A stretch of DNA of 64,000 nucleotides from a bacterium (GCA_965202625.1 CBDBBI010000010.1:1376001-1440000), one strand, 5' to 3'; numbered from the stretch's first letter, positions 1 through 64,000 are shown. Program-made: numbers and translations. The notes: generated by a model from the sequence alone, not told the origin.

Positions 1-1003
1 AAAGTTTTTTCCTTTCATTCTCCAACAAATTTTTCGCGCCTTTCACTCTTTGAAGGCGAAACATAGCCTCAGAAATGTCTCCTAGCCCCATGCGTTGAAT
101 GGATTCATCTCGCACGCTTACTGGCCCATCGACTCTCAAATCACCGTTCGCCTTTTTGAGCAGGTTGGACAACTCGCTTCTTGCTTGCAATATCTCTTTT
201 GAAATCACCCGATGAAACGCGAGCAAACTATTGACTTTATTGCTCTCGATCAGCATTCGCGAAGAGGAAGAAACACTGCTGTCCTCTATGAACTTCAGCA
301 CTTCGTCCCGTTCCTTCAACATCACGTCATAGTCGTTGTCTCTGAGAGAGAGACCGTTCTTAAAAAGCAGGGATGATAGTTGGCTTCGCTGCTCCAGCAG
401 TATCCGGATATCCTCGTTCAAATGCGCTAAATTGGATTTTTTATTGAATTGCAACAGCGCGCTTTCCGCATCGTTCAGTTGCTGCCTTGCGTCATCGTGC
501 TGTTGTTGAAGATATTTTTTCGTTTGCAAAACGTCCGATTGGCTATAATTCGAATATGAGCGCACCGTTTGTTCGGCGACATAGTTCGCCAAATCTCTCG
601 ACAATGCGGGAACCGGCGTAGTGGCGGAGAGGTGAAGCAGGCTCGTGTCCTTAATTATTCTTACCGCTAAAACGCCACCCCACAGGTTGACCGCCGATAT
701 ACCGTGAGGCTCGGCATCCTGCCTGAACTTCTGCATCACTTGCTCGGCAGGCACAAGACTCGAGAGCAATTCACCGGCTGTCTGTATGCCGAGCCTGGAA
801 ATTCCGGATCGGGACGGAGCACTCTCCAGTTTCAAAACATCCACGAGCATCACCGCGGTAGATTTATATTCTCTCACTTTGGAAAAGGTGGTTGCGAATA
901 CAAACCCAACAAATACCAAAGGACAGACGAAAAACAACAACCAGCGCTTTTTGAGGGAATTCACAATTTCCTGCAAAGATATCCGATCTTCCCATTCTTC
1001 CAT
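1..1003 (-). CDS. Wzz/Wzc (GumC-like) polysaccharide chain-length determinant, 3' end runs off window
   Basis: Not in ORF track. Read manually from ATG at 1003: MEEWEDRISLQEIVNSLKKRWLLFFVCPLVFVGFVFATTF...EYKSTAVMLV. Typical Wzz N-terminus (ISL..I...L.KRW + TM + Y.S.A), followed by coiled-coil YLQQQ..ARQQL..AE.AL..F. Confidence 0.8.
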   Translation of the reverse strand, partial: MEEWEDRISLQEIVNSLKKRWLLFFVCPLVFVGFVFATTFSKVREYKSTAVMLVDVLKLESAPSRSGISRLGIQTAGELLSSLVPAEQVMQKFRQDAEPHGISAVNLWGGVLAVRIIKDTSLLHLSATTPVPALSRDLANYVAEQTVRSYSNYSQSDVLQTKKYLQQQHDDARQQLNDAESALLQFNKKSNLAHLNEDIRILLEQRSQLSSLLFKNGLSLRDNDYDVMLKERDEVLKFIEDSSVSSSSRMLIESNKVNSLLAFHRVISKEILQARSELSNLLKKANGDLRVDGPVSVRDESIQRMGLGDISEAMFRLQRVKGAKNLLENERKKL

Positions 1004-1083
1004 TCTGAAACGCTCGCCAGTTTCAAAATACTCCCTCACCACGCGCCGAATCCATCTCCTGCCAAAATCCATCGCCCCCATCC

Positions 1084-2064
1084 CTATATATGCCCACCCT
1101 GCAACTCATATTCTATTTTTGGCGCCAACCTCGGAACAGTAAAACCTTGATGAAAGCAAACCACGTTTTCCACCGCTTCCATTTCCATCCGCAGACGTGA
1201 TTCTTTTGTAAAAGAACCAATATGGCTCGTCAACAAGCAGTTCCCCATATTCGCCAAAGGGCCCAGATAGGGTTCCTCCGCAAATACGTCCAGTGCCGCA
1301 CCACCGATTCTGCCCGCCTTCAATACCTCCGCCAAGGCGTTTTCGTCAATCACCCCCCCCCGCGCAGTGTTCACTAGAATAGCATCCGACTTCATCAACG
1401 ACAATTCCGCTTTCCCAACGTAATTTTCCGTCCGCGAATTTCTGGGCAGGTGCAGGGTAATCACGTCCGCTCGCCGAAAAATTTCGTTTTTCCCCACCCA
1501 TGCGATTCCGACCTCCGTTCCAAATTCCAGATCCGGATTGACGTCATGCCCCAGGATATTCGCGCCAAAGGATCTCAGAAGCCGAGCAACGCGCTTTCCG
1601 ATGCGATTGACGCCTATCACTCCCACCGTTACGTCTCCAACCCCTCTGCCTATAGAACGCTCCCACCTTCCCGCGCGCAAAGACGCGTCCACCTTGTGAA
1701 TCCCTCGAAGCATGGACACTATCAAACCTATGGTTAAATCAGCCACGGCTGCGGAGGGAGCCTCGGGCGTATACGCCACCTGAACTCCGCGTTTTCGGGC
1801 CGCCAGCAGATCCACGCTGTCCAGACCGACTCCAACGCGAGAGACAAGCCTCAAATTCGGGGCGCTTTCCATCACCTTCGCCGTAATGGGCTCCACGCCC
1901 GCGATGACGTAACGCGCCTCGGCGACGAGGGCGCACATCTCACTCTCGCTTGGCCGACGCGAATGTGGCTGGAAAAAGTATTCGATTTCCGCTTTTTCGA
2001 GAATTTCCAGGGGCTCGCGGCCGAACGCGCCGAAAGAAGCAAGACTTATCAGGGCTTTGCTCAT
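1084..2064 (-). CDS. D-isomer-specific 2-hydroxyacid dehydrogenase (phosphoglycerate dehydrogenase-like, no ACT domain)
   Basis: SRVGVGLD, VGVIGVNRIG, NTARGGVIDE, AALDVFAEEP, SHIGS motifs. Confidence 0.9.
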   Translation of the reverse strand: MSKALISLASFGAFGREPLEILEKAEIEYFFQPHSRRPSESEMCALVAEARYVIAGVEPITAKVMESAPNLRLVSRVGVGLDSVDLLAARKRGVQVAYTPEAPSAAVADLTIGLIVSMLRGIHKVDASLRAGRWERSIGRGVGDVTVGVIGVNRIGKRVARLLRSFGANILGHDVNPDLEFGTEVGIAWVGKNEIFRRADVITLHLPRNSRTENYVGKAELSLMKSDAILVNTARGGVIDENALAEVLKAGRIGGAALDVFAEEPYLGPLANMGNCLLTSHIGSFTKESRLRMEMEAVENVVCFHQGFTVPRLAPKIEYELQGGHI

Positions 2065-2101
2065 TATCCCATTCTTCGTTTGCGATTGGCGTATTCGACC
2101 T

Positions 2102-2847
2102 TCAAGCGAAAACGAGGACGCCTTTTGAACGCTTCGCTTCTCGGTGAGAAAACCTCGATTTGCCGCCCTTCACTACACGCGCATTCCCTTGAGCCTCAGA
2201 CTCATGAAACGCTATTACCATCTCCAGCGCTTTCATCCCACATTCCAGGGCGCAACTCAAGTCTCCTGTCCCCAAAAGTTCCACAATTCCATTTCCCGTG
2301 CGCTGGACAATATCATAATTTTCGCCAGCAAGCGAATGCCGCTCCATGGGATTTACATACCGGGGAAAAGGACGATCCCTCAACTCCTCGGCGCGCGCGT
2401 AGATTGGTCAAGAAGCGTTGAGCTCGTCAATGACGATTCCGCCATATCTCCCCGCGAGAACGATGAGATACGGGACGCCCCTATCCTCACAAGACTCCAC
2501 GTAACCTCTCATGCCATTCCTGAATACGACCGTGCCGAATCCGGCAGGGTCCTCATATGGATATTGCGCGCCTCTCGGATTCGGAGTGCGTGTTGCGTGC
2601 ATGATCAAGCGCTCCGAGTGCCCAGGCGGGTTCAGATTCCGAAAGAAATCGCATCAAATCAAAAAGGTGAATGACAAAATTATCGAGACCCGTAACGTCG
2701 CAATGGAAATAGACATGACGAATCTCGCCCACGCGCTGAGGTCGCCATTCACAAATGGCGACCACCTCCACAGGGCGTTCCCTCATAGGCGCGATAATGC
2801 CGCTGTCCCATGCCGCCAAACCCGACGATAACCGCAGGAAGCGCCAT
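2102..2847 (-). pseudogene. Degraded Gfo/Idh/MocA oxidoreductase
   Basis: ATG at 2847 gives MALPAVIVGFGGMGQRHYRAYEGTP. It continues in other frames as VEVVAICEWR..GEIRHVYFH..IHLFDLMRFL, then EDPAGFGTVVFRNGMRG, then GMKALEMVIAFHES. Several frameshifts, and the EKP segment is missing. Confidence 0.75.
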
Positions 2848-2849
2848 GT

Positions 2850-3233
2850 CTATTCAACTGTGATGACGGGAAAAAGGGCGCCCAGCCTGAAACGTGATTC
2901 GGGAGACTCCGTACAGGCGCTCAAAAGAGACTGGTCGAACACGTAATCGAATTCTCCCATGCTCTCTCCGGCTTGCCCGCCACCATCCAGCGATGGGGAG
3001 ATGGGGACACCCATTTCTTCGCAATCCGGGGCGCAGGGCCAAGCGCGTTTCAATACCTGCAACCCAAGATTCCCGCGCACGCATCAAAGCCAAGAAATAT
3101 CCGGGGCACCTCCCTGCCTCAAAGAGAACGTCCGCTCGCCTTGAGGTAGTCTTGCGTCGATTCGAGATACGTTTTGGCGTCTCTTTCTTCGCCGTAAATC
3201 ACCCCATATTCCTTCGTAAAATTTCCTATTCAT
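2850..3233 (-). pseudogene. Degraded class I SAM-dependent methyltransferase
   Basis: GGAGG then ATG at 3233 (MNRKFYEGIW). Another frame reads DVLFEAGRCPGYFLALMRARESWVAGIE (motif I/II-like), and a third reads GEFDYVF. Confidence 0.55.
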
Positions 3234-3312
3234 CCTCCGGACGCATTCCGGAGGTCAGAGACGCCAGCAGACAATCCAGACGTCTATACGCTTTCTTTCG
3301 CCACAACCCGCC

Positions 3313-4254
3313 TCATGCGGAAACCTCGTTTTCCAAAGCCCACTCCACCATTTTTTTCAGACCCGCGCCCAGCTGCGTTTTCGGCTTCCAGCCAATATCC
3401 CTGCGGATTGCGGTGATATCCGCAACGCTACCGAAGATGTCCCCCGGCGTGTTCCCATCCTGGCGGATGGGATATTCCTCATATCCGAACGCTTCGATCA
3501 AGGCGGAAAGAAGTTGCTTGACGGTAGTTCTTCGAGCGGACCCCAGATTATATACCCGATTGAACGTTCTTGCTTCATGGAGAGACCGCATCCAGGCGTC
3601 AACGACGTCATCAACGTAGAGGAAGTCCCGATAACGCTCGAACGCCCCTTTCACCAATATCGTCTCCCGTTTCAACAAATAAGCGAGATAAATGCTTACC
3701 ATTCCCTGCTTGTGGTTTTTGAAATCTTGCCCGGTGCCATAAATGTTGAACAAGCGAAAAATCGTAGCATCCCCTCCAAGACGTCCGAAATGACGCAAAA
3801 GAACTTCCGCCGCCGCCTTAGACGCGCCATAAAAAGAGTGGGGAGCAAGGGGATGATCTTCTCGAAGCGGAAGCTCTGAGGATCCATAAACCGCCATCGA
3901 ACTCGCAAACAAAACGCGCTTGACGCCGTTGCGTTCGCACCATCTCAACAGGAGAAAGGTGCCCCTGGCATTCGCATCGAAATCATGCAGCGGGACCTCG
4001 TGGGAAATTTGGCCTGATGACTGGGCACCCAGATGCAGGACGGCGTCAACAGGTCCAAACCTGAAGCCGGCATACGTCCGAGAATCGGACAAGCTCCCGA
4101 CAACCAACTCAGCGCCGGGGGGGGGGGGGACGTTTTTCTCATCGCCCGTTGACAAATTATCCACCACAAACACGGAATGGCCCTCGTCAATCAATCTTTT
4201 CACAATGCAAGAGCCGATGAAGCCGGCACCGCCAGTCACCAGATAACGTCCCAC
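3313..4254 (-). CDS. NAD-dependent epimerase/dehydratase (UDP-glucose 4-epimerase-like)
   Basis: LVTGGAGFIG, DNLSTG, ASSMAVYG, YGASK, RDFLYVDD. Confidence 0.92.
   Translation of the reverse strand: MGRYLVTGGAGFIGSCIVKRLIDEGHSVFVVDNLSTGDEKNVPPPPGAELVVGSLSDSRTYAGFRFGPVDAVLHLGAQSSGQISHEVPLHDFDANARGTFLLLRWCERNGVKRVLFASSMAVYGSSELPLREDHPLAPHSFYGASKAAAEVLLRHFGRLGGDATIFRLFNIYGTGQDFKNHKQGMVSIYLAYLLKRETILVKGAFERYRDFLYVDDVVDAWMRSLHEARTFNRVYNLGSARRTTVKQLLSALIEAFGYEEYPIRQDGNTPGDIFGSVADITAIRRDIGWKPKTQLGAGLKKMVEWALENEVSA
4117..4129. repeat. G13 homopolymer (C13 on coding strand) inside epimerase gene
   Basis: agcgcc-G13-ac; encodes VPPPPG in frame. Confidence 0.95.
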
Positions 4255-4257
4255 CTC

Positions 4258-6255
4258 CTATTCACTCCTCGCGGAACAGCCAACGCTTCTGTGACGTTTA
4301 TCCACCGCTTTCATATTCAAGAGCTCTCTCCACCTCGGAAGTTCAGGGTCGAGGTTCCAATAGCTTCGCACAAAATCTCTTTTCTCGCCCAAACTCTTTG
4401 AAGGACCATATTCCAGGTAGGCTCCAAGTTTTTCTCTCAGTTCTTCCGGCGTACTGAAAGAGCGATAGTATCCCTCATGTCCCGTCAATAAATTCATGCT
4501 GAAAGCAGAACTCACAACAGGAACGAAAACCTCGCACCCATAGGCAAGAGCGTCTATTGATACAGAACTCGAGGGCACGAGAACGGCGTCCACCCGTTGA
4601 AGACAGGCATAGATGTCCCCTTCTTTTATATTCCACCGGTATTCTTCCGCCTGAACCCCCAGCTCATTGAGCCACAAACCCATCGGTGTCAATGGATGAC
4701 CCTTGAGCCACACGTCCCATTCTCCCGCAAGCGGATAGGCACCCTGCAGAAACGACAAGAAGGATTTCGTCTCCTCACGGGAAAAGGAGCCCGCAACCAG
4801 CAAGGTCGGCTTGCGGGCTTTTGCGGGCAATGGGTAATTCATGTTTTTGGCCAGTGATATTTGGCGAATCCCCTCTACTTCGAACAGATGGGGATATCCC
4901 CACTCAGAGAGGAGGCCATTCGTCCCCCCGCCATTGACGGCGATTCTTCCGGGAATAGGCAATCCATCAGGAAGGTGGTAGGATTCGAGCTCTGATTTGT
5001 GGTGGATAAAAGATATAAAATTCCGAGAAAGGGTCGTGTGCACGAAGCCGACAGATTCCAGAGCGGGCTTTTTGCGTAAAATCGCTCGATTCATCGCTTT
5101 TTCCCACGCCTGCATTTCACATGGATATACGCACAGAGAAGGGTTTTCCAAGACGCTGAAAAATCTCTTGAACGCTTCATATTGAATCAGCCCGCGCATG
5201 GCCTCTATGCCGCAAAACGAGCGTCTCCACAAATTCTCGACGAGGGGATAGCATTCGACGGGAAACAAAGCTCCGCACATTTGCTCTTCATCGAAACTTC
5301 TCTCCAGAACAAAATATCTTCCTACTTGCCGCAACCACGAACACAACGCCGTGAAAGCCTCCTTAAAACCAAAAAATTCATCAAAAAACGCAAGGTGCTC
5401 CCCGTTTTTCCTGAATTTCCTCGCCATCTTCAAGGATCCCCAAAAACCGATGCCTCCGACGCGCGCGAAAATTAAGAGCCAAAGAATACGCTCGCCTTGT
5501 CTGGAATACATTTCTTGAATCGGCTCAAAATATCGATTGCGAAAAACACCGCCCTCCCCTCCATTCAGATACGAAAAATAACTCACGAACACATGCGGTG
5601 CCGAGGCGAGCGTTTCCCGCTGGGAAAAACCCATCATCAGTCTGGCGAGCATGGCTCTTTGGCAGGCTTGCAGCCAACCCGCAAGTGCAAGCAAAAAAAT
5701 GCCCGGAAATAAAGCCTTCATCCCTTGCGTACTGAATATCTGGGGTTTTTTCTCCAGATGAAACGACATGCCAAAGACATCCGCCATGCGTTTTATCGAC
5801 TTACAGAGATTCCTGCTTTTTATGGCCACCGCCATGCGGTCGTATTTTCCGGTTCGCAGTTGCTTCTGAATCGCAAGCGCTTGGGCCAACTCGAGAAACG
5901 TATCGGTTTTGAATGGGTTCTTCTCTGAAATGGGTCCTAGCCAGAAGCCGCTCATCCCTCCATCACTCGTCATGAAAAAACGCCGAATGGAAACGTTGCG
6001 GATACGCGACATTCCGCGCTTGGCAGACCATTCGGGAAGCCCCCTAGAAAGATTCTCACTTTCCCGCTCGACAAACCTGGCTGCATTCAACACGACGACT
6101 TGCTCCAGGCCACGCTTGTGAAGTTCTTGCTCAAGACGCCGGATAAACGTCCAATTCGCCGTCAGGGAGAACAGAAAAACCGCATTCTGGTCGCCCCAGG
6201 CTTCAGGCGACAGTTCTTCAAACGAGAGGCTTTCATCAAAGACAAATAACTGCAT
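4258..6255 (-). CDS. Surface carbohydrate biosynthesis protein, LIC13510/TIGR04326-like (GT-B-like putative transferase)
   Basis: Likely start MQLFVFDES at 6255 after GGAGG; motifs SEKNPFK, VYPCEMQAWEKA, WLKGHP, SSSVSIDA; glycan-locus context. Confidence 0.65.
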   Translation of the reverse strand: MQLFVFDESLSFEELSPEAWGDQNAVFLFSLTANWTFIRRLEQELHKRGLEQVVVLNAARFVERESENLSRGLPEWSAKRGMSRIRNVSIRRFFMTSDGGMSGFWLGPISEKNPFKTDTFLELAQALAIQKQLRTGKYDRMAVAIKSRNLCKSIKRMADVFGMSFHLEKKPQIFSTQGMKALFPGIFLLALAGWLQACQRAMLARLMMGFSQRETLASAPHVFVSYFSYLNGGEGGVFRNRYFEPIQEMYSRQGERILWLLIFARVGGIGFWGSLKMARKFRKNGEHLAFFDEFFGFKEAFTALCSWLRQVGRYFVLERSFDEEQMCGALFPVECYPLVENLWRRSFCGIEAMRGLIQYEAFKRFFSVLENPSLCVYPCEMQAWEKAMNRAILRKKPALESVGFVHTTLSRNFISFIHHKSELESYHLPDGLPIPGRIAVNGGGTNGLLSEWGYPHLFEVEGIRQISLAKNMNYPLPAKARKPTLLVAGSFSREETKSFLSFLQGAYPLAGEWDVWLKGHPLTPMGLWLNELGVQAEEYRWNIKEGDIYACLQRVDAVLVPSSSVSIDALAYGCEVFVPVVSSAFSMNLLTGHEGYYRSFSTPEELREKLGAYLEYGPSKSLGEKRDFVRSYWNLDPELPRWRELLNMKAVDKRHRSVGCSARSE

Positions 6256-6449
6256 CCAAAGACCTCCTGGATTTCGAGACCCGCGCGTAAAATGCAAGGT
6301 AAAAAGAGATGAATTGCGCCTTTTTAGGCGCACAGGGCGCATCCATGACGCAGCCCGCCAACAAGGACGGTCACTCAGTGCCTCGAAACCATCGAAAGAA
6401 CGATAGATCCTGGGGAAGTCGCTGAAAACGGAAAAGGAAAAAAAGCGAA

Positions 6450-7367
6450 TCAATCAAAGATTTTAATTTCCTCGGGAGGACCCGACCCTACCTCGTCATG
6501 AATCTCACGCAGACATTCCAATAATCCTTGTCCCATATCCATATACTTGTTGGCCACGATTTTCTGGCCAATTTTAGGCTCGAACGTATATGGCGTCAGG
6601 CTATAGTGACCCACGTGGCCATCCTGGTTGAACTCCAACGCAATGTCTCCCCCCAGAATTTCACGTATCATTTCCAGAAGTGCTCTGAAGCGTATGGGAT
6701 AGGAGCCAGTGATTATCAGGTGCTGATTAGAGAATTCCGCATCCAGGACGTGAGCGCAAAGACGCGTCGCATCCTTTACGCTGATGTATTCGCGCATCTC
6801 GTCGCCGGTGCCGAAGCATTGAACCCGTCTTTCGGATATCGCCTGACGCAGATAACGATGGACGCTGTTTCTTGCATCCGCTCGAGGGCCAAACAAAGTC
6901 CCGAAACGAAGAATCGTATAATCCAGGCCATACTGCTTTTGATACTCTTCCACGTAGAGTTCCGCCGCTTGCTTGCTGCAACGATAAAAGCCGCCTCGAT
7001 TGCTATAAACGTATATGGAGCTGGCGTGAACATAGCGCTGGACGCCGGCTTCGCGCGACGCATCAAGTATGTTCACAGTACCCAGGACGTTCTGGGTGAC
7101 AGTTTGCGCGGCTTGCGTTTTCGCATCATCGAGGTCTGCAATGCCGGCGAAGTTGCAGACGACGGCACAGCCTCTTACGGCCTCACGCACTTGAGCGGAG
7201 TCCAGAATATCGCCAACATACATTTTCTGGCCTGGCCGCAAATATGGGGAGGGGCTCAAGTCGAATACAAGAACCTCATGCCCATCCTCAACAAACGCGT
7301 CGGCTAGGTGGCTGCCAACAAAGCCCGAGCCCCCAAACACGACAATTTTCAACGTGTCGGCCACCAA
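6450..7367 (-). CDS. NAD-dependent epimerase/dehydratase
   Basis: VFGGSGFVG, ASSIYVY, YRCSK (YxxxK). Confidence 0.9.
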   Translation of the reverse strand: MVADTLKIVVFGGSGFVGSHLADAFVEDGHEVLVFDLSPSPYLRPGQKMYVGDILDSAQVREAVRGCAVVCNFAGIADLDDAKTQAAQTVTQNVLGTVNILDASREAGVQRYVHASSIYVYSNRGGFYRCSKQAAELYVEEYQKQYGLDYTILRFGTLFGPRADARNSVHRYLRQAISERRVQCFGTGDEMREYISVKDATRLCAHVLDAEFSNQHLIITGSYPIRFRALLEMIREILGGDIALEFNQDGHVGHYSLTPYTFEPKIGQKIVANKYMDMGQGLLECLREIHDEVGSGPPEEIKIFD

Positions 7368-7639
7368 CCAATCTCCGTCCGCAATGGATACGATTTACCC
7401 GGTGATGTAATCCGCATTCTCTTGAGAGCAAATAAACGACCAACGACGCGATTTCATCGGGTTACGCCATTCTCTTCGTCGGAATCACGGCCACCCTTAT
7501 CCACCAGTTTTTCCAATGCGGGGCTACTCGTTCCGTAATGAGCGAAAACGCTGGCTCGAACGCGAAGGAGAAGACGCAAAATGGCCTGCCCGATACCTGA
7601 GCTCACGCCCGTTAAAAGCACTTCCATAGGAATGCAACC

Positions 7640-8434
7640 TCACGCTTTGTCATCATATAGAAAGGTCCTGTCCCCCGCGCTATCAAACCCATGCTCCCTC
7701 AACCAATGTTCCACGCCCGGTATTTGCCAATCATAGTCCACGTCCACTCCTCCCCATTGCCGCAGTGGGTAAATGCGCTTCCCCATCCATTTCTGCGGCA
7801 GAAGTCCATCTTCCATTTTTTCCAGACAGTGCGGACGCACAATGGAAAGCCCCATGTCCGCAAACCACGCGTCCCCCTGCGAATCCCGATCACAATTCAT
7901 ACTATCGGGGTCGCCAAACGTCTCAAACGGAACGAAGGGACGCAACAGGCCATCTTCCCCAATCTTCCGCGCCCGAAGGGGACTCCACATGTTGTAACAA
8001 GAAACGGTAACCGCCGAATCGTAAGAAGGATTTTCCCGCAATACCCGAATCCCCTCCTCAATCGTTTCAGGCAATACCGTAGGCGCATTGCAAAAAAGAA
8101 GGACAAAGAGTTCTACCTCCACGCCCAACGTATTTTGCGCATCCGTTATGGCCTGATACCCATGCACGTAAGCGTCCTCGCCAAGTGCTTCTTTCGTGGC
8201 CAATTTTGGCGGCCGCGCAATCACCCGCGCCCCCATCTCACGGGCAAGGCCCATCAATTTTTCATCGTCCGTCGAGAGATACACGTCATTCACGCTCGGC
8301 GCATCCAAAGCTGCTTTCAAGGGATAATAGGAAAGCTGCCGCCCCAAAACCGGATGGGTGTTTTTGCCGGGAAATCCTGTGCTTCCTTTTCTTCCCAACA
8401 GCAATGCGGCTACGTAATTTTTCTTCTCATTCAT
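7640..8434 (-). CDS. Acylneuraminate-type cytidylyltransferase
   Basis: GRKGSTGFPGKN, STDD, RPPKLA, DVDYDWQ. Confidence 0.85.
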   Translation of the reverse strand: MNEKKNYVAALLLGRKGSTGFPGKNTHPVLGRQLSYYPLKAALDAPSVNDVYLSTDDEKLMGLAREMGARVIARPPKLATKEALGEDAYVHGYQAITDAQNTLGVEVELFVLLFCNAPTVLPETIEEGIRVLRENPSYDSAVTVSCYNMWSPLRARKIGEDGLLRPFVPFETFGDPDSMNCDRDSQGDAWFADMGLSIVRPHCLEKMEDGLLPQKWMGKRIYPLRQWGGVDVDYDWQIPGVEHWLREHGFDSAGDRTFLYDDKA

Positions 8435-8491
8435 TTTTCTTCAAGCCCACCCGCATCACGCGATGAAGCACCAAACCACTTTCAAGCCGAT

Positions 8492-10264
8492 CTAGGACTG
8501 CAATTCCACGAATTCCCGGTATCGACCTTTCACCTCCATGAGAGCGGCATGGTTTCCCTCCTGAACGACTCGGCCATTCTCAATAACCAGAATCTTGTCC
8601 GCACTTTTTACCGTGGAGAGACGATGAGCGACGAGCAATATGGTCATCCGTCCGCTCAAGTTCTGCACGGCCGTCTGTATGAGGCGCTCGAACTCGCTAT
8701 CGAGCGCACTCGTCGCTTCGTCCAAAACCAAAACTTGGGGAGAGCGAACCAGAGCTCTTGCGAGAGCCAGCCGCTGTTTCTGGCCCCCGGACAATTTGAA
8801 CCCCCGGTTGCCGACGATCGTCTTGTATCCCTGGGGCAACTCCCTGATGTATTCGTGGGCATAGGCGATTTCCGTGGCCTTTCGCACCTCTTCCTCATCC
8901 GCTTCCATATTTCCATAAAGGATGTTGTTATACACAGTATCGTTAAAAAGATATGGGTCCTGCTCCACAACCCCGATTTGGTTCCGCCATTCGCCCACGG
9001 AAATGTCTCTCAAATCTACGTTATCAACGTAAACGACGCCTTGTGTCGGATCATGAAGACGCAAGAACAGATCGACCAAAGTGGTCTTTCCGCCTCCGGA
9101 GGGGCCCACGAGCGCGGTAGTCGCAAACTTCTCAACCGATACGCTTATCTCGCTCAGCGCGTTATTCTTCGTCCCCGGATAGGAAAACGACACCCTTTCG
9201 AACCTCACGCCCTCCTCCAGGACGCCAGCGCGCCTTTTCGGTAGATGCGCCTTGTCCGTTCTTTCCGCGTATTCCCTGATGCGCTCCAGGTGGGGGGTGA
9301 GCTCTTTGATCATGACCCAGGAGTTGTTTATCACTTTCAGTTTGGGGAGAATCAGCAAAAGAATAACCAAAAACACGGTGAGGGTGACAAAGGGAATTTC
9401 CAGAAATTCAACGGCAACGACCATACCAACAACCATGATGACGAAAAAGAGCGGTTCGTGAAACAAGGATACGATAATTCTGTTGTCCACGATTTGAACC
9501 GAGACCCGACGATAATTGTTTACGCGGCTTGCATAATGCGCAACGTGGTGTGCGACGTTTCCAAAGACCTTTACCGTCTTGATTCCAGAGAATACGTCAT
9601 AAAGATAGGAGTTGATGCTCTCCACGCCTTGCGACTCTTGCTTTCCCTTCAAATATCCCTTCTGAAAACGCGGGAGCAGGAAAAAATAAGAAATGGATGA
9701 TATGCCCACAACCATAGCGGTAAGCGAAAAAGAGACCATCAAATTCATGGACAAATACAGGGCGCAGAAAAAAATACTGCTCACAATGAGCACCAGGTAT
9801 TCGAAAATAGCGCCGGAATTATGCGCGGACGTGAACTGAACAGCAATGAGATCTCCGACTTTTTTTTGATAAAAAAACGAGAGGGGAAGGTTCACGAGGT
9901 TTCGAAAGGCTTTCTCCCTCATGTCGCATGTAATTTTAGAACTCAGGACCCGCGCGAAATGCATAGAAGCAGCAACCAAAACATATTTGGTCAGCGTAGC
10001 GAGCGTGAATAGAACGATGAGATTCCAGAACGAATACTCCAGGCCAATGATCCCGAATGCCCATTTAGCGGTCGTCGTAAAGATGTGGCTTGTTTCGACT
10101 CCCTCAATAGATTGAAATATGGGCATCAGCATGCCCAGACCGATGCTCTCGAACATCGTCGCCAAAACAAGTACGAAAAAATACAAAAAAAGGATCTTCT
10201 TGTAGTCACGAACGATGGTGAGAATATTCTTTCGCTCGTCATGCACAGGCTTTCTCATCCGCAC
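8492..10264 (-). CDS. ABC exporter, fused permease-ATPase (MsbA/PglK-like glycan flippase)
   Basis: About 6 TM N-terminal domain; GPSGGGKT, LSGGQKQR, LVLDEATSALD, AHRLST. Confidence 0.9.
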   Translation of the reverse strand: MRMRKPVHDERKNILTIVRDYKKILFLYFFVLVLATMFESIGLGMLMPIFQSIEGVETSHIFTTTAKWAFGIIGLEYSFWNLIVLFTLATLTKYVLVAASMHFARVLSSKITCDMREKAFRNLVNLPLSFFYQKKVGDLIAVQFTSAHNSGAIFEYLVLIVSSIFFCALYLSMNLMVSFSLTAMVVGISSISYFFLLPRFQKGYLKGKQESQGVESINSYLYDVFSGIKTVKVFGNVAHHVAHYASRVNNYRRVSVQIVDNRIIVSLFHEPLFFVIMVVGMVVAVEFLEIPFVTLTVFLVILLLILPKLKVINNSWVMIKELTPHLERIREYAERTDKAHLPKRRAGVLEEGVRFERVSFSYPGTKNNALSEISVSVEKFATTALVGPSGGGKTTLVDLFLRLHDPTQGVVYVDNVDLRDISVGEWRNQIGVVEQDPYLFNDTVYNNILYGNMEADEEEVRKATEIAYAHEYIRELPQGYKTIVGNRGFKLSGGQKQRLALARALVRSPQVLVLDEATSALDSEFERLIQTAVQNLSGRMTILLVAHRLSTVKSADKILVIENGRVVQEGNHAALMEVKGRYREFVELQS

Positions 10265-10347
10265 GCACTCATTTCATCAAAGGGGGGGGAGGTAAAGCCC
10301 ACCTGCCTTGTTGCGTCTCATATGCGGCGCAACAACTCCCGCGCAAC

Positions 10348-11589
10348 TCAGACTACTTTTGAAAAGGAGTCTATTTCCCGTCTTAATACGCGCGCCATGC
10401 GCTCGGTGTTTCTTCCATCAAAATGGTAGTCCGAGTCCATGCGCAAGCGCTCCCAGTCGCAATCAAATCCCTCAAAACCGGACTCCAGCCCCTGTAAGGC
10501 GTCAAGCACGCCCTTTGCATCTCGCAGAACGAAATCCGATCCGTAGCCACTGTAAACGTAAGGCTCCATTCCCACATACGAAAAAGTAAATACCCGAGTG
10601 CCCACAACAGAGGCCTCGTTGATGCTCCAAGAAGCGTTCGGCGTAATCACCAGATCGCTGCCAACTATCAATTGGTGCGTATTCCATCTCTCGTGGTCTA
10701 TGACGAATCGGGAATCCATATCAGGAAGATCAAAAAATCGCCTGATGCATTCGACGCTTCTCGAAACGCTTACTTCTCTGAAACGAATGAATATATGGCA
10801 ATCCAGATCGCGGCGTTGAAAATCCACCAGCGCCTTGAACATTGCATCCCATTGTTCAAGCGCGCAACAACTAAGCACTCCAGGCAAGAGAATAGTAACG
10901 ATCCACCGCCGCTTTCCATGGCGATGGCGTATGTCTGAAATGATTTTCTCCTTTTTTTTGAATTCATCGAGCAGAAGATCCACGGTGTGCCTCCCCACTT
11001 TTTCCAGTTGCAACCCATTCCAGTAGGGGGAGAAAGTTCTCGAGTAGAGCTCGCAAAGAACCATGAGCTTGTCGAGATGAACAAAACTACTTTCCGGCCT
11101 ATTATAGATAGTTCCCGAATGAACGATGCCGATCCTTTTTCTACCGTCTCGATTCGCAACGATAGATTCAAGGACGTGGCCTTCGTTGTATTCGTTTCTG
11201 ACCAGCTCTACGTCATATTTCACGTTCTCCATTTCGTATTGTTTCAAAATGTAGTGATACAGTGCTTTTGTCGTCGCTTTCGCCATACTCGCCGACAAGT
11301 AGCTGGCACCCGGCCCATGCCTGAAACCTTTGGCGATGCGCCACGTGCACGCAAAAGTCCATTTGAGCAGAGCCAGATTCACGCCATAGCCATTCTTGTC
11401 CGCATAATCGTAACCCTTTGTTCTCATGTTGTCTTGCGATGTTTTCTTCTTGCCTGGCTTCTTCATCACAATTTTCCAATCGCCAAAAATATGGATGATC
11501 TCACCGGGCCGAAATCCCACCTTATATAAATAAGAATCGTCAAGCCGGGTGAGAATATCCTGAACCTGCGGCTTATTGATTAGCGCCAT
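10348..11589 (-). CDS. Uncharacterised glycan biosynthesis protein, C-terminal GT-B-like part
   Basis: ATG at 11589 overlaps upstream TAA (TAATG); GIVHS, SDLVIT..SINEA GT-B-like motif. Confidence 0.6.
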   Translation of the reverse strand: MALINKPQVQDILTRLDDSYLYKVGFRPGEIIHIFGDWKIVMKKPGKKKTSQDNMRTKGYDYADKNGYGVNLALLKWTFACTWRIAKGFRHGPGASYLSASMAKATTKALYHYILKQYEMENVKYDVELVRNEYNEGHVLESIVANRDGRKRIGIVHSGTIYNRPESSFVHLDKLMVLCELYSRTFSPYWNGLQLEKVGRHTVDLLLDEFKKKEKIISDIRHRHGKRRWIVTILLPGVLSCCALEQWDAMFKALVDFQRRDLDCHIFIRFREVSVSRSVECIRRFFDLPDMDSRFVIDHERWNTHQLIVGSDLVITPNASWSINEASVVGTRVFTFSYVGMEPYVYSGYGSDFVLRDAKGVLDALQGLESGFEGFDCDWERLRMDSDYHFDGRNTERMARVLRREIDSFSKVV

Positions 11590-12302
11590 TACCTCACACC
11601 GTCGTTGAAGATGCCGTGGATAACCGGCATGGCCAATGCGTATCGCTTGAGCGCGGAAGAAACCCGGCCGTTCTTGACGCACCGCAAAAAAATCGCGCCC
11701 GGGAGAAGCAAACATGCGAGGCGCCATCCATACGCCTGAAGAATGTTTGTGAACTTCGTCGCAAAACGCGAATAGCGCGAACCGCCGCCATCCTGCAGCG
11801 GTGGATGAAACGCGCCCAAAAACTCCATACTCCCATTCGACACGGAGACGACGTTCTCGTTTTTACTCTTTAATTCTTCATAAAGTTTCGCATACGCGTA
11901 CCTATCGATAACTATCCGCACCAGCCATATTTGATAGAATTTGACGATGTGATCACTATGGACGACTCCATGCAATAGTTTGTATGATGCCGTCCCTTGG
12001 ATGTCGGCGCTTTTCTCGTCCAACAACTTCACCGCGTCTTCACTCACATCAAAATGATAATCCGCCGTTTCCTCCATCTGCACTGGCCGCACTTTCGCTT
12101 CAGGGTTGATCCAATTTATCAATCTTCTGATGATTTTTTGCGCCGCAGGCTCTTTGTCCCTACGTCCGCCGTAGAGGGACTTAGGAAAAAAGAGGACGTT
12201 CCGGGCGTTTCTGATAGCTTTCACGTGCAAAATAACTTTCAAAAGCGACCAGCTCTCAAACAAAAGAACATCTATCGCGCGCACCTTCACCATAAGCATC
12301 AC
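11589..12302 (-). CDS. Uncharacterised glycan-locus protein, possibly the N-terminal half of a split gene
   Basis: 237-aa ORF with GGAG RBS that ends exactly where the next ORF starts. Confidence 0.55.
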   Translation of the reverse strand: MMLMVKVRAIDVLLFESWSLLKVILHVKAIRNARNVLFFPKSLYGGRRDKEPAAQKIIRRLINWINPEAKVRPVQMEETADYHFDVSEDAVKLLDEKSADIQGTASYKLLHGVVHSDHIVKFYQIWLVRIVIDRYAYAKLYEELKSKNENVVSVSNGSMEFLGAFHPPLQDGGGSRYSRFATKFTNILQAYGWRLACLLLPGAIFLRCVKNGRVSSALKRYALAMPVIHGIFNDGVR

Positions 12303-12351
12303 TCCTTGAACCCGAAGATTTCCATCGCTGGTTCGTCTTGAGCCTATTAAA

Positions 12352-13746
12352 TCATTTGGAGAAGGTCGGGTTGCTTCTTTGCATCCAATCCGTCCCTATT
12401 TTCTCCGCCAACCAGAATTCATATGGAGAATTGATTTTGACGCTTTCTTCGGGAAGCATGGTAATGTGTCCTACTTTTTCTCCAAATAATTTTTTCGATA
12501 GTGTCACTTCCTTCCGGCTGAGGCAAATTGCCCCGTTTTCCTTGAACAATGCTTTCCTCTCCAAACGGAAGGTCCGGTTAGCAGAACCATTTATGGGAAA
12601 AAGCCCGTTTCTTCCATGATGATAGAAAAAAGAAACGTCCTCGGTTATCGATATCACGGAATCCACGCCAAAAATGACCATGGAATCCACAGCCTTATCA
12701 ATATGCCGGCCTCTCCGAAATGGCGTGTTGACGTAGCACGTGCAAACGGCGTCAGGAGAATATCCCTGCCTTTCTTCTATCGTCCTTACCACGTGAAACG
12801 CCGTATCCTCCACTCTGGAAAACCGCCTCCCCAACCCTTCGGGTCGAAAGAGGCCATCTACTCCCTCCAGTCGTTCTACATAGTCCAGAACGTCCGCATC
12901 GGACGAGGATACGACTACCTTATCGACGGATCGCGCTTTCTTGATTTCCTCGAGCGTTCGCTCCAACAGTGATTTTCCCATGAATTCCGTAAAAGGATTT
13001 CCGAGTGCGAATCCAGAGTCCACAGAAACGGGAACGAGGGCTAAAACTTTCGGCTTCCGCTTAAGGTTCATTTCCTCCACGACCCGCCGCTTGATCTGGC
13101 GGCGCGTTTCCAAGAGCGGACCTCGAGATTTCGACAAGCTGTCGCCATGCTGTCGATAATAAAACAGGGGCACGTTCACATTGTAGGGACGATGCCGCTG
13201 AATGAATTTCAGCCACAGTCCATAACCGTCCTGGCGATTGAACTCCTCGTAATAACCGCCTATTTCCATCAGGACTTCTTTGCGGATCATCGCGCATGCG
13301 CCATGGGCCGGAATATCCAGCAACTCGACTTCATCTCCTATTTTTTTGCGACGGACGATTTCCGTAACCTCTCCATTCTGGTCGACTTCATAATAATCCG
13401 GATACACCAAATCCACGTCGGGCTTTACGTCCAGGATGTTGGAAAGAACGAGGAGAATGTTCTCATCAAGGAAATCATCCGCATCCACGCGCATCAGATA
13501 TTCGCCATTGGCTGCGCGCAAAGCGATGTTGTTCGTAATATTCAAGCCTTTATTCTCTTGTTTGAGAATGCGAATCTTCGGATGATCTTTGTATTTTTCA
13601 AGCACTTGCGAAGTGTCGTCGGTCGAGCCGTCGTCAATGACGATCAACTCCCAGTCATCCATCGTCTGACGAAGGACGCTGCGAACCGCATCGTCAATAA
13701 AATGCGCATAGTTATACGTCGGAATATACACCGTGATTTTAGGCAT
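12352..13746 (-). CDS. Fusion: GT2 glycosyltransferase + C-terminal cytidylyltransferase-like domain
   Basis: YIPTYN, IDDGSTD, VDADD (GT2); C-terminal VVSSSD, NTPFRR, ENGAI, ESVKINS (NeuA-like, degenerate N-terminal motif). Confidence 0.85.
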   Translation of the reverse strand: MPKITVYIPTYNYAHFIDDAVRSVLRQTMDDWELIVIDDGSTDDTSQVLEKYKDHPKIRILKQENKGLNITNNIALRAANGEYLMRVDADDFLDENILLVLSNILDVKPDVDLVYPDYYEVDQNGEVTEIVRRKKIGDEVELLDIPAHGACAMIRKEVLMEIGGYYEEFNRQDGYGLWLKFIQRHRPYNVNVPLFYYRQHGDSLSKSRGPLLETRRQIKRRVVEEMNLKRKPKVLALVPVSVDSGFALGNPFTEFMGKSLLERTLEEIKKARSVDKVVVSSSDADVLDYVERLEGVDGLFRPEGLGRRFSRVEDTAFHVVRTIEERQGYSPDAVCTCYVNTPFRRGRHIDKAVDSMVIFGVDSVISITEDVSFFYHHGRNGLFPINGSANRTFRLERKALFKENGAICLSRKEVTLSKKLFGEKVGHITMLPEESVKINSPYEFWLAEKIGTDWMQRSNPTFSK

Positions 13747-13785
13747 GACGAATCAACCCAGCGAGGCGCGCTTAAAAACCATCGT

Positions 13786-15378
13786 TTACTTCACCATGTT
13801 CATGGCCAACGCCTGATCCGCCTTGATGTCCACTTTCGCTTCCTTGCCGAGCAAATCGTCGATCATCCAGCCCGGAAGGCCGTCGGCGGGCCTCTTCATG
13901 CCCAGCATGGAGGACTCTATCGTCTCTCCGGATTGAATGTCTCGTTCGGCGACAATGCTGCGCCGCGCGCTGTTGCGGGCGGGGTTTTCACGCTCGGCGA
14001 CTTCAAGCGCGCCGCTGCCCAGGACGGTCTCCGCAAGACGGACGTTTTCCACCATCTTTTTCAAGTCCTCCGGATTCATCGAAAAGAAATGTCCCGAGCC
14101 GGTCAGTTCCCGATCCAGAGTATAGTGCTTTTCAATGACTTTCGCCCCGAGAGCCACGCCCAGGGCGGGTATGGCCATATGCGCGTCCGGCTCCGTATGG
14201 TCGGACAAGCCAACGATAAGGCCGGGATATTTCTCCAGCAAGGCAGGGACGCGCAGAAGGTTCGCGTCCTCATTCGTCGTGGGATAACTCAACATGCATG
14301 CCATGACGATGAGCTGATGGTTGCCTGCGTCGAAAATCGTGGAGACTGCCCGCTCAATCTCCTCCACCGTCGAGCCGCCGGTCGAAAGAATGACGGGCTT
14401 GCCAAAACCAGCCACGCGCCTGAGCAGTCGGCTGTCAGGAAGATCGCATGAGGCTATCTTGAAAAGCGACATGCCCAAATCGTTCAACATATCGGCGCTC
14501 TCCACGTCGAATGGCGTGGAAAATGGAATGACGTCTTTTTCAAGACTGTATGCGAAAAGCTCCTCGTATTCGAGAGCACCGAAACGATCCAGCTGGCGGT
14601 AATACTCTATTTGCGGTATTTCCTTTCCCTGCCAGTAAGTCGTGGCTTCCTTGCGCGTCAAACGCTCCGCCTTGTAGGTCTGGAACTTGATCGCGTCCAC
14701 TCCGGCTTCAGCGGCGAGGTCGATCATCTCCTTGGCCATCCGCATGTCGCACATGTGATTGCAAGCCGCCTCCGCAATAAGAAAGGCGGGATGGCCATCT
14801 CCTATCATTTTGTTTCCGACGGAAATCTCCTTCGCATACGGGCTCATCTCGTGCGCAGACATGAGAAGATCGAACGCGCGATGGACGTTGACGCAATCAT
14901 CACGCACGGCGGACGCATACAACGGGGGCTTCGCCGTCAAGGCCCTCGTGCTCATAATGCGAAGTGCCCCGTTTCGCCTCCCCTTCCGGTCTACCGTGCA
15001 CAGATCGTCTATTTTGTTGTCCTGCACGTATTTCAGCAGAGCGTCGAGGTCGCTTCTCCTGGTCGGATGGTCAGGCTGAATTCCGACAACGAAAGAAACG
15101 CTCTCACTCCCCCATTCATTGAGGACGTCTTGATACACCTCCATCAAGGGCGCCTCGCCGGTGAGCGCATCGCCCCGAAAATGAACGAGCGCGTTATTTT
15201 GCCTCGCAATCTCGGCGACGTCCTCGGAATCGGTGGATACGACAATATCGTCCACGCTGTTAAACTTCTTCGCATAATGGATGGCGTGCGCAACCAGAGA
15301 AACGCCGTTGATCCTCAGCAGATTCTTATCCGGTAGACGATTAGAGCGCCGTTTGGCTGGTATGATGGCGACGATCAT
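13786..15378 (-). CDS. Fusion: cytidylyltransferase + NeuB-type nonulosonate synthase with SAF domain
   Basis: IIPAKRRSNRLPDKN, VSTDS; IAEAACNH, AIKFQ, STPFD, KIASCD, GLSDHT, IEKHYT, ARRSIVA. Confidence 0.92.
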   Translation of the reverse strand: MIVAIIPAKRRSNRLPDKNLLRINGVSLVAHAIHYAKKFNSVDDIVVSTDSEDVAEIARQNNALVHFRGDALTGEAPLMEVYQDVLNEWGSESVSFVVGIQPDHPTRRSDLDALLKYVQDNKIDDLCTVDRKGRRNGALRIMSTRALTAKPPLYASAVRDDCVNVHRAFDLLMSAHEMSPYAKEISVGNKMIGDGHPAFLIAEAACNHMCDMRMAKEMIDLAAEAGVDAIKFQTYKAERLTRKEATTYWQGKEIPQIEYYRQLDRFGALEYEELFAYSLEKDVIPFSTPFDVESADMLNDLGMSLFKIASCDLPDSRLLRRVAGFGKPVILSTGGSTVEEIERAVSTIFDAGNHQLIVMACMLSYPTTNEDANLLRVPALLEKYPGLIVGLSDHTEPDAHMAIPALGVALGAKVIEKHYTLDRELTGSGHFFSMNPEDLKKMVENVRLAETVLGSGALEVAERENPARNSARRSIVAERDIQSGETIESSMLGMKRPADGLPGWMIDDLLGKEAKVDIKADQALAMNMVK

Positions 15379-16541
15379 CTTTTGCCCCCCCCCCGTCTCT
15401 CATTATCTGCGGATAAGCCGCTCTTGGAGAGTTTCTCCAGAACGGATATGCAAGAATCCACTGAATCCATTGGCAAGCCGTCAAACGGGGCACGACAAAT
15501 CTTTTCCCACTCTCCTTTCACAAACCACTTATCAAGCAGTCCCGAAAAACCTTCAAACGAACACACCTCACAAAGCGTTCCGGGTAAATTTGCAGAAGCA
15601 CCCAGGACGTCCGATAAGGAATCCAGCCGGAGGCTGATCGTTGGTCGGCCACAACAAATGGCTTCATACAAAATCATGGAGTCGAATCCTAATATGAGGT
15701 TCGAGGAAAATACAACATCAAGGGCTGAGGGCCCGGAATCTATTTTCAAGTTGGGAAACGGCGACGCGGCGGTTCCCCATACTTCTCGCTCTCTGGGGTG
15801 AAGCCTCAGAAAAAAAATTGCCTCATGCCCCGCTTTACGTATTTTTTCCTCACAAAGGCGGAGTGCCTCCTCAATGATGGGAAGCCTCTCTCCCTTCAAG
15901 AATGGCTCAACAATCTGGGCTCGCCCAAGACCGGTAAAAACAGGCTGCGTAAAGAGAGAGCAAATAAAATCTTCTTTGCCGAGGTTGTTTTCTCGCCGAA
16001 AATTCACTTCGCTATCCCGCTTGGACAAAAGCAGCATCTCGAGATGGGGGCTTCCCACGACTACCATCCTGCTTGAGGAGACGCCCTCAGCAATTCCCTG
16101 GTCTCGCGATCGCGCGTCAATGACGCCGAGCACGTCTGGAAGATAAGAAAAATTCTTGTCCTCGTCATGTATTCTATGCCAGCCCCTCCAATCGTCCATC
16201 AGCGCGAAGCTCTTGAGCCCGAGTTGCCTCGCAGCCATGATAATGTATCCGTTTGAAGGGTCATAGTTATTGTTTGACGTTGTGCAGAATATTACGTCAG
16301 GAGACAGGCGAGAAAGCAGGTCGCACGCGCCTTCAATGCTGAGCGGCACTTGATTCACCAGAGTTTCAAGGGGGACAACCTCTATATCATGCGCTTTGAA
16401 TACTTCAATGGCGAAAAGATGCACTATTACGCACAGACGATATTTCTCCGGGCGAACAAGGCTTTTAACGACAGGTAAAATAGCGCGCGCGCCACCCGCA
16501 TCCTGGGCATAAACCAAAACAACAGGTCGGCAAGATTTCAA
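15375..16541 (-). CDS. Uncharacterised GT-B-like protein (candidate CMP-sugar transferase)
   Basis: DAGGA, DDW, VVGSPH, LRLHP, SMILYEAICCGRP. Confidence 0.6.
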   Translation of the reverse strand: MKSCRPVVLVYAQDAGGARAILPVVKSLVRPEKYRLCVIVHLFAIEVFKAHDIEVVPLETLVNQVPLSIEGACDLLSRLSPDVIFCTTSNNNYDPSNGYIIMAARQLGLKSFALMDDWRGWHRIHDEDKNFSYLPDVLGVIDARSRDQGIAEGVSSSRMVVVGSPHLEMLLLSKRDSEVNFRRENNLGKEDFICSLFTQPVFTGLGRAQIVEPFLKGERLPIIEEALRLCEEKIRKAGHEAIFFLRLHPREREVWGTAASPFPNLKIDSGPSALDVVFSSNLILGFDSMILYEAICCGRPTISLRLDSLSDVLGASANLPGTLCEVCSFEGFSGLLDKWFVKGEWEKICRAPFDGLPMDSVDSCISVLEKLSKSGLSADNERRGGGKR

Positions 16542-17827
16542 CCGAAACTTCTCAGGGCGTCGGCGTTCTTTCGGACCTTCTCGACTGCGAGAACAAATTG
16601 GTCAATTTCCCTTTCGGTGTTCGGGTATCGGCAAATGTTCGTCAAAAGCAAGTCCTTCTCCCAGAGCCGCTCGACAACCGGACAGGTTCCCTTCGCGTAT
16701 GACACGCCGCCCTCGCGCGCGTCGTCACGAAAAGGATAGCCTTTCGTCCCGTATGCGCTCCTCTTTTGATATATCGGTTCGAGATATATAGGTCGCACAT
16801 ACCCCTCCGTCACTTGAACGCCTTCCTCCCTGAGGGCTCTCGCAAAAATTTCACGGGGGATGCCCATTTTCGTTTCATCATACTTCATGGCGTAAAGGTA
16901 ATAGACATGCGTGCAGCCCCGAGCGGTTTCCGGAGGGGTCAAGAAATCAAACTCGGCCAGCTGCTGGGTCAGGTTCTCGGCGAGGCGAACCCGAATGCGC
17001 GTCAGTTCGTCCATCTTGCCGATTTGCGCAATGCCAACGGCTGCGCATATTTCCGGCAAGCGATAGTTAAAACCGACCATGTTCGTGATATCTTCCCGGC
17101 CCATGGGGCCAATCACAACCTCCCCGTGATTGCGTTTCAACTGCATATGAAGCGCCAGCTCTTCCTTGTCCGTTAAGGCAACCCCGCCCTCGCCGCACTG
17201 GATGACCTTGTGATAATTCAGGCTCTGAACACCTATGTCCCCTACGGCGCCCGTCTTTTTTCCCGCGCACTCTGCGAGTGGGGCCTGGGCGTTGTCCTCA
17301 ATGAGCATAAGTCCACGTCGGTCGGCAAGAGCGCGCAACTCCATCAATGGGGAGGGATGTCCAAACAGATTGACTGTGAGAATGGCGCGCGTTCTATCGT
17401 TTATCAAAGACTCCACCGAAGAAGGATCGATGCAGAACGTCGCATCCTCCACGTCGGCAAACACGGGGATCGCATTTTCCATGAGAATACTGCTCGCAGT
17501 GGCGCTCATGGTGAACGGGGATGTAATAATCTCCTCTCCAGGCTCAACCCCCGTCGCCGCCACCGCGCAATGCAGAGCCGACGTCGCTGAATTCACGCAG
17601 ACGGCGCGCTTCACGCCGAACCTTTCGGCAAATAACTTTTCAAGCTTCCTGACTTTCACGCCGCCGAGGAAACGCTCCGAATGCGTCCCCGAGAATCCTG
17701 AAAGATGTTGGCTTCTCAAGCTGCTAAGAACCTCTTTTTCCTCAGCCTGATCGACCATCGTGGTATGCACGGCGTAAGGTTCTTTGCGTATGGGCTCTCC
17801 ACCAAGAAGAGCTAATTTGCCGTTCAC
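16538..17827 (-). CDS. DegT/DnrJ/EryC1/StrS sugar aminotransferase
   Basis: NSATSAL, IEDNAQA, SLNYHKVIQCGEGG (PLP lysine), GFNYR. Confidence 0.93.
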   Translation of the reverse strand: MNGKLALLGGEPIRKEPYAVHTTMVDQAEEKEVLSSLRSQHLSGFSGTHSERFLGGVKVRKLEKLFAERFGVKRAVCVNSATSALHCAVAATGVEPGEEIITSPFTMSATASSILMENAIPVFADVEDATFCIDPSSVESLINDRTRAILTVNLFGHPSPLMELRALADRRGLMLIEDNAQAPLAECAGKKTGAVGDIGVQSLNYHKVIQCGEGGVALTDKEELALHMQLKRNHGEVVIGPMGREDITNMVGFNYRLPEICAAVGIAQIGKMDELTRIRVRLAENLTQQLAEFDFLTPPETARGCTHVYYLYAMKYDETKMGIPREIFARALREEGVQVTEGYVRPIYLEPIYQKRSAYGTKGYPFRDDAREGGVSYAKGTCPVVERLWEKDLLLTNICRYPNTEREIDQFVLAVEKVRKNADALRSFG

Positions 17828-17843
17828 ATGCGTTCCCCTCGCG

Positions 17844-18851
17844 TCAAATAGGGGTCACTTTCCTCATTATATCCGATGAGAGGACGGCTTCGCAAATTTC
17901 AATCGCCCTCACGCCGTCGCGCAGAGAACAAGAGGGCGCATCACCAACCTCCAGGCACCTTACAAGCTCCTCTACAGCCCGAAGAGAACTATTGCGCCAC
18001 TGCGTTTCCTCTGGTCGCCGAGCAAGTTCCAACACCTGGAACAAGCGAAAGTAGGGGTCTTCACGCGCTTGGAATCGAAGAAGTTTCTGGCCCCTTTGCC
18101 CAATGACGATTCTTCCTCTATCCGTGATGATATCCGCATCAAAGAGGACATACTCCAACACAGGAACGTGTAAAAACGTAGCGTATATCCCGCGCTCGAA
18201 AACAACGTCAAAATCCGCTCCAGAACCCCCAGCCTCATTGTCATTGTCAAACACCCTCAAAAGATGCACCTCTTTGGGGTCGCCAAAAAACCAACGCAGC
18301 AAATCAATATAATGGGAGGCGTTTTCCAACAAACCTTTTACGTAGTGCACAGTAACACGGATGACAGAGCCATGAATTCCACTCTCCAGCTCGCGCTTGA
18401 GTTGACGAAGAGTCGGGTTCCATCTCCGAAAGTAGTTCACCGCCACAGGCCGAGTCCCCGCGATAGAAATGGATTCACGCGCTTCTATGGATGATTGCGC
18501 AACTGGTTTTTCGAGGAAAACGGCTTTCACGTCTGCGTCGCAAACTGCGCGCAAAGCGTTGAGATGATGCGCCGTAGGCAGGCAAATACTCACGATATCG
18601 GGACGTTCCCGGTCAAGCATCTGATTGTAGTCCGCATACAACGTATCCACGCCCCAACGCCGGCCAAAAGCCGTCCGAGCGTCGGCGCTTACATCCGCAG
18701 CAGAGACAAGGTCGACGTCCGGGCAAGCCAGATACGCGCCCGCGTGCGTAGCGGTCCATTTGCCCTCGGAAAAATTATCGTATCGGGAGGCAATGTTCCC
18801 GCAGCCGATAATAGCCGCCTTATATGTGGCTTTGCCGCTGTTCAAAAACAC
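17844..18851 (-). CDS. Gfo/Idh/MocA oxidoreductase
   Basis: AAIIGCGNIA, FLEKPV, VNYFRRW, HYIDL. Confidence 0.9.
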   Translation of the reverse strand: MFLNSGKATYKAAIIGCGNIASRYDNFSEGKWTATHAGAYLACPDVDLVSAADVSADARTAFGRRWGVDTLYADYNQMLDRERPDIVSICLPTAHHLNALRAVCDADVKAVFLEKPVAQSSIEARESISIAGTRPVAVNYFRRWNPTLRQLKRELESGIHGSVIRVTVHYVKGLLENASHYIDLLRWFFGDPKEVHLLRVFDNDNEAGGSGADFDVVFERGIYATFLHVPVLEYVLFDADIITDRGRIVIGQRGQKLLRFQAREDPYFRLFQVLELARRPEETQWRNSSLRAVEELVRCLEVGDAPSCSLRDGVRAIEICEAVLSSDIMRKVTPI

Positions 18852-19611
18852 GCTGCTGAACGACCTGACGATTGATATCCAGAAGGCTTGGTTCCGTATC
18901 TAAAAGCCGCATCACATCGAATAGCGTGAAGCAAGGGTTCTTTGCATAAAGGCGGGTATAAATTGCGAGGATTAACTCGAAATCCTCCCGATTGTCTACA
19001 GTGAGACGGAGGCCCGGTCTGCGGCATTCCGACCACTTCCCCACCGCCTCAAAAGATTTTAGCCTGAATCTGTCTGGTCGTTCAAAAATATAGGAGGTGA
19101 CGTGCTCTCGATCGACAGGATCGTCGCTCCACCCAGCCACTTGCCTCAAGAGAGAAGTGGAGAAAATCTCCACGCTCGTTCCTATGGGAAACGTCGATTC
19201 TTCCTCCCATGAGGAGCTATGCCGCATCGAGGTATTCGCCACGTAATCGAATTTATCCGCAAGAAATAGTCCTACCATCTCATCAATAAGGAGCGGCTCC
19301 ACAAGAGGGGCATCCCCGCCGAGTTCGACAATTACGTCTCCATTCCACGCATCAGCCGCTTGGAGAACTCGGCTCAGGACGTCTTCCTCGCTACCTCGGA
19401 AACAACCCAGGCCGCTTTCTTCGGCCACTCGAACGATGGGGTCGTCAAGCGGATTTGTCGTGGTCGCGATGATCGCCGCGTCTAAACTCTTCGCTCTAAG
19501 CACCCTTTCCGCCATTTGCGCCAGCATGGGTTTTCCGCATACATCCAGAAGCACTTTTCCCGGCAACCTCAAGGAATTCATCCTGGCTTCGATGATGGCG
19601 ACGATTTTCAC
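18820..19611 (-). CDS. SpsF-like cytidylyltransferase family protein
   Basis: IEARMNSLRLPGKV, RGSEEDVLSR, DREHVT, RLTVD; GTG start overlaps upstream stop. Confidence 0.88.
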   Translation of the reverse strand: MKIVAIIEARMNSLRLPGKVLLDVCGKPMLAQMAERVLRAKSLDAAIIATTTNPLDDPIVRVAEESGLGCFRGSEEDVLSRVLQAADAWNGDVIVELGGDAPLVEPLLIDEMVGLFLADKFDYVANTSMRHSSSWEEESTFPIGTSVEIFSTSLLRQVAGWSDDPVDREHVTSYIFERPDRFRLKSFEAVGKWSECRRPGLRLTVDNREDFELILAIYTRLYAKNPCFTLFDVMRLLDTEPSLLDINRQVVQQRVFEQRQSHI

Positions 19612-20186
19612 TCGCGCTTCTCTTCTCGCATATCTTCCCAACGCACACGAAATATCCCCAATCGATATTCATCGACATAACCTGACCTACAGAAAAAACT
19701 CTCTTTGAGCGTCGCTTCATGGAGATACCCGTTTTTCTCAAAACTTCGTCTCGAACCCTCATTCGTCGCCCACATACCGGCCGTAATCTTCCGAAGGTTG
19801 AGCTTCTCGAAGCCATGGGCAGTCATGAGAGCGATGGCTTCCGTCGCAACGCCTTTTCCCCAGAAACGCCTGTCGCCAATGACGATGCTCATATCGCCCG
19901 TTCGATGGACCCAGTCGATCTTATGAATGCCGACGACCCCCACGAGCAAACTTTCATCTTCTTTCATGACAACGCCAAACTGCACGTCCGTTCGGCTCTT
20001 CATAAGAGCGTCGAATACCTCCCGCTGCCCCTCCTCGGTTACGGGAAACGTTCCCTTGTTGATATTCTGCGTGACCTCAGAGGAATTGAACCAAGCGTGC
20101 CAAACCGGAATATCTTCCGCTTTCAACGCACGGAGAAATACGCGTTGACCACTTCTAAACATGGGACGCCCTTCTGGGTTTCGCAT
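19608..20186 (-). CDS. GNAT N-acyltransferase (PseH/RimL-like)
   Basis: FWGKGVATEA, LNLRKI, NEGSRRSFEKNG. Confidence 0.88.
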   Translation of the reverse strand: MRNPEGRPMFRSGQRVFLRALKAEDIPVWHAWFNSSEVTQNINKGTFPVTEEGQREVFDALMKSRTDVQFGVVMKEDESLLVGVVGIHKIDWVHRTGDMSIVIGDRRFWGKGVATEAIALMTAHGFEKLNLRKITAGMWATNEGSRRSFEKNGYLHEATLKESFFCRSGYVDEYRLGIFRVRWEDMREEKRE

Positions 20187-20198
20187 TGGTCTTGCGAT

Positions 20199-21137
20199 TC
20201 ATGGCTTGAGCCAAGCCCTGCAATGCAGAAGATCGCCCACGCCCGCTTCCTGAAGTTGGCGCCGATAAAAATCATCCACCCCCTCAAGAACGTCTAAAAA
20301 AATCTTTCCCCGGGGGGTTTCTTTCCTGAGGAATTCGTTCGGAAAATTCAAATTCGTATGTTGGGAAGAACCAGTGTCGCCGCTTCCGGTATGCAGCCAT
20401 TTGAAATGATTCGTGAGAGAGGCCGCAAGATAGTGGGTGCACTCAAAATCATATCCGCATTCCATCAGAAGCCTGCCCAAGCTTTTCTCCGTAAAATAAT
20501 AAAGGTGATATTCACGGAAATAAAAATCCCTGTAATTCGCCACATCATAATAACTCGCAATCGGATCCAACAAGTTGGGAACGGCTATAAAAACAACGGA
20601 CTCTGGATGTATAAAGCGTTTCAAATCCTCCAAAAAATCCTTCACGCATGGAACGTGCTCAAGCACGGCGTGCATCACAACAACGTCGAATGGCAGTTCC
20701 GTCTCACAATCGATGAGGGGCTTGTCCCACACGGGAATACCGGCCGCATGTAACGTTCGAACGTGCGTGGGTGTAATCTCCACTCCCTGAACGTGCGAGA
20801 CATTTCCCTGAATCGACCGTAGAAACGATCCGCGCCCGCAACCAACGTCCAAAACGCGAGACTCCGAACACAAATAGGGCTCCACCTCTTTCTTGTAAAT
20901 TTTATAATTGTCGAACTTGGGAAGAGGTCTTTCTCTCAATTGATCGGGTGCGAAAACATAACCGTCATCCGAATACCAATCGTGGGTCGCCTGCGTTTCA
21001 TCCCAGGTTTCCAGAAAACTGAGGTCGCATGAACCGCAAAAATACAGAGCGATATTTACCTGCTGATCTATTTTTCTCCCCCGAACCGTATTGCGGATGC
21101 GCCGCCCACGGTCGGAACAGATGGGACAGAAACTCAT
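20199..21137 (-). CDS. Class I SAM-dependent methyltransferase with N-terminal CxxC pairs
   Basis: Start MSFCPIC (TAATG overlap at 21137); CGSC; VLDVGCGRG; FDVVVMHAVLEH; AVPN; HLYYF. Confidence 0.88.
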   Translation of the reverse strand: MSFCPICSDRGRRIRNTVRGRKIDQQVNIALYFCGSCDLSFLETWDETQATHDWYSDDGYVFAPDQLRERPLPKFDNYKIYKKEVEPYLCSESRVLDVGCGRGSFLRSIQGNVSHVQGVEITPTHVRTLHAAGIPVWDKPLIDCETELPFDVVVMHAVLEHVPCVKDFLEDLKRFIHPESVVFIAVPNLLDPIASYYDVANYRDFYFREYHLYYFTEKSLGRLLMECGYDFECTHYLAASLTNHFKWLHTGSGDTGSSQHTNLNFPNEFLRKETPRGKIFLDVLEGVDDFYRRQLQEAGVGDLLHCRAWLKP

Positions 21138-22513
21138 TATGCCGGAATCCCCTCGTATGATGACAGCGAACGCCATGGCGGCATAAAGCCTTGGGTCTGC
21201 ACGTCTTTCGCCATCTTCAGCAGGGAGAAGTCGTGATATCGTCGCGCGACGAGCTGCGCACCGAAAGGCAGGCCCTCGGAACTCTTGAACGTGGGCACGT
21301 TCATCGTCGGGACGCCGCAAAGCGTCCATATGAGGCAGTTGTCTTTTTTGTCCCGCCCCATGATTCCTTTCGGCGCATGACCAGAAGTGGACAAGTTCAA
21401 AATCATATCGAAATCTTCAAAAAAATCGGAAAGAATCGTTTTTAGATTTTCTTGCTGCTCTAAACCCTCCCAATATTGCTCGGAGGTAATCTTTTGGCCT
21501 TGCTCTATCATTTCCGAGAAAATATCGCTCAACTCGTCTCGATGCAACCGATATTCCTCATCAAAATAGTAAGACAGCCCTTTCTGATAGACGAGCGCAT
21601 GAATATCATGGGCGCGAGAGAACGGCTCAGGCAACTCAACCTCTCTTAATTCAACGTCTTCGCATCGGGATAGGTGGGACGCCAGCCGACAAACGGCGTC
21701 CTTCGCATACTCTTCCGCATGTTCCCAACCTGGGCCCCTGACAAACGCCACCCTGTATGGCGGCTTCACCTGGCTTGATGACCAGTCGTCAAGATTGTTT
21801 TTGACATACGGATAATTCGCTCCCCTTACTCGAGCGGATTCAAACATCAACCACAGATCATCAATAGTCCTTGCAAAAAAAGATACGTGATCCAAAGTGT
21901 CGAGGGTCTTCAGGATCCCCGTTCTGGGCACGACTCCAAAGGAGGGCTTAAAACCATACACGCCAGAATAACTCGCAGGCCGTATCGTGGAGCCTGCGGT
22001 CTGCGTGCCTAGCGAGAACGGAACCATACAAGCGGCAACAGATACGGCTGAACCGCTGGACGAAGTCCCAGGAGAATAGGCCGGGTTATACGGGTTCACC
22101 GTAGGCCCGGGATGATGAACGGCAAACTCCGCCGTGACGGTTTTGCCGAGCGTCAATCCGCCTTCCCTCTTGAGGTGAGATATTACCCGAGCGTCGTTGC
22201 CAGGGGTAAAGCCTTTCCAGATAGGACTTCCCATCCAGGTCTGAAAGTCCGCCGTGTTAATGACGTCTTTTACGCCGAAAGGCGCGCCCCAGAGAAGACC
22301 TTCGAACTCTCCCGCATTTATTTTCCGCTCTATTTCGCGCGCTTGGCGAATGGATATCTCCGGCTCAAAGTGCTGCCATGCGCAAAGAGAGGAGTCATAC
22401 CGCTCTACCTGCGCGATACAGGAAAGGAGCCATTCCACAAGGCTTAATTTTCTTTTTTTTATGAGTTCTATCGCTTCGATGGCAAAAAGCGCGTTCGCTT
22501 CCATATCGCTCAT
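21137..22513 (-). CDS. Amidase signature (GatA-like) enzyme
   Basis: GVKD, GTSSSGSA, GTQTAGSTIRPA: Ser-cisSer-Lys triad appears intact. Confidence 0.9.
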   Translation of the reverse strand: MSDMEANALFAIEAIELIKKRKLSLVEWLLSCIAQVERYDSSLCAWQHFEPEISIRQAREIERKINAGEFEGLLWGAPFGVKDVINTADFQTWMGSPIWKGFTPGNDARVISHLKREGGLTLGKTVTAEFAVHHPGPTVNPYNPAYSPGTSSSGSAVSVAACMVPFSLGTQTAGSTIRPASYSGVYGFKPSFGVVPRTGILKTLDTLDHVSFFARTIDDLWLMFESARVRGANYPYVKNNLDDWSSSQVKPPYRVAFVRGPGWEHAEEYAKDAVCRLASHLSRCEDVELREVELPEPFSRAHDIHALVYQKGLSYYFDEEYRLHRDELSDIFSEMIEQGQKITSEQYWEGLEQQENLKTILSDFFEDFDMILNLSTSGHAPKGIMGRDKKDNCLIWTLCGVPTMNVPTFKSSEGLPFGAQLVARRYHDFSLLKMAKDVQTQGFMPPWRSLSSYEGIPA

Positions 22514-22515
22514 TT

Positions 22516-23658
22516 CTATGCGGAGTCAATTATTCCCACTTGATCGGGCCGAATGACTTTGGGCAGCTCCCGCGCCTGCCCCTCTCTCTGGCTCTCAAGG
22601 AGATCCAGAAATTCTTCTTCCGTGTATCCCGTGATCTCCAAGTAATAATCAAGCGCTCCGGGACGTTTCGAGTCAACTTTCCGCGCAAGCGCAAACCCCT
22701 CTTCACGCGACATAATTCCGTTTCTCACATCTATGCTCGCCTGGTCGGTACCTCTTCCAAACCCACGTTTTACCCACTTCGAATAATCGTGCACGCCCGC
22801 CATACGGCATTCCACGCTTTTGTATCCTTTATAAGCACCCTCGACCTTATCTTCACGCCACCCATATTCTCTTTTTATGAACTCCACCTGGCGTTCTCCG
22901 TCCCAAAACAGATAATCCCCTAAGTGGATTCCCCGCATACCGAGCGTATCAAGCTCTTCTTTGGGGGGAATAAGAAAAGGAAACAGATCGCGCTCTGTCA
23001 GCCCAATATCTTCATCTACCATTTTTGATGAATCCACCTTCATCGAAACCTTCAAGTATAAGGTTTCGTCATACGGGAGAGGATCAGCGTATGTTGACTT
23101 GCTACCCAATTCAGCGGTTGACTCTCCCCAAACCATAAGGGGGATCCCATATTGCGTCGCCACTTTTAGAGGATAGGCTCCCACGCCTGCGTGACAATGC
23201 CAACAGGAATCGCCGATCGTCGTCAAAGATTTCCGGGCGATTTTGTTAATCACCCCTCGGTTCGGCGTGAACATGACATGGTCAACGTTAAACTTTTCCA
23301 AGCAATTTTGCAGATTCCACCAGCCGGTTTCTGTCCACCAATTATGGCTAAACGTGCAAGTGAGAGGTCTTAACCCATAAACTCGCGTCAGAACGTGAAG
23401 CTGAAAACAGCTATCTTTGCCCCCGCTTATAGGGACCAGGCAATCATAGTTGTCCCCTGCTTCAGCCTTCGCCTTTTCCAATATACTTTTTAACTGCGCC
23501 TCCCGTTCTATCCAATTGATGTGCATCTTCATTTCAGAACTGCGGCACGCCTTACAAATTCCAAGCGCGTCAAAATCCATTCCCTCTGAGGTCTCCGGCA
23601 TGCAGCACCGCACACAATATCGCAACTCTGAAAAAGGAGCGTTTCTCGAAGCCGGCAT
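22516..23658 (-). CDS. N-acetyl sugar amidotransferase (WbuX/WbpG/PseA family)
   Basis: CVRCCMP..GICKAC, PP-loop SGGKDS, CWHCH, WGE, KRGFGR. Confidence 0.9.
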   Translation of the reverse strand: MPASRNAPFSELRYCVRCCMPETSEGMDFDALGICKACRSSEMKMHINWIEREAQLKSILEKAKAEAGDNYDCLVPISGGKDSCFQLHVLTRVYGLRPLTCTFSHNWWTETGWWNLQNCLEKFNVDHVMFTPNRGVINKIARKSLTTIGDSCWHCHAGVGAYPLKVATQYGIPLMVWGESTAELGSKSTYADPLPYDETLYLKVSMKVDSSKMVDEDIGLTERDLFPFLIPPKEELDTLGMRGIHLGDYLFWDGERQVEFIKREYGWREDKVEGAYKGYKSVECRMAGVHDYSKWVKRGFGRGTDQASIDVRNGIMSREEGFALARKVDSKRPGALDYYLEITGYTEEEFLDLLESQREGQARELPKVIRPDQVGIIDSA

Positions 23659-23726
23659 CTGTCTATTCCCTCAAGAATAAATGTGATGTTGACGTTCTTT
23701 TTTATTTATCGGCAAACCAGGCGCCT

Positions 23727-25001
23727 TTACGAAGCCTGTGGAATCAAAGGCATGATTTGTCCTGCCTGTCGAAGCACCATGACCTTGGATTCTGGCCCCG
23801 TCGCTTCCAATGCGTTATCCACCGCCGCCTGTATGGATGCAGACCAGCCAAATCCCATCCTGTTCGCTTCCTCCTGATGGACGTGAGGAGAAACCAATAT
23901 GCCCTTCACGCGCTTCGAAATGATTCTGCCAACAGCAATCAGCGTATAGGCCAAGAGCTTTTCGCGAAACTCCCCCGCTTCAACGGCTCGATAAAGCGAA
24001 TCGGGCTCCCGAAACCCGTAGCGTTCGAAATTCGGAAATTGCGGAGAAACACCCTCACGACAATCCGAAGCCAACACGATAATCCCGTTATCCCGACACA
24101 CGACATCCGCCGCACACACGGCTTTGATGGCCTGACGAAGATCGATGTCAGACGGATAGGCTTCGACGACAACGACGTCCGCCGTTCCATCCACCGGCAC
24201 CCCGTATAATTCCAGACATCGATCACACCCTGTTTTGTGTGCGCATTCCACATCGCCTGCAACGGCATCATAGATTCTTTCATCGTCTATCATAACCGTG
24301 TTGACGATGAAACGGACGCCAGCCTGACGCGCAATGCGAACGCACGCCTTCCTCACCTTGTTGTGAAAATTCCCGAGAATTTCGCTCATCTCATAATCCA
24401 GAGCAGACCAATGCGTCGCTTCTATCGTCGCCTCTCCGCAAACGCCGGGCATGACGCTCTTCGCCCCACCAGAGAACCCCGCAGTCGCATGAGGGATGAT
24501 GCTGCCGACGGAGATGAGAAAATCCGATTTCAATACTTCCTTGTTCATCTGCACGTCGAAGCCGAGTTTACTCCGTCCTAACGAAGTCAACGCCGCAGGG
24601 TTGTCCCATTCATGGTTGAGAATTTGAAACCGAGAGGCCAGATGATGACCGAACTTGCGCTGTATCTCCTCCTCCGTCATGGCGCGATGCGTGCCCAAGC
24701 CAATCAGAATGCGAACACACGCATCCGGAACGTCGGCCTCAGCGAGTTCCTCCAGAATGAAGGGGAGGACGCGATGAAGCGGAGTGTGGCGCGTATTGTC
24801 ATCCGTAGCAATCAACACCCTCTTCGCCCCTCTGGCCATCTCTCTGAGAGGGGGAGTACCGATTGGGTTGCGAATTCGCTCCCTAAGAGCGCGCTCGTCA
24901 AGCCCTTCACCGTTCGGCGGCGAGGGTCCATACACGCCCATCAGACGCTCATCTCTCACCTCAAAGTCTTCAAACGGGCCCTTCGTGAGAGATATTTTCA
25001 T
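23727..25001 (-). CDS. larA: LarA-family nickel-pincer-dependent alpha-hydroxy-acid racemase/epimerase
   Basis: DDNTR, GLGTHR, NHEW, IPHATAGFSGGAKSVMPG, EATH, QAIKA; likely start MKISL at 25001. Confidence 0.88.
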   Translation of the reverse strand: MKISLTKGPFEDFEVRDERLMGVYGPSPPNGEGLDERALRERIRNPIGTPPLREMARGAKRVLIATDDNTRHTPLHRVLPFILEELAEADVPDACVRILIGLGTHRAMTEEEIQRKFGHHLASRFQILNHEWDNPAALTSLGRSKLGFDVQMNKEVLKSDFLISVGSIIPHATAGFSGGAKSVMPGVCGEATIEATHWSALDYEMSEILGNFHNKVRKACVRIARQAGVRFIVNTVMIDDERIYDAVAGDVECAHKTGCDRCLELYGVPVDGTADVVVVEAYPSDIDLRQAIKAVCAADVVCRDNGIIVLASDCREGVSPQFPNFERYGFREPDSLYRAVEAGEFREKLLAYTLIAVGRIISKRVKGILVSPHVHQEEANRMGFGWSASIQAAVDNALEATGPESKVMVLRQAGQIMPLIPQAS

Positions 25002-25017
25002 AACAGCGCGTCTCCGG

Positions 25018-26868
25018 CTAATCTTTCCATAATTTTGCATCCGTCGAACAGAACATGTCCACCCATTCTGAACGCCAGTTTTTACCACCCCGATAATAAC
25101 GATACGCAAATGCGCTTACCGCTTCTTGCGTCTCGCTATCCTCCCACCACGAATCCACGTCAGGCCAGACGGCGTTCAAATGTCTCGCCGCGCTCTCCGG
25201 AGATGAGTGATGCACTTTCACTTCTCTCAATTTTTCGATATCGGACTTCGCATCACGCGAAACCCTCCAAACATTTTCGTTCCAGAAAAAAATAGTGGGT
25301 ATGCCCGCCGCCATCGTGAATGCCGCAGTTGTCCCCATGTAAGGGAGAACGCAAACCCTGCATTGGGCTAACGCAGGGGACATCCGACCAGATAGGAGCC
25401 CCACCAATTTCTCGGTGAGTATTTGGACGCCAGAGCACTTTTCCTGCACGTAGCGCTGGACATATCGAAGGCCAACCGCTGTGGGATGAGGCTTGTAAAA
25501 CAAAGTGGAGCGAAGGGCATCGTTTAGGTGACGGATGAAATGCACCTCGTCCACCATATGTTGCGGGATGTCTTCGGGCAGATGATCCGTTGCCAGCAAT
25601 TTTGAATACACAATTAGGCACGAACCTATCAAAACGATGGATGAATTCCGCTTTCGACTTCGCTTTACTTTTGAAAGAAGGGGGGATGCGGCCGGCACTG
25701 CGGTTACTTGATAATCAGATTGAACCTCCCACCCCCACGATATGAATCTATCCGCCGCCTTATACTCGACAAGGTGGTACCAAGGATGCGCTTCCTTTAG
25801 GCCGTAACCTCCCCCATGCTGATTGACAACCAGACGGACAGGACGCCTCTCCAGCAGATTGGACACGTAGAATTTTGCTTGGTCGTCAGTCCCTAAAACA
25901 GGGCCACATGCGATGGTGTCCGTCCAAGGTGACGTCGCTTTTATCTTTACCAAAGCCTTTTTCTCGTTTGCTCGAAAATCATCCGTGAACGCTTTGGGCA
26001 TCGTTTCTTCAATGAGCCCATCCACAACCTGCAAGAAAATCTCGGCTTCTCTGGCGTCAATATCTTGAATGGATCCGATCTCTTCCATGATGTCGTCTTT
26101 GGAGATACTCCCATTTTTCGCTTCAGATTTTTTCTGAAATGATTTTACGGCATCCTTACATCGTCTTGCGTTTCGAAATCGCATCCGAAGAGCCATATAA
26201 AAGCTATCGAATGGATTCAAGCCCTGTACTCTGAGAAACTGCACATATCCCAGATTAGAAGCCAAAATATGGGCCCAGTGGTAAATTTCCAATTTTCTGT
26301 TCGGCTTCTTGAACTTAGCATAGTTTTCTCGTGTGAATAGATTTGCATGCTCCTCCGGTGCAGGCGCGCCATCTCGCATCACCCATCCCGCCGGCCGATA
26401 TGCGCGGAAAAAACGGCTGAAAATAAGCCGGTTCAGCGGATCCTGGAATATCAGATAATCAAAATGGGATGTCGTAACCGAGGAGAGGCTTTCATCCTGA
26501 GGCGCGAGATATACCAGATATGGGGTGTTGCTCTTTAGCTGATTGCGGATTCGCAAAAACCGCTCAAAAGAACATATGACTACCCTCAAAAGCCATCCCA
26601 TCAACAATATGCGCCAATATCGCTTGGAATAAGAACGTCGGTGCCTTTCGTTTTGCAGATGTCTCAATTTGGCGACGTAAAATTCACAAACCCTCTCCAG
26701 CTTTTGCGAGACGGGCAAAATATCCTCATGCTTGATCACTCGGCGGATTCCATGTTTTTCCCATCCCCACTGAAAAAACTGCGCATCTGAAAGGGACCAC
26801 GGACCCAGATGCTCGGCTTCATATTCGCTTGAGATGGGATCCATTCTCGTAAGGATGAGTTGCTTCAA
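25018..26868 (-). CDS. Putative transferase, LIC12162/TIGR04331-like
   Basis: LGPW, RYWRILL..WL, QHGGGYG, FISWGW, YKPHP, WW; glycan-locus context. Confidence 0.7.
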   Translation of the reverse strand: MKQLILTRMDPISSEYEAEHLGPWSLSDAQFFQWGWEKHGIRRVIKHEDILPVSQKLERVCEFYVAKLRHLQNERHRRSYSKRYWRILLMGWLLRVVICSFERFLRIRNQLKSNTPYLVYLAPQDESLSSVTTSHFDYLIFQDPLNRLIFSRFFRAYRPAGWVMRDGAPAPEEHANLFTRENYAKFKKPNRKLEIYHWAHILASNLGYVQFLRVQGLNPFDSFYMALRMRFRNARRCKDAVKSFQKKSEAKNGSISKDDIMEEIGSIQDIDAREAEIFLQVVDGLIEETMPKAFTDDFRANEKKALVKIKATSPWTDTIACGPVLGTDDQAKFYVSNLLERRPVRLVVNQHGGGYGLKEAHPWYHLVEYKAADRFISWGWEVQSDYQVTAVPAASPLLSKVKRSRKRNSSIVLIGSCLIVYSKLLATDHLPEDIPQHMVDEVHFIRHLNDALRSTLFYKPHPTAVGLRYVQRYVQEKCSGVQILTEKLVGLLSGRMSPALAQCRVCVLPYMGTTAAFTMAAGIPTIFFWNENVWRVSRDAKSDIEKLREVKVHHSSPESAARHLNAVWPDVDSWWEDSETQEAVSAFAYRYYRGGKNWRSEWVDMFCSTDAKLWKD

Positions 26869-26920
26869 TGCTTCTCTCCAAGCCTAAAGACAGGGAACAG
26901 GCGGGAGCAACCCACGCTCA

Positions 26921-28036
26921 TCAAGTGATAAAATGCGAATGATGAGACGCTCTCCCAAGCGCATCCCATGTCAATTCTTCGCCCGCTCGCATTCGGCGGG
27001 TTACTCGTCTTCCGATTACTCTATCCACTTCATATGGCGGGATGGCCCCTTGAGGAGCGGGTCTCAGAACTTCAATGTGTTCCCGCGCAATGACGGCCCC
27101 GACTTCCAAATCAGACCGAGCGCGCAAACATCTTCTTTGCAAAACCGCAGTGTCTCGCTCGTTCTCGCTTATCACCTTTTCCCTTCTTCCCAGAGCCAAT
27201 TCCAATTCCCGGGTTCTATCGACCATCTCCCGCCAGGCATCAGGCGTCATCGAAAAGATATGATCGGGACCCCTTCGATTGACGTCATCCGTAAAATGCT
27301 TCTCGACGATTCTCCCCCCCAACGCAATCGCCCCCAAAACCGTCGCATGGCCGGGCGTATGGTCAGACAAACCGAGGATCAACGAGGGATAAAGCGCCCG
27401 GAACGCGCTCAAAACGTTCAGATGTATATGCTGAAAATTCTCCATTGACCCCGTATAGTTCGTGTTGCACTGGAGAAGCGCCAACTCTTCGTTGCGCCGC
27501 AAAATACACTTGACCGCCTGTTGGACGTCTTGCAAGTCCGAGGCGCCGGTTGCGAGCATGACGGGCTTTCCCTTTTCCGAAATCTTTTGGAGCATTTCAT
27601 GCCATGTAATGTCTCCTGAGCCAATTTTATACACATCCACGTACGGCTCAAGAAAATCCACCGCCTCAAAATCATACGGAGATGAAAAAAAATCAATCCC
27701 TGCCTCATCACAGCAAATTTTAAGCGCCTCCGTCCATTCCCAGGGGAGGGAGGCGTCTTCATAAATCTCATATACCGACTTTTCCCATGCAGCCTGATGG
27801 GACAACTTGTCCGCCATGGCGTCAAACCCATGTTCACTCACAATTTCAGGGGCGCGAAAATGTTGAAACTTCGCCGCGTCGGCCCCCGCCTCCTTCGCGA
27901 GATGAACAAGCCGCTTTGCGCGCTCAAGGCTACCATCATGGTTGGCTGCGATATCGGCGATGAAATATGTCGGATGGTCGTCTCCAATCCATCGACCTCC
28001 AACACGGAAATTCGGCATATTCAGGAATCCCTCCAC
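26921..28036 (-). CDS. neuB: NeuB-type nonulosonate synthase (PseI-like)
   Basis: IADIAANHDG, AKFQH, SSPYD, KIGSGD, GLSDHT, VEKHFT, SAF domain. Confidence 0.9.
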   Translation of the reverse strand: MEGFLNMPNFRVGGRWIGDDHPTYFIADIAANHDGSLERAKRLVHLAKEAGADAAKFQHFRAPEIVSEHGFDAMADKLSHQAAWEKSVYEIYEDASLPWEWTEALKICCDEAGIDFFSSPYDFEAVDFLEPYVDVYKIGSGDITWHEMLQKISEKGKPVMLATGASDLQDVQQAVKCILRRNEELALLQCNTNYTGSMENFQHIHLNVLSAFRALYPSLILGLSDHTPGHATVLGAIALGGRIVEKHFTDDVNRRGPDHIFSMTPDAWREMVDRTRELELALGRREKVISENERDTAVLQRRCLRARSDLEVGAVIAREHIEVLRPAPQGAIPPYEVDRVIGRRVTRRMRAGEELTWDALGRASHHSHFIT

Positions 28037-29152
28037 TCACCCCAACAGACGATCGTAGGCGTCAAACAATTGCACGACGTTCTTCGTCCAGTTCGCCTGC
28101 TTTTCCACGAGCATCCTGTTTTCGAGAGACATCTTTTCTCTTTCCCGTCTTTTTTGATATGCCTGCAAAATCGTCTCGCCCAAAATTTCCGCATCTCCGG
28201 ATGGATACAACCACCCGTTCTTCCCTGGAGCCACCCATTCCCGATTCCCGTATTCATCCACGACGACAACAGGAAGACCGCAACCCATGGCTTCCAGCAG
28301 GCTCACCGACGTCCCATCGCTGAAAGTCGCGCTCACATACAAATCCGCCTCATTGAAATAATCCACCAATTGATGGTTGGGCATCTGGCCGGGTAGATGA
28401 ATATAACGCGCGAGTTCATTCTCGTCTATAAACTTCTCCACCCTGGATCTTAAACTCCCGTCGCCGAGCATGATGACCCTTATGTTCGAGCGAGATTTTT
28501 TCGCCCGCTTTATCGCCTCCAAAAAAACGAAGGGCCCGTGAATCGGCTCAAACGCTCTTGTGCTGATGACGACGAAGAAATTTTCCCAATTCAACTTTTT
28601 TCGCAATCCAATTTTTGACTTTCTGGGCGTGAACTGCTGCACGTCAATTCCCCAAGGGAAGAACACTACCTGCTCGTCTCTTAAAGGAGACAAGGATAAC
28701 ACCCGCTCTCGGACAGCATCGCAATCTCCCAAAACCATATCCGCGCGCTTCAGCGTGAATTTCGTTATCCAGCGCATCCACCGGTTTTTATCAGGAAAAA
28801 CCAAAACGTCTGAACCCCATGACACGACGAGCAAGGGCGTTGACTTGCAAATGGAGGCTACAAAGGCGCCCGTCTGCACGGGGCCCGCATGAATAAGGTC
28901 TGGCTTGCTTTCTCGAACACGTTCCCGAAATCGAAAAATCAGCCTTGCCCACTCAAAAATGCCTGGGGCGTCTTTATTTTTTAGCAAGGGTGGAAGTTTG
29001 TTGATCTTCTCAGGGAAAGGGCGAGATTCATACTGGAAGGAACTGTCAGCAAACGGCAAGAACCAAACGTCGCGCCCTGATTTCGCCAACGCCTCCAAAA
29101 ACCTTCTGTCGTGCGTCGAATATCCCTGTGATATGTAGAGGATTCTACTCAT
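28037..29152 (-). CDS. GT4 family glycosyltransferase
   Basis: SWGSD, ISTR, SDGTSVSLLEAMGCG. Confidence 0.9.
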   Translation of the reverse strand: MSRILYISQGYSTHDRRFLEALAKSGRDVWFLPFADSSFQYESRPFPEKINKLPPLLKNKDAPGIFEWARLIFRFRERVRESKPDLIHAGPVQTGAFVASICKSTPLLVVSWGSDVLVFPDKNRWMRWITKFTLKRADMVLGDCDAVRERVLSLSPLRDEQVVFFPWGIDVQQFTPRKSKIGLRKKLNWENFFVVISTRAFEPIHGPFVFLEAIKRAKKSRSNIRVIMLGDGSLRSRVEKFIDENELARYIHLPGQMPNHQLVDYFNEADLYVSATFSDGTSVSLLEAMGCGLPVVVVDEYGNREWVAPGKNGWLYPSGDAEILGETILQAYQKRREREKMSLENRMLVEKQANWTKNVVQLFDAYDRLLG

Positions 29153-30092
29153 TACAATAAGCCATCAACCAACCCGGCAAATGCCCTTTTAAGGATTCCA
29201 CAAACCCCGTTCGCAAAGAATCGTGAAATTTTCTCACCCCATCCTCTATCGTTGGCATGGAGTGTCCAAGTAAATTCGATATTTTCTCAACGCGCAAAGT
29301 GGTGTTTTGGGGCCGTTTCGCAGCAAATGGAAACGCCACCACCGACGTCGGCGCAATGGACGTTGCATCCAGAACGAAAATATCCGCCAGCAGAACAGAA
29401 AACGCATGTTTCGAGCAGGCGTCAGAAGCACCCGCATGATATACGCCCTTCGCTCTTATATTCACCAACTCCAGAATGATCTGGGCCAAATCGCCCGCAT
29501 ACAGGGGCGCAAAATACACGTCCGTGAACATCCCCAGCGTTTCTTTTTGCAGCAACCCGCGCAATATCCACTCTCCCAAACTCAATTTATCCTGAAAATT
29601 CCACCCGTATAGATTCGTTCTCAAGATCAAACTGTGCGGACAAACCGCGCGCACCACTTCCTCTCCCATGAGTTTCGATCGCGCGTATGCGTTCAGAGGC
29701 CCCGGTGCATCCTCCTCTGAATACCGCCCCCGCGCGCCATCAAAAACCGAGTCGGTCGATACGTAAAGAAGAAACGACTTGTTGGCGTGAGCCCATTCCG
29801 CGAGGTTCGACGACGCGAGAACATTTTGCCTCTCAGCCAATTCCGGGTCTTTCTCGCACGCATCCACATTGGTCATCGCCGCGGCGTGAACGATGATGTC
29901 GGGCGCGATCTGGTTCAAACACCGATGGGCGGGGCCCTTTTCGGACAGATCGCATCGTATCCATTTCAAACGGGAAGAGCGGATAGGGACGGAACGCGAG
30001 ACGCCAAATACGCTATATTGTTTTTTCGTCGCACAAAAAATCAGATTGCTGCCCAACAGCCCACTCGCGCCTGTGACAAGCAGCTTAGAAAT
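29145..30092 (-). CDS. RmlD-like dTDP-4-dehydrorhamnose reductase family SDR; probable ATT start
   Basis: In-frame KLLVTGASGLLG lies upstream of the ORF-track start; HAAAMTNVD, STDSVFDG, YARSK. Confidence 0.85.
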   Translation of the reverse strand: MSKLLVTGASGLLGSNLIFCATKKQYSVFGVSRSVPIRSSRLKWIRCDLSEKGPAHRCLNQIAPDIIVHAAAMTNVDACEKDPELAERQNVLASSNLAEWAHANKSFLLYVSTDSVFDGARGRYSEEDAPGPLNAYARSKLMGEEVVRAVCPHSLILRTNLYGWNFQDKLSLGEWILRGLLQKETLGMFTDVYFAPLYAGDLAQIILELVNIRAKGVYHAGASDACSKHAFSVLLADIFVLDATSIAPTSVVAFPFAAKRPQNTTLRVEKISNLLGHSMPTIEDGVRKFHDSLRTGFVESLKGHLPGWLMAYCNE

Positions 30093-30204
30093 TTGGAATC
30101 ACCCCCCAAGGCTCGGACATCATTACCCGGCCCGACGCGAAATTTATATTTCCCTTTCCCAGCCATATCGCGACAAGCGACAAGAAAGGAAATTCAGCCA
30201 TCGC

Positions 30205-30891
30205 CTACGTGTTTTCCCGATAATCATACAAAGATTCCGCGATGTGCAGATGAATCGGCTCATCAATATCGAAGGCATGCGCCTCAGGAATTTTATATGG
30301 ACTGAGGCGCTCTCCATAAAACGTTCTTTCCCTCTCAAGAGCATCAATTCTTGCGATGTAAAATGAGCCGCTATTCACAAACACTTCGGGTAGAAGCTGC
30401 TTCTGCCGAAAATACTCGCTTCCAAAAGCAGGCTTCAAAAACCCGTTTTCCTCGACAGAGGCCCAAAACGGCGAGTAGAAGTATTTCGTCACGGCCATCA
30501 CAAAATCGCACGCCCCGTTTTCGAAAATCTCATGGCCTCCCCTGAGATCGTCTGGCCGGAGAAGAGCAGCGGTCGGGAAAATAACGCAAAGGCTGTCTAT
30601 CTCCTTGTTGCATCTGCGCAACCAACCCACAAAATCAAGACTAACTTGGACGAGGGTGACGGAATCAGCCGCCAACTCAAGAGGGCGTTCATGGATGAGA
30701 GCGCCTGCATTTTTAGAGATTTCGCCGATAGCATCGTCATCGGTGGAGACCCATATATCCTCAAACAAACCCGATGCCGTTGCCGTCTCAATCGTATGCG
30801 CAATGAGCGGTTTATTCTTGAACAAAGCGATATTCTTTGAGGGAAACCTTTTTGATCTGCCGCGAGCCGGTATGAGGCAGGTTATTGCCAC
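30205..30891 (-). CDS. CMP-nonulosonate synthetase (PseF/NeuA-like)
   Basis: IPARGRSKRFPSKN, VSTDD, PTA, DIDEP. Confidence 0.9.
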   Translation of the reverse strand: MAITCLIPARGRSKRFPSKNIALFKNKPLIAHTIETATASGLFEDIWVSTDDDAIGEISKNAGALIHERPLELAADSVTLVQVSLDFVGWLRRCNKEIDSLCVIFPTAALLRPDDLRGGHEIFENGACDFVMAVTKYFYSPFWASVEENGFLKPAFGSEYFRQKQLLPEVFVNSGSFYIARIDALERERTFYGERLSPYKIPEAHAFDIDEPIHLHIAESLYDYRENT

Positions 30892-31053
30892 CGTCCTCTC
30901 CCCAAAATGTGCATGGTAATTACAATGGATTCAAATACAAAGAACGCCCATTTTAGATTTCACGTTGTTAAAATCATGGAGACCGCACCACACGAGGACA
31001 TCAACGCGCGCAAATCACATCAGCGGAAAACGACGCATTCACTCCAAGGTCCT

Positions 31054-32136
31054 TCAATCACTGAACAAGTCCGAAAGTTCCAAGCGGTGCCCCGGGGGCA
31101 AGTCTCTTTGCAGACGCGCGTCCGAGAGCCTTTCGAAGGTATCGGGCGCAAGCGCAAAACCCGGGCGGCGAAAGTCCACCTTCAAGTCCGAGAGCCTATC
31201 GCCTTTTTTGCCCCCCTCCACCAAGAAAACGCTGCGGCGCATCATCCGTCGCCTATCCAACTCCGCAGGCTTCATGACGCGCCGTGGAAGCCCCATCGCA
31301 ATCTCGAGATCGCGCATCACGTGAATAAATTTTTTCACATCAGGAGGCTCCAGCGAAAACATGTACTCGGGGCCTCTAGTCGTTCGATCAAAAGTGAGGG
31401 TTTTCTCTATTAAGTTTGCGCCAAGTGCCACCGCCGCGATGTCCATATCCCATCCCGGCGAATGATCGGAATAAGCGATCGGGAAGGGAAACATTTGTTT
31501 CAGCGTCTTAATGATGTTCAGATTGATGCTGGGGAGGCGCGCGGGGTAGCCAGAAGGGCATTGGTGAATAATGATGTTTTCATTATCTTCTTCTAAAATT
31601 GCTTCAACCGCATTCTCTACCTCTCCAATCGTGGAATTCCCCGTATCCAACTGCACGCACATGCCAGTTTTCGCAACCCGGCGAATTAACGGCAAGTGAT
31701 TCACGTCCGCAGACGCAATCTTAATCGAGTGACAACCTAATTTTTCCATTAAATCAACTTCTTCCTCAAAACCAATCGTCGCGAAAAAAGCCAGTCCCAT
31801 GTCGTCACTATAGCTCTTCAATGCCGTCCATTCATCGTCGCTCATCGCTCTGCGACACATAATTTCATACAGCGATTCACTCACCGTCTCCGTCTTCTCG
31901 GTCGCCCTGTCGACCAACACGTCATATTCAATCTCTACCTTCCTATCCGAACATAAACGATCCGGATCCAAAACTTGAAACTTAATAGCGTCCGCCCCGC
32001 ATTCAGCGGCAAGTTTCACCAGCTTCTTAGCCGAGTCCAAACCATCGTGGGTCGGGCCAGCCTCGAACGTTACAAAAACAGGGTGCCCATCTCCTACCTG
32101 CCTATCGCCGAAATGTACCATCAACGAAACCCTCAA
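31054..32136 (-). CDS. neuB: NeuB-type nonulosonate synthase (variant EAGPTH motif)
   Basis: FEAGPTHDG, IKFQ, KIASAD, YSDHS, IEKTLT, MRRSV. Confidence 0.88.
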   Translation of the reverse strand: MRVSLMVHFGDRQVGDGHPVFVTFEAGPTHDGLDSAKKLVKLAAECGADAIKFQVLDPDRLCSDRKVEIEYDVLVDRATEKTETVSESLYEIMCRRAMSDDEWTALKSYSDDMGLAFFATIGFEEEVDLMEKLGCHSIKIASADVNHLPLIRRVAKTGMCVQLDTGNSTIGEVENAVEAILEEDNENIIIHQCPSGYPARLPSINLNIIKTLKQMFPFPIAYSDHSPGWDMDIAAVALGANLIEKTLTFDRTTRGPEYMFSLEPPDVKKFIHVMRDLEIAMGLPRRVMKPAELDRRRMMRRSVFLVEGGKKGDRLSDLKVDFRRPGFALAPDTFERLSDARLQRDLPPGHRLELSDLFSD

Positions 32137-32598
32137 AGTTCATCATGCCTTGAAAACCGAGAACATCGCTCAGCCTTCAAAGGCAATACAATAATACGTC
32201 CAGGAATTTTCCATATATTTGGCGCAAAAAATGGGGAGCAAACATCAGCACCCAATACCCCAGAAACCCTTTCGCAAAAACCACATCCCTAAGCAAATCC
32301 AAAAATGGTTTTCTTTTCTCTATCGCCTCCTTATGTCATGGCTCAATATCCAAACGCTTCTACTCTAGGTGCCACTATGGCTGAGGCGTATCGCAAGCCC
32401 GGGGGATGAGACATGACCTTCGGCTTCTTGCTGCTTGCCTCCAGCGCATCCGCTTATGGACCTTATATTCCCCGCTCCATAGCTCGAATACCGCGATCAT
32501 TATAAAATCACCCTTATTTTCGCCACAGAATCAGCATCCGCCTCAAAAGGCAAGGTTGCGCATCAAGCCGAAAACGGAGGCCAACGTCGAGGAAATTT

Positions 32599-33597
32599 TT
32601 AATCATCCTCTAGGCGAATCAATTTTTTCAACTCTTTTTGGCTAAGCCACTGCGCATTGGTGTCGCTCGCATAGACAAATCCATCCGGGGGAGAATGATC
32701 TTCGCAGTGCTCACGCCCGGCTTCTAAAAAGCGATTCGCCCGAATGACGTACATGTCATTGAGTTCAACAGAGTGTCCGGCCTCTTCATTCGAAATGAGC
32801 ACTTCGTGCAGCTTCTCGCCGGGCCGAATGCCGATGAAATCAATGCCGCAATCCGGAGCGACCGCCCGAGCCAATTCCATGATGCTCATGCTCGGGATTT
32901 TGGGAACGAAAACCTCACCGCCTTCCATCTGTGAAATACAACGAATGACGAACTCCACGCCCTGCTCCAGAGTGAGCCAGAAACGGGTCATGCGTTCATC
33001 CGTCACGGTGATCCTTCCGCTCCGCCGCTGTTCACTGAAAACAGGGAGAACGCTTCCCCTGCTGCCCATAACGTTTCCATAGCGCGCACACGAGAATATC
33101 GTCGGCCGTCGCCCCCCCTTCGCAGAATAGTTGTTGCCATGGACGAACATTTTCTCCGCGCACAACTTCGTCGCCCCATACAAATTGATAGGATTCACCG
33201 CCTTGTCTGTGCTCAGGGCAAAAACTCTTTGGACTCCTCTGTCGATTGCGGAGTCAATCACGTTCTGCGCACCATAAATATTTGTTTTCACAGCCTCAAA
33301 CGGATTGTACTCGCAGACGGGAACCTGCTTCAAAGCCGCCGCGTGAACGACGACATCCACCTCGTCAAACGCCCTGCATACCCTTTCTTTGTCTCTAACG
33401 TCCCCAATAAAATAGCGCAAGGGCGAGGTGGGTGAATCTGGAAACTGTTGACGCATCTCATGCTGCTTCAATTCATCACGGCTAAAAACAATGTACTTTT
33501 TCGGCTTGTGGCGACCCAGGAATATTTCCGCGAATTTCCTGCCGAACGAACCTGTTCCTCCCGTCACCAATATTGTTTTGCCATCAAATGAAAACAT
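32599..33597 (-). CDS. pseB: UDP-GlcNAc 4,6-dehydratase (inverting)
   Basis: TGGTGSFG, SRDELKQ, HAAALKQVP, LSTDKA, YGATK, RYGNV, MTRFW, GIRPGEKLHE. Confidence 0.93.
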   Translation of the reverse strand: MFSFDGKTILVTGGTGSFGRKFAEIFLGRHKPKKYIVFSRDELKQHEMRQQFPDSPTSPLRYFIGDVRDKERVCRAFDEVDVVVHAAALKQVPVCEYNPFEAVKTNIYGAQNVIDSAIDRGVQRVFALSTDKAVNPINLYGATKLCAEKMFVHGNNYSAKGGRRPTIFSCARYGNVMGSRGSVLPVFSEQRRSGRITVTDERMTRFWLTLEQGVEFVIRCISQMEGGEVFVPKIPSMSIMELARAVAPDCGIDFIGIRPGEKLHEVLISNEEAGHSVELNDMYVIRANRFLEAGREHCEDHSPPDGFVYASDTNAQWLSQKELKKLIRLEDD

Positions 33598-33946
33598 CTC
33601 TCGCCACCTTTCTCTCCGAATTACGTCCCATCCAGCAGGATGGCCGAGTCGTTCACGCGGATACAAACATTAAACGTTTTTGGGTAAAACCCAAAATGCC
33701 CCAAAGACAAACGACTAAACGCCTGATTTTGAGAGGCTCAGTAATAGCATATTTTCAGCGAAGGATATTTCCCTCGCTCGGCGCGAGGCGTATCAAGGGG
33801 AGAATTTTCATATCGCCTCTCTCCAGCACCGGTTCTGAAGCACCGGTGCTCAAGGAATCGATTACACATCGAAAATGCCGCCAAGGCCCGCGCCGCCCAA
33901 CGGCGCATCGCCCATCCTCAAGCGAAAGGGACCCTGTCGTTGAGAC

Positions 33947-34024
33947 TGGCGTCCCCAAGGGGATTCGAACCCCTGTTGCCGGCGTGAAAGGCCGGTGTCC
34001 TGGGCCAGGCTAGACGATGGGGAC
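33947..34024 (-). tRNA. tRNA-Glu (TTC)
   Basis: Reverse complement GTCCCCATCGTCTAG...CCGGCCTTTCACGCCGG...GGTTCGAATCCCCTTGGGGACGCCA: cloverleaf, T-loop, encoded CCA. Confidence 0.97.
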
Positions 34025-34118
34025 GAAGTAAATTGCCAAGCGCGTGGAATGAATTCCCTGCCCTTAAGGAGCACATTTATATTCGTTTTTGGATTCTAAG
34101 TCCATTCGGACAAGTCCT

Positions 34119-34991
34119 TCAAGCGCGCAAGAGAACGAGAATGACGCCGCTCACAGTGAGGGCCGCTCCGGCAGGCACGCGCCAGGTGATAGATTCCACT
34201 TTCCTGAGAAAAACGCCGCTGAACAACACAGTAAACAAGGGACTCGTCTGCACCAGCGGCGCCACCCTAAAAACCTCCCCTCCCCGCAGAGCGGACGTGA
34301 AGAGAAAAATGCCCGCCCCCGCCGCCAAGCCACCCAGCATATAGGGCCAAAATGCTCGCTTCATCTCGCCCACGCCCGCATCGCCCAAGGCATAGTAGCG
34401 GGTGTAGGCGCTCACCAAGAGGAGAGCGGACAGGGCGCCTATCATTGAGGCGGAGAGAGCACTCGGAAAAGCAACCAGTCCCTTTTTCCAGGATATGGCA
34501 CCGACCGCTGAAATCATCGCCGCGAACAAGGGCCAACGGGCATCCCAGCGGCTCCATCGCCCTCCCGTCTTGCCGGATAAAAGCAGGACGACGCCGCCCG
34601 CCACAAACCCAACGCCCATAAAGTGGTACCAAGTCGGCTCCTCTCCCAGGACGACGAATCCCAAGAAGGCGGCGAAAATGGGAGACATCCCCTTGATTGG
34701 CGCGGCACGCGCTACGCCGACGCGGTGAATGCCAACGAGGAAGAAAATGAGAAAAAGCCCCGGATTGCACATGCCGCCAATCATCACCCAAAAGTAATGC
34801 ACGCCCGCTTCGGGGAATGGGGAACCCAGGAGGAGAGTCAACGGAACCAAAAGAACTAACTCCCCCACCAGCGTGATAGTGGCGCCCGCGAAATGATTGG
34901 CGCGCTGCAAGCCCTCGCGCGCGAATAAATCCGCGCAGGTGAAGCACATCGCCGCACCAAGGGAGAAAAGGAAGAATGGCTCAATCAGCAA
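34119..34991 (-). CDS. DMT/EamA family transporter
   Basis: About 10 TM; repeated SPIFAA..LGE and SPLFTV..LRK halves. Confidence 0.85.
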   Translation of the reverse strand: MLIEPFFLFSLGAAMCFTCADLFAREGLQRANHFAGATITLVGELVLLVPLTLLLGSPFPEAGVHYFWVMIGGMCNPGLFLIFFLVGIHRVGVARAAPIKGMSPIFAAFLGFVVLGEEPTWYHFMGVGFVAGGVVLLLSGKTGGRWSRWDARWPLFAAMISAVGAISWKKGLVAFPSALSASMIGALSALLLVSAYTRYYALGDAGVGEMKRAFWPYMLGGLAAGAGIFLFTSALRGGEVFRVAPLVQTSPLFTVLFSGVFLRKVESITWRVPAGAALTVSGVILVLLRA

Positions 34992-35055
34992 GACGCGACT
35001 TTCCGCTTGATGAGAATTGGCCAGAATCTCTTTTTCCGAGATTCACTTGGCGGAT

Positions 35056-36261
35056 TTAAGCGAGATATTTTCGAGAATTGCCCAAAAACTCCACCACGGA
35101 CTGCGCGAAGACGCTCGCGCCGACCGGCAACGCGCTTTCATCCAAGTCGAATCGATCCGAATGCAGCCCGTGAACAAACCCTTTCTCCTCGTTCGACACG
35201 CCCACGCGGAACATCGCGCCAGGCCGCTGGAGCGCCATGTAGGCGAAATCCTCAGCCCCCATCGAAAGAGGCATTTCTCTCACGTTCTCCGCGCCGAGAA
35301 CCTGCGCGCCGGCGCTTTCGATGAGCGCAACGGCCGCCTCGTGATTCACCAAAGCGGGGTAGCCGGGCACGATGTCGAGTTCGATCTGCACGCCAAAAGA
35401 TTGCGCCACGCCACGAGCCACTTCCTCCAGGCGCGCTCGAATCCTCTCCCTGATTTTCGGGTCGTGCGTGCGCAGGGTGCCTCTTACGCTGGCGTCAGAG
35501 GGTATGACGTTCATCGCGACGCCGGACGCAAACCCCGTGATCGAAAGAACGGCCGATTCAAAGGGACCAATGTTTCTGCTCACAATGCTTTGCAAGGTGG
35601 TCACCAGATGCGAGGCGGCCACCAGGGCGTCTTTGGACTGATGGGGATGGGCCGCGTGGGCACCTTCGCCCCTGACTTGAAAATGGAGTTTATCCCCCGC
35701 CGCCATCACCAGCCCCGAGCGGACTCCGATGCGGCCTGCGGGTATATTCGGCCACACATGCGCGGCGATGAGCAGATCGACCCGGGGGTCCTCCAGAACC
35801 CCCTCTTCCACCATTTTTTCCCCCCCGGCCTTTCCCTCTTCAGCAGGCTGAAATATGAATTTGACGTTGCCGCCCAAGCCATCAAGCCAATGCCTGTTTT
35901 GAGAGAAAAGGCGCGCCACGCCCAACAACATGCTCAGGTGGGCGTCATGGCCACAAGCGTGCATTTTCCCTGGATGCTGGCTTTTGTAGGGCACGTCGTT
36001 CGACTCATGTATCGGAAGCGCGTCCATGTCAGCCCGAATGCCGATGGTCGGACCTGGGCGTCCGGTCTCAAGTAGTCCGACCACTCCGGTTTCCGCAACG
36101 CCAGCCTGAACCTGAAGCCCAAAATCCTTGAGGTGTTCCACGATGAGACGAGACGTTTCGTGCTCTTCGTAGCAGAGCTCCGGCTTCATGTGAACGGCGC
36201 GCCTGATCTCCGAAAGCCAGGGTCGCAACGCCAAGGCGGCGCTCTGTATGGATTGAGACAT
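35056..36261 (-). CDS. M20D amidohydrolase
   Basis: RADMDALP, MHACGHD, FQPAEEG, GAEDF, LHS. Confidence 0.92.
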   Translation of the reverse strand: MSQSIQSAALALRPWLSEIRRAVHMKPELCYEEHETSRLIVEHLKDFGLQVQAGVAETGVVGLLETGRPGPTIGIRADMDALPIHESNDVPYKSQHPGKMHACGHDAHLSMLLGVARLFSQNRHWLDGLGGNVKFIFQPAEEGKAGGEKMVEEGVLEDPRVDLLIAAHVWPNIPAGRIGVRSGLVMAAGDKLHFQVRGEGAHAAHPHQSKDALVAASHLVTTLQSIVSRNIGPFESAVLSITGFASGVAMNVIPSDASVRGTLRTHDPKIRERIRARLEEVARGVAQSFGVQIELDIVPGYPALVNHEAAVALIESAGAQVLGAENVREMPLSMGAEDFAYMALQRPGAMFRVGVSNEEKGFVHGLHSDRFDLDESALPVGASVFAQSVVEFLGNSRKYLA

Positions 36262-36496
36262 GGCGTCAGACCTCATACATTCGTTTCTTGTTTATCCGTC
36301 CGTCCAGCCCCGGTGGGAAGAATCGTTATCATAAACGACTAAGAGGACACAATCTATCGTTCTATTCTCTGCTTCTCGGTTCTCTAAGCATCCCGCGCCG
36401 CCGCGTGCCTCCAAAACGTCCCAAAGAACGAATGGAGACGTTTCGCGCGCATCACGCAGGGCGTCGGCGCTTCAAAGCGGCCGCCTTGGCGTAGGG

Positions 36497-38179
36497 TCAA
36501 AAATCATCCGGAGAAAACGCAAGGCGCATCTTTAATATCTTCTTGATGTCGTCTCGCTTGTGCTTGCGCGTCGTGGTTTTGGGTAACTCATCGTCGGGCC
36601 AGAGGAGAAAACCGGCCACTCTCTTATAGTCCGCCAGCTGCGCGCCCAGACGCCTCAGCTCGGAATCGGCCAGGGCCGCGCGCTCCTCATCCTTTTGAGG
36701 CAAATCGGCTTCAGGGTTGAGCACGACGACGGCGAACACCTCCTCTCCCCGCCGAGACGCCTTTCGGCCGATGACGCACACGTCCTGAAACCATGCGCTT
36801 TTCATAAGATGCTCTTCCACCTCTTCCGGATAAACGTTCTTACCCGATTCGGAGACGATCACGTTTTTGGAGCGACCGCATATCGTAAGGTAGCCTTCCG
36901 TATCCTGCCGGCCAATGTCTCCGGTATGAAACCATCCCTCCCGCAAGACTTCCTCCGTCATCTGCAGATTATGGAAATAGCCTTGCATCACGTTTGGTCC
37001 ACGTATCAGGATCTCTCCCTCACCCTCGTCTGCGCCTTCCACGGGTTTGAACCGCACCTCCACTCCCGGTATCGGAGAGCCGACGGTTCCGATTCTATTT
37101 TGCGCACCTGGACGATTCACATGCGTGACGGGTGATGTTTCCGTCAGGCCATATCCCTGAATCACCTCTATTCCCAAAATGAGCAAATCCCGAGAAATTT
37201 CCGAGTCGAGCGCGGACCCTCCACTCACAAAGTAGCGCAAATCCTTCCCAAGATTTTTCTTCACTTGTGGAAACAAAAAACGCCCCACGCGCCAACCCAT
37301 CGACAAACACATCCTGGAAACCCCAAAAAGCGCCTGAAAAACAATTTTCTTCACTCCGCTCAGCGATTCCACGGTCGCCATGATGCGCTTGTGAATCAGC
37401 CGTGCCAGAGCCGGCACCATCAAACAGATGGTGATGCCCTCGTTTTGCATGGCGTCCGCGATGACGCGCGGGTTCAGGGAGGATAGGTAATGCACCCGCG
37501 CCCCTCCTATCAGAGGTATCAGGAAACCGCCCGTGCTCTCCATCATATGATGAAGCGGCAAAATCGAGAGAAAAACGTCATTCTCGTCAACGACAAATCC
37601 TCCAGATCCGAGCGCGGCGCGCACGTTGGACACGATGTTCCCGTGAGAGAGCATCACCCCCTTGGGCGTTCCCGTCGTCCCTGATGAAAACGATATCAGA
37701 GCCAAATCGTTCGGACCTCGTTTGGCGCCCGGCAGAGCATCGGGTGAGGCGGCGGGATCAGCCTCTCTTTCCTCATCAAGGCGCAACACCTCACAGGCCG
37801 AGGCGATGCCCTTCGCCAGCGTCTTGGCCCTCTCCTCCTCCTGGGCGTCCGCCACGACACAAACGGGCTTGGCTTCAGCCAAGATGTTCGCGAGTTCCCC
37901 ATCCTTTAAGTTCACGTCCAACGGCACGAGAACGCCGCCGGCAAGCAGCACTCCAAAATAACCCACCGACCATTCGGGCTGATTCGGCGCCAACAGGGCG
38001 ACCATGTCTCCCGGCTTCACTCCAGCGGCCACCAACGCCTGCGCCAAGGCAAGCGCCCTCTCGCTCAGTCGCGCTCTCGTGAGCGCAATCCGCCCGCGCC
38101 CCTCCACGTCGCCTTCAAAAGCAACTGGGCCAGGAAATTTCGTCCGCGCCTCGTTCAAGAGGTCAATCAGCGTATCCAT
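36497..38179 (-). CDS. Long-chain acyl-CoA synthetase (AMP-binding)
   Basis: SSGTTGTPKG, QGYGLTE, TGD, GRSKN, LPKTTTRK. Confidence 0.9.
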   Translation of the reverse strand: MDTLIDLLNEARTKFPGPVAFEGDVEGRGRIALTRARLSERALALAQALVAAGVKPGDMVALLAPNQPEWSVGYFGVLLAGGVLVPLDVNLKDGELANILAEAKPVCVVADAQEEERAKTLAKGIASACEVLRLDEEREADPAASPDALPGAKRGPNDLALISFSSGTTGTPKGVMLSHGNIVSNVRAALGSGGFVVDENDVFLSILPLHHMMESTGGFLIPLIGGARVHYLSSLNPRVIADAMQNEGITICLMVPALARLIHKRIMATVESLSGVKKIVFQALFGVSRMCLSMGWRVGRFLFPQVKKNLGKDLRYFVSGGSALDSEISRDLLILGIEVIQGYGLTETSPVTHVNRPGAQNRIGTVGSPIPGVEVRFKPVEGADEGEGEILIRGPNVMQGYFHNLQMTEEVLREGWFHTGDIGRQDTEGYLTICGRSKNVIVSESGKNVYPEEVEEHLMKSAWFQDVCVIGRKASRRGEEVFAVVVLNPEADLPQKDEERAALADSELRRLGAQLADYKRVAGFLLWPDDELPKTTTRKHKRDDIKKILKMRLAFSPDDF

Positions 38180-39284
38180 GCCCGCTCTCTCTTCTGTTGG
38201 TCCACATACAACATTCCGCCAAGTTTCGAGGGAGACTCTTCATCGCTTCCTCCTCTAGAGTAAAATCCATTCCATAAATACTGAAAATTACTCGAAAATA
38301 GTATAAACGTGAAACTCGCCAGAGTGAAAGTGCTTGAACCGATGAGGGGGCAATCTGCGACACGCGTGAGGAGGAGGTGAAACGCCCCTGGAAAAATGCG
38401 AATATTACCCGCGAGGACGTAGTCGACGCGATGGGCGCAGTCGTCAGGTGGCAAGGGAAATACAGGCTCAACGCTCACCTGAGCCTGCGCAGAAATGAGA
38501 AACCACCAGGCAAGAAGAAATGAAAAACCAGAATGAAGGTTTGGGACTCTCGTTCTGAAGCGGCTTCTCAAGTCATATCAAACGTTTTCGAACCTGCCAG
38601 GAGACAAACTCCCCCACAAAAACGAGAGCGACGATGGCCAGCACCAGCACACCCGATTTTTGCCATTGAAACTGCTTCACGTACAAAAATACGTAAAAAC
38701 CAAGCCCCCCGGCGCCGACCAAGCCCAAAATCGTGGAATCGCGTAAATTCATCTCGAAACGTATGGCCAGATGCGCGACCATCTGGGGCAGCACCTGGGG
38801 AATCAGGCCGTGCTGTATAATTTGAACGGAGGACGCCCCCGTCCCCTGCAACGCAAGCAGGGGCTTCGGGTCCGTCGCCTCGATCTCCTCCGCCACGAAC
38901 CGGCCGAGCACGCCGACCGAATGCGCCGCCAGTGCCAACACGCCTGGAAAGGGCCCAAGCCCCACGGCGGATACGAACAACAAGGCGAGAAGCAACAAGG
39001 GGATGGAGCGGACAAGCGCCATCAGGGCCTTGATAGGCAAGTGCACCCAAAACGGCGCCCAGTTCGACGCCGCAAGCACGCCCAGTGGATAGGCGAACAG
39101 GGCGCCCAGAAAAGTGCCCGCGATGGTGGTTTGCAGCGTTTCAAGCGCCGACACCAGCAAAACGTCCCAAACCGACCAGTCCGGCGGCGCCATTCGTCCA
39201 AAGAAGTGAAGCACCTGGGGAATTCCGCGCCAGAGTTGCACGAATGAGAACTCAGAGCCTTGAAAAGACCAGAATAATAAAGCG

Positions 39285-40130
<846 letters not shown>

Positions 40131-40134
40131 TTCT

Positions 40135-41058
40135 CTATTCCTTCAAGAAGCCATACTTTCGAGCCATGGCGGCCACGGATTGATAATGGGCGGGGCTGAT
40201 TCTTATATACCCATGCGTGCCGTAGAGAAGCCGCAACAACGCGCGATGCTTCGGCTGGTTCATCTTCATCATTGCCGCGATGAACTTTTCTTTGATTTGG
40301 GCGCTCAACCCTTTCCGAACCACCACGTTGTGGCTGGGAATTCTGGCGGACTGGCTGATGGCGATGATTTGATCCCGCTGCCCAGGACGCAGAAGATTGA
40401 CGGCGTATTGACTGACGCCAGCGGCGTCGACGAAGCCGCCAACCAATGAACTGATCGTCTGCTGATCCCCGCCAGCAAAATACACCCTCCGGAAAAATCC
40501 ACCTTCGGGCTTCTCCAACCCTCCCTTCGCAAGACCGGAGCGAACGAATATATCGTGGGGATACATGAAACCAGAGCTCGAAATCGGGTCGACATAAGCG
40601 ATGGTTTTTCCCTTGAGATCAGAGAGATTTTTGATGCCGCTGTCTTTTCGCACAAAAATCCGGGAGTAGTAATAGGGCTTTCCACCATATATCTCGCCGA
40701 GAACAGCCTCGACCCCTGAATGCCTGTTCGCCAGAACATATGGCAAAGGAGACATAAAGCTGACGTCCGCCTTGTTGGAGATCATGGCCTCCACCGCGGC
40801 CGAATAGTTCAGGGTGATGAAGTAGCGAACCTTGAGCCCCATCTCCTTTTCCAGGAAATTCATGGCCGGTTTTACGTTGCTGATGAGTTTCTCGGGATTC
40901 TCAAGCGGAATGAATGCAATCCGAATCTCTCCGTAGGCCGCATGGGTAAGACCCAAAGCCGACAAAAACGTGGAGAAGATGAGGAGGGTTCCTCTCGAGA
41001 GGCAGGTCCTCAATGCTCTCGAAAATGATTCTCGTATAAAGCGCATGGCGTTCCTCAT
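40135..41058 (-). CDS. phnD: PhnD/PtxB-like periplasmic binding protein (atypical pocket)
   Basis: Signal peptide; FIPLE, NYSAAVEAM, YYYS, VDPISSSGF, AGGDQQ. Confidence 0.85.
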   Translation of the reverse strand: MRNAMRFIRESFSRALRTCLSRGTLLIFSTFLSALGLTHAAYGEIRIAFIPLENPEKLISNVKPAMNFLEKEMGLKVRYFITLNYSAAVEAMISNKADVSFMSPLPYVLANRHSGVEAVLGEIYGGKPYYYSRIFVRKDSGIKNLSDLKGKTIAYVDPISSSGFMYPHDIFVRSGLAKGGLEKPEGGFFRRVYFAGGDQQTISSLVGGFVDAAGVSQYAVNLLRPGQRDQIIAISQSARIPSHNVVVRKGLSAQIKEKFIAAMMKMNQPKHRALLRLLYGTHGYIRISPAHYQSVAAMARKYGFLKE

Positions 41059-42980
41059 TTTAGCCTACCCACGTTTTTCTCATAAAGGGCGTGGTAAGCC
41101 GCTATTTTCCCGTCAGTCAACCGCGCGTCACCGGCAAGATGGGCGGCCACAGCCTCTTTCAGCCTGTTCTCCATTTCATTGAGAATGGGCAGACTCCCCT
41201 TGTCCTGAACGTCCCACTTGTGGGCTTGCACCTCACGCACAACGGTTTTCAACAAGATGGTGAGCAACTCCCTTTTCTTTCTCTGCTTCAAGCGCTCATA
41301 CGTGGAGAGGAAAAATTGAAACTCCTCCAGTTCCGCCTCCAACGTGTGCAACGTATCTTCGATACCCTGAACGCCATCCCCTACGGCTTCGACATACGCC
41401 GTCAGGTCATCAATATCCTTTGGACTTAAACCCAGCTCGAATTTCTCGTTGAACCATTCATTCACCGCTCTCAAGGTGGGTAGGCTCCCATCGTGAAAAT
41501 AAGGTGCCGTGAATCTGGATGAGAGCAGGGTGGGCGTGTCCAGTCCCCCTACGTGGAAGAGGAGCCGTCCTCCCGTAGAACCGATATCGTGTCGCTTATG
41601 ATCCACGAAATTCGCGTTTGGAACATGACAACTCGCGCAACTCGTTCCGCCCATCATCTGGGGGAATTTCCGGTGGAATATCTTCTCGCCCCGCAACGCC
41701 GCTCGAGAGACCTCTCTAGGGTCAAGCATTCCGCTTTTTTTCAGTTTCGGGTTCGGCAGGAACTCAAACTCGTTCATATAGGCGATCATCCCGTCTAGGA
41801 GCATCGGATCCGGCTCCGGCCCATTGAACTCATTCACGATAACGTTGCGCACGAATTCCCTGAGCGAACTAAAACGACCGTTCCTGCCGTAGGGTGCCGT
41901 AAAGCGAATCCCCCTGAGGTCTGGCGTGTCAAGCGGATCATGAAAACCGTTGTTGGCGTGGGCGGCGAAGAAACTGTTCGAGACGTCAATGCCGCCTTTT
42001 TTCCTCGAAAGTCCTGGAACGAACAGATTGGGGTTCGTCACCCCCTTGTTGTGACATGTGTTGCAACTGACCCCTAGGCTGCGCGCGGGCTCTCCGAATA
42101 TCTCCGGGCTGTCAAAGGCCATATCTCCCAAAGCGATGAGAAAAGTCTCCGCCTCGTTCACCCCACGCGCCGCCATTGCGAGAATTTGCCTGGGACGCGG
42201 GAGTTGTTTGTTGATGTCGGCACCCGGCGGCAGGCGTCGCGGCACTTTCGCCGTTTTGAGATATGTCTCGCTCGCCTTGGGCCGGGGGAGAAGCCTCTGT
42301 CGTTCTCCGGTCCGAAAGGTAGAGAAATTCGAGTGGAAATACTGACGGATGAAAGAAAGGCTCTCCCGAATTCGCTTCAAGTTCATCGGCCTCGCGCCAA
42401 CGCCCATCACGCCGGCCGCTCCGAGGCCGGAGCTCGCCTCCAGCCAATGGATTTGCATATTTCGCCACGCCTTTGGATCCAGATGCGGCAAGGTCTCGGC
42501 AAACGCCTGAAAGATTCTTCGCGCCTCATTTAGATGACTTCTCACGTCGGTTCTCTCGGAGCTCGTCTTGACACGATCGATGTGGATAACGAGCAACGAA
42601 GAAACGCCTCGCGTCGCAAGGGAGAAAGTCAAATGTCTCCCTTTTTCTCGCGCGGCTACCATGTCTGGCGCCTCATCCCGCCTCGCCTCCGGCTGGGCGG
42701 CGCGCTTCGCCGCCATCAACTCCTTTGAAAACTTCCTGCCGATCAGCGGGTTCACGCGCTTGAGGGATTGTTCGATGCGTCTCATGTCGGACCAGACTTG
42801 GGGCCAGAGGACAGGGTTCAAATTCAGGACGAAACTGGCGCGACGATAGCTCTCGGCGACAGGATGCAATTCCTCGGGTGGGACGATATGGGCCGAGGCG
42901 GCACCGAAACCCATCACAAGAATGACGGCGGCCAGAAGCCACGACAACATCGTTGAAGAGTTGTCCCCACCCGGACGCAT
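41055..42980 (-). CDS. Secreted di-heme cytochrome c, bCcP/MauG superfamily, with large N-terminal helical extension
   Basis: Signal peptide ending AASA-H; CNTCH and CASCH; DTP.L..RFTAPY repeats; APYFHDG; ATGA overlap with phnD; start uncertain (42950/42980/43046). Confidence 0.85.
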   Translation of the reverse strand: MRPGGDNSSTMLSWLLAAVILVMGFGAASAHIVPPEELHPVAESYRRASFVLNLNPVLWPQVWSDMRRIEQSLKRVNPLIGRKFSKELMAAKRAAQPEARRDEAPDMVAAREKGRHLTFSLATRGVSSLLVIHIDRVKTSSERTDVRSHLNEARRIFQAFAETLPHLDPKAWRNMQIHWLEASSGLGAAGVMGVGARPMNLKRIRESLSFIRQYFHSNFSTFRTGERQRLLPRPKASETYLKTAKVPRRLPPGADINKQLPRPRQILAMAARGVNEAETFLIALGDMAFDSPEIFGEPARSLGVSCNTCHNKGVTNPNLFVPGLSRKKGGIDVSNSFFAAHANNGFHDPLDTPDLRGIRFTAPYGRNGRFSSLREFVRNVIVNEFNGPEPDPMLLDGMIAYMNEFEFLPNPKLKKSGMLDPREVSRAALRGEKIFHRKFPQMMGGTSCASCHVPNANFVDHKRHDIGSTGGRLLFHVGGLDTPTLLSSRFTAPYFHDGSLPTLRAVNEWFNEKFELGLSPKDIDDLTAYVEAVGDGVQGIEDTLHTLEAELEEFQFFLSTYERLKQRKKRELLTILLKTVVREVQAHKWDVQDKGSLPILNEMENRLKEAVAAHLAGDARLTDGKIAAYHALYEKNVGRLK

Positions 42981-43245
42981 ATTGACCACGGGAGCCTTGA
43001 CGCCGCATCCCATATTTTCATATCTCCCCATCTGATCAACGCACAATGCGCTAGGTCAGAAAATCCTAACGCATTCCCAAAAATAAAATCAACTGACAAC
43101 ATTCTATATTTTTAGACATACTTAAATTTCAGAAAACATATTCGCTCTGTTATATTTAAGGAAACGAGGCTAAAATTTTTCTCTTTTCGATGTGTGGGCT
43201 AGAACAGAGACAAAGAAAAGCAAGAGATTGTTGCGTGATAAACAA

Positions 43246-43263
43246 TAATGTGAGTGATTCTGA
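43246..43263. promoter_or_regulatory. Fur-box-like element upstream of the cytochrome-phn operon
   Basis: TAATGTGAGTGATTCTGA resembles TAATGAGAATGATTCTCA (15/18 by eye), in an AT-rich intergenic region. Confidence 0.35.
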
Positions 43264-43310
43264 CCAAGGGTGGCGAATCCGAAAATTCTCTGCCATATGA
43301 ATCCCGACGC

Positions 43311-43344
43311 AAAAAGCCGCTCCTTTTTCCAGGAGCGGCTTTTT
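43311..43344. terminator. Intrinsic (bidirectional-type) terminator after glnK
   Basis: AAAAAGCCGCTCC-N8-GGAGCGGCTTTTT perfect inverted repeat. Confidence 0.88.
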
Positions 43345-43377
43345 GAAAACTTGACGTTCTCTCGGGGAGCAGCCGGT

Positions 43378-43719
<342 letters not shown>

Positions 43720-43777
43720 TTATTCCCCTCAAGATAGATGACAACAGATGGACGCATTCCGCATTCACCCGCTCTCC

Positions 43778-45169
43778 TTAAAGCAGTCTCTCGCCCGCGT
43801 AGGCCTCCATCCCGTGCTCGGAGAGGTCTAGACCCGCCAACTCCTCCTCGGCGGAAACACGCACGCCTATGATCGCCTTCACTCCAAACCAAAGGATGAG
43901 AGACAAGAAGAAGGTGAACGCGCCGACTGCGATGACGCCCGTAAGCTGCTTGATGAAAAGTCCCGCGCCGCCGCCATAGAACAAGCCCACGACGCCTTCG
44001 TCAATTGATGGCGCGGCGAGTAAGCCGAGCGCAAGGGTGCCGAAGATGCCGCATACCAAGTGAACCGAAACGGCGCCAACCGGATCGTCTATCTTGATCC
44101 TATCGAGAAAGGGGATCGAGACGCAGACGATGACGCCCGCAGCCAGACCGATGATCACCGCTCCCATAGGCGTGACGTTGGCGCATGGCGCCGTGATGGC
44201 GACCAAGCCCGCGAGCGCGCCGTTCACGCTCATGGAAAGGTCCGCCTTGCCGAACATGGCGCGCGACGTGATGCTCGATGCCACGACGCCTGCCGCGGCG
44301 GCGAGGTTCGTCGTCACGGCAATGCGCGCGATAGCCCCCGCGTCAGCGGCCATCGTGCTGCCTGGGTTAAAACCGAACCATCCAAGCCATAAAATGAATC
44401 CACCCAACGTGACAAGCGGCATATTATGGCCCGGAATCGGCTGCATCCGTCCATCAGCCCCATATTTTCCGATCCGAGGGCCCAGAACGATGATTCCGGC
44501 CAACCCCGCCCAGCCGCCCACGGAGTGGACCACGGTCGAGCCTGCGAAATCGAGAAAACCCATGCCGCCCAACCAGCCGCCGCCCCAAATCCAGTGGCCT
44601 TGGACGGGATAGATGATGGCGACGAGCGCGAAGCTGAAGATCATGAACGAGGAGAACTTGATACGCTCGGCTACGCAGCCTGAAACGATGGTCGCCGCCG
44701 TCGCCGCGAATACGAGCTGGAAGAAAAACTTTGCGTATAGCGGCACGCCCGTCCAGTTGAGTGACGAAAAAACGCCTTTGTAGAGATCGTCCGTGGCCGG
44801 GCTATTGTCCGCCCCCGACAGGAAAAAGCCGTTCGTTCCGAGTATCGAGCTGCCATCACCAAACATGAGGGCGAAACCCAATATCCAGAACGCCAAGGAC
44901 GAGACGGCGAGGACGCCAAAATTCTTATAGAGAATCGCGACGGTGTTCTTCGCCCGGCAAAGCCCAGATTCCAGCATGGCGAAGCCCGCGTGCATCCAAA
45001 AAACCAAAAAACCGGCCATCATCACCCACATGGTGTCCGCCGCGACTTTGAGCTCAGCGAGGCTCTTGGACATGGCTTTGAGGTCCTGTGCCCAGCCGCT
45101 GGCGGCGAAAGACAAAACGCCCACGGCGAAAACCAGCGCCGTCGTCATATGAAGATTCTTTCTTCTCAT
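43778..45169 (-). CDS. amtB: Ammonium transporter
   Basis: DFAGSTVVH, WFGFN, DDPVGAVSVH; RBS GAGGAAGG before ATG 45169. Confidence 0.95.
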   Translation of the reverse strand: MRRKNLHMTTALVFAVGVLSFAASGWAQDLKAMSKSLAELKVAADTMWVMMAGFLVFWMHAGFAMLESGLCRAKNTVAILYKNFGVLAVSSLAFWILGFALMFGDGSSILGTNGFFLSGADNSPATDDLYKGVFSSLNWTGVPLYAKFFFQLVFAATAATIVSGCVAERIKFSSFMIFSFALVAIIYPVQGHWIWGGGWLGGMGFLDFAGSTVVHSVGGWAGLAGIIVLGPRIGKYGADGRMQPIPGHNMPLVTLGGFILWLGWFGFNPGSTMAADAGAIARIAVTTNLAAAAGVVASSITSRAMFGKADLSMSVNGALAGLVAITAPCANVTPMGAVIIGLAAGVIVCVSIPFLDRIKIDDPVGAVSVHLVCGIFGTLALGLLAAPSIDEGVVGLFYGGGAGLFIKQLTGVIAVGAFTFFLSLILWFGVKAIIGVRVSAEEELAGLDLSEHGMEAYAGERLL

Positions 45170-45411
45170 GTTCCTTCCTCCAATACAGTTTAGATTGTCG
45201 CCAGAACTTGCGCTGAGCGCACCACCGCGAAAATTTCTTCTCATTTGTATTGGAGAAATATTTCAGCCTCGTTTCCTTCGTATTACCCAAAAGTTAATAA
45301 TATCCATCCAAAATGCCCGCGGCCTATCGGTTTGACAGGCCATGTAGGGCGTGTTAGCAATTTCGGAAACTCGACAAAATTTCTCTCACCAGAACCGTTC
45401 AAGGAGAAAGG

Positions 45412-45897
45412 ATGCCGCGAAAACAAAAACCCAAAATTCCCGCAAACGCCTTAAAGCGCGGCGCACAACTGTGGACCAAGGAATTCACCGAGCGCATCGG
45501 CCATGACATGGCCGAATGGGCAGGCGAGGAATTCATGGAGCTGTTCATGAATTTCTGCTACGGCGGGCTTTATGACCGAAACGTCTTGTCCCAGAAAACC
45601 CGGGAGCTTTGCGCCGTGGCCGCCTGCGTCATGGCCAACGCGCATCCGCAGTTGCGCACCCATATTCAGGCCGCGTGGAACTGCGGAGCCACGAAGCGGG
45701 AGATCATGGAAGTCATCATCCAGATGGCCACCTATTGCGGTATGCCTTATATGCTGCAAGCAGCCCGAGTCGCCGCAAACGACGTTTTTCCCTCACTCAA
45801 GCGTGGTCAAAAGGCCGCCGTCCCGCCACCGGGGCTGAATCTGGAAAAAACGCCCTCTCCAACCACCAAACGCCGGACGGCTCGCAAGGCCGAATAA
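45412..45897 (+). CDS. Carboxymuconolactone decarboxylase/AhpD family protein
   Basis: LSQKTRELCAVAA, QLRTHIQAA..GAT..EI.EV...A.YCG.P. Confidence 0.85.
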   Translation: MPRKQKPKIPANALKRGAQLWTKEFTERIGHDMAEWAGEEFMELFMNFCYGGLYDRNVLSQKTRELCAVAACVMANAHPQLRTHIQAAWNCGATKREIMEVIIQMATYCGMPYMLQAARVAANDVFPSLKRGQKAAVPPPGLNLEKTPSPTTKRRTARKAE

Positions 45898-45924
45898 AAT
45901 CAAATCCAGGAGGAGTCCTCTAAA

Positions 45925-46701
45925 ATGGCTCGCAGGTTTGTCGATTTGAGCGTTCCCCTACAAAACGCGCCGATGGAAAACAATCCAGCCGTCATTCAAT
46001 ATGTAGACCATGTCGAGTTGGGGCGTGCGCGAACCAAATCATACAAGTTTCCAGACACCAGCTACTTTCCAGACAACATGCACTGCGCGACTGAACACAT
46101 CACCTCCGTCAGCACGCACAGCGGCACACACCTCGACTCCCCCTACCACTATGGTCCTGAATGCGAAGGAAAACCCTCGAAAACCATTGACCTCGTTCCC
46201 CTTGAGTGGTGCATGAGCGATGGTGTCGTCCTGGACTTTCATGACGTCGAGCGCGGGCACAACATCACGGTGGAGGAAACGCGGCGGAAAGTGGCAGCCC
46301 TTGAGGAGAAAAGCTATTCGCTCAAGCCCATGGACATCGTCCTCATCCGCACCGACCACACCACCAAATACCTGTATTCTCCCCACTTTGAACAAACCCA
46401 TCCCGGCATGAGCGCGGACGCCACAGAATGGCTAGTGGACCAGGGAATCAAGGTGATGGGGATAGACGCATGGGGCTTTGACATTCCCGTCTCCCAGATG
46501 ACGGAACTCAGACGTCAGGGAAACACGAAAGATTTTTTTGGCAGTCATTTCCTGGGCCGCAGGAAGGAGTATATTCACGCGGAAAAACTCACGAACCTCG
46601 ATAAAATTCCTGAATTCGGATTTACCGTCTCTATGCTCCCGGTCAAGATAGAGCGCGCGAGCGGCGCATGGTGCCGGGCGGTGGCCATCATTGACGATTA
46701 G
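45925..46701 (+). CDS. Cyclase/kynurenine formamidase-like metal hydrolase
   Basis: VDLS, HSGTHLDSP, PG, GID, H.EKL, RAVA. Confidence 0.9.
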   Translation: MARRFVDLSVPLQNAPMENNPAVIQYVDHVELGRARTKSYKFPDTSYFPDNMHCATEHITSVSTHSGTHLDSPYHYGPECEGKPSKTIDLVPLEWCMSDGVVLDFHDVERGHNITVEETRRKVAALEEKSYSLKPMDIVLIRTDHTTKYLYSPHFEQTHPGMSADATEWLVDQGIKVMGIDAWGFDIPVSQMTELRRQGNTKDFFGSHFLGRRKEYIHAEKLTNLDKIPEFGFTVSMLPVKIERASGAWCRAVAIIDD

Positions 46702-46828
46702 GGCTGGTCTCTGGCAATGAAGAGCGTCTCAGGCCCCAAGGCGATGATTTTCAGAAAAATATGTTAGTATCCTACCCCATGGAGCGAGGGTGCGGAGGTG
46801 CGGAAACGAAATCCAAAGGAGCGATTTG

Positions 46829-47026
46829 ATGGCCTTGCATGAGAGCACAGTGAACCAAAAAGTCCCGTCTGACAGGCTCATTCAACGAATCCAGGCCATC
46901 AAGCCTGCTATATTGGCAATCGCCCTCGGCGTATTCATCCTCTATGGCGTGGGCTTCGCTCAGCCACAGATTTTGCATGACGCCGCTCATGACGTCCGAC
47001 ACGCATTCGCCTTGCCCTGCCACTAA
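46829..47026 (+). CDS. cbtB: CbtB cobalt transporter small subunit
   Basis: One TM plus C-terminal HDAAHDVRHAFALPCH signature; AAGGAG RBS. Confidence 0.85.
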   Translation: MALHESTVNQKVPSDRLIQRIQAIKPAILAIALGVFILYGVGFAQPQILHDAAHDVRHAFALPCH

Positions 47027-47098
47027 CAGGCGAGCGCGACGCCTCGCCGAACCAGAGACGGCTCCTTTTACCTTAGGGCGCCGTTTTTGAGGAACCGG

Positions 47099-47467
47099 AT
47101 GCCCTTGGATAGAGTAGAGCATCGGCCTTGGGGATACTACACCGTGTTGGCTGATGAGCCAGACCACAAGGTCAAGCGGGTCGTCATTCATCCAGGGCAG
47201 CGTCTCAGCCTGCAGAGGCACACCCGCAGGAAGGAGCATTGGCACGCCATATCCGGCCAAGCCATCCTCACCCTGGAAGCGGAGGAGTTGTCGTTCTCCG
47301 CCGGTCAAAGTATCGACATTCCCGAAAGTGCCTGGCACCGGATTCAAAACGAAAAGGGCGCGCCCTTCGTCTTTATTGAGGTGCAAACTGGTGCCTATTT
47401 CGGCGAAGATGACATTGAACGCCGAGAAGACGATTACGGGAGAATGCAAGGACACATCTATGGATAG
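47099..47467 (+). CDS. Stand-alone type II phosphomannose isomerase C-terminal cupin
   Basis: RPWG, LSLQRH..R.EHW, HRI.N, IEVQTG.YFGEDDIER.EDDYGR. Confidence 0.9.
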   Translation: MPLDRVEHRPWGYYTVLADEPDHKVKRVVIHPGQRLSLQRHTRRKEHWHAISGQAILTLEAEELSFSAGQSIDIPESAWHRIQNEKGAPFVFIEVQTGAYFGEDDIERREDDYGRMQGHIYG

Positions 47468-47534
47468 CCGAGCAAGGAAACACGTCTTTTAGAATGGGAG
47501 TGCGTTCCACGTTCATCGCAAGGTGCATCAAAAT

Positions 47535-48734
47535 CTAGTCCTTGCGAAGCTGCTCCAGTGCGCCAGCCAAACGCTCCACCCCTCGCTCGCACTCTTCCGT
47601 AGAACAAGAGTAAGCGATTCTAAGATGCCCCTCTCCACCAAAAACGGTGCCGTTCACCGTGGCGATGGCGTGTTCATTGAGCAGATAACGCGCCACCTCG
47701 CCCGAGGTGTCACCAAAAGCGCCCACATTCGGGAACGCATAAAACGCACCCGTGGGCTCTGCGAGGGTGACGCCCTCTATGGCGCGCAACCCCTCTGATA
47801 TTACATGCCGCCGTTTGTCGAATTCATGGGTCATCGCCTCCATGGGGCCCTGATCTTCAAGCACGCCTAGCGCCGCGCCATGCTGGATGAACGTGTTGAC
47901 GCAAACGGTGGTGTATTGGCGAATCTTGAGTAGGTGGCGAGTAACCTCGGGGCTGGCCACCGTCCAGCCGAGACGCCAGCCATCCATGCTGTAGAACTTT
48001 GAAAACCCGTTGATGATCACCGTGCGCTCCGCCATGCCAGGTTGTGAGAAAATGCTCGGAGCACACGGCGCATCCCCATAATATATCCGCGCGTATATCT
48101 CATCACTGAGGACCATGAGATTGCGTCTCACCGCCAGCTCGGCGATTTTTTTGAGTTCATCCTCAGGAATCGTGCATCCCGTGGGATTGCCGGGTGAGGT
48201 GAGACAAACGAGTTTCGTCCTGGGCGTCAAAGTCGCCTCAATGTCCTCGGCACGCAACGCGAAATCGTTCTCTTCCTTCGTTTCCACCTCGACGGGCACG
48301 CCGCCCGCCAACGCCGTGCAGGACTTGTAATGATGCCAGTTTGGTCGCGCGACGATCACCTCATCACCAGGGTTGATCAAGGCCAGCATGGAAACCATGA
48401 TGCCCTCATTCGCCCCCGCCATGACGATCACCTGCGTATCGGGGTTCACCTCCACGTCGGTGTCGATCTCCGTCCTGTATGCAATGCCTTTGCGGAGTGC
48501 GGGAACCCCCGTACTGGGCGCGTAGTGCACGTCCCCTCGGGCGAGGGATTCGGCCGCCCCTTGCTTGATGTGCTCGGGCGTATCGAAATCCGTGCGACCG
48601 ATTTGCCAATGGATGACGTCACGCCCCTCGCCTTCGAGTTTCGCCACGGCGTCGAATACCTTGCGAATGCCCGAGAAGGGAATTTGCTCCAAACGATCCG
48701 CACCGGCGGCCTGGGCGTCAAAAGCAAAGCGCAT
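47535..48734 (-). CDS. Class I/II PLP aminotransferase
   Basis: PGNPTG, SDEIY, GFSKFYSMDGWRLG. Confidence 0.92.
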   Translation of the reverse strand: MRFAFDAQAAGADRLEQIPFSGIRKVFDAVAKLEGEGRDVIHWQIGRTDFDTPEHIKQGAAESLARGDVHYAPSTGVPALRKGIAYRTEIDTDVEVNPDTQVIVMAGANEGIMVSMLALINPGDEVIVARPNWHHYKSCTALAGGVPVEVETKEENDFALRAEDIEATLTPRTKLVCLTSPGNPTGCTIPEDELKKIAELAVRRNLMVLSDEIYARIYYGDAPCAPSIFSQPGMAERTVIINGFSKFYSMDGWRLGWTVASPEVTRHLLKIRQYTTVCVNTFIQHGAALGVLEDQGPMEAMTHEFDKRRHVISEGLRAIEGVTLAEPTGAFYAFPNVGAFGDTSGEVARYLLNEHAIATVNGTVFGGEGHLRIAYSCSTEECERGVERLAGALEQLRKD

Positions 48735-48887
48735 CTCAACGTCTCCTTCCAAGTAAATAGAACGAGAATAATTTCAAGAAAATACCGGCTTCAAACCACC
48801 GGAAAAAACGATAGAAATCGCCCATCAGAGCCCGGCAGGGGTCCCCATAGCAAAATGCCTCACGCAAATTCCAAACGCACACTCCAC

Positions 48888-49676
48888 CTAGAGCAACTCC
48901 CCTCGCACGACGCTCACGGCCTTGCCCCCTAAAACGATGCGATCCCCTAAAATTCTCAGGCGCACCACGCCGCCCCTCTCAGACGCCTGGTAGGCCGTGA
49001 ACTCTTCTTTTTCAAGACGCTCCGCCCAAAACGGGCCCAAGCAGCAGTGGGCAGAACCCGTCACTGGGTCTTCGTCCACGCCAAGGCCGGGCGCGAAGAA
49101 ACGAGAGACGAAATCATACACCGGGTCATCCGCGCGCGCCGTAACGATGCAGCCACGCATGGGAACCGTCTCAAGAAGGTGAAAATCAGGCGCCACCGCC
49201 TTAAGCGCGGCCTCAGAATCGGCTTCCACCAGATAATCAAGCTCATTTTTCCCCACATAGCGGGGTGTAAGTCCAAGGCCTTCCACCAAGCCCTCCGGAG
49301 GCGCGGCGGGCGCCTGCCGCAGGACTGGAAAATTCATCTCAATCCATCCCTCTTTTCGCTCACAGGTCAAAACTCCGCTCTTGGTGTGAAAGATAGCCGT
49401 CTCATCAACTCCAAGGTACCCCTCCTCCCAGAGAACATGGGCACTCGCAAGCGTCGCGTGGCCGCAAAGGTCCACCTCGCTCACGGGCGTGAACCAGCGC
49501 AGACCGTAGCCGTCTTCTTGCTTCACCAAAAACGCGGTTTCGGAAAGATTCATCTCCTCCGCAACGCGCCGCATCCATCCTGCATCCACTGAAGCAGGCA
49601 AGATGCAAACGGCAGCCGGATTGCCTGAGAAGGGCGCGTCAGTAAATGCGTCCACCTGAAGGATAGGAAACGACAT
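48888..49676 (-). CDS. PhzF family isomerase/epimerase
   Basis: QVDAF, GNPAAV, NLSETAF, EVDLCGHATLA, EDPVTGSAHC. Confidence 0.92.
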   Translation of the reverse strand: MSFPILQVDAFTDAPFSGNPAAVCILPASVDAGWMRRVAEEMNLSETAFLVKQEDGYGLRWFTPVSEVDLCGHATLASAHVLWEEGYLGVDETAIFHTKSGVLTCERKEGWIEMNFPVLRQAPAAPPEGLVEGLGLTPRYVGKNELDYLVEADSEAALKAVAPDFHLLETVPMRGCIVTARADDPVYDFVSRFFAPGLGVDEDPVTGSAHCCLGPFWAERLEKEEFTAYQASERGGVVRLRILGDRIVLGGKAVSVVRGELL

Positions 49677-49702
49677 AGAGTCTTCTCTCAAAAGAAAAGG
49701 GG

Positions 49703-50170
49703 TCAGATTCGTCTGACGACGTCGCCCGCCCGAATGACACCCTCGCCTAGAATCTGCGCATTCAGCCCCGAGCGGTTCAAAAGCACGTCAAACAATCCCT
49801 CTATTCCCAACAAATTCTCAAAATATCTGCAGGGCTCGTTCAAGCGAATCCCGCGCATCCTCACGTCGCCCACCCAAAAATCAGCTCCCACCAAATGATT
49901 GAGCGGAACGCCGCGCGTCACGATGTTTCTTCTGCTTTGGCCTGCGTCAAGATGGATGCGGTGATCTCGAGCGAGTGCCTCAATGGCTTCTATTTCGATG
50001 AGAGTGGCCTCGCGATCCGGCCCTCGCCGTTTCGAGTATGTTCCCACGCCCTCGGCATAGCGATCTCCCGCCAGCCCCGCCCCCTTGAGCGCTTGCGCCT
50101 CGACGATCTCCACCATGGGCTCACCCGCCACCGAAGCGATGTGAACCGAGACCACCTCACCCTCAAACAT
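49703..50170 (-). CDS. MOSC domain protein
   Basis: GLAGDRY, RRNIV, EPC, GVIRAGD. Confidence 0.85.
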   Translation of the reverse strand: MFEGEVVSVHIASVAGEPMVEIVEAQALKGAGLAGDRYAEGVGTYSKRRGPDREATLIEIEAIEALARDHRIHLDAGQSRRNIVTRGVPLNHLVGADFWVGDVRMRGIRLNEPCRYFENLLGIEGLFDVLLNRSGLNAQILGEGVIRAGDVVRRI

Positions 50171-50620
50171 CACAACTTCGTATGCGCCCGGATGCGCTCG
50201 ACCACTTTCGCCTCCGTGGGAAAAGCTCCTGAATCGAGTTTCGACCACAAGAGCGCACCGTCAAGAACCAGCTCGAAGGAGCCGAAGCGATATTGTCCGC
50301 TCTCGTTTCCAACGATTTCCAAATCCGGAAAATGTTTTTTCAAATCCTGAGCTAACTGCTCATACTGAGGTCTATAGTTTCATTTTTGGCAGTATTCAAC
50401 ATGAAGTTTCATCCATTCCCTCCTTAGGCAAGGAAGATAAGCGGGCGAACATCCCTATCATAGGAGAACTACGTCGTGAGGAGAAGGGAGGCAGGAACTA
50501 AATCCCAAGATTACGTTTTCCAGGCTTTGGCAAAAATTCGTCAAATCCGCACGCGGCTTGACTCATTCACCGAGGCAAGGGGAGAATTTCTCCGGTTTTC
50601 AAAAAAATCAAGGAGAAAAA

Positions 50621-52024
50621 ATGGCTGGAATTACCCGCATAGGCGCGTATATCCCCTTTCATCGGCTGCAGGGCGACACCGTAAGAGCCGTGTGGGGGAC
50701 GGGCGGCGCAAAGGCGTCGCGCCCACTGGCCGGTTTTGATGAAGACGCGATCACCATGGGGGTGGAGGCGTTGATCAATGCCGCCGGCTGGGGCGACTCC
50801 CAAGTCGATTCGCTTTATTTTGCCTCCACGTCCCACCCATACGCCGAGAAGTCAAACGCGAGCGTTCTCGCCGCAGCAGCCGACTTGCCTGAGAAGCTCT
50901 TCACGCTCGACGTGGGCGGATCGGTGCGCGCGGGCGCGTCCGCCCTTAAGGCCGCGTGCGACGCCGTAGAGGCCGGATCATCCAAGGTAGCGGCCGTGGT
51001 GGCGGCGGAGAAAAGGCCCTCGCTTCCGGGAAGTCCTGACGAACTCGGCCTTTGCGATGGCGCGGCGACGCTGCTCCTGGGCAAAGGAGACGAGGTCGCC
51101 GCAGAAATCGAGGCGGTTTATGCGTGGTCTGAGGATTTTATCGACCGGTGGCGGTTGCCGGGCGCGAACGCCGTCTCCGCCGGCGACGCCAAATTCATTC
51201 AGGACTATGGCTACGTGCGCCAGAGCGTCGCCACGGTCGAGGGCTTGCTCAAACAAACGGGCGCCACGAGAGAAGACATCGCCCGCGTGCTGGTCTATGC
51301 CCCCGACCCCCGCGCCCATGTGGCGATTTGCAGAAAATTGGGCTTTCCTGAAAACGCCTATCCCGAGCGACCCCTCGTCGCGCGTTTGGGGGACGCCGGG
51401 GCGGCCGCTCCTCTGCTCTCCCTGATGGACGCGCTCCAAAATGCGGCGCCTGGGGAGCACATCATCGTCGCTGGCCACGGGAGCGGAGGCGATGCCATTT
51501 TGCTGCGCGCGACGGATAAGGTGGACTCCCTCAAGGCGCAGCGCGGCCTTGACTGGTCTTTGGAGCGCGCGCGTCCCATTCAAAATTACGGCCAATGGCT
51601 CCAATATCGCGGCCTCTCTCCCGAGGAGGAAATCAGGCCCTTCTCCTCACCCAGCATTCTGTGGAAGGAAAGCAGGGCGAACATGCGCCTGATGGCGGGG
51701 GTGTGTCGCTCGTGCCGAGAGCTCCAGTATCCTCGGCAACGGGTTTGCAACGCCTGCGGAACGAGAGATGAATGGGATGAGCGAAAACTAAGCCGCCGAG
51801 GGAGAATATTCACCTTCGTCCACGATTATCTGCCCCCATCGCCGGATGGCTTCATCACGATGGCCACGGCTGATATCGAGGGCGGCGGACGATTCTATGG
51901 CCAAATGACGAATCACGTGAGGGACGACGTCCACATCGGCATGGAATGCGAACTCACTTTCAGGCTTCTCCATCAGGGCGATGGGTATTACAATTATTAC
52001 TGGAAACTGCGCCCCGCCAAATAG
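50621..52024 (+). CDS. HMG-CoA-synthase-like domain fused to DUF35 (Zn-ribbon/OB) domain
   Basis: GAYIP..RL, DEDAITM, DGAA, GHGSGGDA; C-terminal CRSC..CNAC, YYWK. Confidence 0.85.
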   Translation: MAGITRIGAYIPFHRLQGDTVRAVWGTGGAKASRPLAGFDEDAITMGVEALINAAGWGDSQVDSLYFASTSHPYAEKSNASVLAAAADLPEKLFTLDVGGSVRAGASALKAACDAVEAGSSKVAAVVAAEKRPSLPGSPDELGLCDGAATLLLGKGDEVAAEIEAVYAWSEDFIDRWRLPGANAVSAGDAKFIQDYGYVRQSVATVEGLLKQTGATREDIARVLVYAPDPRAHVAICRKLGFPENAYPERPLVARLGDAGAAAPLLSLMDALQNAAPGEHIIVAGHGSGGDAILLRATDKVDSLKAQRGLDWSLERARPIQNYGQWLQYRGLSPEEEIRPFSSPSILWKESRANMRLMAGVCRSCRELQYPRQRVCNACGTRDEWDERKLSRRGRIFTFVHDYLPPSPDGFITMATADIEGGGRFYGQMTNHVRDDVHIGMECELTFRLLHQGDGYYNYYWKLRPAK

Positions 52025-52069
52025 AAGTCCCATATTTGCAGGGGGCCACCTTTGTTCAAGGAGTTCGAC

Positions 52070-53266
52070 ATGAGCGGAAGCATCGCTGGAAAAGTCGCTA
52101 TCATCGGCGCCGGCATCACGAAATTCGGAGAGTTGTTCGAGCAAAGCTACAACGATCTCCTGGTGGAGGCAGCCTTCGAGGCTTACGAGGACGCTGGGGT
52201 GAGCGGCGATGACGTCGAAGCCGCGTGGCTGGGCACCTATCTGCCGCTCGGCTGGGGCTTCGACGGGACGGGCGGCCCCTCGCTCGCCGAAGCCTTGAAC
52301 CTCTACCCGAAACCTGTATCGCGGGTGGCGAACTACTGCACCACGGGCATGGAGGCCATCCGCATGGCGGCGATGGCCGTAGCCTCCGGAATGCACGAGG
52401 TCGTCCTTGCCGTCGGTGCCGAGAAGATGCGCGAAGTCCCCCCCCGGGGCAGTCTGGTGGCCCAGCACGTAGAAAAACTCCACCCCATGTATTCCAAGGG
52501 CCGCACGGCGCCCGGAAGCTTTGCCGTCCTCGCAAGGAGGTATTTTGAGGAATTCGGCGCAGGCAAGGAGGATTTGGCCGAGGTGGCTGTGAAGAACCAC
52601 TACCACGGGAGCCTGAACCCGCGTGCGCACTTCAGAAAAGAGATCACCAAGGAGCAGGTGCTCAAGGCTCCCCCCGTGACAGAACCCTTGGGGTTGTATG
52701 ACTGCTGCCCGACGACCGACGGGGCCGCCGCCGTCGTGCTTTGCCGAGCGGATCTGGCCGAGACGCGTTTCGGCAAGAAAGACTACACCCTCATCGAGGG
52801 CATGGGGCTTTCCTGTGCGACGGGCTACATCACCACTGCGTTCAACCCCAGGTTCAATTTCATCGGCTTCGAGGCCACCAAAGAGGCGGCGCGTCAAGCA
52901 TACGAGCAGGCTGGAGTGAACAACCCGCGCGAGGAGATAGACGTCGCGGAAGTCCATGACTGTTTTACGATTACGGAAATTCTGAACTATGAGGACCTGG
53001 GCTTCGTCGAGAAGGGCGAGGGGCCCGATTTCGTCAAGAGCGGCACGAGCAAACTCGGCGGCGCTCTTCCCGTGAACACCTCGGGCGGTCTGAAAAGCTG
53101 CGGCCATCCTATCGGCGCGACGGGTGCCCGCGTGGTGGCGGACCTCACGAACCAGCTCCTCGGGCGTTGTGGCGCGCGACAGGTAAAGGGAGCAAAACGC
53201 GCTCTCGGCCACACTCTGGGCGGCCCAGGCGCCGTCTCCAGCGTATTCGTCCTGAGTCGAAACTAG
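52070..53266 (+). CDS. Thiolase (acetyl-CoA acetyltransferase, SCP-x/archaeal-type)
   Basis: NYCTTG, DCCPTTDGAAA, EVHDCF, NTSGGLKSCGHPIGATG. Confidence 0.92.
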   Translation: MSGSIAGKVAIIGAGITKFGELFEQSYNDLLVEAAFEAYEDAGVSGDDVEAAWLGTYLPLGWGFDGTGGPSLAEALNLYPKPVSRVANYCTTGMEAIRMAAMAVASGMHEVVLAVGAEKMREVPPRGSLVAQHVEKLHPMYSKGRTAPGSFAVLARRYFEEFGAGKEDLAEVAVKNHYHGSLNPRAHFRKEITKEQVLKAPPVTEPLGLYDCCPTTDGAAAVVLCRADLAETRFGKKDYTLIEGMGLSCATGYITTAFNPRFNFIGFEATKEAARQAYEQAGVNNPREEIDVAEVHDCFTITEILNYEDLGFVEKGEGPDFVKSGTSKLGGALPVNTSGGLKSCGHPIGATGARVVADLTNQLLGRCGARQVKGAKRALGHTLGGPGAVSSVFVLSRN

Positions 53267-53400
53267 AGAAACACTACTCAGGCTCGCATCATCACCCGGG
53301 GCGGATCGGGAAGCACCCCCCCTCTCGTCGTTCTCATCCCGAGAAAAAAGGGGGAACCAGGATTTTCGAGAAACAAAACCCCTTCGCTAGACGTTCAGGA

Positions 53401-54114
53401 TCATTTCCGCACGCCGACGTGAAGCGCGGCGACGCCACCCGTCATCGGAAGGTGGCTCACCTCGCAAAAGCCCGCCTCCCGCATCATCTCGGAGAGTCTC
53501 GCCGCTCTCGGGAACTCGCGCGCCGTGCGGGGAAGATAGCCATACGCCGTGGGATGCGCGGAGATGAGCCGCCCGACAAAGGGGAGGAAAATTCCAGAAT
53601 AGAAGGCGTATAAAAATCCAAAAAGACCCTTTGGATGGCCGAACTCAAGAACCACGAGCCTGCCGCCCGGACGCATGACGCGCCCCATCTCGCGCAAGCC
53701 CGTCTCTCGGTGCTCGAAGTTGCGCAGGCCGAAGGCGACGATCACCCCATCGAACGCGCCGTTCAGGAAGGGTAGCCTCAGCCCATCAGCCTGGATCAGC
53801 GAGAGGGCGGCATCGCGATCCAACGCTTTGCGCCGCCCGCGCGCGAGCATCGGAAGCGCGAAGTCAACGCCCAGAACGCACGCGTCTGGCTCGGCTCTCC
53901 GGCAAATCTCAAGCGCCACGTCCGCCGTTCCCGTAGCGAGGTCGAGAAACCGGCAATCCTCCATCTCTTCAAAGCCGTGCAAGAGGCTCGCCACCGCACG
54001 CCTTCGCCAGAAGCGATCCACTCCGAAGCTTAAAATCCGGTTCAGAAGATCATAGGTGGGCGCGATGTCGGAGAACATCGTCCGCACCTCGTCCCGCTTG
54101 ATTCGGGTCGGCAC
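53401..54114 (-). CDS. ubiE: Demethylmenaquinone methyltransferase
   Basis: MF..IA..YD.LN.ILSFG.D..WR, LDLATGTAD, AFGLRN, LEF. Confidence 0.92.
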   Translation of the reverse strand: MPTRIKRDEVRTMFSDIAPTYDLLNRILSFGVDRFWRRRAVASLLHGFEEMEDCRFLDLATGTADVALEICRRAEPDACVLGVDFALPMLARGRRKALDRDAALSLIQADGLRLPFLNGAFDGVIVAFGLRNFEHRETGLREMGRVMRPGGRLVVLEFGHPKGLFGFLYAFYSGIFLPFVGRLISAHPTAYGYLPRTAREFPRAARLSEMMREAGFCEVSHLPMTGGVAALHVGVRK

Positions 54115-54121
54115 GAAGGCC

Positions 54122-54997
54122 TCAGCCCAAGAGGAGTACGTCGACGATCGCGCCAGAGGAGATGACGACGGATACCCAGGCGTTCAGATTGAAGAACGAC
54201 ACGTTTACGCGACTCAAGTCATCCGGGCGCACGATCCAGTGCTCCCAGAACAAGAGGCATCCTGCCGCCGCCAGTCCCAGCCAGTAAAGAGCGCCAAGCC
54301 CGTACGCCCAGCCAGTGAGATAGAAACAGGCCATCGCCCCCAAGTGGACGAAGGAGGAGGCGACGAGCGCACCCCTGACGCCCAGAAGCCGGGGCAGGGA
54401 GTGGATGTCCTCCTCTCTATCGAAATCCACGTCTAGGCAGGCATAGATGAGGTCGAAACCCATCACCCAGAGGGCGACGCCCAGAAAGAGAAAAACGCTC
54501 ACCAGGCTTAAGTCTTCACGCACAGCCACCCATGCGCCCGCAGGCGCGCAACCCAAAACCACCCCCAGAAACAGATGCGTCCAGTAGGTGAAGCGCTTCG
54601 AATAGCAATAGAGGAAGATACCACCCACTACGGCGAAGGAGAGAACGAGAGCGAGCACACTCAGCATCCATGCGGAGAGGAGGAAGAGGGCGAGAAAACC
54701 CGCCAGCATCACCAGAATGGATTTCGAGGCGAGCAACTCCTGAAACTCCGCCCGGTCTTTCGTCCTCGGGTTCTTGGGGTCGAAGTTCTTGTCGGCGAAG
54801 CGGTTAAGGGACATGGCGAAGTTCCGCGCGCCGGTCGCCGCCATCACCATCCAAAAGAGTACCCACGTGGAGGGAAACCCCTTCGCCGCCATCACGCCGC
54901 CCATCAGCACGAAGGGAAGCCCGAAGATGGTATGCTCGAATTTCACCATCCGCAGGAACTGTTCGAGGCTACCGGATAACGACCGATCAGCCGCCAA
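54122..54997 (-). CDS. mqnP: UbiA-family prenyltransferase (MqnP type)
   Basis: KFEHTIF, NRFAD..D..NPRT..R, YSKR, FDLIYACLD..FD. Confidence 0.88.
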   Translation of the reverse strand: MAADRSLSGSLEQFLRMVKFEHTIFGLPFVLMGGVMAAKGFPSTWVLFWMVMAATGARNFAMSLNRFADKNFDPKNPRTKDRAEFQELLASKSILVMLAGFLALFLLSAWMLSVLALVLSFAVVGGIFLYCYSKRFTYWTHLFLGVVLGCAPAGAWVAVREDLSLVSVFLFLGVALWVMGFDLIYACLDVDFDREEDIHSLPRLLGVRGALVASSFVHLGAMACFYLTGWAYGLGALYWLGLAAAGCLLFWEHWIVRPDDLSRVNVSFFNLNAWVSVVISSGAIVDVLLLG

Positions 54998-56450
54998 GGC
55001 CGTATTCCTCCCATCGCCTCGTGACGCGTTCTCTGATCTCCTCCGACATCACGATCTCCGGCGGCCATTCGCGCTCGAAACCCTCGGACGCCCACTTTCG
55101 AGTTCCGTCCACCCCCACCTTGCTGCCCACGTGGAGGCGCGGGGCCGCGTGCTCGAGCGCGTCGACCGGCCCATCGACGAACACCAGGTCGCGCCTCGGA
55201 TCGATGCTCCCCAACACCTTCCAGGAGACCTCGCTGACGTCGCGCACGTCCACGTCCTCATCCACGATCACGATGACCTTCGCGAGTGCCATCTGCCCCA
55301 TCCCCCACAGGGCGAACATTACCTTCCGCGCGTGATAAGGATAGGCCTTTCTGATCGAGACGATGACCATGTTGTGGAATACGCCCTCGGCCGGCATGTG
55401 CACGTCCACGATTTCGGGCAGCTGCATCTTCATCAGGGGCAAGAAGATGCGTCCCGTCGCCCCGCCGAGCCAGTAGTCCTCCATCGGCGGCCTGCCCACG
55501 ATGGTGGTGGGATAGATCGCCTCCCGCCTCCTCGTGATGGCCGTGACCTGAAAGACAGGGTAGTCATCCGCCAGGGAATACCAACCCGTATGATCCCCGA
55601 AGGGGCCCTCTCGTCTGCGCTCGCCCGGGTTCAGGTAGCCCTCCACCACGATGTCGGAGTCGGCGGGGACCTCCACATCCACCGTTTTGCACTTGACCAG
55701 CTCCGCGCTCTTTCGCCTCAGAAAGCCGGCGAGGTTCAATTCATCTATCGCCGGCGGCAGAGGAGCACTCGCGACGTAAACGTAGACCGGATCTCCCCCC
55801 AGGGCGATCGCCATCTCCATCCGCGCACCCATACGGGAGCTTTCCTGAAAATTCTGCGCCCCGTCGTGATGGAGGTGCATGTGCATACCGGCGGTCGTCT
55901 CATCGAAGATCTGCACGCGGTAAAGCCCTACGTTTCTCACGCCGGTTCTGGGGTTTCGCGAGTAGATGTGCCCAAATGTGATGTAGCGTCCCGCGTCCTC
56001 GGGCCAGCACTTGAGAGCGGGGAGAGCGAGGAGGTTCGGGCTTTGCGTCTCCACGACCTCCTGGCAGGGGGCCGCGCTCACCGACTTAGGAGAGAAAGAG
56101 GCAAGCCGGGCAAGTTTGGGCAGCATCTTCACCTTCTCGATGATACCCTTGGGCGGCTTGATCTCCAGAAGCTCCGCCACTTCCTCCGCCACCGCTTCCA
56201 TGCTCTCCACGCCCAGGGCCAGCCTCATCCGCTCATCGGAAGCATAAGCGTTGATGAGGACGGGGACGTCAAACGCGCGCCCGTCGGGGTCGATGGGCTT
56301 CTCGAACAAGAGAGCGGGGCCGCCGCTCTTCACCATGCGGTCCGCGATTTCGGTGATCTCGAGCTCAACGTCCACCGGTGTTTTGACGCGGCGCAAATCA
56401 CCCGCGCGTTCCAGGGAATCGACGAAGTTTCTAAGAGAGGCGTAAGCCAT
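54987..56450 (-). CDS. ubiD: UbiD-family menaquinone biosynthesis decarboxylase (MqnL type)
   Basis: GPALLFE, RNVGLYR, EGPFGDHTG, GRPPMED. Confidence 0.92.
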   Translation of the reverse strand: MAYASLRNFVDSLERAGDLRRVKTPVDVELEITEIADRMVKSGGPALLFEKPIDPDGRAFDVPVLINAYASDERMRLALGVESMEAVAEEVAELLEIKPPKGIIEKVKMLPKLARLASFSPKSVSAAPCQEVVETQSPNLLALPALKCWPEDAGRYITFGHIYSRNPRTGVRNVGLYRVQIFDETTAGMHMHLHHDGAQNFQESSRMGARMEMAIALGGDPVYVYVASAPLPPAIDELNLAGFLRRKSAELVKCKTVDVEVPADSDIVVEGYLNPGERRREGPFGDHTGWYSLADDYPVFQVTAITRRREAIYPTTIVGRPPMEDYWLGGATGRIFLPLMKMQLPEIVDVHMPAEGVFHNMVIVSIRKAYPYHARKVMFALWGMGQMALAKVIVIVDEDVDVRDVSEVSWKVLGSIDPRRDLVFVDGPVDALEHAAPRLHVGSKVGVDGTRKWASEGFEREWPPEIVMSEEIRERVTRRWEEYGLGG

Positions 56451-56631
56451 GGTGATCAAATGCTTTCATAGACGGCGTTTTTCTCGGCGCGTATCGACCT
56501 TCCACCCGCCAAGTTATCAGGTTACGTTCGTCGCCAGTTTCCTCACGCCGAACCAGCTCGGGTCGCTCTCCGTGAAGATGACGGGAGCGCGGAGAATCAC
56601 CTTCTCGTCACCCGCTATTTCTGGAGAAAAA

Positions 56632-56916
56632 CTATTCAATGACACGGGGAACGCGGAAATGCCCCTTTTCAAAGTCAGGGGCCATCTTCTCCATGTTCTC
56701 TATCGGGGACTCGTTGGCTTCATCCTTCCTGAACACGTTCACGATATCAAGAACATGCGAAGTGGGCGGGACGTCCTCTGTGTCCACCTCGTTCAGTCGA
56801 GAGACATGCTCAAGGATTACTCCAAGCTGATCGGTGAATTTCTCGACCTCATCCTCGTTGAGCTCCAGCCGCGCCAGCCTCGACACGTGAAGCACATCCT
56901 CGCACGAAATCGACAT
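56632..56916 (-). CDS. gatC: Asp/Glu-tRNA amidotransferase subunit C
   Basis: V.HV.RLARL, L.EVDT.DV.PT, NVFR.D, F.VPRVIE. Confidence 0.92.
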   Translation of the reverse strand: MSISCEDVLHVSRLARLELNEDEVEKFTDQLGVILEHVSRLNEVDTEDVPPTSHVLDIVNVFRKDEANESPIENMEKMAPDFEKGHFRVPRVIE

Positions 56917-56942
56917 CGCACCTCCCTTTTCCCTTTTCACTC

Positions 56943-59243
56943 TTATACCGCTGGCCTCTGCTTCAAGTCAACGTCCGCATCAACAAGGGTCATCGGCGCA
57001 TGTTTCACCACCAGCTTCTTAGAACCCACTCCTTCGAACTGCACGCTTACTATCTCCCGGTCTCCCGTTCCGCTATGTGAGGAGACGACGCCCAGTCCGA
57101 ACCTCTCATGCCGCACGCGCACGCCAGGGGCGTAGAGACCGAGGGCGGAGGGCGGCGCCTTGGGCGCGTCCTTCCCCCCGGGCCGAAGGGAGACCGGCGG
57201 GTTAGACAGAATCTCCTCATACCGCGCGTCGGAAAAATCACGCGGCCGTCGGAAGTCCGGCGGGGCACCTCTTCTCACCGGCGCATGATCCCCCACCCTC
57301 TTGATGCATTCGTGGTCAAACCCTTCCAGAAACCGGCTAGGCTTTGTCGTCCAAGTCTTCTTCCTTCCTTCCGGGCGGCTCTCCTGCGCCCAGGAGAGGC
57401 ATAAAATTTCCTTCGCCCGCGTCACTCCCACGTAGAGGAGTCTTCTCTCCTCATCCAAGGATGCCGGGTCCTCCAGAGCGCGGCCAAGCGGAATCAACCC
57501 CTCCTGCACGCCAACGATTCCCACGGCGGCGAACTCCAGACCCTTCGCCGCGTGAAGCGTCATCAGCGACAGCGCGCCGCTCTCCGCCTCCAACGCATCC
57601 GCCTCGCCCATCAACGCCAGCTCCTCCAGAAACAAGGTATGTACCTTATCCACATCAGGCGCGACGCCCTCCTCCCGCACCCGCTCTTCAAACGCGGCGG
57701 CAGCCGCAGCAAACTCCCGTGTTCCCTCAAGGGCGCGCGCGGCGCCGCGGCGCCGCTCGGGAGACGCGCTTCTCCGCACGGTCGCCTCCAGCCAGCCCTG
57801 ATAACCCGTCCGATCCAGCAAATCCTCTATCAAACGGACGGGCCCCGCCCTCCGGGAGGCGAGCGCCTCGAACGTTTCCAGCAGCTCTCGAAGGTTCCGC
57901 GCTGCCGCCCCCGTGAGCCGCCCGGCGGCCAAGGCGTCTTTCGCGTCAAGCATCGAGACGCCATTCGATTCATTCGGCGCGATGGCCTTCACACTCTCCG
58001 GCCCCAGACCACGGGGCGGACGGTTGACGATGCGGGAGAAGGCCGCCTCGTCGTCGGGCCTGACGAGCACTCTCAAATAAGCGGCCAAGTCCTGCACCTC
58101 CGCGCGATCATAAAAACGCTGTCCCTTCACTACCTTGTAGGGAATCCCTCGCCTTCTCGCCTCCTCCTCCAAGGGACGCGACTGTCTGTTGGTGCGGTAG
58201 AGAACGGCGACCTCCCCCCAGGGAATTCGCTCACCCGCCCCCGCCTTGATGAAGTGTTCTATGAGCGCTTTCGCCTCCAGAGCCGGGTCTTTCGCCGTCA
58301 GATAGCAAACCGCCTCTCCCGCCGGATTGCGCGTGAAAAGGCGTTTGTCGCGCCGCGCCCCTGTCCCGCCCACGATCTTCGAGGCAACGCGCAGGATCGC
58401 CCCGCTCGAGCGATAATTCTCCTCTAGGCGGAACGCGCGGGCGTCAGGGAATCTGCGCTCAAAGTTCAAGATGTTCTCGACGCGCGCACCCCGCCAGCCA
58501 TAGATCCCCTGATCGTCGTCCCCCACGGCGAACACGCGCCCATTCCCGCGCGCGAGCAGGGCGACCAGCCGATCCTGGACGTGGTTGGTGTCCTGGTATT
58601 CATCGACGAGTATTTCCCCGAACCGGCGCTGATACCTTTCCAGCACATCAGGATGCTTCCGGAACATGGAGAGCGGACGCGCCAACAAATCATCAAAATC
58701 CACGCCGCCCGCCTCGCGCAAGGCGCGTTCATAGGCAGGAGCTACCTTTCGGGCGATTTCCTCCACGCTAAACGCGGGAGGGCGCGCATCTTCCGTATCT
58801 TCGGCAATCTTGCGGCGTCCTATGCACTCCAGAACCGATCTCGGAGGGTAGCGCTCCGCGTTGATTCCCGCCGCCGCCAGACGCGCCTTGAGGAGCGAAA
58901 GGCATTCTGCGCGCGAGAAGATGGTGAAGTCGCGCGAAAGACCCGCCGCCGCCTCGGATCTGAGGATTCGCGCGCACACAGCGTGAAAGGTTCCCACCCA
59001 GACCCCTCTCGCCTCCTCCGCCAGCGCGGCGAAAAGGCGCGCCCGCATTTCACTCGCCGCCTTGTTCGTGAATGTGATGGCCAAAATCTGAGAGGGGGCG
59101 AAGCCCTCGGAGAGAAGATGCAGGATGCGGCGAACGATCACCTGCGTCTTGCCAGAGCCGGCGCCCGCCAGAACGAGATTAGCGCCGGGGGGCGCCAAAA
59201 CCGCCTCTTTTTGCTGGGGGTTCAGGTTTTTCAGATAATCCAT
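56943..59243 (-). CDS. pcrA: UvrD/PcrA DNA helicase
   Basis: AGAGSGKT, TFTNKAA, DEYQDTN, VGDDDQ, NYRS, TLHAAKGLEF, YVGVTRA, C-terminal Tudor-like domain. Confidence 0.93.
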   Translation of the reverse strand: MDYLKNLNPQQKEAVLAPPGANLVLAGAGSGKTQVIVRRILHLLSEGFAPSQILAITFTNKAASEMRARLFAALAEEARGVWVGTFHAVCARILRSEAAAGLSRDFTIFSRAECLSLLKARLAAAGINAERYPPRSVLECIGRRKIAEDTEDARPPAFSVEEIARKVAPAYERALREAGGVDFDDLLARPLSMFRKHPDVLERYQRRFGEILVDEYQDTNHVQDRLVALLARGNGRVFAVGDDDQGIYGWRGARVENILNFERRFPDARAFRLEENYRSSGAILRVASKIVGGTGARRDKRLFTRNPAGEAVCYLTAKDPALEAKALIEHFIKAGAGERIPWGEVAVLYRTNRQSRPLEEEARRRGIPYKVVKGQRFYDRAEVQDLAAYLRVLVRPDDEAAFSRIVNRPPRGLGPESVKAIAPNESNGVSMLDAKDALAAGRLTGAAARNLRELLETFEALASRRAGPVRLIEDLLDRTGYQGWLEATVRRSASPERRRGAARALEGTREFAAAAAAFEERVREEGVAPDVDKVHTLFLEELALMGEADALEAESGALSLMTLHAAKGLEFAAVGIVGVQEGLIPLGRALEDPASLDEERRLLYVGVTRAKEILCLSWAQESRPEGRKKTWTTKPSRFLEGFDHECIKRVGDHAPVRRGAPPDFRRPRDFSDARYEEILSNPPVSLRPGGKDAPKAPPSALGLYAPGVRVRHERFGLGVVSSHSGTGDREIVSVQFEGVGSKKLVVKHAPMTLVDADVDLKQRPAV

Positions 59244-59262
59244 CTGAACGATTCCCGCCTAC

Positions 59263-60039
59263 CTAAACCCTGCGCGGGCCGACGCTTGGTCTGTCCCCGC
59301 AGATGAACTCTTGCGCGCGATATACGCCCTTGGGGACGGATGCGTTCGGCGCCACCCAGCAGCCGGGGCCCAGGAGCGTGCCCGGAGAGGTCACGGCGTT
59401 GCAGCCGATCTCCGCGTCATCGCCCACCACGGCGCCCAGTTTTCCAAGATCGGTGTCGAGAGTCTCGCCGTCGACGCGCAAAACGATGTTTTTTGTCCGC
59501 CGCGTCCTCTTTTCCTCCTCCGTTCTGAACCGGAGATTCGCCAGTTTGACACCCGCGCCCAGGTTCGCCTCCGCGCCCAGAATGCTGTCTCCCACGTATG
59601 CGAAGTGCCCCGCCTGTGCGCCGTTCAAGAACGCGCTGTTCTTCGCCTCCGTCGCATGGCCAACGACGGCGTTCGGCCCAATAAGGCAACCTCCCCTCAA
59701 ATACGCTCCGTGCCTGACCTCAGCCCCCTCGCAAAGAACCGTTGGCCCCTTTATGACGACGCCCGGCTCAATTCGCGCACCCGCCTCCACGAGCAAACCG
59801 ACCGAGACGATTTTGAGTCTTTTCTCCGCGATAAAGGGTCCCTCGCTCATCACCAGCCCCCCCTCTACGCGAAGCGCATCGGCCTCGGCGAGACGAGCGT
59901 CCGCCTCGTTCACCAGCCTCTGGACGAACTCCCCCAGAAGGCCGACCGCCTCCCACACGCGCCCCACGTTCTCGAACAAGGCCGCATGGGGAAATTCGTC
60001 GAGCCTCTGAAAATAGGTTTGCGCCGCCGTCTCTTTCAT
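59263..60039 (-). CDS. Left-handed beta-helix acyltransferase resembling the C-terminal domain of archaeal-type GlmU
   Basis: VRHGAYLRG, HFAYVGDSILG, NLGAG..ANLR, KLGAVVGD; no NTP-transferase domain. Confidence 0.8.
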   Translation of the reverse strand: MKETAAQTYFQRLDEFPHAALFENVGRVWEAVGLLGEFVQRLVNEADARLAEADALRVEGGLVMSEGPFIAEKRLKIVSVGLLVEAGARIEPGVVIKGPTVLCEGAEVRHGAYLRGGCLIGPNAVVGHATEAKNSAFLNGAQAGHFAYVGDSILGAEANLGAGVKLANLRFRTEEEKRTRRTKNIVLRVDGETLDTDLGKLGAVVGDDAEIGCNAVTSPGTLLGPGCWVAPNASVPKGVYRAQEFICGDRPSVGPRRV

Positions 60040-61970
60040 CTTTTCAGCTCCAAATACCACGCACCGAGCGGCGTGATGCGCAAGACGTCCCCCTTCATCT
60101 GCGCCAGTCCGCCGCGCAGAGCCTCTTTTTGCACCCAGGCGGCTCGAACGGACGTGCCGAAGCGGTCCCCTGCGTCCGCGCCCAAGCAGGCGTTGACGGC
60201 CACTGCGTCCATATCCCGCTCCTTCAAATCTTCGAGCAGACGAATCTCCGCCTTGGCACCGGGGGAGGCTTCATCCTTCATCCGCCTTAATATCTCTCGC
60301 AACGCGTCCTCTCCCACGGCAGAGAGCCTCTCCGCCCAAGCCTGAGGCCCCCTGAGCACGACGCCGGTTCTGCTCTCCGTCCCTGAGTTCCTCACATAGA
60401 CCGCTCCCAGCGGCGCGCCCGCCTCATCCTCCAAAGCGAGATACATGACCTCGGCGTCATCCTCAAGCGGTGCCCAGCGCGGGACGGCGACTCCCGAGAA
60501 AGCCGCTTTCGCGCTCGCCATCAACCTCTCCCCCACCTCTTTCCACGCGGGCGCGCAGGGCGCGAGACGGCTTCTATCCACGTGATAGGCGTAACAGGAT
60601 CGCTTGAACCCTCGAGGATACGGCGCGGCGACCGACGCATATCCCTCCTTCAGACCGACGTCCTGAAAAAGCCCGCGCACCGCCGCGCAAGTGTTGAGAA
60701 AGCTTTTCAGGCCATCTCCCACCGCGATCCTGTGCTCCTCGCCCGCCGCGTTGGCGAGCAGGCCCGGAACGAGCGTATGGCCCGACGTCTCGCCCCCCAT
60801 CACGAAGCGCTCTCCCCATTTAAGGGCTTCGCGCAAAATCCACTTGTCCCCCACGGGGGTGAACGTCACCTGAAGTCCCATGCGCGTCAGAGCCGCCGCC
60901 ACGCCCGAATCGCTCTCTATCGTGAGGGCGGCCACGCCGCCCCTGGCCAGTTCGCCTTCTCGCTTGAGAAAGCGGGCCTGCAAGAGGAGCGCATCATCTC
61001 CATCCAGAACGTGAATCGCGTCCTGAAAAGGGTCGTAGATAAGGGCGTAGCTCCTGTCGCCATCGGCGTCGAGGACGCATGCCGCAGCCAAGGCGTCGCC
61101 GCGCCGCAGCGCATCCGCGCGCGCCCAACCCACCTCGAAAAGAGCGGCCACGCCCGCGTGGGCGCGAATGAGGTCCGCCTCCGCCTTCCGAACGACGCGC
61201 CTGCCCTCAAGGGCGACCACGCCGCCGCCCTCGTTCACGCGCCCCTCACCCAGGGAGTTCACCTCCCTGACGCGCAACGGGGATAATTCCTCCAGAACCT
61301 GGGCGGCCAGCCCGCTCCATGCTCCCGCCGCTGCGTCAACAACCAAGTCCCATCGGGCCAGGTCGCCCTCGCGCAGCCAGCAATTCGGCAATCGGGCGAT
61401 ATGATCCAGATAAAATGCGCGGGCCTCCGCCGCTGATTCCACAAACCGGCCGCTCTCGGACGCTCGCGCCACCACATCCCAGTCGCGCGCCCGAACGCGG
61501 GCGCTGAGCGCCGCATCCTCATTCGGCAGGGGTTTCGTGGAACCAGGAGACAAGAAGATTTTAACGCCGTTTTGATCTGCCGGGTTGTGAGAGGCGGTGA
61601 GCACCAACGCGCCCGACCCGCCAACGCCCGCCATATAGGCCGCAACCACAGGGGTGGGCATGACGCCCGTAGAGAGAACGTGCGCACCGGAGCGCAACAG
61701 ACCGCGCGCGCACGCGCTGGACAGCTCCCCCCCCTCATCCCTTGGATCCCAGGCCAGCACCACCACAGCGGGAGAGATGAGCCTCTCGGAGGCTCTCTCC
61801 AGCAACCAGGCGCCGGCCTCAAAGACATAATGCTCAATGAACCTCGGCGTGATAACCCCATTTTCCAGAAAGGCCGTGCACGCGTCAACGCCCATCGCCC
61901 GCGGATCTACCTCATCCACCACAAGGCCGCGAATTCCGTCCGTTCCCTGGAATTTCACGTTCGGCGTCAA
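60036..61970 (-). CDS. glmM: Phosphohexomutase, extended phosphoglucosamine mutase-like
   Basis: GTDGIRG, TASHNP, DADGDR, VGDK, GGETSGH, RNSGTE; next to glmS. Confidence 0.8.
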   Translation of the reverse strand: MTPNVKFQGTDGIRGLVVDEVDPRAMGVDACTAFLENGVITPRFIEHYVFEAGAWLLERASERLISPAVVVLAWDPRDEGGELSSACARGLLRSGAHVLSTGVMPTPVVAAYMAGVGGSGALVLTASHNPADQNGVKIFLSPGSTKPLPNEDAALSARVRARDWDVVARASESGRFVESAAEARAFYLDHIARLPNCWLREGDLARWDLVVDAAAGAWSGLAAQVLEELSPLRVREVNSLGEGRVNEGGGVVALEGRRVVRKAEADLIRAHAGVAALFEVGWARADALRRGDALAAACVLDADGDRSYALIYDPFQDAIHVLDGDDALLLQARFLKREGELARGGVAALTIESDSGVAAALTRMGLQVTFTPVGDKWILREALKWGERFVMGGETSGHTLVPGLLANAAGEEHRIAVGDGLKSFLNTCAAVRGLFQDVGLKEGYASVAAPYPRGFKRSCYAYHVDRSRLAPCAPAWKEVGERLMASAKAAFSGVAVPRWAPLEDDAEVMYLALEDEAGAPLGAVYVRNSGTESRTGVVLRGPQAWAERLSAVGEDALREILRRMKDEASPGAKAEIRLLEDLKERDMDAVAVNACLGADAGDRFGTSVRAAWVQKEALRGGLAQMKGDVLRITPLGAWYLELKR

Positions 61971-61984
61971 GGAAGGGAAAACCC

Positions 61985-63808
61985 TTATGCGACTGTTACC
62001 GACTTCGCCAGGGCGCGCGGCCTGTCGACGTCACGCTTGAGTGCCACCGCGAGGAAGTAGGCCAGCAGCTGACCTGAGACCAGATGAAGGAAAGGCGCGA
62101 GCAGCGGAGACACTCTCGGCAACACGATCTCCTCGTTGAACAACCCCTCCGTCGCTCCGTCTCCCTCGAAGCGACATCCCAGGACGAAGCCGCCGCGCGC
62201 GCGAATCTCCTCCGCGCTGCTTCGAGTGAGCGCGTGCAGCTCCGCCTCCTCGGGCGTCGGCATCAAGATGATGGTGTCCATGTGCGCATCTATGAGGGAA
62301 ATGGTGCCATGCTTGAGAAAACCCGCGCTCATCCCCTCCGCGTGGAGATAGGTGATCTCCTTCATCTTGAGAGCGCATTCGAGCGCGGCGGGATAATAAA
62401 CGCCGCGTCCCAGATAGAGGCAGTTCTTCATGTGCTGACGCTCCCGTGCCACCGCGTGCACGAAACCCGAGCGCTCGTTGAGCGTCTCCAGCACCAAATC
62501 CGCCAGAGAGGAAACCTCTTTCCTCATCTCCACGACTTCCCGCTCGCTCAGGCGTTTTCGGAGCAGGCCCAGCTCCATCGACGCAAGCAGAAGGATGACC
62601 GCCTGGCTCAGGGCCGCCTTGGTGCTGACGACGCCTTTCTCGGGGCCTGCGCCCTGCAACACAGCAACGTCCGCCGAGCGCACCAGAGTGGAGCCCATCA
62701 CGTTCACGATGCCCGCCGTCCTAGCGCCTTTTGATTTCGCGTGACGAAGCGCGCTCAAGGTGTCATAGGTCTCCCCCGACTGACTCATGGCGCAAAAGCC
62801 ATCCTCCGGGCCGATTTCCGCGATCTGGGAGAATTCATCCGTGCTGACGACGGGCAGATATTTTCCGCCCAGCCGACTAAAAAAATACTGGCCCATGAGC
62901 GCAACGTAGTAGGTCGTTCCCACGCCGCCCAAGAAGCAATGCCGCGATTCGAGCGTTATCTCCGCCAAAGCCCGGATATTTTCCCGAGATATCTGGAGGG
63001 CGGAGCGGACGGTGGAGGGCTGATCGTAAATTTCCTTGAGCATGAAATGCGGATAAGCACCCCGACGCGCCTCCTCCGCCTGCCATTCAATCTCGGTGAC
63101 TTGCTTGTCGATTCTCTCTCGCGTGAGCAGGCTCTTGACCACGTAGCTATCAGGCGTGAGAAGCGCATACTCCCCGTCTTCCATGATGATCGCCCGCTGG
63201 GTGAACTCGCAGAACGCGCTGAAATCAGAGCCAACGTAGTTCGCCTCATCACCCAGTCCGAGGATGAGGGGCGACTCGCGTCTCGCGCAGAAAATCGTCC
63301 CCGGCGCGTCCACGCAAATCACTGCCAAGGCGAACGTGCCCTCGAGCTCCTCAAGAGACTCGACCAGCCCCTCCTCCACGTTTCGGCCATTTTTCGTCAT
63401 TTGCTCGGACAGCAGGTGCGCGACGACCTCCGAATCGGTATCGGAACGAAAAACGGCGCCGCCTTCTTGCAGCTGCTCCCGCAACTCCTTGTAATTCGAA
63501 ATGATGCCGTTGTGGACCACGGCCAGACGGCTTCCATTGTCCGGGTGCGGATGCGCGTTCTCCCGCCTCACGCCGCCATGCGTCGCCCAGCGCGTATGCG
63601 CGATGCCGACTCGTCCCTTCATGTCCGAGAAGCATTCAGTGGAATTCACCTTTTCCACGGTGCCCACATTCTTTCGGATGTCGATGCGCCCGTTTTCCTG
63701 AATCGCCATGCCGCAGGAGTCATAGCCTCTATATTCCAGGGCGGCTATCGCGAGCAGAAGTTTTTGCGAAACGTTGGCACCCGACGCTATTCCCGCTATC
63801 CCGCACAT
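61985..63808 (-). CDS. glmS: Glutamine-fructose-6-phosphate transaminase
   Basis: MCGI, EYRGYDS, HTRWATHG, SQSGET, LKMKE, LAKSVT. Confidence 0.96.
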   Translation of the reverse strand: MCGIAGIASGANVSQKLLLAIAALEYRGYDSCGMAIQENGRIDIRKNVGTVEKVNSTECFSDMKGRVGIAHTRWATHGGVRRENAHPHPDNGSRLAVVHNGIISNYKELREQLQEGGAVFRSDTDSEVVAHLLSEQMTKNGRNVEEGLVESLEELEGTFALAVICVDAPGTIFCARRESPLILGLGDEANYVGSDFSAFCEFTQRAIIMEDGEYALLTPDSYVVKSLLTRERIDKQVTEIEWQAEEARRGAYPHFMLKEIYDQPSTVRSALQISRENIRALAEITLESRHCFLGGVGTTYYVALMGQYFFSRLGGKYLPVVSTDEFSQIAEIGPEDGFCAMSQSGETYDTLSALRHAKSKGARTAGIVNVMGSTLVRSADVAVLQGAGPEKGVVSTKAALSQAVILLLASMELGLLRKRLSEREVVEMRKEVSSLADLVLETLNERSGFVHAVARERQHMKNCLYLGRGVYYPAALECALKMKEITYLHAEGMSAGFLKHGTISLIDAHMDTIILMPTPEEAELHALTRSSAEEIRARGGFVLGCRFEGDGATEGLFNEEIVLPRVSPLLAPFLHLVSGQLLAYFLAVALKRDVDRPRALAKSVTVA

Positions 63809-63809
63809 G

Positions 63810-64000
63810 CTAACTTCCTCTCGTCGGATAGGTGCAATAATGCGGAACGCTCTCGCCGGGCGGAACGACCGTGCCCGGGGCCAGCGTGTTCGAGGCGCCC
63901 ACCCGCGCCCCGTCTCCCAAAAAAGCGCCCACCTTGTCCAGGCCGGTATCGACGTTTCCCTCGGGCATCCGCACCTCGACGCGAGAGCGATCCAGATGCT
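63810..64000 (-). CDS. 3' end of a second LbH/GlmU-like protein (partial)
   Basis: Manual translation ...VDTGLDKVGAFLGDGARVGASNTLAPGTVVP...RGS*, stop 1 nt before glmS ATG. Confidence 0.7.
   Translation of the reverse strand, partial: HLDRSRVEVRMPEGNVDTGLDKVGAFLGDGARVGASNTLAPGTVVPPGESVPHYCTYPTRGS

Follow-up and report, generated by a model that had tools for sequence, protein, structure and literature searches.

We report a new association in which a clade of LarA homologues (LarAHs) is tied to the same two sialic-acid-type genes across at least seven phyla. One member is encoded in the window, i.e., the whole 64,000-nucleotide stretch of bacterial DNA analysed here, inside a glycan locus of ~33 kb. 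It is an intact protein of the LarA family, predicted from its sequence to be a 2-hydroxy-acid epimerase or racemase that depends on the nickel-pincer nucleotide (NPN) and belongs to a glycan-associated clade. Our main reading, to which we give an even chance, is that this NPN enzyme tailors an acidic (nonulosonic-acid-type) surface sugar by way of a sugar-like 2-hydroxy acid, and is not a lactate racemase of central metabolism. If this is true, the nickel-pincer cofactor gains a biosynthetic, glycan-dedicated role in cell-surface sugars, and surface chemistry would be nickel-dependent in marine nitrite oxidisers and in other lineages of at least seven phyla. The finding also flags a widespread and uncharacterised family of fusions between a GT2 glycosyltransferase and a NeuA-like domain as part of nonulosonic-acid pathways.

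The LarA Homologue and Its Cofactor Supply

The LarAH gene lies on the minus strand (25001..23727), with its ATG at 25001 and its stop codon at 23727-23729, and encodes 424 amino acids with no internal stop. Pfam recognises a Lar_N domain (E=3.5e-56) followed by LarA_C (E=1.2e-10). The first-pass annotation of this DNA had noticed a LarA homologue with DxTR, GTH, H..AGFSGG.K, a downstream His, and QxxK, and each of these motifs is recovered in an alignment with the L. plantarum LarA (5HUQ). There, DxTR (D68/T70/R71) pairs with D72/T74/R75; the catalytic H105 of GTH (G103-T104-H105) with H108; and, in H171...AGFSGG.K181, the catalytic H171 with H174 and the cofactor-tethering K181 with K184. 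H197 corresponds to the nickel ligand H200, and QxxK (Q290..K293) to the carboxylate-binding Q295 and K298. The NPN-binding, catalytic, and carboxylate-binding residues (including K181, H197, R71, D68, H105, H171, Q290, and K293) are invariant in 34/34 sequences of the clade described below.

The AlphaFold model (mean pLDDT 86.6, from 15 sequences) matches LarA and malate racemase (Mar2) structures with TM of 0.78-0.83 and Foldseek E of 1e-33 to 1e-35; TM is 0.82 against LarA vs. 0.61 against the gluconate epimerase GntE2 (4NAR). Both Pfam domains, the LarA fold, the cofactor residues, the catalytic His pair, and the presence of larB, larC, and larE in the genome place the protein in the LarA superfamily. 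Its scores are nonetheless below the cut-offs of all named NCBIfam NPN families: the best is the malate racemase family LarAH6 (NF052593; 298 vs. 500 bits), the lactate racemase profile NF033504 gives 280 bits (equivalog cut-off 460), LarAH10 gives 263 bits (cut-off 540), and the gluconate-type families give 88 and 73 bits. It is thus a superfamily member, but outside all characterised groups: not a lactate racemase sensu stricto, by its score and by an A172-T173 pair instead of F-F, and not a malate racemase of LarAH6, by its score.

Comparison with the best-known relatives shows the same mixture. With L. plantarum LarA, LarAH shares the two-domain fold, the Lys tether, the Ni-ligand His, the two catalytic His, the Arg/Gln/Lys carboxylate site, and maturation genes; it differs by an identity of only ~30%, by its A-T loop, by an Arg in place of Y294, and by a gene that lies in a glycan locus and not with larBCE or a lactate permease. 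L. plantarum LarA itself also serves envelope synthesis, by providing D-lactate for peptidoglycan. With Mar2 (LarAH6; 6D6Z), its best NCBIfam match, it shares extra cationic pocket residues, which suggest a second anionic group as for malate (PMC7583248, in the part covered), but these residues are R289 and K348 in LarAH and not Y172/K173/K351, and the gene context differs. The D-gluconate 2-epimerase GntE (LarAH14-16; 4NAR) is a LarA homologue that epimerises C2 of a sugar acid, with small residues after the catalytic His and room for a large substrate (same part of PMC7583248); LarAH, however, reaches only 88 bits and a TM of 0.61 here, and GntE is catabolic, not biosynthetic.

The cofactor would be supplied by the genome's own LarB, LarC, and LarE. 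The genome of the window (3.09 Mb, 99.7% complete) has LarAH as its single Lar_N gene, and the larB/C/E genes that the first-pass annotation had proposed to look for elsewhere in it are there: larE, larB, and larC are adjacent at C10:375360-378120, 1 Mb from LarAH, and their products all exceed the cut-offs (LarB 290 bits, cut-off 175; LarE 335 bits, cut-off 150; LarC 455 bits). Among 51 genomes of the window's phylum, LarC is found in 43 vs. a Lar_N protein in 25, which means that the NPN pathway is not kept for LarAH alone and counts against our main reading; in 19 of the 51, LarC occurs with no LarA homologue. We also count against it that, among five genomes of other lineages bearing the gene trio, which are MAGs of unknown completeness, LarC was found in only three.

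The Glycan Locus of the Window

The locus runs on one strand from ~33.7 kb down to a Wzz-like gene at the window start. It contains three NeuB-family genes (13786-15378, 26921-28036, and 31054-32136, minus strand; Pfam), five CTP_transf_3 domains, PseB, DegT, GFO, several glycosyltransferases, and an ABC exporter. NeuB and cytidylyltransferases together with precursor enzymes (PseB above its cut-off, DegT, GFO, GNAT, and WbuX), all on one strand, identify it as a nonulosonic-acid biosynthesis locus, in agreement with the operon context first described for LarAH.

Upstream and downstream are to be taken along the minus strand here, also in the first-pass description. Immediately upstream of LarAH is a LIC12162-family transferase of 616 aa (25018..26868, minus strand; TIGR04331, 305.8 bits, cut-off 225), which is likely a transferase for an acidic sugar. 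Its ORF stops with TAG at 25018-25020, leaving before the ATG the 16-nt spacer that had been reported, in which a GGAG is found. Downstream, an eight-gene insert (15375..23658, minus strand; Pfam/NCBIfam) separates LarAH from its first conserved partner. It begins with the four genes that the first reading had placed directly after LarAH, i.e., the N-acetyl-sugar amidotransferase WbuX (330 bits, cut-off 203), an amidase, a methyltransferase, and a GNAT, and further holds a KdsB-like cytidylyltransferase, a GFO oxidoreductase, a DegT aminotransferase, and a 388-aa protein with no assigned family.

The first conserved partner is a cytidylyltransferase-NeuB-SAF fusion of 530 aa (13786..15378, minus strand; Pfam CTP_transf_3, NeuB, and SAF), hereafter the NeuA-NeuB fusion, with a canonical N-terminal P-loop and SpsE (1VLI) as its closest PDB match. 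The second is a GT2 fused to a NeuA-like domain (464 aa; 12352..13746, minus strand; Pfam Glycos_transf_2 and a partial CTP_transf_3), hereafter GT2-NeuA-like. In the clade, the NeuA-like domain is missing the canonical basic P-loop, and alignments with NeuA structures start only past it. These partners are NeuB-family synthases and CTP_transf_3 cytidylyltransferases, as in the known NeuB/NeuA pathways (SpsE/SpsF, LegI/LegF, and PseI/PseF); they differ in being fusions that score below the NeuB and PseI cut-offs, and no nickel-pincer enzyme was found in the part of the literature on these pathways that was covered. After this module comes an ABC exporter with membrane and ATPase domains (8492..10264, minus strand; Pfam), homologues of which are likewise found after GT2-NeuA-like in L025, in nine loci of the Nitrospinota type, and in six metagenome loci.

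A second insert, a pseudaminic-acid-type module identified by profiles (26921..33666, minus strand; PseB, NeuB, PseF-like, RmlD-like, GT4, and NeuB), has a PseB of 469.5 bits (cut-off 407.75). In the window, it sits between the conserved flank gene EamA and the LIC12162 transferase, genes that are directly adjacent in 11 loci (L010-L014 and L016-L020), L015, L021, and L022 starting too close to tell. The far end of the locus carries a D-isomer-specific 2-hydroxyacid dehydrogenase (1084..2064, minus strand; Pfam 2-Hacid_dh_C, 3.1e-51), below all NCBIfam cut-offs, with PGDH as its top match (228 bits); it is a possible partner of LarAH. An AMP-ligase at 36497 was considered as an activator of hydroxy acids and rejected, since it sits with an amidohydrolase, EamA, and the phosphonate ABC genes in a conserved flank. 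A scan for promoters and terminators between 12000 and 30500 gave counts not above those of shuffled sequences.

Conservation of the Neighbourhood across Phyla

We surveyed LarAH neighbourhoods using one genome per prokaryote species, which yielded 56 loci, and compared the window proteins with them by tblastn. Of the 30 loci in which LarAH is at least 43% identical, 28 have both partner genes, and in the other two the sequence runs out: for L009, the fetched flank stops just past the NeuB fusion, and the L022 contig measures only 3.2 kb. The cytidylyltransferase-NeuB fusion accompanies LarAH in 29 of these 30 loci. By contrast, where the LarA homologue is more distant (at most 42% identity; 25 loci), neither partner gene was found (0/25). 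The carriers are labelled Nitrospinota, Bacteroidota, Planctomycetota (three lineages), Verrucomicrobiota, Thermodesulfobacteriota, and Omnitrophota, and further include a 'Deltaproteobacteria' MAG labelled Myxococcota and Candidatus Zymogenus. Three different gene orders occur among these loci, which span at least seven phyla. Outside Nitrospinota, LarAH and the GT2-NeuA-like gene are separated by 0-298 nt in all 19 loci, and by 50 nt or less in 18 of them.

The gene immediately before LarAH is the LIC12162 transferase both in the window and in 14 loci of the Nitrospinota type (L009-L022). Twelve of these (L010-L021) are ordinary loci in the order transferase, LarAH, NeuA-NeuB, GT2-NeuA-like, from which the eight-gene insert is absent. 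The block that runs from WbuX to the 388-aa protein follows LarAH only in the window and in L009, and L023 has a rearranged version of it; the genome G041 probably has the block too, and its contig breaks off short of the site expected for LarAH. The WbuX-amidase-methyltransferase-GNAT block is thus a lineage-specific insert. No acyl-activating enzyme, ligase, CoA-transferase, or acyltransferase is conserved with LarAH across the compared loci, where only the two partners are, and no counterpart of the dehydrogenase at 1084 lies within 10 kb of LarAH in the other 30 loci. The first-pass interpretation therefore holds in part: the closest homologues do lie in glycan loci with neuB and larBCE are in the genome, so that two of the three grounds for refutation named there fail, and the link to the glycan and the cofactor supply stand, but the proposed control of a glycan acyl substituent and the partnership with the dehydrogenase do not find support in this comparison.

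Clade Signature and Phyletic Pattern

The phylogeny bears out the association. In a maximum-likelihood tree of 58 LarA homologues, obtained by a quick method and not by a finished careful search, the NeuB-associated LarAHs form one clade (34 of the 58 rows, SH-aLRT 100). Three rows labelled partnerless fall inside it, and all three are the sequence-limited loci L009, L022, and L023. The signature common to its 34 members and private to them comprises A172-T173, directly after the catalytic H171; R289, a position held by W or Y in the other 24 rows (Y294 in L. plantarum); F322, where 23 of the 24 other rows have H; K or R at position 348; and Y352-T353.

LarA homologues have been sorted into 25 groups by Desguin et al. 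(PMC7583248). In the covered part of that study, the two residues after the catalytic His form a substrate-recognition loop (FF in lactate racemase, YK in the malate racemase Mar2, and ES in the gluconate epimerase GntE2), and a cationic residue of helix 14 is the probable binder of the second carboxylate of malate (PMC7583248). The small loop residues and the two extra cationic side chains of the clade suggest a substrate larger than lactate and with a second anionic group. In the sister clade (Neomoorella and Peptococcaceae), the operon encodes a TRAP transporter, two SDRs, an FGGY kinase, and a D-2-hydroxyacid dehydrogenase, and looks like one for sugar-acid catabolism.

In the window's phylum, LarAH and its two partners have been gained and lost together. 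Among the 51 genomes, LarAH orthologues (at least 65% identity) are present in 22, and the full-length GT2-NeuA-like gene and the NeuA-NeuB fusion in the same 22 plus G041. All three genes are absent from three genomes of the same genus that are 95-99% complete.

The Wider GT2-NeuA-like Module

A metagenome scan seeded with the GT2-NeuA-like alignment gave 547 relatives, from which 80 loci were kept. Near full-length matches occur in 38 loci, four of which have an adjoining LarAH (L067, L070, L073, and L114), as does L112, where the match is partial. Of the 20 metagenome loci with at least 3 kb on each side, three have LarAH, five a D-2-hydroxyacid dehydrogenase, 12 neither, and none both, numbers too few for statistics. 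The GT2-NeuA-like family is thus far wider than LarAH (3/20 loci), which makes LarAH an optional add-on and is counted against our main reading.

Other enzymes occupy the slot between GT2-NeuA-like and NeuB in close relatives that do not have LarAH: a B12-binding radical-SAM enzyme (L069), a Zn-alcohol dehydrogenase (L066 and L074), or a prenyltransferase-like protein (L072). LarAH hence appears to be one option among several tailoring enzymes that can serve a common NeuB/NeuA/GT2-NeuA-like module. The D-2-hydroxyacid dehydrogenase gene lies 0 nt (L081), 21 nt (L092), and 68 nt (L083) from the GT2-NeuA-like gene in loci where LarAH is absent, which makes a step on a 2-hydroxy or 2-keto acid plausible in this module.

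A complex prediction for LarAH and the GT2-NeuA-like protein gave no verdict (score 0.00), which counts in neither direction. Fused forms of LarAH of 743-2120 aa were searched for and none was found, which is weak evidence, and none of the 150 best representatives exceeds 445 aa. ORFs of 713 aa in Desulfobacterales loci were examined as LarAH fusions and rejected as upstream read-through in another frame. An Atlas look-up on LarAH returned generic lactate-racemase clusters only. When the archaeal phylum to which L059 led was searched for NeuA-LarA fusions, the fusion retrieved was another one, of LarA with 4Fe-4S and CCG domains.

Proposed Function and Alternatives

For canonical LarA chemistry, the carbon adjoining the carboxylate must bear both a hydrogen and a hydroxyl, and C2 of a nonulosonic acid carries no hydrogen. 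Canonical chemistry therefore cannot act on the NeuB product as such, which weighs against our main reading and makes its sugar-acid substrate hypothetical. Hence, there are three options, i.e., a different acid, a small hydroxy acid in free form for later attachment to the glycan, or a non-canonical chemistry.

We favor the first of them. The tailoring enzyme would invert the carbinol centre alpha to a carboxylate, passing a hydride transiently to the NPN cofactor, and it would belong to an old, horizontally spread module for acidic surface sugars. In this module, the NeuA-NeuB fusion would make a sugar acid and activate it with CMP, and the GT2 fused to a NeuA-like domain would serve in sugar-acid binding. 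The substrate of LarAH would be a sugar-like 2-hydroxy acid, larger than lactate and with a second anionic group; candidates include aldonic and 3-deoxy-aldonic acids, and a uronic or ulosaric (dicarboxylic ulosonic) acid reacting at its hydroxy-acid end. The NeuA-like/GT2 protein would receive this substrate with the configuration already set. We prefer a sugar acid because of the pocket signature, the sister clade, and the lack of a conserved acyl-activating partner. In the boldest version, the clade may set the configuration of a hitherto unrecognised acidic sugar building block (e.g., a dicarboxylic 'ulosaric' acid or a 3-deoxy-aldonic acid derived from the NeuB product), which the NeuA-like domain of the GT2 fusion would bind or activate, the D-2-hydroxyacid dehydrogenase setting the same stereocentre in sister loci. 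We put this version forward tentatively, as it is on balance doubtful; if true, it would define a new class of surface-sugar residue.

The alternative that survives best is the first-pass reading, in which LarAH interconverts the enantiomers of lactate, glycerate, malate, or a similarly small hydroxy acid in free form, and one enantiomer is then attached to the nonulosonic-acid glycan as an acyl group, an ester, or an aglycone. We regard it as possible, if rather unlikely. The profile scores and the fold of LarAH are closest to those of malate and lactate racemases, nearer to small-acid racemases than to gluconate-type epimerases, which speaks for a small hydroxy acid and against our main reading. 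Hydroxy-acyl nonulosonic acids do exist, e.g., Tannerella Pse5Am7Gra, and their genetic basis is stated as unknown in the part of PMC5378307 covered here. Moreover, D-2-hydroxyacid dehydrogenases, which turn a keto acid into a D-hydroxy acid, adjoin the GT2-NeuA-like gene where LarAH is absent, and the window locus has both a GNAT and a 2-hydroxyacid dehydrogenase. However, this GNAT belongs with WbuX to the lineage-specific insert, the upstream AMP-ligase lies in an unrelated flank with phosphonate transport genes, and the genes conserved with LarAH are NeuA-NeuB and GT2-NeuA-like only, with no ligase, CoA-transferase, or acyltransferase among them. The small A-T pair after the catalytic His and the two extra cationic residues are also unlike those of the lactate racemases characterised in the covered part of PMC7583248.

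A non-canonical chemistry seems improbable to us. Here, hidden-redox epimerisation or isomerisation by means of the NPN cofactor would take place directly on a nonulosonic acid, free or CMP-linked, away from the carbon alpha to the carboxylate (e.g., at C4 or at a carbinol of the side chain), with the Arg and Lys specific to the clade holding the C1 carboxylate or the phosphate in place. The tight position of LarAH against a gene with a NeuA-like domain and the other redox or radical tailoring enzymes in the same slot of sister loci would fit, and non-acid carbohydrates have been suggested as substrates of a LarA subfamily (PMC12611868, in the part covered). On the other hand, all the canonical carboxylate-binding residues and both histidines are conserved, and this favours the ordinary chemistry on alpha-hydroxy acids. 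That LarAH is an ordinary catabolic hydroxy-acid racemase, caught by chance in a variable glycan island, is very improbable: such islands are mosaic and that of the window carries at least two inserts, but the adjacency has survived in three gene orders and at least seven phyla, a genus shows joint loss of the genes, and the LarAH clade is monophyletic.

For the tailoring of an acidic surface sugar, we found no precedent. A full-text search retrieved no publication linking LarA, lactate racemase, nickel-pincer, or DUF2088 to nonulosonic acids, its coverage including parts of the text of PMC7583248, and within this coverage the first-pass annotation, which knew of no described case, agrees with us. 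In their covered parts, the LarA papers PMC11770544, PMC7583248, and PMC11796402 do not mention 'sialic' or 'polysaccharide', nor do the first two mention 'nonulosonic' or 'neuraminic'. The characterised LarA homologues of this literature, in the same parts, take free hydroxy acids as substrates and have mainly catabolic roles.

Matches in Marine Metatranscriptomes

Given that DNA can occur in such libraries, metatranscriptome contigs offer no more than a weak hint of the presence of the locus in the sea, and possibly of its transcription there. Marine contigs at least 99% identical to parts of 12000-30500 were found in four runs of one study. Three contigs lie on LarAH, and one of them spans the junction between the transferase and LarAH (24702-25114).

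The nonulosonic acid locus and its transferases

Between the conserved flank (AMP-ligase, amidohydrolase and EamA) and the module of LarAH, the nickel-pincer LarA homologue, a pseudaminic-acid-type module is inserted (window 26921-33666), which carries PseB (above cut-off), two NeuB paralogues, and PseF-like, RmlD-like and GT4 genes. With this insertion beside the LarAH module, the window locus appears to specify as many as three distinct nonulosonic acids. Two large proteins, of 616 aa (25018-26868, TIGR04331) and 731 aa (4258-6453, TIGR04326, below cut-off), are putative transferases in which Pfam domains are absent, and they are likely to transfer the acidic sugars. Both TIGR families were first defined in Leptospira O-antigen regions.

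The GatA-like amidase (21137-22513) lies beside WbuX and may supply ammonia for acetamidino formation. Its open reading frame overlaps by 193 nt that of the methyltransferase as listed (20199-21329), whose true start is probably further downstream. In four marine metatranscriptome runs of one study, a type of library that can contain DNA, we found contigs at least 99% identical to scattered parts of window 12000-30500, with only six single-letter differences over all four runs.

The GT2-NeuA-like family

The conserved partner of LarAH, a fusion of glycosyltransferase-2 and NeuA-like domains (GT2-NeuA-like; window 12352-13746), is one member of a family that is large and uncharacterised: the metagenome scan found 547 relatives. 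The P-loop of the NeuA-like domain is non-canonical throughout, in the window gene and in the metagenome loci L066-L114. In these loci, the usual neighbours are NeuB and a separate cytidylyltransferase, together with ABC exporter, asparagine-synthase-like or carbamoyltransferase genes. A D-isomer-specific 2-hydroxyacid dehydrogenase gene directly adjoins GT2-NeuA-like in L081, L083 and L092 (also in L071, L084 and L091), all six being nonulosonic-acid-type loci devoid of LarAH.

Other LarA homologues and the nickel-pincer cofactor

In the sister clade of the glycan-associated LarAH (L041:5175-13826 and the relatives L037, L039, L040 and L042), the LarA homologue belongs to an operon that also encodes a TRAP transporter (DctPQM), an FGGY kinase, a 2-hydroxyacid dehydrogenase and two SDRs. 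This homologue probably epimerises a sugar acid in catabolism. An archaeal protein of 783 aa (L146:5604-7955) fuses a complete LarA (Lar_N and LarA_C) to a HdrD/GlcF-like part, in which a 4Fe-4S dicluster domain is combined with two cysteine-rich domains of the CCG type. Its gene has translation-factor genes on one side and the gene of a pterin-binding enzyme on the other, and similar open frames (784-792 aa) are present in genomes G162, G268 and G301.

Across the 51 genomes of the phylum survey, the cofactor maturation protein LarC is encoded in 43, whereas a Lar_N protein is found in 25. Nineteen genomes, among them two complete ones from the same genus as the window's genome, possess LarC without any LarA homologue, which suggests that the phylum harbours a further user of the nickel-pincer cofactor.
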